Assembly (NCBI GenBank): GCA_032718475.1 | Contig: JAUCBJ010002200.1 | Coordinates: 17,970 to 81,969, forward strand | Length of the DNA stretch: 64,000 bases | Source: Nemertoderma westbladi | Lineage: Eukaryota > Animalia > Xenacoelomorpha | Direction: 5' to 3' | Shown: piece after piece, positions 1 through 64,000 of the stretch | Position numbering within the stretch: the stretch's first letter is position 1 | Layout: each line of letters starts with the position of its first letter | Program-made: the position numbers and the translations under genes | Notes under the pieces: model-generated | Told to the model about the DNA's origin: nothing | What the model saw: only the letters and a program-made list of their open reading frames with translations | Databases searched by the model: none

Positions 1-1599
1 CCCTCCAGTAATACAACTGTACCAACCTGTACCAAGCTCCTCCAGTAATACAACTACCAACCTGTACCAAGCTCCTCCAGTAATACAACTGTACCAACCT
101 GTACCAAGCTCCTCCAGTAATACAACTGTACCAACCTGTACCAAGCTCCTCCAGTAATACAACTGTACCAACCTGTACCAAGCCCCTCCAGTAATACAAC
201 TGTACCAACCTGTACCAAGCTCCTCCAGTAATACAACTGTACCAACCTGTACCAAGCTCCTTCAGTAATACAACTGTACCAACCTGTACCAAGCTCCTCC
301 AGTAATACAACTGTACCAACCTGTACCAAGCCCCTCCATTAATACAACTGTACCAAGCTCCTCCAGTAATACAACTGTACCAACCTGTACCAAGCTCCTC
401 CAGTAATACAACTGTACCAACCTGTACCAAGCCCCTCCAGTAATACAACTGTACCAACCTGTACCAAGCTCCTCCAGTAATACAACTGTATCAACCTGTA
501 CCAAGCTCCTCCAGTAATACAACTGTACCAACCTGTACCAAGCTCCTCCAGTAATACAACTGTACCAACCTGTACCAAGCTCCTCCAGTAATACAACTGT
601 ACCAACCTGTACCAAGCCCCTCCAGTAATACAACTGTACCAACCTGTACCAAGCTCCTCCAGTAATACAACTGTATCAACCTGTACCAAGCTCCTCCAGT
701 AATACAACTGTACCAACCTGTACCAAGCTCCTCCAGTAATACAACTGTACCAACCTGTACCAAGCTCCTCCAGTAATACAACTGTACCAACCTGTACCAA
801 GCTCCTCCAGTAATACAACTGTACCAACCTGTACCAAGCCCCTCCAGTAATACAACTGTACCAACCTGTACCAAGCTCCTCCAGTAATACAACTGTACCA
901 ACCAGTACCAAGCTCCTCCAGTAATACAACTGTACCAACCTGTACCAAGCTCCTCCAGTAATACAACTGTACCAACCTGTACCAAGCTCCTCCAGTAATA
1001 CAACTGTACCAACCTGTACCAAGCTCCTCCAGTAATACAACTGTACCAACCTGTACCAAGCTCCTCCAGTAATACAACTGTACCAACCTGTACCAAGCCC
1101 CTCCAGTAATACAACTGTACCAACCTGTACCAAGCTCCTCCAGTAATACAACTGTACCAACCTGTACCAAGCTCCTCCAGTAATACACCTGTACCAACTT
1201 GTACCAAGCCCCTCCAGTAATACAACTGTACCAACCTGTACCAAGCTCCTCCAGTAATACAACTGTACCAACCTGTACCAAGCTCCTCCATTAATACAAA
1301 TGTATCAACCTGTACCAAGCCCCTCCATTAATACAACTGTACCAACCTGTACCATCCCCTCCATTAATACAACTGTACCAACCTGTACCAAGCCCCTCCA
1401 GTAATACAACTGTACCACCCTGTACTAAGCTACTCCATTAATACAAATGTATCAACCTGTACCAAGCCCCTCCATTAATACAACTGTACCAAGCTCCTCA
1501 ATTAATACAAATGTATCACCCTGTACCAAGCCCCTCCATTAATACAACTGTACCAAGCTCCTCCAGTAATACAACTGTACCAACCTGTACCAAGCTCCT
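1..1599. repeat. 37-bp tandem satellite (left part, runs off window edge)
   Basis: Unit ctcctccagtaatacaactgtaccaacctgtaccaag repeated with variants; interrupted at 1600 by LTR element E1. Confidence 0.99.
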
Positions 1600-2777
1600 T
1601 GTTCGCGCTTTCAGACCTTTGGCAGTTTAACCCGCCAAATTAAAATGTCTTCTAGATATTAAATCGCTTTTTAGCCTATGACAAGTATTTGATTCACTAC
1701 ACTAGTCGAAACCAATCTGTGCGCGATCATTCACCCGCTGGATATTCCCGGGAGATTGGGTTCGACGGTTTAATTTTATTGCTATGTAAGCCTAATGTAT
1801 TATTCGACTGACAGTATTATATAATCTCTGACAATATTATTCACCTTAGGGAATATTAACAGTTCCTTTAGGACGTGGCGCTTTATTTATATAAACAGAG
1901 TTATGACTTAAACTACTCACAACGATATGGCTTAATTATAATTCACATATATGGCGCATTCTTTAGGAAATGCTTCTTTAACAGACTCACTCGTACACAA
2001 TGCTGCACAATACTGCACACTAATCTGCCAATCTTCACTGATTTTAGTCACATATAAAAGGAACACAGACTGACTCATGTAGGGTCTATCAAATAACATT
2101 AGATTCACTTCAAACCACTTTAACATAAGTCACAATCGTTATAGGTAACCTTTCTCTCTTACCTTCGGTATATCAAGAATATTGGGTTTTCGGGGTTATT
2201 TCTCGTTATTCCAATATAATAATTCATCAACAAATATAATGAATAACCGACAACAAATAGCAGTATACAGTATTGATTGAGCAGGTAATTTTTAGCAGTG
2301 AGATATTCAAGTGATTAAAAGCCAGTTAAAGGATATATGTCCTTATAATTAAACCTACTAGTGTTGAGCTAAAAAGCAGAAAGCACAAAACACTAAAAAG
2401 CCGTTCTTTCGTGGCTTTGAAAAACTCGTGACTACTACTCTATACGAGGATACCAACTACCCTTATTCCACGAAGCTCCCGTTCAACACAGAGAAAGAGC
2501 AGTGAGATAGGAAAATTTCAGTTCAGTAGCTCTGTGATAGGTCAAAATCAAGGCTAACTCAAATTCTATTGGGAGATACAAAAACAAGGCTATGACGCAA
2601 CCTTCCTAGGCTGGTTGGCCGATTAAACAGAGCCCAGATACCTGCGTACAGCAAATCAGCCAATAAGCTGGTAGCTTGCACTATTTTAGCTATAGATCCC
2701 CTTGAGAGTATTCTAGCGACCGGGGGGGAACTGGCCAGCAAAGCAAACGAACCAGTTATACCACAAAAGCTTTTACA
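1600..2777 (-). repeat. E1 3' LTR (1178 bp)
   Basis: Direct repeat of 16439-17619; on the minus strand it is preceded by the short purine-rich tract GGGAGCGG (2778-2785), also seen before the E2 3' LTR. Confidence 0.97.
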
Positions 2778-2855
2778 CCGCTCCCAGAAAATGGGATTTA
2801 AGTCTATAAAATATACAAAATCACAGTTTCTAAAATATAAAAATACTCTAAACAG

Positions 2856-4554
2856 TTAGTCTTTCTTGCGCGGACGGCGTTTACGCAGTTTTTTAAAGCT
2901 AGCAAGAGTCATTTTCTCTTTGGGGCGAGCCACTTTACGAGGAGGGCTGTAGCTCCTAGGCGAAGGGTGCAATATAATTGCATCAGAAGGTGCAGGGTTA
3001 CGATCGGTATACCGTCCATTTCGATATGCTTCTCCTCAAGCTGATTTTCCTCCGTTTGTCATGGGATACGTTCGTCCAAAACTCTCGCAGAGAATAGGGT
3101 TTTCTAAGCTTGATATCTTCTTAGAGATTCGAGATTTCCCAATCGAACTGAGATAAGGCCAATTCGTTTATCGATTGGACTTACTGTTATAACTTACGTT
3201 TATCTGAACAAACGAAGGTTTCTTTTTTGATCTTTGTAGAATAGCGTTTAATTCGTTTCGCACAACGTTCTCCTTCACCTTGATAAAGGGTTGTATCGCG
3301 TTAAACGGGGACGACCATACGGTTGGATAGTGATATTAGGTGTCCGCGTCACAATCCGGCTAGGTAAGATGGGCGGCTAGCTAGGAATCACTATCGGAGT
3401 GTTACCGATTAATTGTTAGGGTAGCACTAGATCTTTGAGCAGTGAATACAGCTCGGGAGGATCCGTCATACTAATAGGATCAAGAGTCTGAGGCCTCACT
3501 AGGGAATGAGGAGCTCTGATCGAGTATTCCGAAACTCTGATCATTGGTTTATTTAAGGATCGTCTGAGTCGAACGAGCGTAGGTGATACATTGAACAAGT
3601 TTCGCTCGAAACTCCCGTAAGTATAGCGAGTAAAACCGTGTTTAAAGCAACGTCTCCGCGGATGTTTATGTCTTTCTGTTTGTTGGTTGGGTCTTGGGCA
3701 TTCATCACAATAACACCAAAGACACACGTCTTATAGGGGAAACGCGAGTGATCCTTCTCCAGCTTACAATACTCCTCCATCCGTTCGAAGCTATCCGGTA
3801 CAACAGGTAGCGGTCGATCGGCGGTAAGATACATCATAGTGGAATAGAGCCGTTTGAGTTCCACCATGCGGTCATGATGTATACCTTGAGGATATCGAGT
3901 TTCTAGATTCTGTTGACTGGTAATATCGAGATAGGTTTCTCTCAATAATTCCAAGTATTTGGTGAAGTCGCTGCGTTTATCCGGCTCTTCAACATCTGTA
4001 CTTTCGATTCGGTTTCGCATAGAATTCTTATATTCGATTCTCGGTTTATTGTTCCGCCTCCGCTGGGTATGATATTTAAATAGAACCATTTCCCTTTTGG
4101 TGTCTATATCGTCTATATCGTGTAAATCGATAGGATGACCAGTAGTTAAGAAGGCCATATACGTACCATTACGCTGCGTATATCGAGCAGCGAATTTTCT
4201 ATAGTCCAACTCGCGCGCGAGCTGCTCTTTGGACATTGGCGGTTCGATATAACGACCATCGTCCTCCGCAGCAGTTGGACTAACGTCGCCGCGTATTAAG
4301 CTATCAACAAACGCTTGTAAAAGTAGAGTATATCGCTCCCCGATACCAAGAACATCTTCTATCAACTCCGTCATATCTGCTATATATGAGTTTATCCATA
4401 TTATAATGAGTTTATATTTAGGCGAGCGGGCGTCGCTGCCTACCCCTCTTTGCCCCCCGGACAGTGCGAGATCCTCAGCGCCGATGTGTCGCCGCCGATG
4501 TACTTTCGCCAACGATGTAGCCGCACAACGACAACGACAACCGGCACAAGTCAC
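2856..4554 (-). pseudogene. E1 ORF3 remnant (frameshifted, ~2.7-kb internal deletion)
   Basis: Matches the N-terminal part of E2 ORF3 (EDDGRYIEPPMSKEQL, LETRYPQGIHH, EEKHIEMD) joined at ~3013 directly to its C-terminal tail (LHPSPRSYSPP...KKD); frameshift near 3600. Confidence 0.9.
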
Positions 4555-6026
4555 TCGACTGTCCGTCCCAAAGGCTTAGATTTAGATGTACTTCAGGTTT
4601 TCCTTGGAGAGTTAGGTTACTTTTACGATTGCGACTAGCTACTGTAAACACACTTTAGCAGTAACATTCACCTATAAACTCACAAATACCACACAACTGG
4701 TCACAACTACGCACATTCGGGCCATTTGTCCGTTAGTCAATGCCTTCCAGAATGTCACTGTATTATTATGTATCCTTGGATACTAGTAGGGCGCTATTTA
4801 TTCCCTATGCTATTCAATGGGACAAGCTTTCTATTGTTCTTTTAACTCAATTCTAATTCTAGCGTGGTTGTTGCTATGGTGACATTATGCAAAGCTAGCG
4901 GTAGAATTAGAGTAATTCCAATGCATACAGATCTGGGATGTTATTTAATAGTATTCTTTAATAGTCAATGTTCTGTTTTATACATGACTTTATGAATTTT
5001 ATCGGCTATTGACTAGGTTTGGGAGACTTTCGCACACTCATATGCATAATAAGATAAATCTCCGCTCCCTTGATCTATTAATTAATGGAATTTTGGGAAT
5101 GTTATAAATTGCGTAAAAATGGCAATTTATTAAATTCATTAAAAGGCATGAATTTAAATTATTCCCTGAGATTTTATTATTTGATAATTAAATGGACATG
5201 TTTTGATTCTAGAACATGTCTGGGGACACAAGATCCTTAATTCTATGACAATTGTCTTTTTAAGAATATCGGTAAATGCTACGATATCTTAATTGACTAG
5301 AATTGTTGAAGGATCTGAATTTTACAGATTTTGATTTATTAGATTTGCAAATATTAAATAATTAATATTTGAGATGGGCACCGATTTATTCCAGAACTTG
5401 TCTGGGGACGTTAACCACTGATTCTAGAATTTGTCTTTCAAGTATATCGGTGGGTGCCGCGATATCTTAATCGACTAGAATTACAGATGGTCAAAGGGTT
5501 TAACAGATTTATTTTGCGTTATACGCTACTGTTAAAGGGACATCACGCTACTATATGTATTATTTAATATACGGTATGAGAGCAATATCGCACGAAGCAA
5601 TGTCAGTGTGAAGAGGCAAGTCGTTTCCAAGGTCTACCCAGAGCTTGGCTTAGCCGAGACACGAGGATCTGAACTTTGCATTCCTAATACTCTGCCTACC
5701 AATAACACTTAAATATAGTAGTGGCTTTATTGTACTTTAATAAGTACGGACATTTCATCTTACTGTAGTTACGTATTTATAATATAATACGGACAGTAAG
5801 GAAAGAGAAAAAATAATTATTTCTTCGCCGTCTCACTAAATATAATATAAGTAATTACGTACGTAATAAACACGAATATATTGCTCTATTCTACAAAATA
5901 ATCGCTAAATAATATTCTACTAAATTAAATAAAACGATTATAATAAAATTACATAGTAATACATACATAAATATAAAAATAATAAAAATATAAAATAATA
6001 GAGTCACACGCCCACTCCGAACGATA

Positions 6027-9000
6027 TTAAGTTGGGGAGTCCCTAGATGTCGGTTGGATTAGGGAAGTGGTCGTGGGAAGAGTTTCTTGCCTTCCATAGT
6101 TTCCGGAGAGCTCTCTGTCTCTTTCCAGTAAACATAAACGTCCCACCGGGCGATTGAGATGTTGAGTCTCAAAGACTATCCCTGGTTTCTTAAAGTTACG
6201 TCGCATGACGACGAGTTCTACGGATCGCACCAAACCATCGCTCGAGATATGAGTCTCGATGATACGTCCTGTTTGCCATCGCTTACGTGGGAGATCGGGG
6301 TCCACAATAAGCACCATGTCTCCAGCGCTGACGTTTTCTTGCTGCGCAAACCACTTAGTTCGAAGTTGTAGAGTGGGCAGGTAATGTTTCTCGAAATGGT
6401 CAGCGAAACGACGGGATAGCAACTGCATAAGTTGCCAGGTTCGACGGCAGTACTCGTCTCCGTCTGTGATCTCCGATCGTGGGAGCATGGCTACGGGTTT
6501 CTTCAGTAGAAAGTGCGCGGGTGTTAGCGCTTCCAGGGAATCAGGACTTGAAGAGACTGGCATAAGCGGTCTTTCGTTGAGATAAGCGGCGATTTCCTCC
6601 ATTAACGTCCGCAATAGTTCGTCGGTGAGATAAGCGCGACAAGGCACAATAAAGTGGAACGCAGTCTTCACGCTCCTAATCAATCTCTCCCAACTTCCTC
6701 CCCACCAAGGGGCGTCGGCGGCGTTGAAGGTCCAGCTAGACGCTGTTATCCTTAGCTGATCGTCCACCTGTCTTTTGTTCCAGTCCTTTACGTAAGCTTG
6801 AATTTCGTTGTTGGCGCCAATGAAGTTCGTTCCCTTATCCGATCTCATCGTGTTACTGGTTCCGAAACGAGCGATCTGTCGTCGTAAACTCAACACGAAG
6901 CTGTTGGTGGATAGATCGTTTACCATATCGAGATGGATAGCTCTACAAGTCATACAAACGAAGATGACACACCATCTCTTGACTATAGTCCGGGCACGAT
7001 ATACTTCAATAGGGCCAAATAAATCCACACCGGTATTAGTAAAGGGTGGTTCATAGAAGCTTACTCTTTCCCTAGGTAATTCTGCCTCTCGCTGTGTTAA
7101 AGGCCTACTGAATGCTTTCCTACAGGGTATGCAGTTCCTAAGAACTTGGTTCAGAGCCCTACGGGGTTTATAAAAATAGTAGCGAGTTCGAATTTCGCTC
7201 AGAACTCGTTCTCTACCAGCATGGTACAGTTTGCTATGAACATCTACAATTATCTTGATTTGTATGTCAAGATTTCTAATGAGGATGGGAAACTTAGTGT
7301 CAAAGGATAATGGGGCGTTGGTCAGTCTACCTCCAACACGTATTAACCCATCTATCATGGTACTAGAGAAGCGATCCCTTAAGCGCATCTGTGGATTTCT
7401 TAATAACAGGAAATACTTATCGGAATCCTCATAGCATTGTAGGAGTCTCAGCATCTGTTTGTTGGTTTCATCATGCTCCTGGTAGCTGATCTTCTCCTTT
7501 AGAAACCTGTCGGATACCTTGTATTGGGGAAGATCTTTAACAACATGGACTCGTGCAGATGTTGATGGAGCATCATCACTATGGGTCTTTGTCCCGGAGT
7601 AACGATGATGAAAACATCGTTTTAGATAGGTGACAGCTTTACAGAGCCGATTCCAGGAACTGTAGTGACGTATCGCTCTCTGCAAGAGAGGTGAGAGTCC
7701 TTGCGAAATATCTGGTATTCCAGATTTCCAATCCTTGTCACGGATTTCCAAGACTTCTTTAGTCGTGGCAGTGGGTTTCTGATCCAAAGCATCATCTCCG
7801 GAAGTAAATAATACAGATAGATCAACCGCAGGCTTAAACAACTTCGATTTACTCGCTCGAGTTTTGGGTTTAACTTTCTCCGCTCCCTTGGCCTGTCTGA
7901 TCTCTGCTGTTGTGAGATGGGGTGGCCATTCTTCTTCTTCTCTGTAGAGAAAGTCAGGTCCTCCTAACCATTCGGGAGTATTTACCAATTCCTTTGGAGT
8001 CGCTCCCCGGGAAGCGATGTCTGCTGGGTTAATCGTTCCGGGGCAATGTCTCCATTGGTCCATCGTCGTGCGACTAAGTATGATGGCTACCCTGTTGGTA
8101 ACGAAGACGCTGAACTGACAGACTTCATTGGTTATATACTCTAACACGAGTAAAGCGTCGGTCCAATAGACAGTTTTCTCTAATGTATAGTCAATCTGTT
8201 CGGTTACATTCCGGCCGATGGCTGTAGCGTATAGAGCCGCTTTTAACTCCGCTCGAGGAACTTTCAACTTGTTGTTGATTAATGCCTTAGAAGTAACCAA
8301 GGCGACTTTGATTCCATCCGGAGTTTCCACTCTTAGGTAGGCTACTATACCTATTCCCATATCGCTGGCGTCTCCAAACACACGGAGTTGATAGGAATAC
8401 GTAGGGAGAACATGACCAAAATATGAACGGGAAATTATAAAATCCTCGATAGCCGGCAGAGAATCTTCCCATTTCATCCACTTCTTCAATAATTCTCCCT
8501 TAAGTGGATCGTCCCATGAGTGGTTTTCAAGCCACATTTGTTGTACCAAACTACGAGCAATCAATATAACTGGGCTAATAAATCCCAATGGATCGAAATA
8601 AGTGCTCAGTATACTTAAGCAAATCCGTTTGGTTCGAACTAGATTATCTCGCTGTTTTAGCTGGAAAAACAGGATATCTCGCTCTGTGTCCCATTTCAAG
8701 CCGAGTGTCTTGGTTTCTGGCAGATCATCTTTGATCAAATCGAGATCTTTCGCTCCTCGATCTTCCGCAGGGATCGACTCCAGAAACTCACGGGAGTTGC
8801 TGGTGAATTTCGTTAATCGAAACCCACCTCTTTTTAAGCACTCTACCGTTCCTTTAGCGACCTCAATGGCTTCCTCAACTGATGGGAGGGACTTCAGATT
8901 GTCGTCCATGTATATGTCTCTCTTGATGTTGTCGATCACTTCCTTAGAGAATGCCTCTCGGTTGTCCTCTGCAGTAGTACGCACTACCGAACAGGCGTTG

Positions 9001-12000
9001 GAAGGGCTTGAGATTATCCCAAAGGCCTGGATGGTCATCCAGTACTCCACCGGTTTCTGGTTGAGGTCTCCTTCGGGCCACCACAGAAATCGTAGACTAT
9101 CTCGATCCCTATCTAACACCTTGACTTGTAAGAACATGCCTTCTATATCGGAGGCGAAAGCAATCGAATATTGTCTCAATCTTAAAAGAATCCCCAACAA
9201 AGATTGAAGCAAGTTGGGTCCGGGTAACAATTCAGAGTTAAGGGATTGACCCATGTAAAGAGCGGAGCCATCAAACACTACTCTCACTTCGTGTGGCTTA
9301 CCGGGTTTAGGAACGTAATGGTGAGTTAAGTAATACGTTCTTTCAGTCACAGATGTTTCTTCCGGTACTCTCTCCGCGTATCCCTTACTAATAAATTTTT
9401 CCAGCTGTGTTTGATACATTGCTTTAGCTGAAGAATTAGCCGTAAGGCGTCAATGGAGTTGCGCGATTCTTTTTTCCACCAAAGGTCTGTTATTGATGAA
9501 CTTCGGTTCTTTCTTGCGGAAAGGTAGACCGACTTCATACCTACCTTGATCTTTGAGGAAACGTGTAGTTGTCTCTTGGATCTGCTTGGCCCTTTCCTCT
9601 TCCACCGACAAGGCTTTATCGTAGGAATTGGGCTCTACCGCCTCTTGCGTAAAGAATCGTACGGCATGTTCATCCCGAATCTTGGCATTATGACGCTCAA
9701 TGACGTCATTTAACTCGTCGTTATAAGCTTCTCGTTCAGATGGATAGAGAAGTTGACATAAGTTCACTTGGTTTTGCCAAGCCTCGTTTTCCTTAAGGAG
9801 ATCGATGGTATTCTCCTCATCAAAAAGCTGGTGAACGTCGTCATTATCTGAGGAGTATGGAATTCCCTCAGTTGAGTTGTCTCCCTCACTGGTATCATCT
9901 TCCCATTCACTCACCTGGCATACGCTCTCTGGCGGTAGTCTTTCTCTGAGTGTTCTACGGGAAGGGCCAGTAAAGTACCAACCTACTCTAGTTCTTACCG
10001 CATAGGTCTGTAGTGGCTGCGGTTGAGCAGGCCGTTTCTCTAATGTCTCCAGCGCCTCATGCGCGTTTTGGCCGATGAGTATTTGCACTCCAGGATAATC
10101 AGTCTGGAATCGAGGTATGTTAAGATGTTGGATGCTCTCATCCTCGTCCCAATTATATAGGTCTGCTTGAGTAGTAGCGAAGTTCTTTATAGCCACCATT
10201 TTCACTGACCTTATGCTATGTTCTCCTAGTTCGTCTTGTGGGGTGGACAACGCGCCTACATAATAATCAGCTGTTATTGTAGATTTCCAAACTTGCATAA
10301 TGCCTGACATGTTGAGCTTAGTTTGGAACTTGGGTTGTCCAGCAAATATATCTTCGGCTAGCTCTTTGTCGATGAATGTTCCTGTACTACCGGAGTCAAG
10401 GAGGGCGTTCACTACATAACTCCTCTCAGGTCCGTGAACCCTTACTTGCACCACAGGAAACTCTCGGATCCCTACATTGGAAGATGGCTCTTTCCAAGAT
10501 GGTTGTCGCTCAGAAGTAGTTAGAGTAAAGTCGTTATCTGTATCTTTTTCATATGTGAGTGCTCGATACACTGCGGTATTTATCATGTAACAGGATTCGT
10601 TTTCGTCGGAGAACTCGTCTGTATAGAATCCTTCCATCTCAGATTGATCAGTGTCGTTCACATCACTGAATTGGACATGTAGCTCGGAATCACTCACCTG
10701 ATTCGGACTATTTCGATCGAATTCAGCGTGCAACAAGATATGATGTTTCGCACCACACTTTGCACACCTTATGTCAGAGAAACAGGTTCGCCGTTGGTGT
10801 CCTTGTCTGAGGCAATTATAACATAACCGCTTATCCCACATGACTTCGCGTCTCTCCGTTAATGATTTCTTTAGAAATTCATCACACCTATTCAAATGGT
10901 GGATCCCGTCACACAGCGCACATTTTGGTTTGATGTTACTTACCTTATTCTGAGTCACATTGTGTACACTTGCCTTTTCTTCGGGCTTTCTCACCTGAAT
11001 TCTCTTGGGAGACGTGGGAGGAGTTTTTCTTACCTGTTCTCTCCTTTCATTTGCTCGAGACTTGAATTTACTTACCTGATCTTTAGGCATTTTATTGACA
11101 TAATAAGATCTATCAGTGTCTTTCCCGCTATCTTCTCCTTGGGAAGTCTGGCTTTCGCCGTCGTCTGTATAACACACTGGTGTTACCTTTCTCCTAGAGA
11201 CGGGTTTTTCACTTACCTTGTTTTCCGGTGTCTTCTCTCGGGACTGCTTGAGGAGTTGCAATTTCACTTCTCCATCCAAGAATGACATGAGATCAGCCAT
11301 GGTAGGGTCTCGTCGTTGTTGTTCCATCATATATAGTACTTTCTTATCCCAGCGTGTGCCTACCCCACCTTTCGGTAAAGTAGAAGCCACAGCTCCAATG
11401 ACCATAGAACTTTGGTATTCATGAGACTTACCTAACCAATCTAATTGTCTACAGATCTCTTGAATCTCATCGGAAAACTCTATTATCCCACTGCTGATGA
11501 ACTTTCTGGGCGCTACTAATTTTGCATATAAATACTTAGCGATATTATTCTTATTACCATACCTGATGTTTAGTGTGTCCCAAACTTGTCTTAATCCGTC
11601 TGGATGTCCAATAAACTTTAACGCCATTAACTTGGGAGATCCTTCCAAGCACTCGATGAGGTATCTAAGTTTTTCTCCATTAGATAGTACAGAGTTCTGT
11701 ATGTTATCTTTGTAATATTCATTAAAAGGTAACCATTTCATCTCATCTCCATTGAACTTGACGATCTCTCCCACCTTTACCGCTTGCCGGGCTTCGGTTC
11801 TAGCCATTTGACGCGTAAAACTTTCTTGGGCCATCGTGTTATTTAATATCGAGTTATCGGTATATAAATTTCTCGGATTATGATCAGTTCTATAGGGATT
11901 GTCATTATCAACAGGTCTATAATTACCCTTAATAGGGTTCACTATAGGAGTTTCTACTTCGCTAGCAGTATATATGCGTGTAGGCTCCACACCTTGCGCA

Positions 12001-14177
12001 TGAGATACTTCAGACCTAACAGGTTGACACATTGTTACAGAGGGTGGCGGTATACCCTTTTGAGTATTTACTAATTTATCGCGTTCTAGCGCGATACTTT
12101 GCTGCACTTCTTGCAACTCTAGCCTACTTTCCCTTACTGTGCCCTTGAATTGCTGGACAGTCTCCTGCATCTGCCCGAGCAGGATATCCATCCCCCGCCG
12201 TCTCTCGTCCACCCATTCGACCGCCGAAGCGGGAGTCGCCAACGTTGTAGCGGGCGGACGAGGGACAACGGGCGACAAATTATGAATATTTCGCTCGGGG
12301 TCCAGGACCTGAACTGTCCCCTGGGCAGTTCTACTGGGCACAGGTAGCTTAGTGCTATGCAGAGGGAATTTAGAGGTAGTTTCAGGGAGCACAGGTGTGT
12401 CTATCACCGAAGGGGTGATTTCAAGAACAGGCCTAATTATTTCAGGCTCATCTACTATAGTAGGGAGTCTTTCTATTTTAATTATTTGGTCTGTGGGCTC
12501 TGTACTACCTAAGTTGGTGTTATTTAGTTGCCTTCTAACAGCTGGAGGCAAATCAGGCAATTTCTGACGGTGGAATGTTCTTTTACGTCTGCTTAGACGA
12601 GATCTATTTCCTTTGCCTTCAGTATCGGTGGTATCGCCTTCCTCAGATGATGTATATCCCTGTCTTTTGGGAGTAGATCGATTCATCATCTGCATATTAC
12701 TAGCTGTTAACTGTTTATTTATGCAGTCTTGATTCTCTTGAATGTTTTCCAATTCTAATTGGGTGGTTTCTTCAGTCGCTCTCCGTTCGGCTTCTGCCAC
12801 TGCCTCTGCGGCCTTTCTCTCAGCCTCGGCCGCCTTTGCTTCTGCCGCTGCCGCTGCCGCTGCTGCTGCTGCTTTTGCCTCTGCCTCTGCCACTGCCGCT
12901 GCCGCTGCCGCTTTTGCCTCTGCCGCTGCCGCTTTTGCCTCTGCTGCTGCCTCTGCCGCTGCCGCTTTTCTTTCTACTTCTGCAGCTACCACTGCTGCTT
13001 TCTTTCTGTCTTCTATACGTTTTTTCTTTACTTGTTCTTCTTGGGCTCGTGTGATGCGGAGTTGTTCATCAAATTCAGCCTGGTTCGCAGCCCTCATTTC
13101 CACATCGATGGCATCCAACACAAGCTTGGTTCCTTCACTATTAGGGTTAAGTCCCTCTAACCTTCTCCTCAACTCGTCATCACCTAAAAAACGTTGATAG
13201 TCTGACAGATAGATGTCAATGGCATCCCTCTTATGCGGTTTCTCTGCCGTCGCTTCACTTTCCACTTGGGAAAAAGTAGCGTCTGTTGATTCTCCATGGG
13301 TTGATCGCTCCTCCAGCTGAGCTTTCCACTGAGCTGTTCCTTGAACCTGGAGATTCACCCTTTGAAACCAAGTCTTTACGGCGACTTGCAACGACGTGTC
13401 TTGTCTTCGTTTAGAAGCCTCCTCAAAGGCCGATAATATTAGCCTGATTCGTAGAATTCTTTCTCTCACTTGATAAAGCAGTTGTCCCTGCTCTTGAGGT
13501 CCTTGTGGTTGTTGAAACAGTTGTCCTTTTACTCGCTCCATAGAGCTGAAGAATCCCTGTGCGTATCCGGCTGCGGACCTCTTCCACACAGCGGGATCGA
13601 TGGTTTCCTTGGCTACTCCCATCCGGTGTATGTCTTCCCAGGCAGCTTCTGATAAATCAAACGGGAGTCCGGGTCCGGGGAAGTTCCATTGCGACTCGAC
13701 CATGGACTTCAGTTCTTCCCTTGTGTATCCAGCATAACTATCTCTAGTTGAACGCTGGCTTCTCGCCCAATCGATCTGGTGTTCTTCCACAGCGATCAAT
13801 AACCTGGTGAGTACGGCTGCAGGAAGGATGAGAAGGGGATCCGTATAAACCGCATCCGTCATCTTTGCTCCGCGCTCGGGTGTCAGCTCTACAGTATCTT
13901 CACTACTGGAGCTGTTGGGCCGTTGAGAAGTAAGTTCTTGGCTCGCGGGTTGTTGCTGTTCTGCTGCTTCTTGGTCCCGCTTGACCTGAGCTCGAGTGCC
14001 TATGATAGACCTACGATGTTGGACCAGCCTAGGTTCTGTTATTACTACTGGAGGGATGACCTTCCTCACAGTGGGAGGTGAACTGAACTTACGACTAGAT
14101 GGTTCTACGCCTCTATCTGAGTCACAGATAGTCACATCTAATATACTGTCTGACAGGTTCTGCTTAGTATCAGACAT
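6027..14177 (-). CDS. BEL/Pao Gag-Pol polyprotein (~2716 codons) with one in-frame TGA at 9450-9452
   Basis: ORFs 9450-14177 and 6027-9419 are in the same frame (AQLH*RLTANSSAKAMYQ). Three BEL-type Zn knuckles (CALCDGIHHLNRC, CYNCLRQGHQRRTC, CAKCGAKHH), protease LLDSGS, RT YMDD, RNase H FGDASD, integrase HHCC/DLFGP/SDKGTNF/WERLIRSVK. Confidence 0.96.
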
Positions 14178-15529
14178 GTTTATGTATACAGTTGAATGTC
14201 TACTGCTGTATCACAGTCTGAGCAAGTCTAGTAACTCAGTATTAACTGCTAGCCTAGTAATTAATTACCGGTACTGCTACTCAGTGTAGCGTGATATATA
14301 ATATATTAGAATACCAGTATGCTTATAGTATATATAACTATTATTACAGACTAGGTTTATCACCGAATACCGGTATAATTTTAGCACAAATATATATAAA
14401 TATATAATAGGCCTATCGTGGATACCGGTATGCAGTTTACACTTATAGTGTATATATATAAGTATAATTACAGACTAGAATTAATTACAGAATACCGGTA
14501 TGATTTCAACCTAAAATTTATAGAAATAAATATAATAAGCCTATTGTAAATACCGGTATGTCAATTATTTTAGAATAATTGAATTTCTGAATTTTAAGGG
14601 TTACTTGGTTACTTTAACTTACTTTATTACCGTTATTTAAGCAGTAGTCCAACTGATATTGAGACCTAATGGTTTTATGGTAGGCCTACTATTTATAAAT
14701 CGTTAGATTTGATTTATAATATATATATACCCGTTTTAATGGGTTTGTCAATGTTTGAAATAAATGTTATTATTTCTGGGGAGTAATCACTACACAAAGC
14801 GGTGCGCTTTCAGTGAAGTGTTACTTATAGGACACTAAAACAAATAATACTAATTTACCTAAGTTACTTAATACTACAAATTACGTACAATTCGGGTGAG
14901 ATTACAATCTCTAAATAAACACAAAAATTTACAAAACGCAAAATACGAATTTTTTAGGGTAATTTTACAAGAAGTCTACAAACCAGCCTAACAAAGGGTT
15001 AGAATTCTGGTTATTACAACGGACAGGGTACTACGGTATTTGAAAATAATACTTAGTAGTAAATACACTGCGTTGTCCAGATAGAAAAATACCACCGCCT
15101 GACGACCTATAGCCGTATCGCTATAGGTTCTACGTTATGTATCACGGAGTGTTCCTACCTAGAAGTTAATAGAGCTAATCGAACGTGCCTATCAACCACT
15201 TTACAACACAAATATAATGCCTACACTAATTACTCTCGGAAAGCACTGTACACTAAACCCTAAATTAGGTACGAGTACTTGTACAACAGATAATCAGTAG
15301 TTAAATATACTTGAACAGCTAAAAGAACCACGGCATCTGCTGGAGTGACCGATGCACAAAATCACCAGTCTTTACCTACGCCAAGCAGCCCGTGTAGTAC
15401 CGGGGTTAATTTAACTATAGCGGTATGTATAACAAACACAATTACTGTAGGAACAAACTTGGGGAATGAATGTTGCGAATAATCGCATAAACTCTGAATA
15501 ATAAATATTACGCTACGCGTACAAACTAC

Positions 15530-16080
15530 TCAAACAAAATGCAGACCGAACACTGACAGACTACTATCAAGCCTAAACAAACTACGGTATATGCAGACTC
15601 CGAAATAATTAGGTAGTATGCGTTCTAACCCAGTAGTACGACTTATTCTTTAATTGGGGGTTTACCTTACAGCATTCGCTGCCCCTACTTCCTAACCGTT
15701 CTTTATCGGACAAGTGATCTACACACGCTGCAATCCGTTCAGACCTAATAACAGCCAGACAACTATCCAGCCTACAAATTATCTAAATAAAATTATACGC
15801 TACCCGTACAGACTTACACAAACAAAGTACAGACTAAACGATGGCAGACTACTCTCAAGCCTAAATAAACTACAGGACATGCAGACTCCGAAATGATTAG
15901 GGAGTATGCGTTCTAACCCAGTAGTACGACTTATTCTTTAGTTGGGGGTTTACCTTACAGCATTCGCTGCCCCTACTTCCTAACCGTACTTAATCGGACA
16001 GGTGATCTACACACACTGCAATTCGTTCGGACTTAACAGCAATCAGACAACAGCTCAGCCTACAAATCGTCTGTACAATC
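15530..16080. repeat. ~290-bp tandem duplication in the E1 5' leader
   Basis: tatgcgttctaacccagtagtacgacttattcttta...cagcattcgctgcccctacttcctaaccgt occurs at ~15617 and ~15906; single copy in the E2 leader. Confidence 0.85.
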
Positions 16081-16426
16081 TGATCAGGTTTACACGCCTT
16101 CTGTTCAATACTGGCCTACAAATAAATAAAACTTGACAGAAATAAGTAAACCATATAAAGGAATAAGGGGTGATCAATCCCTAATCCCTCAACAGCCTAC
16201 CGGTATGCAACAATCAAATCGAATAATACTAGTGTACTTATACGGAAGTACCGGTTAGGACAGCTAGGCCTAAGGACCTACAGAAGTACCGGTTCTGGCA
16301 GTTGGACCTACGGACCTACGGCAGTACCGGTTCTGGCAGTTGGGCCTACTGACCTACAGATGTACCGGTTCAGGTTTACCGGTTGACCGGTACTTTCAAC
16401 TTTATTGCTTACTGCAATAAAGAAGC

Positions 16427-16438
16427 TATATCCTTTAA
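16427..16438 (-). promoter_or_regulatory. E1 non-tRNA primer-binding site TTAAAGGATATA
   Basis: Abuts the CA end of the 5' LTR; no TGG; exact complement of LTR 12-mer at 17168-17179 (also 2326-2337). Confidence 0.75.
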
Positions 16439-17619
16439 TGTTCGCGCTTTCAGACCTTTGGCAGTTTAACCCGCCAAATTAAGATGTCTTCTAGATATTA
16501 AATCGCTTTTTAGCCTATGACAAGTATTTGATTCACTACACTAGTCGAAACCAATCTGTGCGCGATCATTCACCCGCTGGATATTCCCGGGAGATTGGGT
16601 TCGACGGTTTAATTTTATTGCTATGTAAGCCTAATGTATTATTCGACTGACAGTATTATATAATCTCTGACAATATTATTCACCTTAGGGAATATTAACA
16701 GTTCCTTTAGGACGTGGCGCTTTATTTATATAAACAGAGTTATGACTTAAACTACTCACAACGATATGGCTTAATTATAATTCACATATAATATGGCGCA
16801 TTCTTTAGGAAATGCTTCTTTAACAGACTCACTCGTACACAATGCTGCACAATACTGCACACTAATCTGCCAATCTTCACTGATTTTAGTCACATATAAA
16901 AGGAACACAGACTGACTCATGTAGGGTCTATCAAATAACATTAGATTCACTTCAAACCACTTTAACATAAGTCACAATCGTTATAGGTAACCTTTCTCTC
17001 TTACCTTCGGTATATCAAGAATATTGGGTTTTCGGGGTTATTTCTCGTTATTCCAATATAATAATTCATCAACAAATATAATGAATAACCGACAACAAAT
17101 AGCAGTATACAGTATTGATTGAGCAGGTAATTTTTAGCAGTGAGATATTCAAGTGATTAAAAGCCAGTTAAAGGATATATGTCCTTATAATTAAACCTAC
17201 TAGTGTTGAGCTAAAAAGCAGAAAGCACAAAACACTAAAAAGCCGTTCTTTCGTGGCTTTGAAAAACTCGTGACTACTACTCTATACGAGGATACCAACT
17301 ACCCTTATTCCACGAAGCTCCCGTTCAACACAGAGAAAGAGCAGTGAGATAGGAAAATTTCAGTTCAGTAGCTCTGTGATAGGTCAAAATCAAGGCTAAC
17401 TCAAATTCTATTGGGAGATACAAAAACAAGGCTATGACGCAACCTTCCTAGGCTGGTTGGCCGATTAAACAGAGCCCAGATACCTGCGTACAGCAAATCA
17501 GCCAATAAGCTGGTAGCTTGCACTATTTTAGCTATAGATCCCCTTGAGAGTATTCTAGCGACCGGGGGGGAACTGGCCAGCAAAGCAAACGAACCAGTTA
17601 TACCACAAAAGCTTTTACA
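16439..17619 (-). repeat. E1 5' LTR (1181 bp)
   Basis: Direct repeat of 1600-2777 with TG...CA ends. Confidence 0.97.
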
Positions 17620-20600
17620 CTCCTCCAGTAATACAACTGTACCAACCTGTACCAAGCTCCTCCAGTAATACAACTGTACCAACCTGTACCAAGCTCCTCC
17701 AGTAATACAACTGTACCAACCTGTACCAAGCCCCTCCAGTAAGACAACTGTACCAACCTGTACCAAGCTCCTCCAGTAATACAACTGTATCAACCTGTAC
17801 CAAGCTCCTCCAGTAATACAACTGTACCAACCTGTACCAAGCTCCTCCAGTAATACAACTGTACCAACCTGTACCAAGCTCCTCCAGTAATACAACTGTA
17901 CCAACCTGTACCAAGCTCCTCCAGTAATACAACTGTACCAACCTGTACCAAGCTCCTCCAGTAATACAACTGTACCAACCTGTACCAAGCCCCTCCAGTA
18001 TTACAACTGTACCAACCTGTACCAAGCTCCTCCAGTAATACAACTGTACCAACCTGTACCAAGCTCCTCCAGTAATACAACTGTACCAACCTGTACCAAG
18101 CTCCTCCAGTAATACAACTGTACCAACCTGTACCAAGCCCCTCCATTAATACAACTGTACCAACCTGTACCATCCCCTCCATTAATACAACTGTACCAAC
18201 CTGTACCAAGCCCCTCCAGTAATACAACTGTACCAACCTTTACCAAGCTCCTCCATTAATACAAATGTATCAACCTGTACCAAGCCCCTCCATTAATACA
18301 ACTGTACCAACCTGTACCATCCCCTCCATTAATACAACTGTACCAACCTGTACCAAGCCCCTCCAGTAATACAACTGTACCAACCTGTACCAAGCTCCTC
18401 CATTAATACAAATGTATCAACCTGTACCAAGCCCCTCCATTAATACAACTATACCAAGCTCCTCCAGTAATACAACTGTACCAACCTGTACCAAGCTCCT
18501 CCAGTAATACAACTGTACCAACCTGTACCAAGCTCCTCCAGTAATACAACTACCAACCTGTACCAAGCTCCTCCAGTAATACAACTGTACCAACCTGTAC
18601 CAAGCTCCTCCAGTAATACAACTGTACCAACCTGTACCAAGCTCCTCCAGTAATACAACTGTACCAACCTGTACCAAGCCCCTCCAGTAATACAACTGTA
18701 CCAACCTGTACCAAGCTCCTCCAGTAATACAACTGTACCAACCTGTACCAAGCTCCTCCAGTAATACAACTGTACCAACCTGTACCAAGCTCCTCCAGTA
18801 ATACAACTGTACCAACCTGTACCAAGCCCCTCCATTAATACAACTGTACCAAGCTCCTCCAGTAATACAACTGTACCAACCTGTACCAAGCTCCTCCAGT
18901 AATACAACTGTACCAACCTGTACCAAGCTCCTCCAGTAATACAACTACCAACCTGTACCAAGCTCCTCCAGTAATACAACTGTACCAACCTGTACCAAGC
19001 TCCTCCAGTAATACAACTGTACCAACCTGTACCAAGCCCCTCCATTAATACAACTGTACCAAGCTCCTCCAGTAATACAACTGTACCAACCTGTACCAAG
19101 CTCCTCCAGTAATACAACTGTACCAACCTGTACCAAGCTCCTCCAGTAATACAACTACCAACCTGTACCAAGCTCCTCCAGTAATACAACTGTACCAACC
19201 TGTACCAAGCTCCTCCAGTAATACAACTGTACCAACCTGTACCAAGCTCCTCCAGTAATACAACTGTACCAACCTGTACCAAGCTCCTCCAGTAATACAA
19301 CTGTACCAACCTGTACCAAGCCCCTCCAGTAATACAACTGTACCAACCTGTACCAAGCTCCTCCAGTAATACAACTGTATCAACCTGTACCAAGCTCCTC
19401 CAGTAATACAACTGTACCAACCTGTACCAAGCTCCTCCAGTAATACAACTGTACCAACCTGTACCAAGCTCCTCCAGTAATACAACTGTACCAACCTGTA
19501 CCAAGCTCCTCCAGTAATACAACTGTACCAACCTGTACCAAGCTCCTCCAGTAATACAACTGTACCAACCTGTACCAAGCTCCTCCAGTAATACAACTGT
19601 ACCAACCTGTACCAAGCTCCTCCAGTAATACAACTGTACCAACCTGTACCAAGCTCCTCCAGTAATACAACTGTACCAACCTGTACCAAGCTCCTCCAGT
19701 AATACAACTGTACCAACCTGTACCAAGCTCCTCCAGTAATACAACTGTACCAACCTGTACCAAGCTCCTCCAGTAATACAACTGTACCAACCTGTACCAA
19801 GCTCCTCCAGTAATACAACTGTACCAACCTGTACCAAGCTCCTCCAGTAATACAACTGTACCAACCTGTACCAAGCTCCTCCAGTAATACAACTGTACCA
19901 ACCTGTACCAAGCTCCTCCAGTAATACAACTGTACCAACCTGTACCAAGCCCCTCCAGTAATACAACTGTACCAACCTGTACCAAGCTCCTCCAGTAATA
20001 CAACTGTACCAACCTGTACCAAGCTCCTCCAGTAATACAACTGTACCAACTTGTACCAAGCCCCTCCAGTAATACAACTGTACCAACCTGTACCAAGCTC
20101 CTCCAGTAATACAACTGTACCAACCTGTACCAAGCTCCTCCATTAATACAAATGTATCAACCTGTACCAAGCCCCTCCATTAATACAACTGTACCAACCT
20201 GTACCATCCCCTCCATTAATACAACTGTACCAACCTGTACCAATCCCCTCCAGTAATACAACTGTACCACCCTGTACTAAGCTACTCCATTAATACAAAT
20301 GTATCAACCTGTACCAAGCCCCTCCATTAATACAACTGTACCAAGCTCCTCAATTAATACAAATGTATCAACCTGTACCAAGCCCCTCCATTAATACAAC
20401 TGTACCAAGCTCCTCCAGTAATACAACTGTACCAACCTGTACCAAGCTCCTCCAGTAATACAACTGTACCAACCTGTACCAAGCTCCTCCAGTAATACAA
20501 CTACCAACCTGTACCAAGCTCCTCCAGTAATACAACTGTACCAACCTGTACCAAGCTCCTCCAGTAATACAACTGTACCAACCTGTACCAAGCTCCTCCA

Positions 20601-22692
20601 GTAATACAACTGTACCAACCTGTACCAAGCCCCTCCAGTAATACAACTGTACCAACCTGTACCAAGCTCCTCCAGTAATACAACTGTATCAACCTGTACC
20701 AAGCTCCTCCAGTAATACAACTGTACCAACCTGTACCAAGCTCCTCCAGTAATACAACTGTACCAACCTGTACCAAGCTCCTCCAGTAATACAACTGTAC
20801 CAACCTGTACCAAGCTCCTCCAGTAATACAACTGTACCAACCTGTACCAAGCTCCTCCAGTAATACAACTGTACCAACCTGTACCAAGCTCCTCCAGTAA
20901 TACAACTGTACCAACCTGTACCAAGCTCCTCCAGTAATACAACTGTACCAACTTGTACCAAGCTCCTCCAGTAATACAACTGTACCAACCTGTACCAAGC
21001 CCCTCCAGTAATACAACTGTACCAACCTGTACCAAGCTCCTCCAGTAATACAACTGTACCAACCTGTACCAAGCTCCTCCAGTAATACAACTGTACCAAC
21101 TTGTACCAAGCCCCTCCAGTAATACAACTGTACCAACCTGTACCAAGCTCCTCCAGTAATACAACTGTACCAACCTGTACCAAGCTCCTCCATTAATACA
21201 AATGTATCAACCTGTACCAAGCCCCTCCATTAATACAACTGTACCAACCTGTACCATCCCCTCCATTAATACAACTGTACCAACCTGTACCAAGCCCCTC
21301 CAGTAATACAACTGTACCACCCTGTACTAAGCTACTCCATTAATACAAATGTATCAACCTGTACCAAGCCCCTCCATTAATACAACTGTACCAAGCTCCT
21401 CAATTAATACAAATGTATCAACCTGTACCAAGCCCCTCCATTAATACAACTGTACCAACCTGTACCATCCCCTCCATTAATACAACTGTACCAACCTGTA
21501 CCAAGCCCCTCCAGTAATACAACTGTACCAACCTGTACCACGCCCCTCCATTAATACAACTGTACCAACCTGTACCATCCCCTCCATTATACAACTGTAC
21601 CAACCTGTACCAAGCCCCTCCAGTAATACAACTGTACCAAGCTCCTCCATTAATACAAATGTATCAACCTGTACCAAGCCCCTCCATTAATACAACTGTA
21701 CCAAGCTCCTCCATTAATACAAATGTATCAACCTGTACCAAGCCCCTCCATTAATACAACTGTACCAACCTGTACCATCCCCTCCAGTAATACAACTGTA
21801 CCAACCTGTACCAAGCTCCTCCATTACTACAACTGTACCAACCTGTACCAAGCCCCTCCAGTAATACAACTGTACCAACCTGTACCAAGCCCCTCCATTA
21901 ATACAACTGTACCAAGCTCCTCCATTAATACAAATGTATCAACCTGTACCAAGCCCCTCCATTAATACAAATGTATCAACCTGTACCAAGCCCCTCCATT
22001 AATACAACTGTACCAACCTGTACCATCCCCTCCATTAATACAACTGTACCAACCTGTACCAAGCCCCTCCAGTAATACAACTGTACCAACCTGTACCAAG
22101 CTCCTCCATTAATACAAATGTATCAACCTGTACCAAGCCCATCCATTAATACAACTGTACCAACCTGTACCATCCCCTCCATTAATACAACTGTACCAAC
22201 CTGTACCAAGCCCCTCCAGTAATACAACTGTACCAACCTGTACCAAGCTCCTCCATTAATACAAATGTATCAACCTGTACCAAGCCCCTCCATTAATACA
22301 ACTGTACCAAGCTCCTCCAGTAATACAACTGTACCAACCTGTACCAAGCTCCTCCAGTAATACAACTGTACCAACCTGTACCAAGCTCCTCCAGTAATAC
22401 AACTACCAACCTGTACCAAGCTCCTCCAGTAATACAACTGTACCAACCTGTACCAAGCTCCTCCAGTAATACAACTGTACCAACCTGTACCAAGCTCCTC
22501 CAGTAATACAACTGTACCAACCTGTACCAAGCCCCTCCAGTAATACAACTGTACCAACCTGTACCAAGCTCCTCCAGTAATACAACTGTAGCAACCTGTA
22601 CCAAGCTCCTCCAGTAATACAACTGTACCAACCTGTACCAAGCTCCTCCAGTAATACAACTGTACCAACCTGTACCAAGCCCCTCCAGTAAT
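17620..22692. repeat. 37-bp tandem satellite (right part), ending inside POLR3F exon
   Basis: Same unit with shorter deletion variants and higher-order blocks; the last copy is the POLR3F coding sequence ITGGAWY plus donor. Confidence 0.99.
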
Positions 22693-22854
22693 GCTACTAT
22701 CCGGGGTTAGATTGTATAACATATAAAGCTTCCTTTTGCTCTGATTTACGCTCGTAACGGCCTTTATTAACTTTTTACTCTCGAGATTTTTAAGCATCTT
22801 ATTTAGAGCCGTTAAAGTAAGTCCGTGACCGGTAGCATTTCTTATATTCCGAAC
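22670..22854 (-). CDS. POLR3F: RNA polymerase III subunit RPC6/RPC34, third coding exon
   Basis: VRNIRNATGHGLTLTALNKMLKNLESKKLIKAVTSVNQSKRKLYMLYNLTPDSSITGGAWY closely resembles RPC34 (LKNLESKKLIKAV...YMLYNL.PD.S.TGGAWY); acceptor ctctag, donor AG|GTTGGT (phase 2). Confidence 0.93.
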
Positions 22855-23365
22855 CTAGAGGGAAATATAAATTATTATATTCCGGATCTAGAGGGAAATA
22901 TAAATTATTATATTCCGGATCTACAATAGATCCGGCCCTGTGGGAGGTGGGGGAGGGGGGGGGGGGGGGGGGAGGGGTGGATACAATTAATTATAATTAT
23001 AAATATGGATATTATATTATAATTAAAGAGGATTTTTAATTCTGGAGCTAGATAAGTCAATAACTTGACGGGATGGCCTTAACTAATTATTGATGTAATA
23101 TCGTATAAACAATAGCCATCATAATAATACGAATCTAAATTATATCACCTATGAAACTGCAAACGTCCGAAAGACAAAGTCAAAATCTGAATAGACTACA
23201 TTTGTTTATTAAAGTGTAGGCCTACGTGGAGTAATTTGATTGGTTTACAGTATAGGACAATAACTAGGAATAGAATAGAGGTCTTGTGATAACTTTAATA
23301 TCATTATTAAATAATTAACTATAAACTAAATATAAAAATAACTAAATAATTAAACATAAACTTAC

Positions 23366-23509
23366 CCAAATACCTTTATCACCAGCCTCCTCTATTATAC
23401 CGTAAACCAACTCCTCAGCTCCCCCGCTCTCTAATTCCGAAGTAATCGCCACATTACGTTCCACTTTACAACGGTAGAACGGTTCCGTACTGCCTCGAGC
23501 GCGGAGGAT
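23366..23509 (-). CDS. POLR3F: POLR3F second coding exon
   Basis: ILRARGSTEPFYRCK...EELVYGIIEEAGDKGIW (RPC34 E.LVY.IIE.AG.KGIW); ttttag acceptor, gtaagt donor, 144 nt phase 0. Confidence 0.92.
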
Positions 23510-24183
23510 CTAAAACATTAAATGGTAAAACAAAATAGTTCTACTGCCTGACTGCCTATTTAGTACTATCGGACATATAAATTGTGTAAAATGTATAAAA
23601 TGGCCAAGTGCAGTAGGGTTGAGCACAGTGGCAGCATACTATTTATTATCGTATTAACAGAGGGGAGGCCAAGAGGACGTAATTTGCAAAGCAGTAATTA
23701 AACCATAACCCGCATGAATTACTGCTTTAACTATGGTTTGTGCCTGACCAACAAACCCTAACCTAAAAAACATACCAATATCCTATCCTAGTCACTGTAG
23801 TCAGTACCTATAGAAAACACCCCAATAACCAAGTCATTGAGTTAGGCCTACCCAAGGCCAAGGCAGCGAAGTAAAATAACGTTGTATGTTTTCCATATAA
23901 AAAGTGGCGTCTGGAGTGTGATAGAGCCAAACAAAAGTTAGATTTATAGTACCGGTACCACAGGGGTTACTCATATCTCCCAAAATATACAGATAGGATG
24001 AATATTTTAGACTTCCCCAACGCCATCGCTATCGTAAGTAACACATTGACGGTGTAGACCTATTCAGAACATATTTATACAACGATGTAAATATCAGGAC
24101 GGATTGGTTTACGTCCATACAATAGACCCAACGAAATCAAAACAAACTACGGGTGTTACTGTTTATGTTACATGTTAACAAAC

Positions 24184-24405
24184 TTCTAATTTGCTGCAAG
24201 TAAGTAGTTGGTTGACAGCAGCGAGTCTGTCTCCGGGACTCCCCCATTCAACTTCCGCCCAAAGTGACGAGTCGGAAATGCTGTCGTGTTTCTGGCAAAC
24301 TTCCAGGATTCTCTCGACCAGCAGGTCGTTCATATTCGGGATCTGGGCGACATTGCTCGGTCCGGCTTCCGATAAGTTACCGGTTTTCGAGCTACTGGAA
24401 TTCAT
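24184..24405 (-). CDS. POLR3F: POLR3F first coding exon
   Basis: ATG at 24405; ERILEVCQKH...RLAAVNQLLTCSKLE fits RPC34 first winged helix; GAA|GTTTGT donor joins the next exon in frame. Confidence 0.82.
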
Positions 24406-25008
24406 CGCAGTTGAGCCTAAAGCTAAAAGTTAGCCTCGAGTTTCTGACAAAAAATACAGTTGTCAGCTTACAGTATATTCCAAGCCAGGCACCAGCACCA
24501 GGGCAAAGGCATAATGGCAAATTAATTTTATATAAAATCTGAAGACAATACAGCAATAGGCCTAATTTAAAATTTTAAGAGATAGGTTGATAGGTGTGCT
24601 GTACTACATTACATCATAACATTACGGCGTGAATACGAGGGAACAAAGATAAAACACCCCACTAACTGCACTATCTGACAACTATTGCACTATCTGACTA
24701 CTACCGGTACTGCACTGCAATGACGAACGTAAAAAATGTACAAATAACACTAGCAGACTTTGCCTACATGTACATGAATTTCAAATTGAATTTCCCACTC
24801 CTAACGTTTGGCCCGTCAGCAGGATAGCCAATGAAAAATGATTATTGAAGCAAAGAATGAATCTCAGATATCTTAGATAAATCTACAGATAGATAGATCT
24901 AATCTTAGATATAATAAAATTTGCAGTTGTTAGCCATTGCCGCATTGCGAATCGAATATACACACCTACTGACATTGACTCCTTATTCCTTACCTTACTT
25001 GTGCATAC

Positions 25009-25503
25009 TACCCACTGAAAAATTCCCATGCGTATCGCAAGTGATTTTAATGCGTGTCATGCGTTTTTATTGCGGCTCAATAAATAGCGTGTGATTCACA
25101 TGTAAAATAATGTAAAGATATGTAACATAGTAATATAGTAATGTAAGATAAGTACAGTAGGCAGATGATATGGAAGCCCATATAGTATCAAACAGTTAGT
25201 AGTGGAATAATCAACTACTGTGTCATATTTTCTGACACAAGGTCTCAATATATTACACAAAAATCACAAACAGTAGATTTTTGTGATATTTATGCGTCAT
25301 GACGCTTGAAAGTCGCAAGTTAATCGCATGTGATTTGTATGCGACTGAACGCAAGTTGTTGCGATATTTATGCGACTTAACGCAAGTTGTTGCGATATCT
25401 ATGCGACTTAACGCATGTAGGTCGCTTGCATAACTCTTGGGAATCACATCAGATACGCCTGCGTTGCACGCTTGCGATACGCTTGCGCACTTTTTACTGG
25501 GTA
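25009..25503. mobile_element. Probable MITE (~0.5 kb)
   Basis: Imperfect terminal inverted repeats tacccactgaaaaa / tttttactgggta; internal short repeats (gcaagttgttgcgatat). Confidence 0.4.
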
Positions 25504-26036
25504 GGTTGAGGTTCTTGACAAACATACAGCAATTGATCCACTACACGATACTGAACGTATTGGCTGCAGCGCATCCTGTATGGATTGAATAGAATTTGAT
25601 CAATTTACTTGCAAACATTTTCTACTTCGATGCTCTTTCAACAAAATAAACTTTCAATAAAATTTAAGAAATTCCCTAAAAATATTAAATCCAATCCATT
25701 AAATGGAATGCAATCCTATAGGTCACTGTTTCGCCCACGTGAAGAATACCAGAATTTCACTTTTCGGTCGACATTTTATTGGAATTTTATATATGGAGAG
25801 TTTGTAATTTTTTAAATTTATCTTTATTAAGTGTTTTATAGAGCTTATTTCTGTCTTACAACCTGTACATGTACTAATTCGTTTATTGTTTTGGTTAGAT
25901 TCAGCCCTTCTGTAACCTGTGTTTTTGGTGAAAACCTGGTATTCTTCAAATGGGGGTAACTGCAAAGTGAAATATAACGGCAGGAAGTCTGGTATTCTTC
26001 CCATGGGCCCACTTTTTGTCGCTAGGGAAAGAAAGA

Positions 26037-26141
26037 GGTGTACGGACAATTCCGACCCGGACAATTCCGACCCATCCAGAGATCAAATGAAATTTTCATG
26101 GGTCGGAATTGTCCGGATCCAGCATAGGACAATTCCGACCC
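26037..26141. repeat. Direct and inverted ggacaattccgaccc motifs, likely DNA-transposon end
   Basis: Four copies, one inverted. Confidence 0.5.
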
Positions 26142-26429
26142 AAATAATTTAATAATATTAATAATAATAACTTTATTTAACATTTGTGTTGCTCTGTGCC
26201 AATCTAAGTAAATATACACACCATTTTACTAATTATAGCCACCGGGGCGTAATCCGGATGTAATAATAATAATCTGACTCCACTGCGACACCCACCATGT
26301 GGAATGGCAAACCAGGGTGTGGTATTTGCCCCGAGAGCTGACTCGGCAAAAAAGCACCCCCCAACCCCCACTATGGATTACATTAGTAATGCGGAGGTCC
26401 GGCCACTTAAGGCCAGTGAAATTATCGGA

Positions 26430-27215
26430 CTACTACTACTACTACTACTACTAGGATCGGCATGCTGCATTGCAGCTGCATTTTTAAGAATGCTGTGCCG
26501 GCTTGTCGACAAAATTACGCCGCCACAACTCTCTATCACCCATGACATTTGCTAGATCATCCGCATCTTCAAGGCCAGTGACCTTTAAGATGCGTCTCAA
26601 GAAAGTCATGAGCTGTCCACCATGCTTATTCACTACATGAGGCTGTCAAAGCACAAGATTATGCACTGGCTGGTCCTCACGGCGAAAGCAATGTCATGCA
26701 AAGCGGAGGCGACTTTGTTCTAGTGTCAAGCTTGGGCGAACCAATGAGACACCTCCAATGTTATATATTGTCTGGTTGAAGATGTGTGCATTGTACTTGA
26801 CACAATGAACACGGCGTAGCATTCTTGTGAATGAGCCATCCAGAGATTTGGTGTCCTCAGCAGTTAGAGCCCATCATGGACTCCAATAAAGGAGTACTGG
26901 AACTACTGCTGCTCTAAATAATCGGACCTTAAGTTTCTGATTAATTTTATATGACTTCCAAATCCTGGAAAGCTCATTCAATGTTTCCCATGCCATTCTC
27001 TTACGTATTCGAAGGTCCTCAACTGACTTCCGGATCCATGATCCATGCTAACAGAAGTCGTACATATGCTCAAGCATACCATTCATTGAACTTGTGCTCA
27101 TGCAGGGCATTGGCGGTAAACCAGCCTGTGCAAAATCTTGTGCTTTGGCGGCCTTATGGAGTGAATAATCATGGTTGACTTTCTTGAGACGCCTCTTAAA
27201 GGACAATGGCCTTGA
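26430..27215 (-). mobile_element. Decayed 3' end of an RTE-like LINE
   Basis: Minus strand reads approximately RLRFA*HC.RREDQPVHNLVL (RTE-type C-terminus) and ends in a (TAG)n tail at ~26430-26452. Confidence 0.6.
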
Positions 27216-27489
27216 GGGTGCTAATATATATATGATAATATATATAATTTGATGTACTAATATGGAAAATGTACAATAAACAAACAGGTGGTCTTTGTCA
27301 ATTTAAGTTTACTATTTCATTGCTAAATATTATGATATATATTAGAATAATAATATGGTTTTTTAAATGAAAAAATAATTAATATTATATGTTTTGTTAA
27401 TTAATATTATAATATATTGTGATTATATTATATCCAAAGATCGCAATGGTATTCTTCCTATAAAATTTCCTCATCTAACAAATTTCTCA

Positions 27490-28545
27490 TTAGTTACATT
27501 CTTGATGATTTCTAATGGTAACTTGATGGTTACTGTGAAACTGATAGATTTCAACTAACATTTTCCAAAAAGCACGAGTTTTATCGGGACTGAAACCATG
27601 CCTAGCTATAAGCTGTAACCAATCGCACTTGATGAACTTATTGTCCTTATCGACAACAGCAACTTGTATGGATGGCAAATTCACAGGCTTTATGCCAATG
27701 CTAAAAGCAAGGATTCCAGCAAAAGCTTCCTCTACAGGAATTATGATTTGTGAGGGAACTTGTGCTAATAAATGAGATACAACGTCTTTAGAAAGCAAGT
27801 AGAATCCTCCAGAGTTATAGGGAGGGTAGAACTTTTGTGGATAATCCTCAACATCTACTTGGTACCTCAACATGTTTTTATCGATGGATCGATATACTGG
27901 AGAATTATAATTTGTATGGCCTCCGTAGAAACCAGTTCGGTTTTTATTCTTTCCTATAAACTCGACTAAATAGAAAGGATTTACAAACATATCTTGATCC
28001 CCAACAATAACGAATCTTGCTTTCTCACAATATCGTTCAGACCAAACCCACGTCATCACAAGTTTTAGAGTTAAATTACGAAAGCTGTCAGTAAAATTAG
28101 CCTGCACTATATCTCCATAGGTGTTGCTCTCTATTTCAATTTCTTTTTGAGATTCGGTATTTATGTAACCCAGTGTAAAAATTGTAACCATATTAGTTCC
28201 ATTGATTCGCTTTGGATTTGCCCAAGTTTCTCTGATCACTTTCCTCTTTTGGAATTCTAATGGTGATGATTTTAGCATAATAAGAACAAGGCCATTCCCA
28301 TTTATTGGTTCTGTAGAATTATAGCAACCATTTGGGTTTCTAATAATGAATTCAATTGTAATATTCGATTCATTACTTTTCTTTACTATAAATTCATCAC
28401 TATTCTTTAGAAGTTTATATATAAACACATAATTTTGAGAAAAACAAAAATAAAATAATGCGTTTATCAGTGTGATAATGAGTATAAACATTAATGTAAT
28501 TCGAAACTTCCCTTTGATGCGGCAATTGTAAGGCAAAATCATCAT
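27490..28545 (-). CDS. Beta-1,3-galactosyltransferase-like glycosyltransferase (GT31), single coding exon
   Basis: N-terminal type II TM anchor; RKVIRETW, E...YGDIVQANFTDSFRNLTLK, DQD (DxD), YPPYNSGGFYLLS, EEA (EDV-equivalent). Confidence 0.93.
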   Translation of the reverse strand: MMILPYNCRIKGKFRITLMFILIITLINALFYFCFSQNYVFIYKLLKNSDEFIVKKSNESNITIEFIIRNPNGCYNSTEPINGNGLVLIMLKSSPLEFQKRKVIRETWANPKRINGTNMVTIFTLGYINTESQKEIEIESNTYGDIVQANFTDSFRNLTLKLVMTWVWSERYCEKARFVIVGDQDMFVNPFYLVEFIGKNKNRTGFYGGHTNYNSPVYRSIDKNMLRYQVDVEDYPQKFYPPYNSGGFYLLSKDVVSHLLAQVPSQIIIPVEEAFAGILAFSIGIKPVNLPSIQVAVVDKDNKFIKCDWLQLIARHGFSPDKTRAFWKMLVEIYQFHSNHQVTIRNHQECN

Positions 28546-28856
28546 TCATTTCTGTAAAAGTGTTATTACTTGATAAATAATCCAATATCACGAGTGAGTA
28601 TAAATGTAAACACTCCAAACTGTGATCTGCATTCAAATAAGTTATGAATGACTCTGTATTGAGTTCAACATAACTTGTTAACTCCTATTAATAATTAGTG
28701 TAACCCTAAGATATAAAATACCATCAAACTATCAACCAATCAAACTCAAATCAAACCATCAAAATAATTGTAAACTATAAGTTGGAATGTTGATGAGAAT
28801 AATAACAAAAATAGTTAACAACTTATCGATATTTTATGACAGATACTACAACAAAT

Positions 28857-30927
28857 CATGGAGTTCTAGAATATTAACTTATACCAGGACTGGAAACTGT
28901 TTATTCGGAAATACCAGTTGAGGCCTACTTTCATATTTTTGCTAGCAGTTATTTATTTTAGTAGTCATCATATCTAAATCGCTACCACTTGAGTTTTTCT
29001 GAACGGATTTTAATAATTTATGTTGCATTAGATGCGCGCAGATTTCTCAGCTTTACTGTTTGTATGTACTATGTATATAAAATAACCTTTATATCTGTTA
29101 ATAATAAAAATAATTTATATTGCGCAAAATTTTCAAGGGAATAATCTAAAATTTGGTAAAACAGGTTAAAAAATTGTTTTACAATATTCGGTTCAGTTAA
29201 AACAATTCCGAATTCAATTAAAACAAGCTCTGGTCTGTACGTATGAATAAGATACGATATAATAAATCATAAGTAACAGTTAAACTACTACAGTAGGAGC
29301 GAAACAAGAGATAGGAGTAGCTACTCTCGGGTAGCAGCTATAACGAAATAGGAGAAGAGGAGCCTTCGGGTCGCCTACGGCCTCTGCTGACTGTTTGCTT
29401 TCATTTAATAATAATTCATGCCCTGGTCTATATGTAGGAGTAAGTTGTGATAAATAATTTAATTTATGAATGAATTATCCTAAAATCCAAAAATGTTAGG
29501 GAGACATTTACTGTATGCGTATATAAAAAAATATGTACGCCCAGAGAGGATAGTGTCAACAATGTATTTTATCCCCACTCCAACCCAAATAATTTCTGCG
29601 CCAGCTGTGGCTTTAGCGTGCTAAGTCTGAATAAACCATGGCGTGTCGTTGAGAGACAGGGGGGGGGGGGGGGGGGGGTAACTCGACGCAAAACCCGCCT
29701 TGGCGAATTAATATCCCGCCTCAATGTTAAATTCTCAATTTAGGGAAAGGAGCAGGTTATACGTTATTTTAACCAAAACAATAAACTAAACACAATAGAA
29801 CTGGTTACAGTTTTATTTTTGAGAGTAATCAGCTGTTATTTGCGTCGAATTTCCCCTGGTATAAAGTAAAAAATATAGGGCAAAAAAAGTAAAAAATATA
29901 AGGCAAAAAAATAATTGCCATTTATTATTCTTTGATATTTTACGAGTGCGTCTCATGTCGGACATTAGAATAACAAAATTATTTGTGACAGTATTATATT
30001 GACATATTGACAGTATTATATACATTGACATATTCCCTCACTTCTCCGGATATTAGCACGTCTTCTTGTTTAATATCGAAATATTGAAGGGGAGATCAAT
30101 TATGAGAGTCAGCAAGAGAGGTGAAACAGCTTCTGCTTTCTTTGAAGTTTCGTACTGTACTCTTAACTACTGTAGTGCTCCAGCGAGGGGTATGTAGTAG
30201 ATTGTGTTGGAATCGGCAGATGTTATGCGTGGTGGATTAATAAATGCTCGTCTGCAATGTTATTCGATGTTTGCGTGTTGTCTGTTGTTATAATAATAAT
30301 AATAATATTTATAAAGTGCCTTTCTAAGCACTATTTCAAGGCGCTGTGAATGTTATACAGTACATTGTGTAGTTGAGCTCAAGATTTGTTAACTACAGAG
30401 CTAGTACAAAAATGCTAGCTACCATGTCTCCAAAGCGTAACTGTTTGATGTAAAACTTCTCTTAGTAAAGAAAAAAATGATATTTAAAATTTTGAAAAAT
30501 AGCTATTTTTATAGAAATGTTCTAGAACAAAAAACATTTGTTCTAGAACAAAGTTTTTATAGTTAAATAGCTAACATATTCTAGAACATTTATAAAAATA
30601 GCAAAAACTAGATAAATATAACAAATTTGGCATGGTAGGTATATACGCTTCGAGGCAATCGAAAGTCGAAACAGTACCCACTGCACTTGTTCACCATTAT
30701 TAAAGAGCTGATACTCCCGTCGTACAGGTAAACAGAACTATAAATATCACGTCGCATACACACACTCAATTATTATGTAGCTGCACCATGTGAGGAAATA
30801 CAATAAATAGCTAATTAGTATTGGCAGTAATTAACAAGTATAGGCCTCAACTGGTATTTTTATTTTGCCTATAGCTACCTAGTTTGCAGTCCTGGTCCTG
30901 GTAAAAATAACATTCTAGAAGTCCATG
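28857..30927. mobile_element. Inverted-repeat-bounded ~2.1-kb segment (foldback/TIR relic)
   Basis: catgga.ttctagaat...accaggactg.aaact...aataccagttgaggccta (28857-28927) is inverted at 30841-30927. Confidence 0.5.
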
Positions 30928-31989
30928 GTGGTCCATGTCATCAGAAAATGACACTATATTACAATAATTTTTATGAGCTGAAAGTTGAAAGTTAAATGTT
31001 TATGTGAGAACCGGGACTAAGGTAACAGGACTAACGCGATTCATAACATTCTGACATTGACAATTCGAAAGTGGAAAGTGCATACCGCATACCGGTAGTC
31101 AATATAGGCAGACGCAGACAGACATTACGTTTATAACGAACCTGCCTATTAATAGGCCAGGGTAGTTCTTGTCAAGAGTTGAGCCATTCAAAAACACAAT
31201 GTGGTTGTGTGTGTATGTATAACTATCCAATATCTCAAAAACTCAAGCAGGTACGCAAAAATTTTAATAACAAACTCTACATAAATTTTGGTTGCGCACA
31301 AGACTGTATATTTTTGTGGCGTTTTGATCACGGGGTCACTGAAAAATAGCGGTTTTGAAAATTTAAAGTCGAATTTCACCGATTTCAATTCGTCGAGTAT
31401 GCACCAACTTTTTTATTTGGGCTATTCAATCATTTGAGCAACATATTTGAGACTCAGAATCTTTTCAAATATCGCCAATCTCGCACAGAACGTCGCCAAA
31501 ATTTATTAGTCCGGGAAAAAAACGCACAAATTCGTCTAAAAGAGTAAATTATTGGTTGCAGAATAATATGATTCAACTAGAAAAGCCAGCACGCTGGCTG
31601 CTATAAGGAGACCGCCCATAGACAAACGTAGTGTAGCTGGGTCCCCTCCTCACCTCATACATTATCATCAACCTATAAAACATTTGAACGGCCCAGTGTT
31701 AAAATTCAATCAGCTGGCCTCCCACTTAACATAGAGTAGCAGTGAGAGTGAGTAACCTTATAGATATTCCCATAGGATTCACTGGGAAGAGCTATTCTGC
31801 TGTCGGGGTAATACATTTTACAAACTAACAGTTGATGTTTGATTACTGCTTGGGCACTGGGATAGAGCGAGTTATAAATTTAGCAAGTAATATACAGTAC
31901 CGGTACTTCTGTGATGGCGGTTGTAGTTCACCTGTAGTTCATTGCACTTTGGGTCAAAGGAGGTATGATAGATGGGAAGGGCCTCTTGA

Positions 31990-32460
31990 TGTTGTGACTG
32001 CATAGGAGCTTGGCAGGGGATCTGCTACCATAGCGCAGGGTGTCCCCTGGGCAATTCCATAATTGGTCATGAGGAGTTTTTTTCATGGCATTAACGGCAA
32101 CCTCAGCACAGCATTGGTGTGAACCAGGTAGGGACTGGAGGGCTTGAGCTGGATCCCCCACTGGTGGAGGAACTGGCAAATCTTGTCAGAGACGAATTGG
32201 GGGCCACCAGCAGGGTGGAGGATTGTGGGGACAGAGGTGGCAAGGAAGAGATGGTGGAGTCAGTTAGTGATTGCGCGAGACATTGTGTCAGAATTGAGGC
32301 GGTTCAGCGTGGGCTAGCCAGTGAACTCATCAGTAACTACCAGGTATTTGATAGCGCCAACCTGGATGAGGTTGGTATGTGTGCGCTGGAAGGGCCTCGT
32401 GGCTTCCAGGTTGTGTTAGAGGGGCATAGAAAGGTAGGTTGGTCTGGCACGAATGGTATC
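31990..32460 (-). pseudogene. Decayed Ty3/Gypsy integrase core fragment
   Basis: Minus-strand translation RPFQRTH..YLVVTDEFTG*P..GGPQFVS..FLHQWGI..SSPY..N / AEVAVNAMKK, with stops and a frameshift. Confidence 0.85.
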
Positions 32461-35038
32461 AGTTTGGGATTGTTATCCGATTTAAATTTATACATAAAGA
32501 AGCAACTTTATCCACAACCTGGGGCAGAAAATTTCAGAAATAAATGGTTCAACCTTATAGATAACCAAGTTAGAGTTTCATGTTTCTCCCGTGTTGATCG
32601 AGAGGATGGCCCTTGGCTAATCAAACTTCAGATTCCCAAAGCATCAAATCGACCGGTCAAAGATGACAGCAGCCCCAAGCGGCACCGGTTGGCGTGTCAC
32701 AAGCCTGAAAAGGACTTGGGCACATTGACACTAGGCGCCGCGAGGGAATGGAGGGAGCGGACGAGGATGAGTTCATTCCCTTCTGGGAAATGCTCAAGAG
32801 GGGAATCTATTGAACTGGATGCTTAATCTATGACAACGAGGGGAAGTCATCATCATTATCCAAGAAAGACACGTTGTTGCATTGCAAGGAGTTTCTAGAT
32901 GGCAATCGAATGTTGCTTGAACATTATGGCGATCTCCAGGCTCACAGTGCAACGTATTAAAGTGATTACCGAGATTCTGTTGTTTCGTAAACGATAAGAG
33001 GGAAAAACCCTAGATGAACGGTCATCATAGTTCTCAGTAACTTCGATGGATTGGTGTTAGTTTGTCAGATATGTCCCCCCTGATTCGATTCGGATCCCTG
33101 CAGAGCGATATTGATGTTACCGAAGTGTGTCTGCAAACTGATCCTGGATGATCTGGTCACCAAGATCGGGTCAAATATTAAGACGGATCTGCTGACTGAC
33201 TATGACGGAGCTCCTACCCAATGAGAGCTTATAAAGGATATAGAGATGCTTGATAACTTCATTGACACCCAAGATGTTGTTGTCGCGTGGTTGCGCCGAG
33301 GTAACTGCATGCAAACGTTTAAAGATATTAAACCGGGGAGAACTAGTCTCGGATATCTGGCGTTACTGCTTTACGGTATCGACTTTAAACCAGCTTCCTT
33401 TAAGAACTGTACAAGAGATTATCTATACCCTCCTCAGTGGATCGACTCTACATAAGATCCTCGATGGAAGGAGGTCGACTGCTCCTGGGATTTATATAAG
33501 ACATGGGAAAAACCTACCATCTACCACTACATCTATGTGATGATGGTGTTGCTGATGGTTGTGAGGTTTATGTGCAAAACGCTAAAAACTCTAATCTATA
33601 TACAACCCACTTTATAATAGAAGTTTGGATGGAACGTCGTTATGGAACACGCCTTCCTACCCATCGCCGATATAGTCCCCAAGGAGGTACATAAGGGTCT
33701 ACCATTCGATATCTGGACTCGCCACGGATTGAGGGATATTGGAACAATGGAGGATCGGTTGAAGCCTATGGTTCTGGAGACTTCAATGGACGATGAGGAC
33801 GTTCTTCCAGACATCGAATCAAGAAACGGAAATCCTCCCCGATAGTGCTTAACATCCCAAGGCCCAAACGAATGGTGGCGAGCGAGCCTGAAAAGGATTC
33901 GAGCACCATTGTTCTGCTTGGGCTGAGGAGCCCTGCGATCGAGTCAGACGACAAGAAGGCTTTCCGAAGCTTCGGCAACAGTGCGTCGTCTTGTCTCCCT
34001 ATCGGTTTCCTGGATGAGAGGAGTGGGACATGGAGATATCTTGCGGCTCCGATTGGTGCACTACTTCCAACCAACTTACGTCACGCGGGATAATGGTTCA
34101 CACATCTCCTTTCATCGCCACGCCGCCTGAAGAACTTCCGGACTTAAAGCAGGTGGTTGCACTATGGCCCGATGGTGGCATCTAATGGCTGGAGGTTACG
34201 CAAATAACGCCGGAGGTTATGCGAATAGCGACGCAGGTTACTCAGGATCCTATGAGAGTGACTCGATGGTATCTGGAACAGACTAAGTGGGTTAGCCAAC
34301 AAACCAACTACATACAGCAATGCCCGGCTGGCTATCAACATGGCTTCCATATAGAATATGCGGACCAGACACCTCTACATGAAACACATATCAAGCATTC
34401 CGTTCCATAAGGAATATAAGAAACTACGTTTTCAGGAGGGAGATCAACTACCCATATACTACGGGACTCCAGAAACTTGGGATGTTTGTAGTAAATGTGG
34501 ATCGGAACAATGCCCGTGTTATGCCGAAGGTTTACATGAACTCTGTCAGGCCAAAATGGGTATGTTATACTGTATATATTGCGCCAAACCAGGACACGAT
34601 ACCTGAGTGTGTTCATCACTTTGTTCCATATATCACATATGTGGATTCCGTGGACACCATTCTGATAGAAAAGGAAACATCAAGTGTCCGGCTAAAGATA
34701 AGTTAGCAACCTCCAATATGTTGATGTTTGAAACATTTGCCAACTCACACATCAAAGTGAGGGGACGTTATAGCCAAACCAAGGACGGCCGGGAGATGTC
34801 AAAGGGATATTTCACCTTCCTGGAAACCCTTGCTACCAGAGAACAGCTATCCTTCAAATACAAGGACCTCATTCTCTCAGCCACGATGTTCGGTCCTACC
34901 GAGGTTATTTGTCGCTTGTATTCCTATGATGAAGATGCCGGAGACGTGAAGTGGCTCCTGATCACTAGGGAAGGGGAGATAGACAGACGTTATGAGCTCG
35001 AATACGGTGAGCCCAAGTTGAACCACGTCGCTAAATGA
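32461..35038 (+). pseudogene. Divergent decayed homolog of BEL/Pao ORF3 (exonuclease-like plus Zn knuckles)
   Basis: Across frameshifts: LIYDNEG (~32829), LPKCVCKLILDDLVTKIGSNIKTD (~33115-33190), FIDTQ, SLGYLALLLYGIDFK, then CSKC...CIYCAKPGH..VC..ICGFRGH, collinear with E2 ORF3 motifs. Start boundary approximate. Confidence 0.8.
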
Positions 35039-35187
35039 CAGGCCATGATGTCATTGGCTACGGCAGCGCTTGATACTCCTCTAGCAGTGGTTAGCATCAA
35101 TTAGGATCTAAGGAGAAAGTAACGGAAGTCAAACAAGGTGTTGAGAGAGGCTAGGGCATCGAACTCTAGGAAAGAGGAAAAAAATCA

Positions 35188-36241
35188 GTAGAGGTGGGGT
35201 TCGTGGCACACTGCTGATGAGGAGAACCACGAATCCCAGGGTTCAGTGTTTAAATCTCCGAAACCCATTTATTTTTATAAAATTTATTACTTAGACTTAC
35301 CTTTTCGGCGGACAAAATGTCCTATATTTTTCGTAATTTATGGGATAGCCTATTTCGTGCAATATTTACCGGAACCTGTAGTTACTGTATGGTTTGGTGC
35401 AATTTTTCTTGTGGTAGTTGGGTTGGGTTATGTAGCACTAAAATCGATTTGGTATTTTGTGTTTTTTGATGGGCCTAGTGCCTGAGTACTAACAGTGGTC
35501 CAAGTGGCCCTAAATGCTAGGTAGTATCTGAGGGAATAGACCCCATGTCCTATTTTATTGTTTTAATATTAATATTACAATCCCTCTAAAGTCGTGGTTG
35601 TCAACATCATATAATTATATATTTAAAGGGGTATTTTCTGACATCTGCGCAATTTTGTTTAAAAATCTGATCATATATCTGTACGTACATACCGGTAGGT
35701 GCTAATTGGGGTTGGTTGCATTCAGTTGGGAAATCATGTTTATGCATTTGGGGCTGATGGTAACATATATTGGGGGTGGGTGGTTTCAACTCTGTTCGGT
35801 GGTACGGTAGGATTTCTAATTTATTGGTCATTGTCTTAATTTAGTGGTGCAGTTTTGTTAGGGTAGAGGTGGGGTTCGTGGCACACTGCTGATGAGGAGA
35901 ACCACGAATCCCAGGGTTCAGTGTTTAAATCTCCGAAACCCATTTATTTTTATAAAATTTATTACTTAGACTTACCTTTTCGGCGGACAAAATGTCCTAT
36001 ATTTTTCGTAATTTATGGGATAGCCTATTTCGTGCAATACTTACCGGAACCTGTAGTTACTGTATGGTTTGGTGCAATTTTTCTTGTGGTAGTTGGGTTG
36101 GGTTATGTAGCACTAAAATCGATTTGGTATTTTGTGTTTTTTGATGGGCCTAGTGCCTGAGTACTAACAGTGGTCCAAGTGGCCCTAAATGCTAGGTAGT
36201 ATCTGAGGGAATAGACCCCATGTCCTATTTTATTGTTTTAA
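35188..36241 (+). mobile_element. Partial tandem (378-bp direct repeats, 676-bp period) with hammerhead-like motif; Penelope pLTR/retrozyme-like
   Basis: 35188-35565 nearly identical to 35864-36241; each has CTGATGA...GAAAC; third copy with inverted part at 59402-59955. Confidence 0.6.
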
Positions 36242-36296
36242 GAAATAAGTAGGCCTACTACTGGCTTCAGGTAGAGTTCCTGATTTTGTCAGCTTA

Positions 36297-36630
36297 TCAC
36301 GAGCCTGAAAGGGACTCGGGGTATGCTGACACCTGACGCTGCGCTAGTAAGGGGCAGCTGAAAATGGACAGCCAACAATGGACAGCCGAACATACATAGC
36401 AATGACTGCCAGTTGGTGTATCACGAGCCTGCAAAGGACTCGGGGTGCGCTGACACAAGGTGCCATAAGGTAAGGAACAGTCGAACGTACCAAGCGATGA
36501 ATGCCAGTTGGTGTATAACGAGCCTGTAAAGGACTCGGGGTGCGCTGACACAAGCAGCCGCAAGGTAAGGGACAAGGACTGCCAAAACTGAGTGGTCCGT
36601 CTGCTGGTTGGCGTAGATACGAGCCTGAAA
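36297..36630. repeat. Degenerate ~100-120-bp tandem repeat
   Basis: cgagcctg.aa.ggactcgggg..gctgacac recurs at ~36300, 36423, 36518 and partially 36620. Confidence 0.7.
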
Positions 36631-37884
36631 ATGGGGTCGGATTATGTTCAAGTCGGGTCGGTGTCTGTCGATTTCTGGCCATTGGGTAGGTGAGGAACTG
36701 CAGCGATAAACTGTAGTAGACTCCGTCTAGCCGATAGTCAGTAGACCGTTTGGGAACCACTCGCCCCTTGCAATTCCTTTATAGGGTTGGTCCTAAGGCA
36801 AGTCAAGCAGCTTAGCTCGGGGTCTGTCAGAACCTTGTAGGCTCGTATCTATGGTTAGGAATTGACGGCAACAGCAGTGCTTGGTGGTCTCTCGAGTTCC
36901 GCAGACATCCCCTCTGGACGGACCACTCCCTTTCCACCGAGTTCACGAACCTCCTTCATCCATTTGTCAAATGATAATTAGTGTAGCAGTATCCCGAATT
37001 TTCTCTCCAAGTCCCTTGGTGAAGTAATGAAGCTGACTCTATATCTTTGTCTATCAACGGCGTCCCATAGGACCTGTGCTTTCTTTGGCACCAATCAATA
37101 GTCTGGAACGATGGTGGTACAGCTCAAGCGAAAATAGTAACAAAATAATATGGAGGATGGCTCAGATCTTAGAATTTACACGAATTGCTATATTTTATTC
37201 GAAAGGTAACAGATAAAATGATACCCTCACTAAGAATAATTAATCATAATTATGTTATAATTGATATTAACTCAGTAAAATAAAATAAAGGCCAACGATT
37301 AATCAAAATCAGAAGGGGTGTAAACGCTACTGCTACAGCCTAAAACTCTCGTTTATTGTTTTGGTATGTATGAATAGTTCACTGGTGTGGGGTGCTTAGA
37401 AGGGGAAAGGAGTAAGACTGCTTTACTCTACTGTTATGAGGTCAGTTAGTCTTGGGTTAATGAACCTGACTGATACTAGCCTACACTCTGTTGTTTTCGG
37501 ATTTAAGTGACAAATTTTAGATTTAAGTAACACAATTCAGATTTAAGTGGCACATTTCGTATTTAAGTGACACATTTATTGTGACACACATATTATTGGT
37601 TATCTTCCAAAAGGAAACAATATTATAATAAATTCGTTTTATGAATTATATAATTCTTATTATTATTAAAAGTGTAATAGAGCATCAGATTACTGATATA
37701 AAAAGACTGCGATGTTTACTAAATATCTATTTGCGCTCTTTACAGTAACGCGCTCGACAGTAACATGGATATTGAGTTTACGAAAATGCTATTGGTCGCC
37801 ATTTCTATAGTTACAGAAATGGTTATGGATGTGTCAGCTGTTACATGTATGGCGAGACACAGCATGGTTACTTCATGCATGGCT

Positions 37885-38250
37885 AAGTTCAGGGGTCCCC
37901 CAAGGGACTATCGTAGGTTTATAATTTTTCCTGGGCCAGATAAATGACGCTACGGAGCAAATTAAAGAACGCCTTAAGTTTGTAGATGACTTGTCAGTGT
38001 ATGAGATTTTACAAATTCAATTGACCAGCTATTTGACTCAAATATACAACACTACACGGATATACTCATAGAATGGGAAAACGATAGTAACATGAAACTC
38101 AATCCAGTGAAATGTAAACAAATGGCCTTCTACAAAGCAAAACGACCAATTGTACTTCCACAAGTCAATATTAGTGGAACAAATGTGGGAGTATAGTTGA
38201 CAATGTAAAACTTCTCGGTGTTACAATATCCGCCGAACTCAAATGGAATA
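37885..38250 (+). mobile_element. Non-LTR retrotransposon RT fragment (CR1/L2-group-like)
   Basis: SGVPQGT...INDA...KFVDDLSVYE...MKLNPVKCK...KLLGVTI. Confidence 0.85.
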
Positions 38251-39196
38251 TCATATTATTATTAACTCATATTATGAATATGATTAGTCTAAAGCAGAGC
38301 TATCATTTTATGACTATCTATATGCTGAGCTGACTGACTAAGTTTTTGCCGCGAATATTTGTATTTGGTTGGGCTCAGCCTCACTAACACTTAATATAAT
38401 AGTACACTCTTGTGCCCATATACTAATTAGAAACTGGTCAATAATTATTATAATAATATTATCCCAGCGCTCAAGCGTCGATGTCAGGTCTAGGTATTGT
38501 TACAAATTGAGATTAAGCTTACCGCCGTGAATGACCTGTTTATATATTCGACAGGCAATTTAGAAACTCTTAGTAAATCCAATTTAACTCAGAGTGTTTA
38601 CAAAAACTACAGCTATTGTTACTTCGTTCTATTTTTCAATTTGCAATTTATTTATCAAATCAATCCATTATATCAAATCGGCGTAGGTTATGGTACAAAA
38701 ATATTAGTTTCTCTCCACCATCCGAAAGTAGACGAGAGCGGTTCTCATCAAATACATTATCAGCCTCGCAGCCTCTACAAATATTCGCTCGTAATAAATT
38801 GAAGACGCTGGTGATACTAAATATATGTACAAGTATTTGTAAATTAGGAAACGCTCTTCTCGTCCCGTTTAGTTGGGATAATTGACATATACTTATACTT
38901 ACTAATCTACTTCTGAATTCATAATATTAGTAAAGTCAAAGTGACCTTGCTGATCATGATCCAGCACGTTATCTATCAATGCAGGACCTAACGCCCAAAG
39001 GACCAAATGACGTGGTACCCTCCCTCCCTCCAGTTCTGTTCATGCATAAAGGTACCATGTAGCTGATTCAGGGAAAAAAGTGGTAATATATTAAAAATCC
39101 GGCTTTGGCCGGAATTCCGACCGTATTTTTTTTTTACAAATCCGGCTCCGGCTCCGGCCTGGCCGGTTTGAAAATAGTCAATCCGGCACATCCCTA

Positions 39197-39419
39197 TTAC
39201 ATATATTAAAAAAATTCAAAGCATCGCGGAAAGACATGGTAGCCATATACATCTCTCATATTCGGACCGTTCTAGAATATTGCGGCGCTGTTTGGCATTC
39301 TAGTATCACCAAGCAACTCTCCGACGCCCTAGAAAGAGTACAGAAAAGAGCGATGCGAATCATCTTCGGTATCCATTATAATAGTCATGATCAGGCACTA
39401 CAGTCCGAGGGGTTACCTA
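39197..39419 (+). mobile_element. Continuation of the same LINE RT
   Basis: YISHIRTVLEYCGAVWHSSITKQLSDALERVQKRAMRIIFG...EGLP, cut by the hAT insertion. Confidence 0.85.
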
Positions 39420-39814
39420 TAGGGATGTTGCGAATGTCATCGCAACAGCGATGATGATTTTGGGAAATCCCAAAATAAGGGCCCATTCATAAATGCTAGA
39501 TCACCTTGAATTTTGACCAACACCCCCCCCCCCCCCCTCCCCTCACAGCCTCATGCGCAAAATATTTTTTAGAAAAAGGCTTAAAAGAAACAAATATAAT
39601 GGCACAATTAATCGTAATAATACTGTAAAGGTTGTGATAAGGCCGTACACAATATATTTATTTCAACTTTTTACTTTTTACCGCGAAGTTTCGATTTAGT
39701 TATAGTTGTTGCAAAGGCTTCAACATGTAGAGCTTCCTTCAATTATAACAGATGGTTCAAATTCCTTGGTCCAACACCTGTTTAATTTAATCAGGAGAAA
39801 TGCCTCCAAATGTT

Positions 39815-40947
39815 AGTGAGATTGCATGAAACTTAAAATAGAGGTAGAATCACGCAACTCCTGGGTGGGTCGTGGCCCTCGTGGGTGAGTCAGAATTTTT
39901 ATTTTTACTTTCAACTATTAGAGTACAAGCGTTAAAAAAAGGTCGATATTGCACCAGTTACACCATACACCGCAGTTATTCTTCAACCATATCTGCTTTT
40001 AGTAACATTCGTTGTAAAGGGAAAAAATTTACTTTTCAACCCAGAAAACGTTTATAGGCAATCAAATAAAAAATAACCAAAAGGTAATACAACATTGTTG
40101 CGCGGGTGTAACCTACATGTATTTTAAACATTATTATTGTGTGGTATTGTCAAATAATTTACAATTGTTTTTGAGTTATTCAAAAAAATCAAGTCTCCCC
40201 TAAAGTCAAGTCTCCCTCATTCTCCCTAGTGAAGGAAAGCTGGAGAAAAGGATTCCAAATATGTAGAATTTCGTTGTAAAATGCCCGACATATTCAATAA
40301 TTAGGGCGTTCAATAATGTTGCATAGTGTTGCACCTCTACGAGGCTATTTTATTCTATTAAATTTTTAAAGTTAATTAGGCCTCTAAGCCATGGAACTGG
40401 GAGTGGCACAATAAAACACGATAAAGAGAATAAATAATAAATTAAATTAAAAGCACCGTCGTCACTTAGATATACTGAAGTAGAGTTGATGAATCCGGTG
40501 GAGATTCTATTTAATAAATACAACATATTCTGGAACATTTTGTTAATGTATGAATAGCTACATAATAGTATGATTAAAGAGTTATTGCATTGTTGCCCAT
40601 CTACGTATTGATAAACAAAATGTTCCAGAATATGGTGTATTTATTAAATATAATAAAATAATCTCACAGAGGTGCAAAACTATGTAACATTTGAACGCTC
40701 ACATCTCGGCTATTGTTCAATGAAATTCAGATTGTGTTACAGATTTGGAATCCTTGCATGTTCAGCTTTCCATCCGTATGTACAAACAGATCACAATAAC
40801 GTTAAATAAAAACTTCGGTATAACTCAGGTGCAAATAACGACCGAGGCACCCTTTTTAAACGCTTTTAGCTAAAAAAATGAGAACAAAAATAAAAATTCT
40901 GACTCACCCAACCAACCCACGAGGGTCAAATTTCATGCAATCCCATT
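39815..40947. mobile_element. MITE/foldback element (~1.1 kb)
   Basis: Terminal gattgcatgaaa / tttcatgcaatc, subterminal gggtgagtcagaatttttattttt inverted at ~40885-40910, further internal inverted pairs (~40510-40545 / 40615-40650). Confidence 0.7.
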
Positions 40948-41153
40948 CAGATTTGTATAAAAACAATTTTTTTTTGGGGGGGGGGGGCAATGTAGCTGAA
41001 TAACGACACTATATTCCAGGAAATGGTGTACTACTGTACTGTAATCAGGTAGGTGTATAACAACGAGTGTAATATGAAGACTGACAGGACATTGGGAATT
41101 AACAGTTATTACATATATCCAATGACTTTTAGACAAACTGACCAATCAGACAA

Positions 41154-42267
41154 TGAAAAAGCTTTTGCGGACATAACAAGTCATTTTTACGCAATGCGCA
41201 GAATACTCTAAAATAGCCCTAAAATTGTTCAACTACGCGTCGGACAGAAATTAGAACCAAGATGACGAAATCTGTCAGCTGATTCTTTGTGTACGTGGAG
41301 ATTCCTTTGTTGAGCTTATTCAGCCAATCAGAGCAATCTTCCCAGTTATGCCAGTAGAGACCTACCTGAGGAAACTAGCGCATGCGCAGTTATCGTTTTT
41401 CTGAGAATTAGATTCCTCTCAGAATTCTGTACTAAGTACGGACGTTTCAGACTTTAGCCCAAGAACATCTGATGGCTGGAGTTATAAGGACGTAAATCTA
41501 TTAACAAACCATACGCACGTCGTACGACGCATTGCACTAAACATAACTCACCTGGAACACATACTGACTGTTCACCGCACTGTTTTAATGCTGTTTTATA
41601 TTGTGTTAATTGCTGTTTATATTAATGGATGTTATATTTGGAGAATACCGATAAATAATTGTAAACCCCTCAATCTTCTTGATTACTGAGGTAAGCGGAG
41701 GAAGAGTCTACCGGTAGCAACTGTGACTCAAATTATAGTGGTTTTTGTGTGAATTAAATGCTATTTCATAATCCCTACGTGTGTCAGTTGCAATCCTCCT
41801 TATATATGATCAAAATCAGTGACGGTCGGCAAATTAGTGTGAATTAGTGTAAATTAGTGTGAAGTAGTGTGAAGTCGTATGAAGGTTAATAAAGCATCTC
41901 CTAAAGAATGCACTATTTACGAAACTCAGTGGCCATTTAGTTGTGATTAGTGTAAGTCATAACTCTGTTTTATACTTAAAGCACCACATCCCAAAGGAAC
42001 TGTTAATATTTCCCCGAAAGTAAATATAGTTGTCAGAGATTATATAGTAGCAATCAATCGAATAATACAAAGTAGCCTACACCGCAATAACTTCCTCTGG
42101 AACCCGAATCCAGTCTCCCACACCGTGGGTCATACGCCGCGCATGGACTGGCTTCGGCAGATGTAAATTCAGTACACCAGGTAATTGGTACGGGCAAAGT
42201 CTATTCATAATTAAAAGGATATTTAAAATTGGCAGGTTAAACTGCTAAAGGTCTAAAAGCGCGAACA
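41154..42267 (+). repeat. E2 5' LTR (1114 bp)
   Basis: Direct repeat of 56395-57179; termini shared with E1 LTR (tg.aaaagcttttg...aaagcgcgaaca), U3 strongly diverged from E1. Confidence 0.96.
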
Positions 42268-42279
42268 TTAATAGATTTA
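42268..42279 (+). promoter_or_regulatory. E2 non-tRNA primer-binding site TTAATAGATTTA
   Basis: Abuts the 5' LTR end; exact complement of LTR 12-mer TAAATCTATTAA at 41493-41504. Confidence 0.75.
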
Positions 42280-44031
42280 GATTCTTTATTGCCCAGTAGG
42301 CAATAAAACCCAAAACGGACCGGTAGGATGGTAAACTGTAGGCTTGATCCGAACCGGTACTTACAGGTACAACAGTATTAGTTCGATTGTGATAATTATA
42401 TACCGGTAGGTCTTAATATTTAATCGGGGACTGCAGTCCTGGTTTTTATTGGGATTTTACTTATTTCTGTCAGTTTTATTTATCGGTAAGTGTAATATTG
42501 AGCAGAAGGCGTGTAAGCCTGCTCAGATTGTATAAATAATTTGTAGGCCGGATTGTTGTCTAACTGTTGTTAGGTCTGAGGCGATTGCAGTGTATGTAGA
42601 GTGTCTGTCCGATAAAGTGCTAGTTAGGAGGGTGGAGGCATCCAGTGTTGTAAGGTAAATCCCCCACGAAAGAATAAGTCGTACTACGTAGTTAGAACGC
42701 TAACTAACTAACCATTTCGGAGATTGCATATACTGTAATTTATTTAGGCTTGACAGTAGTCTGCCAGCATTTGGTCTGTGTTTTGTTTGAATAGTCTGTA
42801 CGGGTAGCGTAATATTTATTATTCAGAATTTTTGTAAGTATTTGGAACCTTCATCTCCCCAAGTTTATCCCTTACAGTAATTATGCTTGTTATGCATACT
42901 GTTATAGTTAAATTAACCCCGGTACTACTTCAGGACTGCTTGGCGTAGGACAGACTGGTGATTTTGTGCTCCAGTCACTCGAGCAGATACCGTGGTTCTT
43001 TTGGCTGTTCATGTATATTTAACTGCTAGTTATATGTTGTATAAGCACTTGTACCTAATTTAGGGTTTAGAGTACAGTGCTTTCCTGAAAGTAATTTAGT
43101 GTGTAGGCAGTATATTTGTGTTGTAACGTGGTTAATAGGTCCGTTAGCTCTGGTTGGCTTCGATAATTAACCTCTAGGTATAGGACACTCCGGGTACATA
43201 ATGTAGTTCTTATAGTTTAAGACTATAAGCCGTCAGACGGTGGCATTTCCTTATCTGGACAACGCAACATACTTAATACTACTTTATTGGTTTCAAATAC
43301 TGTAATTTCCTGTCAGTTTGTAAGAACCAGAAATTCTAACTCCTTGTTAGTCTGGTTCGTAAATTTCTTGTAAAATTACCCTAAAAATTGTACGTGTAAC
43401 TTGTTTATTGTTTATTTAGAGATTGTGTAATCTCAACCCGATATGTAAGTAATTTGTAGTGATAAGTAACTTAGTTAAGTAGAATTATCAGTATTAGTGT
43501 CTAATAAGTAGCACTCCACTGAGAGCGTTTAGCTTCTGTGTAGTGACTTCTTATACAGAAATAATAACATTTATTTCAAATATTGTCAAAACCCATTACG
43601 GGTATATATATATATATTTATAAATCATCTCAATCAGATTTATAAATTAATAGGCCTGTTATACATCAATTAGGTCTTAATATCAGTTGAACTACTGCTT
43701 AATATCAGTAATAAAGTAAAAGGGAAGTAATCCCTAAAATTTGGATAATCAGTTATTATTAAATAATTGACATTACCGGTGTTTACGGTAAGCTTATTAT
43801 ATTTATATAAATTAGGCTAAGCTTATATACCGGTATTCTGTGACTGATCCTAGCTGTAATAATACTGATATATATACTATAGGTGTATACTGGTATTCTA
43901 ATATTAAGATATATACCACGTTACATTGAGTAGCGATATCGGTAACTACTAGACTGACAGTTGATACTGATTTCCCCTAGACTTTCTTTAACTGTCATTA
44001 TAGTAGTAGGCATTCAACTGTAAAATAAATT

Positions 44032-47000
44032 ATGTCTGACATAAAACAAACACTGTCAGATAGTCTCTTAGAAAGAACGATCTGTAACCCAGATCAAAGT
44101 ATGGAACATCCCAGACCTGAATTCTAAATCCCCTCCTACTGTAAGAAAGGTTATCCCTACAGTAGTGGTATCGGACCCTAGGCTAGTAAAGCACCATAGG
44201 TCTATTATAGGCACTAGGGCTCAAATTAAGCGAGACCAAGCGATGGCTGTAAAACAGCAACAGTGCCCGAACCGAGAACTTATTTCTCAACTGCGTAGTA
44301 ACTCTAGTTCTGACACCGACGAGTTAATGCCTGAGATTGGGACAAGGATGAAAGAAGCGGTTTATCCAGCCTCACTTCTAATTCTTCCCGGGGCCGTACT
44401 CACTAGAGTACTTATAGCTGTAGAAGAACATCAAGCAGATTGGATAAGAAATAAGAGATCGACCAGGGACAGTTACGCGGGATACCCGATGGAAGAACTA
44501 AGGTCTATTGTAGAGACTCAATGGAACTTCCCCGGACCCAGACTCCCGTTTAACTTATCGGAAGCTGCCTGGGAAGACTTATACCAGATGGGGGTAGTGA
44601 TGGACACCCGAGATCGCGCTGTATAGAAGAGGTCAGCAGCAGGATATGTCCAGGGATTCTTCAACTCCTTGGAACGACTAGAACCACATTTATTTCAACA
44701 AACACAAGGACCTCAAGAGCAGGGAGAGCTGCTTTACCAAGTGAGAGAACGTATCTTGAGGATCAGATTAATCCTTTCAGCCTTTGAAGAGGCCTTGAAG
44801 AGAAGTCAAGACATGTCGTTGCAGGTGGCTGTAAAGACTTGGTTCCAATGAGTGAATGTTAAAGTCCAGGAAACAACATAATGGAGGGTTCAGCTAACTG
44901 AACGCATAACCCACGGAGAATCAACTGATGCAACCTTTTCTCATTTGGAAGGCGATGCAGTATCTGAAAAACCTAAGAAGAAGGATGCTTTTGACATCTA
45001 TCTGTCGGATTATCAACGATTTATAGGTGACAAAGAGCTAAGGAGACGGCTAGCTGGACTTCACCCCAATAGTGAAGGAGCCAAATTTATTTTGGACTCT
45101 TTAGATGCGGAGATATTAGCCGCGGAGCAGGCTAAATTTGATGAAAGCATTCTCATCGCAATGGACAAAGAAGAACAAATAAAGAAAAAACAGATGGAAG
45201 ACCGAAAGGTAGCAGCAGCAGCGGCAGAGGCTGAAAGAAAAGAGGCAGCGGCAGCAGCAGAAGCTGAAAGAAAAGCGGCAGCGGCGGCGGCAGTGGCAGA
45301 AGCTGAAAGAAAAGCGGCAGCAGCAGCGGCAGTGGCAGAAGCAGAATGGAAGGCATCTGAAGCGACAGTCCAACTAGAGTTGGAGAACCTTCAGGTGAAA
45401 CAAGATTACTTAAATAAACAAAGAGCAGCTACTCAGATGCAACTACTGAGTCGATCTACTCCCAGAAGACAGGGATTTACCTCCTCCGATGAAGGTGATA
45501 CAACTGATCCCGAGGGTAAAAGTAATAAATCTCGTTCAAACGGATGTAGAAGAGCGCCCCACCGGTATAAGTTGCCTAACTTACCCCCTGCGGTGAGAAG
45601 GGAGCTAGATAGTGTAGATCGAGAGCCAACAGCCCAAATTATAAGAGAAGAAATACTACCTACTATAGTAGATGAGCCAGAAATAATTAGGCCTGTTAGC
45701 GAAGCCACTCCCTTGACTCCATTGACTTACCTTTTAATGAATATTACAAAGATAACATACAGAACTCCGTACTATCCAGCAGAGAGAAACTATGATTCCT
45801 CATTGAGTGCTTGGAAGGACCTCCCAAGTTAATGGCGTTAAAGTTTATTGGACATCCAGATGGATTGAGACAAGTTTGGGATACGCTAAACATCAGGTAT
45901 GGTAATAGGACTAACATAGCTAGAAATCTGTAAGATTACAGCTCCTAAAACAGTCTAGAGAGAAGACACCAGAAAATAAGGTAAGTGAAAAACCCGTCAC
46001 TAGGAGAAAGGTAACACCAGTGTGTTATACAGATGATTACGAAAGCCAAACATCATATGACGAGAACAGTGGCAAGGATACTGAGAGATCTTACTACGTA
46101 AACAAAGTTAGGAAAGACGTAAGTAAATCTAAGGCTCGAACCAGCAGCAAGAGGGAACAGATGACAACTCCCCCTATATCTCCTACGAGAATTCATGGAA
46201 GGAATACCGAAGAAAGAGCTAGCGTACAAAACACGATGCAGGTTAAGGTAAGTAACATCAAACCTAAGTGTGTATTGTGCGACGGGCCATATCGCTTGAG
46301 TGGGTGTGAAGAATTCCTAAAGAAAACATTAAAGGATAGATGTGATGTCATGTGGGATAAACGGTTGTGCTATAACTGCCTCAGGCGAGGATATCAATGA
46401 AAAACCTGTTACTCAGATGCGAGGTGTGCTAAGTGCGTAAGTGCGGCACGAAACATCATATCTTGCTGCACACCGAATTTGATAAGACCCGGATGACTCA
46501 GGTAAGTAAGCCCGAACTACATGTCCAATTCAGTGATGTGAACGATACTGACCACAGTTCGGAGATGGAAGGATTCTACACTGATGAATTTTCAGACGAA
46601 AATGAATCCTGTTATATGATCAACACAACTGTCTATCGAGCACCTACGTACGAAACCGAGACGGAGGGAGAAGAACCCCGGCTGTCTATTCCGGATCGAC
46701 AGCTCTCATAGAAAGTGCCAACATCATCTGTCGGTATCCGAGAGTTTCCCGTGGTGCAACTGAGGGTACATGGAATAGGGAAGGGCTTAATAGTGAATGC
46801 CCTCCTTGACTCCGGCAGTACAGGCACCTTTATAGACAAAGACCTAGCCGAAGATATCTTTGTTGGTCAACCAAAGTTCCGAACCAAACTGAACCTTTCC
46901 AGAATTATGCAGGTTTGTAAATCCACGGTATCAACCAATTACTACGTGGGTTCGTTGTCCACCCCCCAGGATGAACTAGGTGAAAATAGTGTAAGGTCAG

Positions 47001-50000
47001 TTAAAATGGTGGCGATAAAGAACTTTGCTATTAGCCAAGTAGAGCCTTATAACTGGGATGAAGATCATTTTACCCAGCAATACAACATACCTAGATTCAG
47101 TACCGATTATCCAGGGGTACAGATATTACTCGGCCAAAATGCGCACGAGGCGCTTGAGATAATAGAAAGCAGTCTGCTTGACCGCGACCTAAGCGGGAAG
47201 AACAAGAGTAGGTTGGTACTTCACGGGACCTTCCCACAGGACTTTGCAAGAAAGACTCCCGAGCGAGCAAGTCCATCAGGTAAATGAATGTGAGGAAGAT
47301 ATAAGTGAAGAAGAAATACCAGCTGAGGAAACCCCATACTCCTCAGATAACGACGATATACATAACTTAAATGACGAGGAAAATACCATTGAACTCCTCA
47401 CTGAGAATCAAACTTGGTTAAACCAAGTTAACTTGTGTAACCTTATCAGTCAAAATAGCGAACAATTGACTTATGACGATGAACTAAATGAAGCGGTAGA
47501 GCGGTACAATAGTAAGGTGCGCGATGAACACGCCGTACGATTCTTTATTCAAGAAGCCATAGAGCCTAATTCCTATGACAAAGCGTTGTCCGTTGAGGAA
47601 GATAGAGCCAAACACTAAAAGCACACCTAAAGCGGTTATCGACAACATCAAACAGGAAATTTACATGGATGACAATTTAAAGTCCCTCCCATCGGTGGAA
47701 GAAGCAATCGATGTTGCCAAGGGAATGGTAGAGTGCTTACAACGAGGTGGATTTCGCCTAACCAAATTCACTAGTAACTCCCGTGAGTTCCTGGAATCGA
47801 TCCCCGTAGAAGACCGAGGTGTTAAAGACCTTGACCTCATTAAGGACGATCTTCCAGAAACCAAGACTCTTGGATTAAAATGGGACACTGAGAGAGATAT
47901 TATATTCTTTCAATTGAAGCAACGAGATAATCCAGTTAGAACTAAATGGATTTGTCTAAGTATTCTGAGCACTTATTTCGATCCGTTGGGATTCATTAGC
48001 CCAGTCATACTAGTTGCTCGGAGCTTAGTACAACAAATGTGGCTCGAAAACCACTCGTGGGATGATCCACTCAAGGGAGAACTGCTAAAAAAGTGGATGA
48101 AATGGGAAGATTCTTTACCATCTATCTAGAACTTTAAGATTTCCCACTCATATTTCGGTCACGTTCTCCCCACATATTCCTATCAACTCCATGTTTTTGG
48201 AGACGCCAGCGATATTGGAATAGGTATAGTAGCCGATGGAATTAAGGTTTCATTAGTCGCCTCTAAGGCCCTAATAAACAACAAACTACGAGTTCCCAGA
48301 GCGGAGTTAAAGGTGGCTCTATACGCTACAGCCATCAGCCAGAATGTAATGGAACAGATCGACTATCCACTAGAGAAAACTGTCTATTGGACTGATGCTT
48401 TACTCGTTCTGGAGTATATAACTAATGAAGTCTGTCAGTTCAGCGTCTTTGTTACCAACAGAGTAGCCATTATACTCATTCGCTCTAATATAGATCAATG
48501 GAGACATTGCCCTGGGACGATTAATCCAGCTGACATCGCTTCCAGAGGAGAAACTCCTCAAGAATTGATAGATACTCCAGACTGGTTAGGTGGACCCGAC
48601 TTCCTGGGTAAAGAAGAGGAGGAATGGCCCCCTCATCTCACCACAGCGGAGATCAGACAAGCCAAGGGAGCGGTGAAAGTCAAACCAAAAACCCGGACGA
48701 GTAAATCAAAGCTGTTTAAGCCAGCGCTAGATCTGTCTGTGCTACACACCGCCTGTGACGCCACTGTGGATCTAAACTCATCCATGGATGTTACTCGAAC
48801 TATAAATAAATTCATTATAGAAATCAGGGAAAGAGACTGGAAATCTGGAACACCAGACGTCTAGCAAGGACTCTCTCCTCTCATCCAAAGAGCAAGGACT
48901 CATTACAGCTCCTGGAATCGGCTTTGCAAGGCCATTGTGTATCTGAAAAGATGTTTCCATCATCATTATTCCAGGACGAAGATCACTAATGATACCGCTC
49001 CAGTAGTAGCTGAAAAGGTCCATGCTACTAAAGACCTTCCCACTTATAGAGTGCCTGATAGGTTTCTGACTGAGAAGATCAGTTACCAAGAACATGATGA
49101 TACCAATAAGCAGATACTGAGACTCCGGCAATGTTACGAGGATTCCGATAAATATTTCCGGTTGTTAAGAAATCCACAGATGCGTTTAAGGGATCGTTTC
49201 TCTAGCACAATGATAGATGGGTTAATACATGTCGGAGGGTGATTAACCAATGCTCCATTATCCTTTGACACTAAGTTTCCCATACTCATTAGAAATCTTG
49301 AAATACAAATCAAGATGATTGTAGATGTTCACAGTAAGCTTTACCATGCTGGTAGAGAACGAGTTCTTAGCGAAATTCAAACTCTCTATTATTTCCATAA
49401 GCCCCGTAGAGCTCTAAACCAAGTTTTTAGGAACTGTATACCCTGTAGGAAAGCATTTACTAGGCCTTTAATACAGCGAGAGGCAGAATTACCTAGGGAA
49501 CGAGTAAGCTGTTATGAACCACCCTTTACTAATACTGGTGTGGATTTATTTGGCCCTATTGAAGTATATCGAGCTAGGACTATAGTTAAGCGATGGTGCG
49601 TCATCTTTGTCTGTATGACTTGTAGAGCGATCCATCTAGATATGGTGAACGATCTATCTACCAACAGCTTCATACTGAGTTTACGCCGACAAATCGCTCG
49701 TTTTGGGACTAGCACACTATGATATCTGACAAAGGAACTAATTTCATTGGCGCCAATAACGAGATCAAAGTTTACGTAAAGGATTGGAACCAAAGACAGG
49801 TGGACGATCAGCTAAGAGTAACAGCATCTAGCTGGACCTTCAACGCCGCCGACGCCCCTTGGTGGGGAGCAAGTTGGGAGAGACTCATACGTAGCATAAA
49901 GACCGCATTTCACTTTATAGTGTCGTGCCGCGTGTATCTCACCGACGAACTTTTGCGGACATTAATGGAAGAAATCGCCGCCTATCTCAACGAGAGACCG

Positions 50001-50530
50001 CTTATGCCAGTCTCATCTAGTCCCGACGCCCTAGAAGCGCTAACACCCGCGCATTTCCAACTAAAGAAACCTGTAGCCATGCTCCCGCAATCAGAAATAG
50101 GAAATCGGAAATGGAGACGAATACTGCCGACAAACTTGGCAAATTATGCAGTTATTATCCCGTCGTTTCGCTGACCATTTCGAAAAAAATTATCTTCCTA
50201 CGCTACAACTTCGAACAAAGTGGTTTGTGCAGCAAGAAAACATCAGCGCCGGAGACATGGTCCTTATCGTGGAATCAGATCTTCCCCGTAAGAGGTAGCA
50301 GACAGGTCGTATCATCGAGACTCATACATCCGATGATGGTTTAGTGCGATCGGTAGAACTCGTCGTCATGCGACGTAACTTTAAGAAACCTGGAATTGTG
50401 TTCGAAATGCAACAACTTAATCGCCCGGTTTGTCGTTTATGTTTAGTTGTCCAGTAACTATGGAAGGCAAGAGACTCTTCCCATGACCACCTCCCTAATC
50501 CAACAAACATCTAGGGACTCCCCAATGTAA
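44032..50530 (+). pseudogene. E2 gag-pol, disrupted
   Basis: Homologous to the E1 polyprotein but with many stops and frameshifts, and deletions in gag (~45720, ~45950) and the N-terminal half of RT (~47615). Confidence 0.95.
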
Positions 50531-52070
50531 TAACGTTCGGAGTGGGTGTGTGACTTAATTATTTTATTTTTTATTTTTATATTTATGTATGTATTATTAT
50601 GTAATTTTTATTATTATAATCGTTTTCTTTAATCTTATTTGGTAGAATAATATTTTAACGATTATTCAGTAGATTCGTGCAATATATTTCGTGTTTTATT
50701 ACTTAATTACTTAGTATAATATATTTCGATTAACGGCGAGAAATAATTTCATTTTCTCTTTCCTTAATGTCCGTGTCATACTATAAATACGTGACTACAG
50801 TAAGATGAAATGTCAGTACTTATTAAAGTACAACATACTGCCCGTACTATACTTAAGTATTATTGGTAAGTAGAGTATTAGGAATGCAAAGTTCAGATCC
50901 TCGTGTCTCAGCTAAACCAAGCTCTGGGTAGACCTTGGAAACGACTTGCCTCTTCTCACTGACATTGCTTCTTGCAATATTGCTCTCATACCGTATCTTA
51001 AATAATACATGTAGTAGAATGATGTCCATTTAACAGTAGCGTTGAAGTGCAAAATAAATCTGTTAAACCCTTTGACCATCTGAAATTCTAGTTGATTAAG
51101 ATATCGCGGCACCCACCGATATACTTGAAAGACAAAATTCTAGAATCAATGGTTAACGTCCCCAGACATGTTCTGAAATAAATCGGTGCCAATCGTAAAT
51201 ATTAAATATTAAATATTTGATAAATATTTACAACGTTTGTTATAACAAATGTTAAAATAGAGGAAATGCTAACAAATTAAATCTAAAAATTATAAATGAA
51301 ATCTGTTAAACCTTTAGATCCTTAAAATTCTAGTCGATTAAGATATCATAGTACTTACCGATACTCTTAAAAGACAAAATTCTAGAATTAAGGATCCTAG
51401 TTCCCAGACATGTTCTGGAATAAAATTATGTCTATTTAAATATCAAATAATAAAATTCACGGGAATAAATTTTAAATTCATATCCTCTGATGAATTTAAT
51501 AAATTGTCATTTTATACAATTTATAAACATTCCCAAAATTCCATTAATTAATAGATCATGGGAGCGGAGATTCACCCTATTAAGTATATCAGTGTGAGAG
51601 AATCTCCAGTGTACAGTCAATAGCCGATAAAATTCATAAAATCATGTATAAGGGGAATATTGACAATTAAAGAGTCACTATTAAATAGCATCCCAGATCT
51701 GTATGCATGAGAAATACCCTAATTCTACCGCTAGCTTTGCATAATGTCACCATAGTAACAACCACGCTAGAATTAGAAGTGAGTTAAAAGAACTATAGAA
51801 AGCTTGCCCCATTGAATAGCATGCAGAATAAATAGCACCTTGCTAGTATCTAGGGATACATAATAATAATGTGGCATTCTGGAAGGCATTTGACTAACGG
51901 ACAAATGGCCCTAATTTGTTCAAACTGTGGCAGGAATGTGGAATTTGTGTATTTATAGGTGAATGTTACTACTAAAGTGTGTTTACAGTAGCGAGTCGCA
52001 GTTGTGAAAGTTACCCTGCATCTGTAGCAAGTACCTCCAGTATATCCAAGCCCTTAGGACGGACAGTGGA

Positions 52071-55000
52071 GTGACTCGCGCTGGTCATTGTTGTCGTTGT
52101 GTAGCTACTACGGGAGCGATACTCAGGGAGCGATATACCCTACCACTGCAAGCGTTTGTTGATAGTTTGATAAGCGGCGACGCTAGTCAACACACGACGG
52201 AAGACGATGGCCGTTATATCGAACCGCCAATGTCAAAGGAACAGCTCAAGCGTGAATTGGACTATAGGAAATTCACCGCTCGCTATACGCATCGTGATGG
52301 TACATATATGGACTTCTTAACTACTGGTCATCCTATCGATTTACACGATACGGACGATGTAGACACCGAAAGGGAAATGATTCTATTTAAATATCATGCC
52401 CAGCGGAGTCGGAATGATAAACTGAGAATTTAACATGAAAATTCTATTCGAAACCGACTCGAAAGAGAAAATGTTGAGGAACCGAATAAACGTAGTGACT
52501 GCAACGACTATTTAGAATTATTGAGAGAAACTTATCTCAATGTAGCTAGTCAACAAAATCTAGAAACTCGATATCCTCAAGGTATACATCATAACCCTAT
52601 GGTAGAACTCAAACGACTCTATTTTACTATGATGTATCTTACCACCGATCGACCGCTACCTGTTGTACCAGATAGCTTTGAAGAGATGGAGGAATATTGT
52701 AAAACTGGAGAAAGATCACCAGCGTTTCCCTTACAAGACGTGTGTCTTTGGTATTACTGCGATGAATGCCCTAGACCCAATCAACAAACAGAAAGACACA
52801 GTTTTACTCGCTATACTTACGGGAGTTTTGAGCGAAACTTTTTTAAACGTATCACCTATGCTCGCTCGACTCAGACAATCCTTAAATAAACCTATGATCA
52901 GAGTTCCGGAATACTCAGTCAGACCTTCTCATTCCCTGGTGCGACCTCAGACTCTTGATCCTAATAGTATGATGGATCCTCCTGAGTTGTACTCATTGTT
53001 CAAAGATCTAATGTTACCCGAACAATTAGTCGGTGGCACTCCGGTTGTGGGCTCTCTAGATATTCGCCCATCCTACCTAGCCGGATTGGGACGCGTATAT
53101 CTAATATCTCCTTTCAACCCGTATAATCATCCCGGTTTAACTCCGATACAACCTGTCACCGAGGTGGAGGAAAGCGTTGTACGAAACGCGCTAGACGCTA
53201 TTTGGCAAAAGATCGGAAAAGGAACCTACGATTGTTTAGACAAACATAAATTGCAACAACAAGTTCAAGCGGTAAAAGAATTAGCTTTACCCCAGTTTGA
53301 TCGTGAAATACAGAATCTTGAGGAAGATATCGAACTTGGACGAACATACTCTCTACAAGAGTTCTTGGACGAACGCTTCCAACGACAAGCGGAGGAGAAT
53401 CAGCTCGAGGAGAAGCACATCGAAATGGATGAGAGAGAAGAAGCAGCTTTAGCCCAACCGGAAGCTCAAATCTTTATGACTGATCTCTATTCCAAAACCA
53501 TCATTCATCCTTCGATGGTTCCCCATTTCGGAGATAAACTCTTCGCCACAGTACAACCCCAACCGGTTGATATCAACTTAAGATCTAGAGATCTTATCGC
53601 TGACACTCCTATGTTACAACGTCCGCCAATCGAGGCTGCTCGTGTCGACGGTATACTCGTTGCACCTCCGGACAATCGAGCGGATCTTGTCCGTTGTATG
53701 GTACACGAGGTCAACCTACGCGCTAGACCTTTACCGAACTCATTTTACAGGATCAAAGATCACCCCTATTATGTCAATTTAACTCAATATTATATGGTGA
53801 AACCGGAAGATCCTACACACAGTTTAAAGTTTCTACCATTGATAAATCCCCTCAATCTTGTTGAACTCGAACAACTACAGAAACATTTAGATAAATTGGT
53901 TAAAGTAAACTCATTCAGAAAACCTTATAATGTTTCAAGAATAGAAAAGGACATAATACCTCCGTACAATCTCAATGGATTCATTAAAACTCGATTAGTC
54001 CATTGGAATCTCAACGTATTATTCGAGGAAGAGAGAATACAGCGATACGGAGATGCAGCTACTTATACTACGCATTATCTGAAGTATAGCGATTTACCTA
54101 ACGCGAGTGAACGCGCAACCTTATGGCATCCAGTGGGTATGACCATAAAAAACGCCACCAAAGAGTGGAACGAAACACTTAACGTTATCAAAATGTACGG
54201 AGTTGTCACTTACGATAACGAAGGTAGCGTTCCTATTGGAGAACTAGGAACTACTCAAATGATACATATACGAGGATTAGCTGGTTCTACCCATGTTTTT
54301 ACTCGAGCGTGTTCCGACGTGATCGATTATTCTTTTGAGACTCTCACAGAGATACAAAAGAAACTCCGGCATGGACAATTCGAACTCGCGCAGCGTTATG
54401 TTACCGATACCGAGCGCAAACCGACCATGGGTATAGATGGATCTATGCTACCCCAGCCAGTACTTGAGATGCTGTTTGATGAAAGAATCCTTAAAATCGG
54501 TTCAGCTGTTTATGGAGATCTCCAAAATGACTTTAGAAACATGGAGAATATCCCATATCCTTTCGTAGACACCCAGCTGATTGTACCATGGGCAGAAGGC
54601 CGAGGTTTCTTCCGAACTATGTATGCCAATACATCAAGCGGAATCAATAAAGTACAAAGAACCTCTATCGGACATCTCGCCTTCCAAGAATATGGATGGA
54701 ATTTCAAAGTTGGAAATCATGGCAGTTATCAACAAATATATGAAGACCATTATTCTCGAATATATTTTGACGGACCATTAACCGCACCTGGAGTCGTCTA
54801 TAGCTTTATGAGTGTTCCACTCCATCCCTCATTAGCTATATACACCATCTTCGAGAACGCTGCACTTGCCGGTTGGCTAGCCAATGTGTGCAGTCGCACT
54901 ATACGCGCTCATCCCTTAGTGCTTGGAACTAAACTCGCTAAGTTAGATGAATACAATAAATTCATCAGATTCGAATGTTTTAGGCGCTTTCTGACTCCGT

Positions 55001-56316
55001 TTCGCAACGTTGACAGTCAGTTTAAGGACCGCGCTTTGACCAAGCTCAGCTTAATAGACTCAGTTGCTGAGAAGTTGGACAGCGCTGGATTTGCCATTTT
55101 TAAGCACGTTTGTATACAGAACCTACATTCATCTGTCATACAAAGACCCCGAATCCCTACAGGTTATTCTATTGTGGAAGTTCAAACAGTGGGTTCACTT
55201 GAGGAAACAGCTGCACCTATCTCAGCTATGCAAGTGGAAGAAGAACCAATTTGCTTGGAATCCGAAGAAATTCAACCCACAGCACCCTGGAGTAGCGACA
55301 ATGATTATGTGTTGGAATGGTATCAGGGTCCACAATGTCTCACGGCATATGATTATCGGCATGCCAATTACATTTCTAGGAAACGTTGCCGATTATGTGC
55401 ATCATGGGACCACTTTACCCCGGTGGACTCCAGCGAACCGTGCTCCTACTTTAAAGATCAACCTATTATGGAGATTTATTGTGCGTATTGTAGACTCAAC
55501 AATCTACACATCTTCGCAGTCTGTCCTCAATTTATGACTCAATGTCACCATTGTCAGTTCAAAGGACACGCAAGTTTCGATTGCCCTTTCAACTGAGATC
55601 TAGAGAGCTTAGACGAAATAGTTACCCTGCATTACATCAGAGCTTGGGAAGCTAACGCGGATCTCCATTGCGAATCACGTCACCGATACTATCCAGGACG
55701 TGCATATGAAGGAGACTATGCGTTTCACCCATACCTATTTGCCTCCGTCGAACAAAAATCTCGCATCCCCAGTTACGAACTGATGAAGCGTGTTGGCGAG
55801 AATATTTCAACTAAATATGTTCGCAAGTATCTTAGGAATATTAATCCCAATAACCTGAAATCCTATAACTTGATCAACTTCATCCGCCAAGATCCAGAAT
55901 ACGGCAACTTGTTCATAAACTCGCATCCTGACTTACAAGAAGTTCATAGACGACCATATGAATATAAAGCCAGAGAACGCGAATTAGAGAGAACAATCAA
56001 ACCGAGGAAATTTCTCACTATGCACGGTCAACCTACCGCTGTCATGCAAACGACCCATCAAGGACCGGTAAGAGCTGCCGTCCTGAAACGAGCTCTAAAG
56101 GTTGTTCGCCCTCGTTCCACCGATGTTGATATCGATCAACCGGGTACCTCGACCGGCGGATACACCAACCGTAATCCAAAACCTTCTGATTCAATCGTAT
56201 TGCACCCTTCCCCCAGGAGTTATAGCCCTCCTAGTAAAGTGGCTCACCCCAAAGAGAAAAAGACTCTTACTAGTCTCAAAAAACTTCGTAAACGCTGTTC
56301 ACGAAAGAAGGACTGA
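52071..56316 (+). CDS. E2 ORF3 (~1400 codons reconstructed): DEDD(y) 3'-5' exonuclease-like domain plus Cys/His zinc-knuckle cluster
   Basis: ORFs 52071-52433, 52521-, 52663-55596 and in-frame continuation past a single TGA to 56316. Motifs VVTYDNEG, LEMLFDERILKIGSAVYGD, FVDTQ, SIGHLA..YG..FK, PL....AIYTIFE; C-terminal CxxC/H clusters. A few lesions. Confidence 0.75.
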
Positions 56317-56394
56317 TAGTTTAGAGTATTTTTGTATTTTAGAAACTGTGATTTTTTATATATTATAGACTTAAATCCCATTTTCTGGGAGCGG

Positions 56395-57179
56395 TGTAAA
56401 AGCTTTTGCGGACATAACAAGTCATTTTTACGCAATGCGCAGAATACTCTAAAATAGCCCTAAAATTGTTCAACTACGCGTCGGACAGAAATTAGAACCA
56501 AGATGACGAAAGCTGTCAGCTGATTCTTTGTGTGCGTGGAGATTCCTTTGTTGAGCTTATTCAGCCAATCAGAGCAATCTTCCCAGTTATGCCAGTAGAG
56601 ACCTACCTGAGGAAACTAGCGCATGCGCAGTTATCGTTTTTCTGAGAATTAGATTCCTCTCAGAATTCTGTACTAAGTACGGACGTTTCAGACTTTAGCC
56701 CAAGAACATCTGATGGCTGGAGTTATAAGGACGTAAATCTATTAACAAACCATACGCACATCGTACGACGCATTGCACTAAACATATCTCACCAGGAACA
56801 CATACTGACTGTTCACCGCACTGTTTTAATGCTGTTTTATATTGTGTTAATTGCTGTTTATATTAATGGATGTTATATTTGGAGAATACCGATAAATAAT
56901 CGTAAACCCCTCAATCTTCTTGATTACTGAGGTAAGCGGAGGAAGAGTCTACCGGTAGCAACTGTGACTCAAATTATAGTGGTTTTTGTGTGAATTTAAT
57001 GCTATTTCATAATCCTCTGGAACCCGAATCCACACCGTGGGTCATACGCCGCGCACGGACTGGCTTCGGCAGATGTAAATTCAGTACACCAGGTAATTGG
57101 TACGGGCAAAGTCGATTCATAATTAAAAGGACATTTAAAATTGGCAGGTTAAACTGCTAAAGGTCTAAAAGCGCGAACA
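56395..57179 (+). repeat. E2 3' LTR (785 bp)
   Basis: Preceded by GGGAGCGG; lacks ~320 bp plus 9 bp relative to the 5' LTR; about 11 substitutions by eye. Confidence 0.96.
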
Positions 57180-58654
57180 GACAACATGTTGACCAGCGTT
57201 CTCAGATAGATTACAATCATCATGTTTATTACATTAGATACAGTACCTACCAACCTCTATTTCATGGGAGATGACTGGTATATTGAACTCTGATGGTGGG
57301 GATGGTCAGCTCAGGTGAAACGAATGCATTCCCAACTATATAGTTATGTACTGTGCATACACAGCACACAAAATTAGAGGGGGAGAGGGCGCCCCACTAT
57401 TGTGGTCAATTAGGCTCCCTTTTCCAAGTAACAACTCAATATTTACAGACGGACTACTGCTAAAGAAAGGATGGCCTGGCCATTATTGGGTAATGAATGA
57501 GGCAGGGTATAGAACAGGTGTAGATGGAGTATGTCTCCATCGTGAATTCTATCTGGTCTGGCGGGCTGGCACTAATGTAACTTTAACACAGTTTGCCTTG
57601 CCTGACGCCTTTTCAATATAGAATAATACTGGGTATGTGGTCCTACCAACGTTTACACCCCCCACCCCCCCCCCCCCCCCCTCCTCCTCTCCAACCCTCT
57701 TAGTTTAGTGCTGTGCTTGGTAACTGCGACATGAAGCCTTTATAGCTATTGTTTTGGTTTCGTTGTTATATTTTATTGGAAATATTTAATACTTACTAAT
57801 ACACTACTATATTTTTTTATAACACCAATATAATTTTCTGACGCTGAGGGGCCCAGGGGGCCCGGGAATTTTCCCGAATAGATGTATGGCCACCACGCCA
57901 TTGGATGTCTATTAAAACATATATTTTTGCCTGGCCTCCCTTTTACATCAAGGTTATACCAGCATTTTAATATTATATTCTAATCTTATATTAATAAACT
58001 AACAAGAGTCTAAGGTTATAGAACAGAATGGGACATAATATAACAAAACAATAATATACAACAAACATTTTTTATATTGTTCCCGTCGAGTGTTAGTGTA
58101 TACTGTATAGTGTACAAGAATGTACGTGTACACACACTGGTTAACACAAAATCGAACTTCTAAAGTTGCCCCTCTTACAGAAACTGTCTAAATGTCTGTC
58201 TGTCTTTTTGTCTGTCTGTTTTGTCGGTCAAAAAATAAACAAAATCATTTAACCTCACCAAAATATGCCTATGAGGGTTTTCCAGGTCGGCGAACTCATT
58301 TCCGATGTCAGTTTTTACTTTTGACAGCATCTTGACTGCCTGTTTCTTGGTATGTCTGTCAGTCAGTCTGTTTATCTGTCTGTATGTATGTCGGTCAAAC
58401 AATAAACAAGTATTATTATTATTGTATTTTTTAATTACCATTACTATTATTACTATTCTACTATAATTACTATTAATTACCAGTATTTATTATTGAAAAT
58501 TTAATTGAGTGGTTGCTGGGCCTTCAGACAGGATGCTTGAATAGTGCATGTAACATCCGCTTGTCACATCCGCATGCCATGGGTGCGGATACGGATGCAA
58601 AAAATCATGCGGATATCCGCGGATGCGGACATTCGCAACATCCCTAGTTACCTA

Positions 58655-58816
58655 CACCACAGATATTTACTACCTCCAATACGATCAGAAAGTAGAAACA
58701 AAATGGAACTCAGAAATGACAATAATATTACGTTACCAATAGCTAAAACTGAAAGATATAGAAACTCAACAATCCCATATATGGTCAAACTAATGAATAG
58801 TGCAAAATCACATTAA
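58655..58816 (+). mobile_element. C-terminal end of the LINE interrupted at 39419
   Basis: HRYLLPP...MELRN...LPIAKTERYRNSTIPY resumes right after the hAT TSD. Confidence 0.8.
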
Positions 58817-59401
58817 CGGACATCCGCAAAAGTTAAGGAAACTACCATGACTCGCCCCACAGGCCTGGCAATATTCGTACGTGCTGCTGGCCACTATTTG
58901 ATACATTATTGCTGTTTAACTCTGTATTTCATGTAATTATTATTTTTTATTTGATTTTAATTGAATAATTTTATCGTTGCTTAATTAATAAATAAACCTT
59001 ATCAATTCAATTCAGTTCATATGCCTGTTGTTACCTTAAGATTGAAATCTTCCATTGTTTTATTTTTAACTGCAATATCTTGAAGGCAGTCAGTGTAATC
59101 TTTGTCTTACACTTTGGTTTATTGTTATGTTTAAAAAAACCGCCGCTGCGGTAACCTGGGAATTTATTTTAAATATTATATGAATTAAATAATTATAATT
59201 AAATATCGATTATATATTTTTGGAAACTGAAACTTTCCGTTTACGTATAAAGTTAATGTATGATTCCGCCGATCCCGAGACCGTAAAAAAGTAAAAGTAG
59301 ATTTGTTTATATAAATTATTAAATAATTCAAACAGGAATTTCCAATAATAAATAACTTCTGATATTCGACTAATCGAATTGATGTGTCAATAAACAAAAA
59401 C

Positions 59402-59955
59402 ATATAATTATATGATGTTAGACAACCACGACTTTAGAGGGATTGTGATATTAATATGAAAACAATAAAATAGGACATGGGGTCTATTCCCTCAGATACT
59501 ACCTAGCATTTAGGGCCACTTGGGCCACTGTTAGTACTCAGGCAATAAGGCCTATTAAAAAATAAAATACCAAATCAATTTTAGTGCTACATAAGTTGCA
59601 CACTGCTGATGAGGAGAACCACGAATCCCAGGGTTTAAATCTCCGAAACCCTTTTATTTTTATAAAATTTATTACTTAGACTTACTTTTTCGGCGGACAA
59701 AATGTCCTATATTTTTCTTAATTTATGGGATAGCCTATTCGTGCAATACTTACTGGTACCTGTAGTTACTGTATGGTTTGGTGTGGTTTTTCTTGTGGTA
59801 GTTGGGTTGGGTTATGTAGCACTAAAATCGATTTGGTATTTTGTTTTGTGTTTTTTGATGGGCCTAGTGCCTGAGTACTAACAGTGGCCCAAGTGGCCCT
59901 AAATGCTAGGTAGTATCTGAGGGAATAAGACCCCATGTCCTATTTTAATGTTTTC
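59402..59955. repeat. Inverted plus direct copy of the 35.2-kb hammerhead-like repeat
   Basis: 59402-59594 is the reverse complement of ~35430-35620; 59598-59955 is a forward copy of ~35206-35565. Confidence 0.88.
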
Positions 59956-60627
59956 AATAAACAAAAACCATCCTGTAATAAACTATATTCATATTTAAGC
60001 TCATAAATAATATTTCAGCAGTGTTAAAATATAAAATATAGTATATTATATTATAAACTTGCCCGAAATTCGTCTCTATGCTAAACCTGAATAGCCAGTT
60101 TTGTAATAATTTTTTGTTATCAGGATTTTGTAAAACTTTCTTAACAAATTTGCAGGGGTGACGAAGTTTGTTTGCCCGAGTTTTACAAACTAGTATAGAA
60201 TTATAATATAACTGTTTAAAATGAACCTTAGGGAAATAATAGGCCCAATAATTAATAATACATTTTGCTAAAGAAATCATCAGCCGATTAAATGCGTTAC
60301 GAGTTTTGAGAAATCGTCCGGCTGGCGAACGCGTTTCTAAAAGTCGGTATAATAAAATTTAAAATCGAGATCACGAGAGACTGGTAATCCCGGTTCCAAT
60401 CCCAGGAATCCCCAAAGGCGGGAATCCCGCACATTAACCTGGAATCAACTACTCAAAAAAATATTTAGCAAACATTGATATTTTGTACAGTTTTATTTAA
60501 CGGTATAAAAAGTGTTATTATTATTAAGAATTATTAACTCTAATATTATAATTAAATTATATAATTAAAAAACTCTAATTAACTCATAAAATAATGATAA
60601 TCCCTTAACCTGAAATGAATCAAATAA

Positions 60628-61422
60628 CTAAGAGGTTGGTGTTGGCAAGTACCAAGTGTTACAATGGAAGGCGCCGGAATCGTCTACGACCGGCGAAAAA
60701 GTACCGCGAGAAGTCCCGGATAGAAGCGACTTCTTGTAAGTTTCGACGATAAATCGATTGGAAGGCCTCGTGTCGGAGCGGGAGAGATACTCCTCGATAC
60801 CGAACCAACGGCAAGCGGCGATCTCGTTGGGGGGGAAATCGATAGGTTGATCCTCCGGGTCTGGTTCCAGGAGACAAAGGAAATACAAGTCGGAAGTCTG
60901 GAAACGTAGCGGGAAAAGATGACGGAACATCAGCAGACTGAGGAACCGGCAGGAGATGCCGGTTTCCTCGCGGACTTCCCGGATCGCCGCGACGCGAATC
61001 TCCTCGCCTTCATCGGCAGCTCCTCCAGGGAACTTCCATAAAGGTTCAGGATTAACCGAGTATTTCTCCTGGATTGAGAGTATCTTATTGTCCGATTGTC
61101 GGACAACCAGCCCGGCGACTCCCACTGTAGCTGTAGCGAACGCAGGAACGGACCACGGTTCGCCCGTGGCGAGGAATCTTACCATTTGGACGAACCCCGA
61201 CCTCGCGTGATGGAAGTCGAATTCCCTCTCCAGTAGCTGCGGTATCAAGTCGACGCTACCGCTCGGTACTACAACCCACACCCCTCGGACACCTTCCCGA
61301 GTCCACGCGTCCAGCGAGCGACTCAACTTCCCGCCGAATTCGACTTTATCCGATTCGGATAATTTGCCACAATTGAGTTTAACATATCGGAACGCGTCCT
61401 GTTCTAAAACGAAAGTCGACAT
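60628..61422 (-). CDS. NUDT6: Nudix hydrolase, NUDT6-like, intronless
   Basis: N-terminal SLDAW...RGVWV...FDFHHA domain, P.FAT..VGVAG, Nudix box GGAADEGEEIRVAAIREVREETGI, FRH, SDLYF; probable start MSTF at 61422. Confidence 0.88.
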   Translation of the reverse strand: MSTFVLEQDAFRYVKLNCGKLSESDKVEFGGKLSRSLDAWTREGVRGVWVVVPSGSVDLIPQLLEREFDFHHARSGFVQMVRFLATGEPWSVPAFATATVGVAGLVVRQSDNKILSIQEKYSVNPEPLWKFPGGAADEGEEIRVAAIREVREETGISCRFLSLLMFRHLFPLRFQTSDLYFLCLLEPDPEDQPIDFPPNEIAACRWFGIEEYLSRSDTRPSNRFIVETYKKSLLSGTSRGTFSPVVDDSGAFHCNTWYLPTPTS

Positions 61423-61510
61423 GTTACTATGAATTGAACGAAATCTAATGATTAAATTCGCTCTGTAAATATTGAATATCATTAAATCAAAGCGCTAAAA
61501 CAGCCCAACT

Positions 61511-62250
61511 TTAGAGAGAAAACCCACAGAATGAAGAGCGGTTAAAGTTACGTAAAATCAACTTGGTATTCCTGCCACGGTTGAGTGTTTCTAACCAACT
61601 AAGAATGTTGTGTTTCAATCGAGAATCCAGACATTCAGGAACACTAAATGAATAGACAGGATTCAATGATAAACGGACTGAACTTTCATCGAATATATTG
61701 TAAACGGATAATCGTTCTTCTACTTGAGAAATATTCTCGGAATCGCAATAGTAAAGAGCGGGGTAGTTGAGAAGTAATCCGAAAACCGTGGGGATAGGCA
61801 GCTCGGATAAATCTGGGCAAATAATTTCCGGCGAGGTATCTGTGTTATTGCTCTGTCGCAGTAAAGTAATAACGTTGAATATAAAGTTGTTCAGTGATTT
61901 GGATAATCTAGCGTTGTTGTTTAAGTTGATAACGCATGGGGTTTGAGTTCCTATGTTAATGATATTAGGCCAACCGCCATCCAACATTCGAGAATAAAGG
62001 ACAACCGAATAATCTAAGTTCAAAACGAAATAATCCTGGGATACTTTGCAGCACACCAAATTGTTTTCTATTAAATTAAACTCGCGCGCCAAATTTATAA
62101 GTTTTTGTAAATTGCTAATATGCGGAATTTCCAGACAATCGACCAAGTAGGATGGTTTTAAGGCATTGTCAACGTATCTTATATTATTGGCTAAGCATCT
62201 CCAAGTTCGGGTGGAATTTTTTCGGTTTTTTAAAATAAAGGCCTGCTTAA
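61511..62250 (-). CDS. UPF0739/C1orf74-like (DUF4504) protein, start not resolved
   Basis: VDNALKPSYLVD, PTVFGLLLNYPALY, VYSFSVPE resemble C1orf74-family motifs; frame open to ~62250 with no ATG, so an upstream exon or disruption is likely. Confidence 0.7.
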
Positions 62251-62254
62251 TGAT

Positions 62255-62560
62255 TGTGTGGGGCGAGCCACGAAGTGAGTGAGCCTTAGCGTAGTGGTAC
62301 CATTAATCAACCTGTCGTTCTGTCTTTCTGTCGTTCTGTCGTTCTGTCGTGTTCAATTTTAAACGTTAATAACTCGGCCAATCTTTGATGAAATCTATCC
62401 AAACTTGGTACACATGTTGTTTGGCAAAAGTTTAGAAATTTTCCAAGTAGAATTTCCGTGTGGCCTTCGAGAAGCTAAGATAATAGCAGTTAATTAGTTA
62501 ATTAAGTTGATTGCGGTGAAAACGCCATTTTCAACCTGCCTTTTAAAGGAAATTAATTGT
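62255..62560. mobile_element. Helentron/HINE-like non-autonomous repeat
   Basis: gggcgagcc.cgaag...gagcc motif followed by (ctgtcgtt)n microsatellite and aaacttggtacacatg; a related ctgt-rich tract at ~58175-58400. Confidence 0.45.
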
Positions 62561-63254
62561 TTTACAGTATAAGATTTAAATAATTATACTTAAAAATTAT
62601 ACAGATATAATCCCCATACGCCATTCTATTATAGTTTTTAATTAGTTTAAGTGATTTGCTTTAATAAATGTGTCTTTAATTGATCTAAACGTAATTAAAC
62701 CGCACAATTATTGAGTACAAATTTAATCCTTCCCATTATTGGTCAAGTCTCTGCTGGTGTGGAGCTAGCTGCTGGGAGTTGTGGCTGTAGACTAACCTGA
62801 GAGGAATTGTAATAGAGGCAACCAGTATTGCTATTCCAGCCCAATCACTGAATTGTGTTTATTATAGGCTGGACGGGCCGCATAACCGTTCGACTATTAC
62901 TACTATTGCTATCTCAGTTAAATGACAGATATAATAACATAAGTTATGGCTTCTGAAATAGTTTATTCCACAATGTATATGTCTGGTTATTTTTTAATTG
63001 AATTTTTGCAAAGTAGTAAAATTAATGTTCTTAAAAATAATATTATTATTTTATATGTAACCTAGGAAATTAGCTACATTTTTTCGCTGCAGCTTTAAGA
63101 GTGTACATTGATTTAATATTATTTCAATACCCATATTACTACATCGGCATAAGATGCGTTGGCGTTGTATCACACATCTCCACATATCACACATCTCCAC
63201 ATAGATGTATCAACAGTTACTCGCACAGTTTCGAAACTTCGCATAGTTATAACT

Positions 63255-63545
63255 GTATAAAGATCGTCAGTCTGCGTTTAGGAAAAATATTTTATGACAA
63301 AACAGGACAAGCGACGAGCGCAACGAGGCATATAATGAAGACGAGTACTGCGTTGACTAAATTATTATATAAACCACCTGGCTTCACATATTGATCGCAT
63401 CCCTAGTTATTATTATTATAAAGATCGTCCTAGCTTGCGTTTAAGAAATATATTTAAATACAAAACAGGACGAACGCAAAGAGGCTTATAATGAATACGA
63501 GTACTGCGTTTATTATATTCCTATAAACCACCTGGCTTTGCATAT
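63255..63545. repeat. ~150-bp imperfect tandem duplication
   Basis: tataaagatcgtc...acaaaacaggac...acgagtactgcgtt...tataaaccacctggctt present twice. Confidence 0.8.
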
Positions 63546-64000
63546 TTAACGTGCGATTGGAAATAAGTTCGTGCTACCCTTCCGTGGGTGGTAGATGTCG
63601 CGGTTATGTATTGGTGGTTGGGAAAGGTGGGGGGGGGGGGGGGGGGATTAAAAGGGGTGAACACGTACTGTCCACCTTTCTTTGATTGATTGGTGGTGTG
63701 GGTAAATTTCTCAAAACCTGATTTTGTGATACAGTCGCTGCATTTTAATTTGTATATAATAACTAGGCCTCGTGCTGCGCGAAGTCCCCACGAACGTGTA
63801 CCATAAGTCCATATGAAATAAGTTGAAATACCACCAAAAATTAATTATCGAAATGCAAATAAAACTGCGAACTGTCTGACTGCAGCAATGTAAAATAATT
63901 TGAAAGAATAGGCCTACAGTTCAGTTCAGCATTTATTTCAGTAGTTAGATAGGCCTACTGTAGTAGGCTATAGGTAGTTTTGGAGGGGTAAATCTTTTGC

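Follow-up and report, generated by a model that had tools for sequence, protein, structure and literature searches.

Candidate self-priming in a BEL/Pao retrotransposon family of Nemertoderma westbladi and in its distant relatives

The stretch of Nemertoderma westbladi DNA analysed here (the window, 64,000 nucleotides) holds two LTR retrotransposons of one family in opposite orientation, E1 and E2, and in both the sequence at the primer-binding site (PBS) position pairs with the element's own LTR well above chance. The comparison of sequences suggests, with a probability of about 0.78, that an RNA primer encoded by the element itself (12 nt of its own LTR) replaces the tRNA for minus-strand synthesis. 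The putative self-priming signature is widespread in related BEL/Pao elements and is not confined to the E1/E2 family.

Two elements of one family and the pairing of their PBS

The ends of the LTRs were fixed independently of the pairing, by direct repeats and 5-bp target site duplications (TSDs, Table 1). The two LTRs of E1 share 1177 identities, with one mismatch and a 3-nt gap; those of E2 show 10 mismatches, with about 330 nt deleted from one of them, and the E2 gag-pol has many breaks. The E1 proteins match DUF1759, Peptidase_A17, Integrase_H2C2 and DUF5641, which is the BEL/Pao set, and PF05380 is present in all homologues among the matches listed. The Gag-PR-RT-RH-IN arrangement of BEL/Pao is found with Pao-type domains and YMDD (the protease motif was read by eye). 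The closest database proteins are 33–38% identical near full length, and up to 44% over about half of the length. No close family member was found in the protein searches, no match to a 32-nt LTR-end pattern in viral or metagenome contigs, and no relative in pol searches of viral contigs.

Table 1. Features of E1 and E2 (positions in the window)
Feature	Position	Strand	Details
E1, whole element	17619-1600	-	about 16.0 kb
E1 TSD	17620-17624 and 1595-1599		5 bp, within 37-bp satellite
E1 5' LTR	16439-17619	-	1181 nt, TG..CA; direct repeat of 1600-2777
E1 3' LTR	1600-2777	-	1178 nt; direct repeat; own partner copy at 2326-2337
E1 gag-pol	6027-14210	-	single frame, in-frame stop 9450-9452; domain matches, YMDD, ORFs
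E1 polypurine-tract position	2778-2787	-	ends GGGAGCGG; identical in E2
E1 PBS position	16427-16438	-	no TGG; adjoins LTR
E1 PBS partner, candidate primer core	17168-17179	-	12 nt; LTR position 441-452 of 1181
Conserved TTATAAGGAC	17181-17190	-	paired RNA 5' end or TATA box; E2 copy 41482-41491
Conserved hairpin after PBS	16400-16424	-	contains AATAAA; 5' arm also target of the 7-bp extension
U5 hairpin	16456-16479	-	predicted, about 17 nt before LTR end; kept in E2 (copy by eye)
Predicted splice donor in LTR	16998-17004	-	downstream of partner; E2 donor at about the same place, 41691
E2, whole element	41154-57179	+	about 16.0 kb
E2 TSD	41149-41153 and 57180-57184		5 bp
E2 5' LTR	41154-42267	+	1114 nt, TG..CA
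E2 3' LTR	56395-57179	+	lacks about 330 nt internally; second copy of the partner at 56734
E2 PBS position	42268-42279	+	no TGG
E2 PBS partner	41493-41504	+	12 nt, from LTR position 340 of 1114
E2 extra ORF	52633-55596	+	987 aa; likely DEDDy-type 3'-5' exonuclease domain and Cys/His knuckles

An earlier note on this DNA had claimed that the family lacks a tRNA PBS and that the 12 nt abutting the 5' LTR pair perfectly with a segment of the same LTR. The four coordinates that it gave for PBS and partner are all correct. Neither PBS begins with TGG, the pairing extends over 12/12 nt with zero mismatch in both elements, and there is no offset between the LTR end and the start of the helix, which lies at the boundary as had been noticed. 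The compensation of all differences between the copies also holds: the two PBSs differ at 3/12 positions (5, 6 and 10), and each change is matched in the partner without any G-U pair, a covariation which, within the E1/E2 family, comes from two linked copies.

The partner 12-mer occurs in the 5' LTR and again in the 3' LTR (at 2326 in E1 and 56734 in E2), and is absent elsewhere in the 64 kb. In the alignment that runs from the partner to beyond the PBS, the 12-bp PBS helix is the longest helix common to E1 and E2. None of 1000 shuffled PBSs reaches 12 nt for E1, nor does any of 1000 for E2; among shuffled LTRs, 12 nt is reached in 1/300 and 2/300 cases. The LTR of E1 pairs over 6 nt at most with the PBS of E2, and the same is true of the reverse combination. 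The 12-bp core, rich in AU, forms a weak helix (−11.6 and −9.2 kcal/mol). A second long-range complement between U5 and leader, which encloses the PBS, joins 16650-16640 to 16229-16219; it is 11 nt long in E1 and bulged in E2 (by eye).

Family variants were read from contigs of public sequencing runs, with the gaps in X4 cover excluded as evidence. These contigs show that the E1/E2 family is high-copy. They diverge exactly at the 3' edge of the partner (17165-17169), and depth has a local peak in the motif bin. One variant has an extra letter at 17184 and reads TATAAA. A third PBS allele, at 16434, accounts for about 26–28% of the contig depth in two runs; if the element primes itself, a matching change of the partner is predicted, which does not appear among the variants listed.

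The rest of the window contains other repeats and genes. The target of the E1 insertion is a 37-bp satellite (1-1599 and 17620-22698), a tandem repeat of the end of an RPC34 exon with its apparent splice donor; the satellite amplifies both, and the start of the intron is therefore an array of exon-end/donor copies. A small repeat with inverted arms (35188-36241 and 59398-59964), in tandem at 35188/35863 and found again at about 59400, is probably a MITE, as is a further palindromic element at 40231-40910. Frames for a NUDIX and a DUF4504 protein, apparently intronless, lie on one strand at 60628-62302, 16 nt apart from stop to stop, and possibly form an operon-like unit.

Own-LTR complements and predicted splice junctions in distant BEL/Pao relatives

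An alignment of 17 pol proteins was used to fetch 80 metagenome loci and 26 loci from a genome collection, at 30–43% identity. The latter (L081-L106) are BEL/Pao pol loci in a collection of prokaryote genomes and are therefore probably animal DNA in bins. The end of the 5' LTR could be fixed by a direct repeat in 13/106 loci. Among them, the repeat of L048 stops at the contig end, the 5' LTRs of L001 and L095 are partial, and L033, an old element, has an uncertain end. A TGG-type PBS occurs in three of these 13 relatives (L001, L091 and L103). The other ten all have a complement of 10–12 nt in their own LTR.

This complement is contiguous, 10–11 nt long, in L033, L057 and L058. In the remaining 7/13 (L004, L028, L032, L048, L084, L087 and L095, which represent five independent families) it appears only across a predicted splice junction: a partial match begins directly after a pyrimidine-rich AG, and the rest of the match abuts a GTAAG/GTGAG donor 71–451 nt upstream, which gives 10–12 nt across the predicted junction. 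The predicted GTRAG..YAG junctions have 10–14 pyrimidines in 17 positions; the GTRAG donor rule was chosen after the junctions were first seen, and was applied equally to the controls. At the homologous donor of L084 and L087, two exon-end letters differ, and the PBSs differ to match. When the search across junctions is applied to E1 and E2, the best matches are 6 and 10 nt with any GT as donor, and 4 and 0 nt under the strict rule. A junction partner is thus unneeded in these two elements, since the contiguous 12 nt exceed the best junction match.

A cross-test of 15 elements found an own-LTR complement of at least 10 nt in 12/15, the three misses being those of the TGG type. Only 1/206 non-cognate LTR-PBS pairs reached 10 nt (related pairs left out), and shuffled PBSs reached the observed length in at most 2/1000 cases. 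The helix begins 0–3 nt from the LTR end in all 12 self-complementary elements and has 10–12 bp. With the intron kept, the exon-2 half alone pairs in the relatives with P of at most 0.03; with the intron removed, P is 0.83–0.98 at the best 5' length (0.57 for L084), and this fold support varies from 0.0 to 0.9 with the chosen 5' end. The partner lies 0–89 nt before AATAAA/ATTAAA in 9/10 relatives and after a TATA-like motif in 4/10, which places it probably in R.

A de novo scan without fixed ends gave 36 hits among 1059 candidate ends, compared to 39 among 3177 decoys; its false hits include nine from an inverted-repeat element in L095. It adds, near the start of gag and with weaker evidence, three spliced forms (L077, L085 and L097) and a contiguous one (L043). 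Equally weaker evidence comes from a scan of 18 contig heads with a relaxed donor, which produced new spliced matches in L010, L050 and L073. Of the other 15 heads, one repeats L043, one is TGG-type, two show an acceptor half (by eye) and 11 are incomplete or hold nothing convincing. The leader of L010 carries several tandem copies of a PBS-like complement (1066-1190).

The phylogenetic tree is unrooted; its 24 rows were taken from 108 sequences as those whose PBS type had been scored, after removal of near-duplicates. A 16-row clade (100/98) contains both forms, the contiguous ones nested among the spliced ones, and repeated intron loss would be the simplest reading within it. The spliced L073 is the sister of four tRNA-type rows, while E1/E2 form a long separate branch, in agreement with a quick tree of 77 rows. 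A topology that holds all tRNA-type rows together (a single split from the self-complementary rows) was not rejected by the AU test (p-AU 0.087). Because the tree has no root, it demonstrates neither that the trait arose independently in E1/E2 nor that it had one ancestral origin. Self-priming, as proposed in the earlier note, is the well-supported leading reading, the non-TGG relatives matching their own LTR only, but its independent evolution in the E1/E2 family is not established, given the wide distribution of the signature, the long branch and the result of the AU test.

Possible priming mechanisms and other explanations of the pairing

In the proposed mechanism, transcription would begin at TTATAAGGAC of the 5' LTR or immediately before it; the 12-mer would bind the PBS and close a loop of about 730–760 nt, ATAAGGA adding a 7-bp helix. 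As in Tf1, the RT/RNase H would cut immediately 3' of the 12-mer and leave a primer of about 21 nt; the RT would copy U5-R, and then jump. Plus-strand strong-stop synthesis would copy the primer back into the PBS, so that a change in the partner would be written into the PBS. A self-primer would thus template its own PBS, and full compensation would be expected without two-step selection.

Folding predictions bear on where the RNA begins. The core helix has a probability of at least 0.9 only for an RNA whose 5' end is at most 15 nt (E1) or 25 nt (E2) from the partner, and the folds predicted with about 36 nt of the LTR upstream lack it. A start at TTATAAGGAC would agree with this pattern and would give a 5' end paired throughout its length of about 21 nt. 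The motif is present before both partners, as had been noticed before. The 7-bp extension is predicted in E1 and in E2, but it competes with the conserved hairpin after the PBS and is invariant, and therefore shows no covariation. Folding favours a nearby start, but the Tf1-like 5'-end geometry is unproven, because TTATAAGGAC, 10 nt before the partner, is the only TATA-like motif that either LTR has upstream of it. The usual spacing between TATA box and start is about 30 nt. If TTATAAGGAC is a TATA box, the start would be expected some 10 nt downstream of the partner and the 12-mer would lie in U3, from where it could act only from the 3' end of a genomic RNA. A TATA-like motif is also found on the antisense strand in a conserved part of both LTRs (16891-16910 and 41795-41815), and is possibly an antisense promoter.

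Three sources of the primer share the overall probability of self-priming. The Tf1-like 5' geometry is the favoured candidate, at a little under even odds overall. Priming by a copy at the 3' end (U3) or by a second genomic RNA is rather unlikely, although a U3 copy could still prime, rather than cyclise only. It is quite improbable that a separate short LTR RNA serves as the primer.

That the pairing is structural only, with the 3' U3 copy and the leader engaged in cyclisation, dimerisation or packaging and the primer being something else, would be in line with the hairpins that flank the PBS and with the U3 location that the TATA-like motif 10 nt before it would give the 12-mer. Yet the elements offer a tRNA no TGG site, and the helix begins within 3 nt of the LTR end in 12/12 cases, at the place where a primer has to end. 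Its length of 10–12 nt matches Tf1, and full compensation is expected where the primer templates the PBS. A structural role alone is therefore improbable.

Priming by a host tRNA half or another small host RNA, the LTR match being secondary, has a precedent in the half-tRNA priming of some Ty1/copia lineages. The search for tRNAs covered the 64-kb window, in which neither ARAGORN nor Rfam gave a match and which holds no tRNA. Against this reading, a single RNA would need to match PBS variants with differences at 3/12 positions, plus the third allele. No single host RNA fits, because the PBS sequences differ among families; distant families each match their own LTR only, often across a splice junction. 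Host-RNA priming is very improbable. The same low chance is given to a match that would be a by-product at the DNA level (inverted duplication, conversion, a protein-binding site) or fortuitous. The motif is indeed AU-rich and begins with the palindrome TTAA, and the de novo scan yields false hits, but the shuffle tests and cross-tests argue against this origin, as do the seven relatives whose complement is absent in the DNA and appears only after predicted splicing.

Self-priming in many relatives would involve a primer core assembled by splicing of an LTR intron, the contiguous forms, perhaps including E1/E2, being intron losses. One LTR copy would be spliced and provide the primer, while the other would stay unspliced and the intron be inherited; which copy is spliced could depend on how the acceptor competes with the nearby poly(A) signal. 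Splicing in the 5' LTR would create the primer and favour read-through, and polyadenylation in the 3' LTR would keep the intron heritable. The layout of E1/E2 differs from that of the relatives, since no nearby AATAAA follows the partner. In the intron-less 16-kb lineage of E1/E2, the primer may come from U3, or may require trimming by an element-encoded 3'-5' exonuclease. The whole scheme, in which much of BEL/Pao self-primes, the ancestral primer was spliced from an LTR intron and E1/E2 are intron-less, perhaps with a U3 or exonuclease-trimmed primer, is put forward tentatively, with slightly less than an even chance of being right.

Both E1 and E2 have an extra ORF after pol, although E1 is without about 2.7 kb of this region (E2 52633-56316). 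The tentative assignment of the E2 product to exonucleases comes from Atlas features (0.94; 26/30 hits in PF01612 clusters) and from DNA_pol_A_exo1-like acidic motifs I–III read by eye (relative P0241, E 0.2). No Pfam hit was obtained for it, no further homologues of P0241 were found, and a single-sequence AlphaFold model of the exonuclease-like part has a pLDDT of 29. Such an enzyme could trim RNA 3' ends and is a possible primer-trimming enzyme, which is only a lead. The short pol-to-LTR distances suggest that most relatives are without the extra ORF. A degenerate remnant of a related exonuclease/knuckle ORF, with no LTR pair, lies at 33114-33338 and 34335-35038.

Comparison with known systems

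If self-priming is confirmed, many BEL/Pao elements would be tRNA-independent, though the ICTV calls the whole family tRNA-primed; they would escape silencing by 3' tRNA fragments, and PBS-based annotation would miss or mis-score them. Assembly of the primer by splicing would link reverse transcription with the host's RNA processing, a link not met in the literature searched. Cer7 of C. elegans, a BEL-type element, has reportedly been proposed to encode its own tRNA-like primer, which could lessen the novelty. The listings of open-access literature that were searched show neither self-priming of a BEL/Pao element nor a primer built by splicing. Three papers, on Sinbad (PMC554778), on a survey of BEL/Pao (PMC3118150) and on the GyDB network (PMC2774666), gave no match in term searches for a PBS or for priming, and the accessible parts of PMC3601003, PMC13524379 and PMC6934838 hold nothing on BEL/Pao priming.

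The ICTV describes Belpaoviridae with an 18-nt PBS for tRNA-Arg or tRNA-Gly and a genome of 4.2–10 kb (PMC8742986). E1 and E2 resemble this family (Semotivirus) in their LTRs of 1.1–1.2 kb (1181 and 1114 nt, in the range of 0.2–1.2 kb) with TG..CA ends, their 5-bp TSDs, Pao-type Gag/Pol and polypurine tract. They differ from it by the LTR end without TGG, and hence without a tRNA-Arg or tRNA-Gly PBS, by their size of about 16.0 kb each and by an extra ORF which is not env. The missing TGG PBS is a departure from the ICTV description, not from the protein-based placement in Belpaoviridae.

The rotifer LTR elements Juno and Vesta carry a DEDDy exonuclease as ORF3, according to the accessible part of PMC5408684. 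They resemble E2 in having an extra downstream ORF for a likely DEDDy-type exonuclease, but belong to other LTR lineages, and that part of the source makes no link to priming (PMC5408684).

The accessible parts of the sources describe or predict self-priming for Tf1/sushi, Tj1, plant Tcn1 and the Ty1/copia TAR elements Houba and Osr-1 (PMC6317226, PMC4600332). In Tf1, the RNA's initial 11 bases pair with the PBS, RNase H cuts between bases 11 and 12, and the plus-strand strong-stop DNA ends in the PBS sequence (PMC7175516). E1 and E2 share with Tf1, Tf2, Tj1 and the Tf1/sushi group, as these accessible parts present them, the absence of a tRNA PBS and a complement of 11–12 nt in the own LTR that ends at the LTR boundary (PMC7175516, PMC4600332, PMC6317226); the own-LTR complement of about 11 nt that characterises Tf1/sushi is thus found here. 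The superfamily is different, Ty3/gypsy in one case and BEL/Pao in the other, the E1/E2 domains being Pao-type and not those of a chromovirus Pol. The Tf1 primer consists of the RNA's first 11 nt, whereas in E1/E2 the predicted pairing continues 5' beyond the core; their loop measures 730–760 nt, and the core is split by a predicted intron in many relatives. E1 and E2 likely work in the manner of Tf1-type self-priming, outside the Tf1 group.

Follow-up and report, generated by a model that had tools for sequence, protein, structure and literature searches.

A minisatellite reiterating the exon 3 splice donor of an expressed POLR3F gene in Nemertoderma westbladi

The POLR3F (Rpc34) gene present in a window of 64,000 nt from Nemertoderma westbladi (the whole stretch of DNA that was analysed) is expressed, and its main mRNA is spliced from the first of a long series of identical donors reiterated within intron 3. 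These donors belong to a minisatellite which very probably represents the amplified exon 3/intron 3 junction of this gene, with the later donor copies being silent decoys that are passed over during splicing.

The gene lies on the reverse strand, and its first three exons are found within the window:

24184..24405, reverse strand: POLR3F/Rpc34 exon 1, coding part (piece of the spliced contig, translation)
23366..23509, reverse strand: POLR3F exon 2, 144 nt (contig piece and joints, tblastn hits)
22670..22854, reverse strand: POLR3F exon 3, 185 nt (PF05158, E 4.8e-21; contig piece ending at 22670)

In the translation, the first in-frame ATG is at 24405 and the second at 24333, and the transcript contig, whose exon 1 piece covers 24184-24500 with no other letters, extends beyond 24500; its joint between exons 1 and 2 skips 674 nt with GT..AG ends. 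Exon 2 gives a weak PF05158 match (E 0.0015), and exon 3, which is 72% identical to its best homologues, ends in GGAWY and two bases of a Ser codon, followed by the authentic donor CAG|GTTGGT at 22670/22669. The best matches of the neighbouring Nudix protein are 30-48% identical, and neither protein points to a close relative; among 26 of the 133 listed ORFs that lie outside the Bel/Pao element described below, a Pfam scan recovered no further domain. No exon-4-type hit or motif is present within the 64-kb window, and intron 3 exceeds 22,669 nt, extending past the window edge, as was anticipated in a preliminary description of this DNA, which gave more than 22.6 kb.

The use of the first donor is seen in run X4, which was read as RNA because it holds a contig that lacks both introns at GT..AG ends. 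This contig (record 25; 1,330 nt, depth 209.5) aligns in three pieces with no other letters and no gaps, and matches exons 1-3 without difference until its last piece ends at 22670, i.e., at the first donor. Once reverse-complemented, its loose end completes the Ser codon and then reads A-D-G-F-E-S-E-F-V, in register with the motif F-E-x-E-F-V that follows GGAWY at the same spacing in 119 of 120 homologues, and the remaining 576 nt of the contig provide room for the 147 residues that come after the motif (the median of 38 full-length homologues). Given that the contig is spliced at the first donor and continues in frame to a conserved exon 4, POLR3F is an expressed gene, and the selection of the first donor, one of the options raised in the preliminary description, is what the main mRNA displays, in one contig from one RNA run, a format in which rare variants are lost.

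The repeats begin inside exon 3 and are divided into two arms by a retrotransposon:

17620..22692, reverse strand: junction minisatellite arm 1, 140.4 copies of 37 nt (TRF score 8326)
1..1599, reverse strand: junction minisatellite arm 2, 44.1 copies (TRF at 2-1599), cut by the window edge
1600..17619, reverse strand: Bel/Pao LTR retrotransposon, 16,020 nt (LTRs, TSD, gag-pol domains)

Both arms together amount to 6,672 nt and about 184-185 head-to-tail 37-nt units, a lower bound, as arm 2 runs off the window; this bears out the earlier estimate of some 6.7 kb and 180 units continuing past position 1. The unit consists of the last 23 nt of exon 3 and the first 14 nt of intron 3, in line with the composition first proposed, and unit 1 (22692-22656) overlaps exon 3 and spans the real boundary, fixed at 22670 by the spliced contig. 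Compared with the commonest unit, the copy in the exon itself carries one synonymous change (GGG vs GGA), and the commonest unit is stop-free in every sense frame, as had been observed for the consensus. Unit-length variants of 27, 35 and 36 nt are found in arm 1, while a TAA variant occurs in 49 of 185 units and the donor-less 27-nt units make up 13 of 185. Arrays of this kind yield long spurious ORFs, here of up to 576 codons.

Some 30 unit variants, many of them private, are arranged in block-duplicated order, with multi-unit blocks repeating up to 9 units (never more than 5 when the unit order was shuffled 100 times) and an 8-unit block common to arm 1 and arm 2 (21408 vs 1506). Slippage or unequal exchange at an intron boundary that already existed would have copied the junction head-to-tail, and the array would then have grown by block duplication, presumably with neutral consequences; the Bel/Pao element was later inserted into one of the units. 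Given that exon 4 starts with coding sequence unrelated to the unit, the intron was already there and was enlarged by the array. The tandem copies of an AG|GT-bearing segment are similar to those of the AGGT tandem genomic duplication model of intron gain, in which, according to passages of the source (PMC3443670), the sequence following the acceptor has to repeat that following the donor, and this origin is not supported by the start of exon 4, which is unlike the unit. Intron expansion by junction duplication, as the locus was first characterised, is a fair description, but of a phenomenon already named and published, as excerpts of the literature indicate (PMC1557585, PMC3087553).

Unit contigs, including deletion variants and a C-type variant end, occur in all three DNA runs (X1-X3; two samples, two studies), at depths that far exceed those of the flanks; this excess was not converted into a copy number, since two runs of one sample give ratios about tenfold apart. 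Exon 3 is not linked to the array by 31 or more letters in any listed DNA contig, so the position of the array rests on the assembly, and no unit-to-LTR loose end is found among the X1-X3 contigs, where short junction contigs of this type may escape placement. It is extremely unlikely that the array, its length or its placement is an assembly artefact, or that this is a pseudogene whose intact copy lies elsewhere: the lack of a bridging contig would suit an artefact, but the block-duplicated order of the variants, their presence in three DNA runs, and the clean TSD inside one unit argue against it, and the mRNA contig is both identical to the exons and the sole X4 contig placed on exon 3 at 85% likeness. 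The check for downstream exons or transcripts, proposed with the pseudogene in mind, returned a spliced transcript into exon 4, and the gene was not refuted.

The donor 9-mer CAG|GTTGGT is found in 139 identical copies in the array, including the authentic one (106 in arm 1 and 33 in arm 2), and in none of the remaining 57,328 nt of the gene strand, a distribution which does not arise by chance. The splice site is, in this manner, reiterated as identical intronic pseudo-sites, and because the sites are identical, the selection of a donor would depend on position rather than sequence. The spliceosome would commit to the exon-nearest donor and bypass the later copies, either through exon definition or through commitment in the 5'-to-3' direction during transcription, following the proposal made for human F7 intron 7. 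The intron is not packed with identical donors, as the preliminary description had it: the array makes up 29% of the 22,669 visible intron nt, and the other 16,020 nt (71%) correspond to the Bel/Pao element, which that description overlooked and which contains no donor 9-mer.

The downstream copies might also leak in a regulated manner, with donors 2-9 being used meaningfully to give either NMD substrates or extended Rpc34, which would tune the dose of this Pol III subunit. These donors are identical 9-mers, and 41 of the 125 AG|GT sites of arm 1 (authentic donor included) are in frame; a stop-free in-frame extension arises from only three of the 124 downstream sites, at +111, +222 and +294 nt, and would lengthen Rpc34 by 37, 74 or 98 residues. 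The addition of 111 nt in frame by every third donor, as initially suggested, is valid at +111 and +222, but the ladder stops within about 300 nt. As these three donors are in frame and stop-free, NMD cannot explain why they do not provide the main form. In addition, partial accounts of 6-16 and CBS (PMC1557585) and of ABCA7 (PMC5954066) record the use of the second donor, with the next one or two donors used at some level, which counts against a strict first-donor explanation. On the other hand, the assembled transcript passes through the first-donor junction as one unbroken contig, and an insert would interrupt a motif whose spacing is conserved in nearly all homologues, which makes regulated leakage improbable. 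The repeat-extended or NMD isoforms that had been envisaged are not the main form in the X4 contig, and contigs drop rare variants; the lack of an X4 contig on the intronic units at 22619-22663 is missing cover that carries no evidential weight.

The 163 AG|GT junctions of both arms, within an intron longer than 22 kb, also invite a reading in terms of recursive splicing, a further option in the preliminary description, in which the internal sites would serve as acceptor-then-donor ratchet points for the stepwise removal of the intron, with a final mRNA equal to the observed contig. Passages of the literature describe ratchet points as acceptor and donor sites placed side by side in long introns (PMC8605326). 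The array does offer AG|GT sites in a long intron, but the sequence upstream of them is the purine-rich exon end, with 5-9 pyrimidines in 20 positions vs 14 at both real acceptors, and a competing AG in this 20-nt stretch at 162 of the 163 sites. The AG of a true ratchet-point acceptor follows a pyrimidine-rich, AG-free tract, which these sites do not have. Moreover, the spacing between adjacent sites is 37 nt and units are absent from 16 kb of the intron, which makes such a ratchet exceedingly improbable here.

The opposite end of exon 3 also carries a duplication:

22842..22923, reverse strand: 33-nt tandem duplication across the intron 2/exon 3 acceptor (TRF period 33, 2.5 copies)

The decoy acceptor at 22888 is identical to the authentic one over 25 nt, and splicing to it would insert 11 codons that close with an in-frame stop. 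The RNA contig joins at the exon-proximal acceptor, 22855, and a DNA contig from run X2 ends at 22894, which is the expected break point of a k=31 contig if the duplication is present. The resolution of this duplicate to the exon-proximal site supports the interpretation of the array as an amplified junction with silent decoys.

The Bel/Pao element interrupts one repeat unit, reads in the same direction as POLR3F and is flanked by a 5-nt target-site duplication (17620-17624 and 1595-1599). It has the paired LTRs and Pao-type gag-pol domains of its class, the LTRs (16439-17619, 1,181 nt, and 1600-2777, 1,178 nt) having TG...CA ends and the domains being DUF1759 (E 3.5e-12), Peptidase_A17 (E 4.7e-35), DUF5641 (E 6.7e-20) and Integrase_H2C2 (E 5.2e-07), with the long reading frame broken by one stop at 9450-9452. 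The two LTRs differ by one substitution and one 3-nt indel over about 1,180 nt, a near-identity that points to a recent insertion, which may be polymorphic.

Each LTR also contains two AATAAA on the gene strand, which raises the possibility of a damaged allele, in which these poly(A) signals truncate the transcripts and the mRNA seen derives from insertion-free alleles. The recent insertion would be compatible with this, as would the origin of the X4 RNA in sample S3, which has no listed DNA run and whose alleles may lack the array or the retroelement. However, exons 1-3 of the assembled haplotype are intact and identical to the mRNA contig, and intronic LTR elements are frequently tolerated, all of which makes this scenario very unlikely. 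It is also very doubtful that the donors, at least 139 in number, load U1 snRNP on the nascent transcript and so shield this essential gene from premature cleavage at the LTR poly(A) signals, in which case the minisatellite would be a "telescripting" buffer that makes a long, retroelement-filled intron tolerable, and exon-proximal choice would act at both duplicated ends of one exon.

Against plain base shuffles, four array units have the more stable fold (z -5.5), but when one dinucleotide-shuffled unit was repeated as the control, the effect vanished (z -0.7 to -1.1; 37 of 300 controls as stable, for four units), and a selected hairpin was rejected. In the predicted folding, the first donor is slightly more open, with a mean unpaired value of 0.43 vs 0.18-0.39 in the next 20 identical donors, and RNA structure may contribute to the choice of the first donor.

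Given these features, the POLR3F array is likely to be a large but ordinary junction minisatellite of the "mirage" or F7-IVS7 type, a comparison of sizes which is based on main-text passages, given that supplementary data could hold larger published arrays. In the human F7 intron 7 VNTR, as set out in passages of Borensztajn et al. 2006 (PMC1557585), the first 37-bp unit spans the boundary and only the most upstream of the identical donors is used, as in POLR3F; the equal unit length is a coincidence. The F7 array comprises 5-9 units, each with 4 exonic nt, whereas POLR3F, a housekeeping gene of a non-mammalian animal with a retrotransposon within the array, has at least about 184 units with 23 exonic nt. 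The same passages also give numbers of pseudo-sites for 6-16 (25), CBS (15-20), LMNB2 (10-15) and PDGF (16-18).

The amphioxus "mirage" minisatellites (Adh3, the BflGb6/BflGb9 globins, TnC and PGBD5) leave splicing undisturbed in the text available (PMC3087553, PMC3902484), and those of the globins have 3-6 units, in contrast with the approximately 184 donor-side units and the duplication of both exon ends in POLR3F. The ABCA7 intron 18 VNTR, according to sections of two reports (PMC5954066, PMC13747324), is a kilobase-scale array starting from a splice donor, with 12-427 units and a total length of up to 10.7 kb, and provides a precedent for size, given that it has repeated donor-like sites and alleles longer than the POLR3F array. 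Its unit begins at GT without exon sequence, unlike that of POLR3F, and second-unit donor use and exon skipping have been detected, neither of which appears in the single POLR3F contig. Within the literature sampled on POLR3F, intronic tandem repeats and splicing, nothing was found beyond a fish genome report. What is distinctive here is the size of the array, the second duplication on the acceptor of the same exon, and the sense-strand LTR element in the array.

For annotators, the locus is a caution that junction arrays generate long spurious ORFs. It also puts the position-based choice of 5' splice sites to an extreme natural test: the donor of a housekeeping gene is followed by 138 identical decoys, of which three are in frame and invisible to NMD, and the acceptor of the same exon is duplicated as well. 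The finding would confirm a known behaviour rather than a new mechanism, and near-exclusive use of the first donor, if true, would extend the F7 rule to a further animal lineage and to exon-bearing units present in far more copies.

On the minus strand of the window, a 37-nt unit is repeated in tandem from 22692 down to 17620 (arm 1), the first copy overlapping the end of POLR3F exon 3 (22854-22670), which matches the Pfam domain RNA_pol_Rpc34 (E 4.8e-21) and reaches 72% identity to named RPC6/POLR3F proteins, exons 1-3 having 47-51% identity to their best homologues. The preliminary description was correct that each unit joins the last 23 nt of exon 3 to the first 14 nt of intron 3, and that the commonest unit has no stop codon in any sense frame. 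The TRF copy number is 140.4 for arm 1 and 44.1 for the second arm (2-1599), and splitting both arms into units yields approximately 185, with 83-84 of the commonest type and some 30 variants, including 27-nt units without the donor (n=13), while a TAA variant is found in 49 of the 185. The donor 9-mer CAG/GTTGGT occurs 106 times in arm 1 and 33 times in arm 2, and the rest of the window has none on the gene strand. The portrayal of the intron as packed with identical donors needs correcting: the array makes up 29% of the 22,669 nt of intron 3 in view, and a Bel/Pao element of 16,020 nt, absent from the preliminary description, lies within it.

Blocks of mixed units recur exactly within the array, up to nine units in length (no more than five in 100 shuffles of unit order), as would be expected if the array grew by unequal exchange. 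A 9-nt stretch of the exon end is visibly repeated inside the unit, suggestive of a previous slip, of smaller extent, at this junction. The junction array is a real feature, and unit contigs were obtained from all three DNA runs (two samples, two studies), one of which could be the source of the assembly; among them are variants with deletions and a variant end of the C type, which the window has as well. Given that no contig bridging exon 3 and the array was found among the DNA-run contigs listed, the placement and length of the array rest on the assembly.

The acceptor side of exon 3 is also repeated, so that both ends of this exon are duplicated.

Acceptor repeat and neighbouring genes (window positions, strand)
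22842-22923, minus: 33-nt tandem repeat of the intron 2/exon 3 acceptor (sequence repeat)
27490-28545, minus: galactosyltransferase, long single ORF (PF01762)
60628-61494, minus: NUDT6-like Nudix hydrolase, long single ORF
61511-62302, minus: DUF4504 protein, long single ORF

The repeat places a second acceptor at 22888, with 25 nt identical to the real one, and splicing there would, on translation, bring in an in-frame stop. A contig of the DNA run X2 stops at 22894, the point at which this duplication should interrupt a k=31 contig. On the gene strand, a C-rich tract of some 40 nt (22939-22985) closely precedes the duplicated acceptor and is followed by another AG at 22938. In the same gene, exon 1 (24184-24405, minus), which encodes the Rpc34 N-terminus, is unusually divergent and has no Pfam match, in contrast to the conserved exon 3, and intron 1 contains a high-copy dispersed element (23564-23941); partial matches to it number in the hundreds among contigs from all four runs compared, some with TTAGGG-like flanks. 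The NUDT6-like and DUF4504 ORFs lie on the same strand, 16 nt apart. The protein matches of POLR3F and of the NUDT6-like ORF point to an animal with no closely related annotated species.

Six public runs were found for the locus, none recorded as RNA, and four were compared over 22619-24500. One of these, X4, is read as an RNA run because its contig (1,330 nt, depth 209.5) joins three pieces, 24184-24500, 23364-23509 and 22670-22852, across introns; the 674 and 511 nt skipped between them begin with GT and end with AG, and the pieces show no other letters or gaps relative to the window. The last piece ends at 22670, the first donor (contig position 754), with 51 further reference bases offered. 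In a second comparison (22619-22860), the loose end, reverse-complemented and read by hand, completes a Ser codon and continues A-D-G-F-E-S-E-F-V, where 102 of 120 homologues have SDQDFESEFV after GGAWY and 119 of 120 have F-E-x-E-F-V at the same spacing; the remaining 576 nt of the contig have room for the expected 147 residues (median of 38 full-length homologues). Since this end is in frame and no exon 4 hit or motif was found within the window, a downstream exon exists outside it, and selection of the first donor, one of the options offered in the preliminary description, is supported by a spliced transcript that carries exon 4. The assembled mRNA uses the first donor and the exon-proximal (last) acceptor, on the evidence of one run's contigs, which drop rare forms and come from a sample whose alleles may differ from those of the window.

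Recursive splicing, for which the concept of ratchet points is described in PMC8605326, was also proposed for this intron, and would require real acceptors at the AG/GT sites. These sites (n=163) have 5-9 pyrimidines in the 20 upstream positions and a competing AG at 162 of 163, whereas both real acceptors have 14 pyrimidines and no competing AG, which makes this reading unlikely. The creation of intron 3 by AGGT duplication, a model of intron gain set out in PMC3443670, was ruled out because exon 4 does not start with the unit sequence.

As the donors are identical and the main mRNA form uses the first, the exon-proximal donor would be chosen by position, with the later copies passed over as decoys. 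The suggested in-frame extension by every third donor reaches only about 300 nt into arm 1: among its 125 AG/GT sites, those at +111, +222 and +294 nt are the only ones, besides the real donor, that are both in frame and free of stops. Surveillance alone cannot explain the result, given that these three later donors would escape NMD; the acceptor side provides weaker evidence, because NMD could hide the use of the upstream copy. Compared with a fair control, the predicted folding of the array RNA is unremarkable (z about -1), although the first of the 21 donors compared has the highest predicted openness (0.43 vs. 0.18-0.39). Most probably, the array is a junction minisatellite, likely neutral, in which splicing ignores the decoy donors. 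U1 is described as protecting against premature cleavage (PMC5499120), and it is highly improbable that the array serves as a U1-loading shield against the poly(A) signals of the LTRs.

The two arms lie 16,020 nt apart (17619-1600), and the insert between them carries a direct repeat at each end, 1,181 and 1,178 nt long. The two copies are alike except for one substitution and a 3-nt indel, have TG...CA ends, and are accompanied by a 5-nt target duplication within a satellite unit; the internal ORFs encode DUF1759, Peptidase_A17, DUF5641 and integrase zinc-binding domains. These features identify the insert as a Bel/Pao retrotransposon of very recent origin, which has the same orientation as POLR3F and whose insertion postdates the array. 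The long reading frame of this element (1600-17619, minus) is broken by one stop (9450-9452). The element also contains an additional 340-codon ORF (3553-4575), which matched nothing in Pfam and is at best weakly hydrophobic in a segment close to its end. The family is represented again at approximately 41617-57179 (plus) by an older copy, with 70-90% identity in pieces and fragmented ORFs; this copy overlaps both a 987-codon ORF (52633-55596) and the 239-codon ORF that follows, neither with a Pfam match.

No publication on the POLR3F intron 3 array locus was found in the literature search made for it, and the array belongs to a known kind of junction repeat, rather than being a new mechanism. 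In the passages cited, the 37-bp VNTR of F7 presents 5-9 identical donors, of which only the most upstream is used, 6-16, CBS, LMNB2 and PDGF are given as genes of the same type, and two pseudo-sites are used as well in 6-16 and CBS (PMC1557585). The amphioxus repeats termed "mirages" are described at both boundaries, with splicing undisturbed (PMC3087553, PMC3902484). The size of the POLR3F array has a precedent at the ABCA7 exon 18 donor, where arrays have 12-427 units (PMC5954066, PMC13747324), although the ABCA7 unit, as described there, has no exon part, whereas that of POLR3F includes 23 nt of the exon. The POLR3F array is a good test case because of its size, because exon 3 is duplicated at either end, and because a young retrotransposon lies in it on the sense strand.
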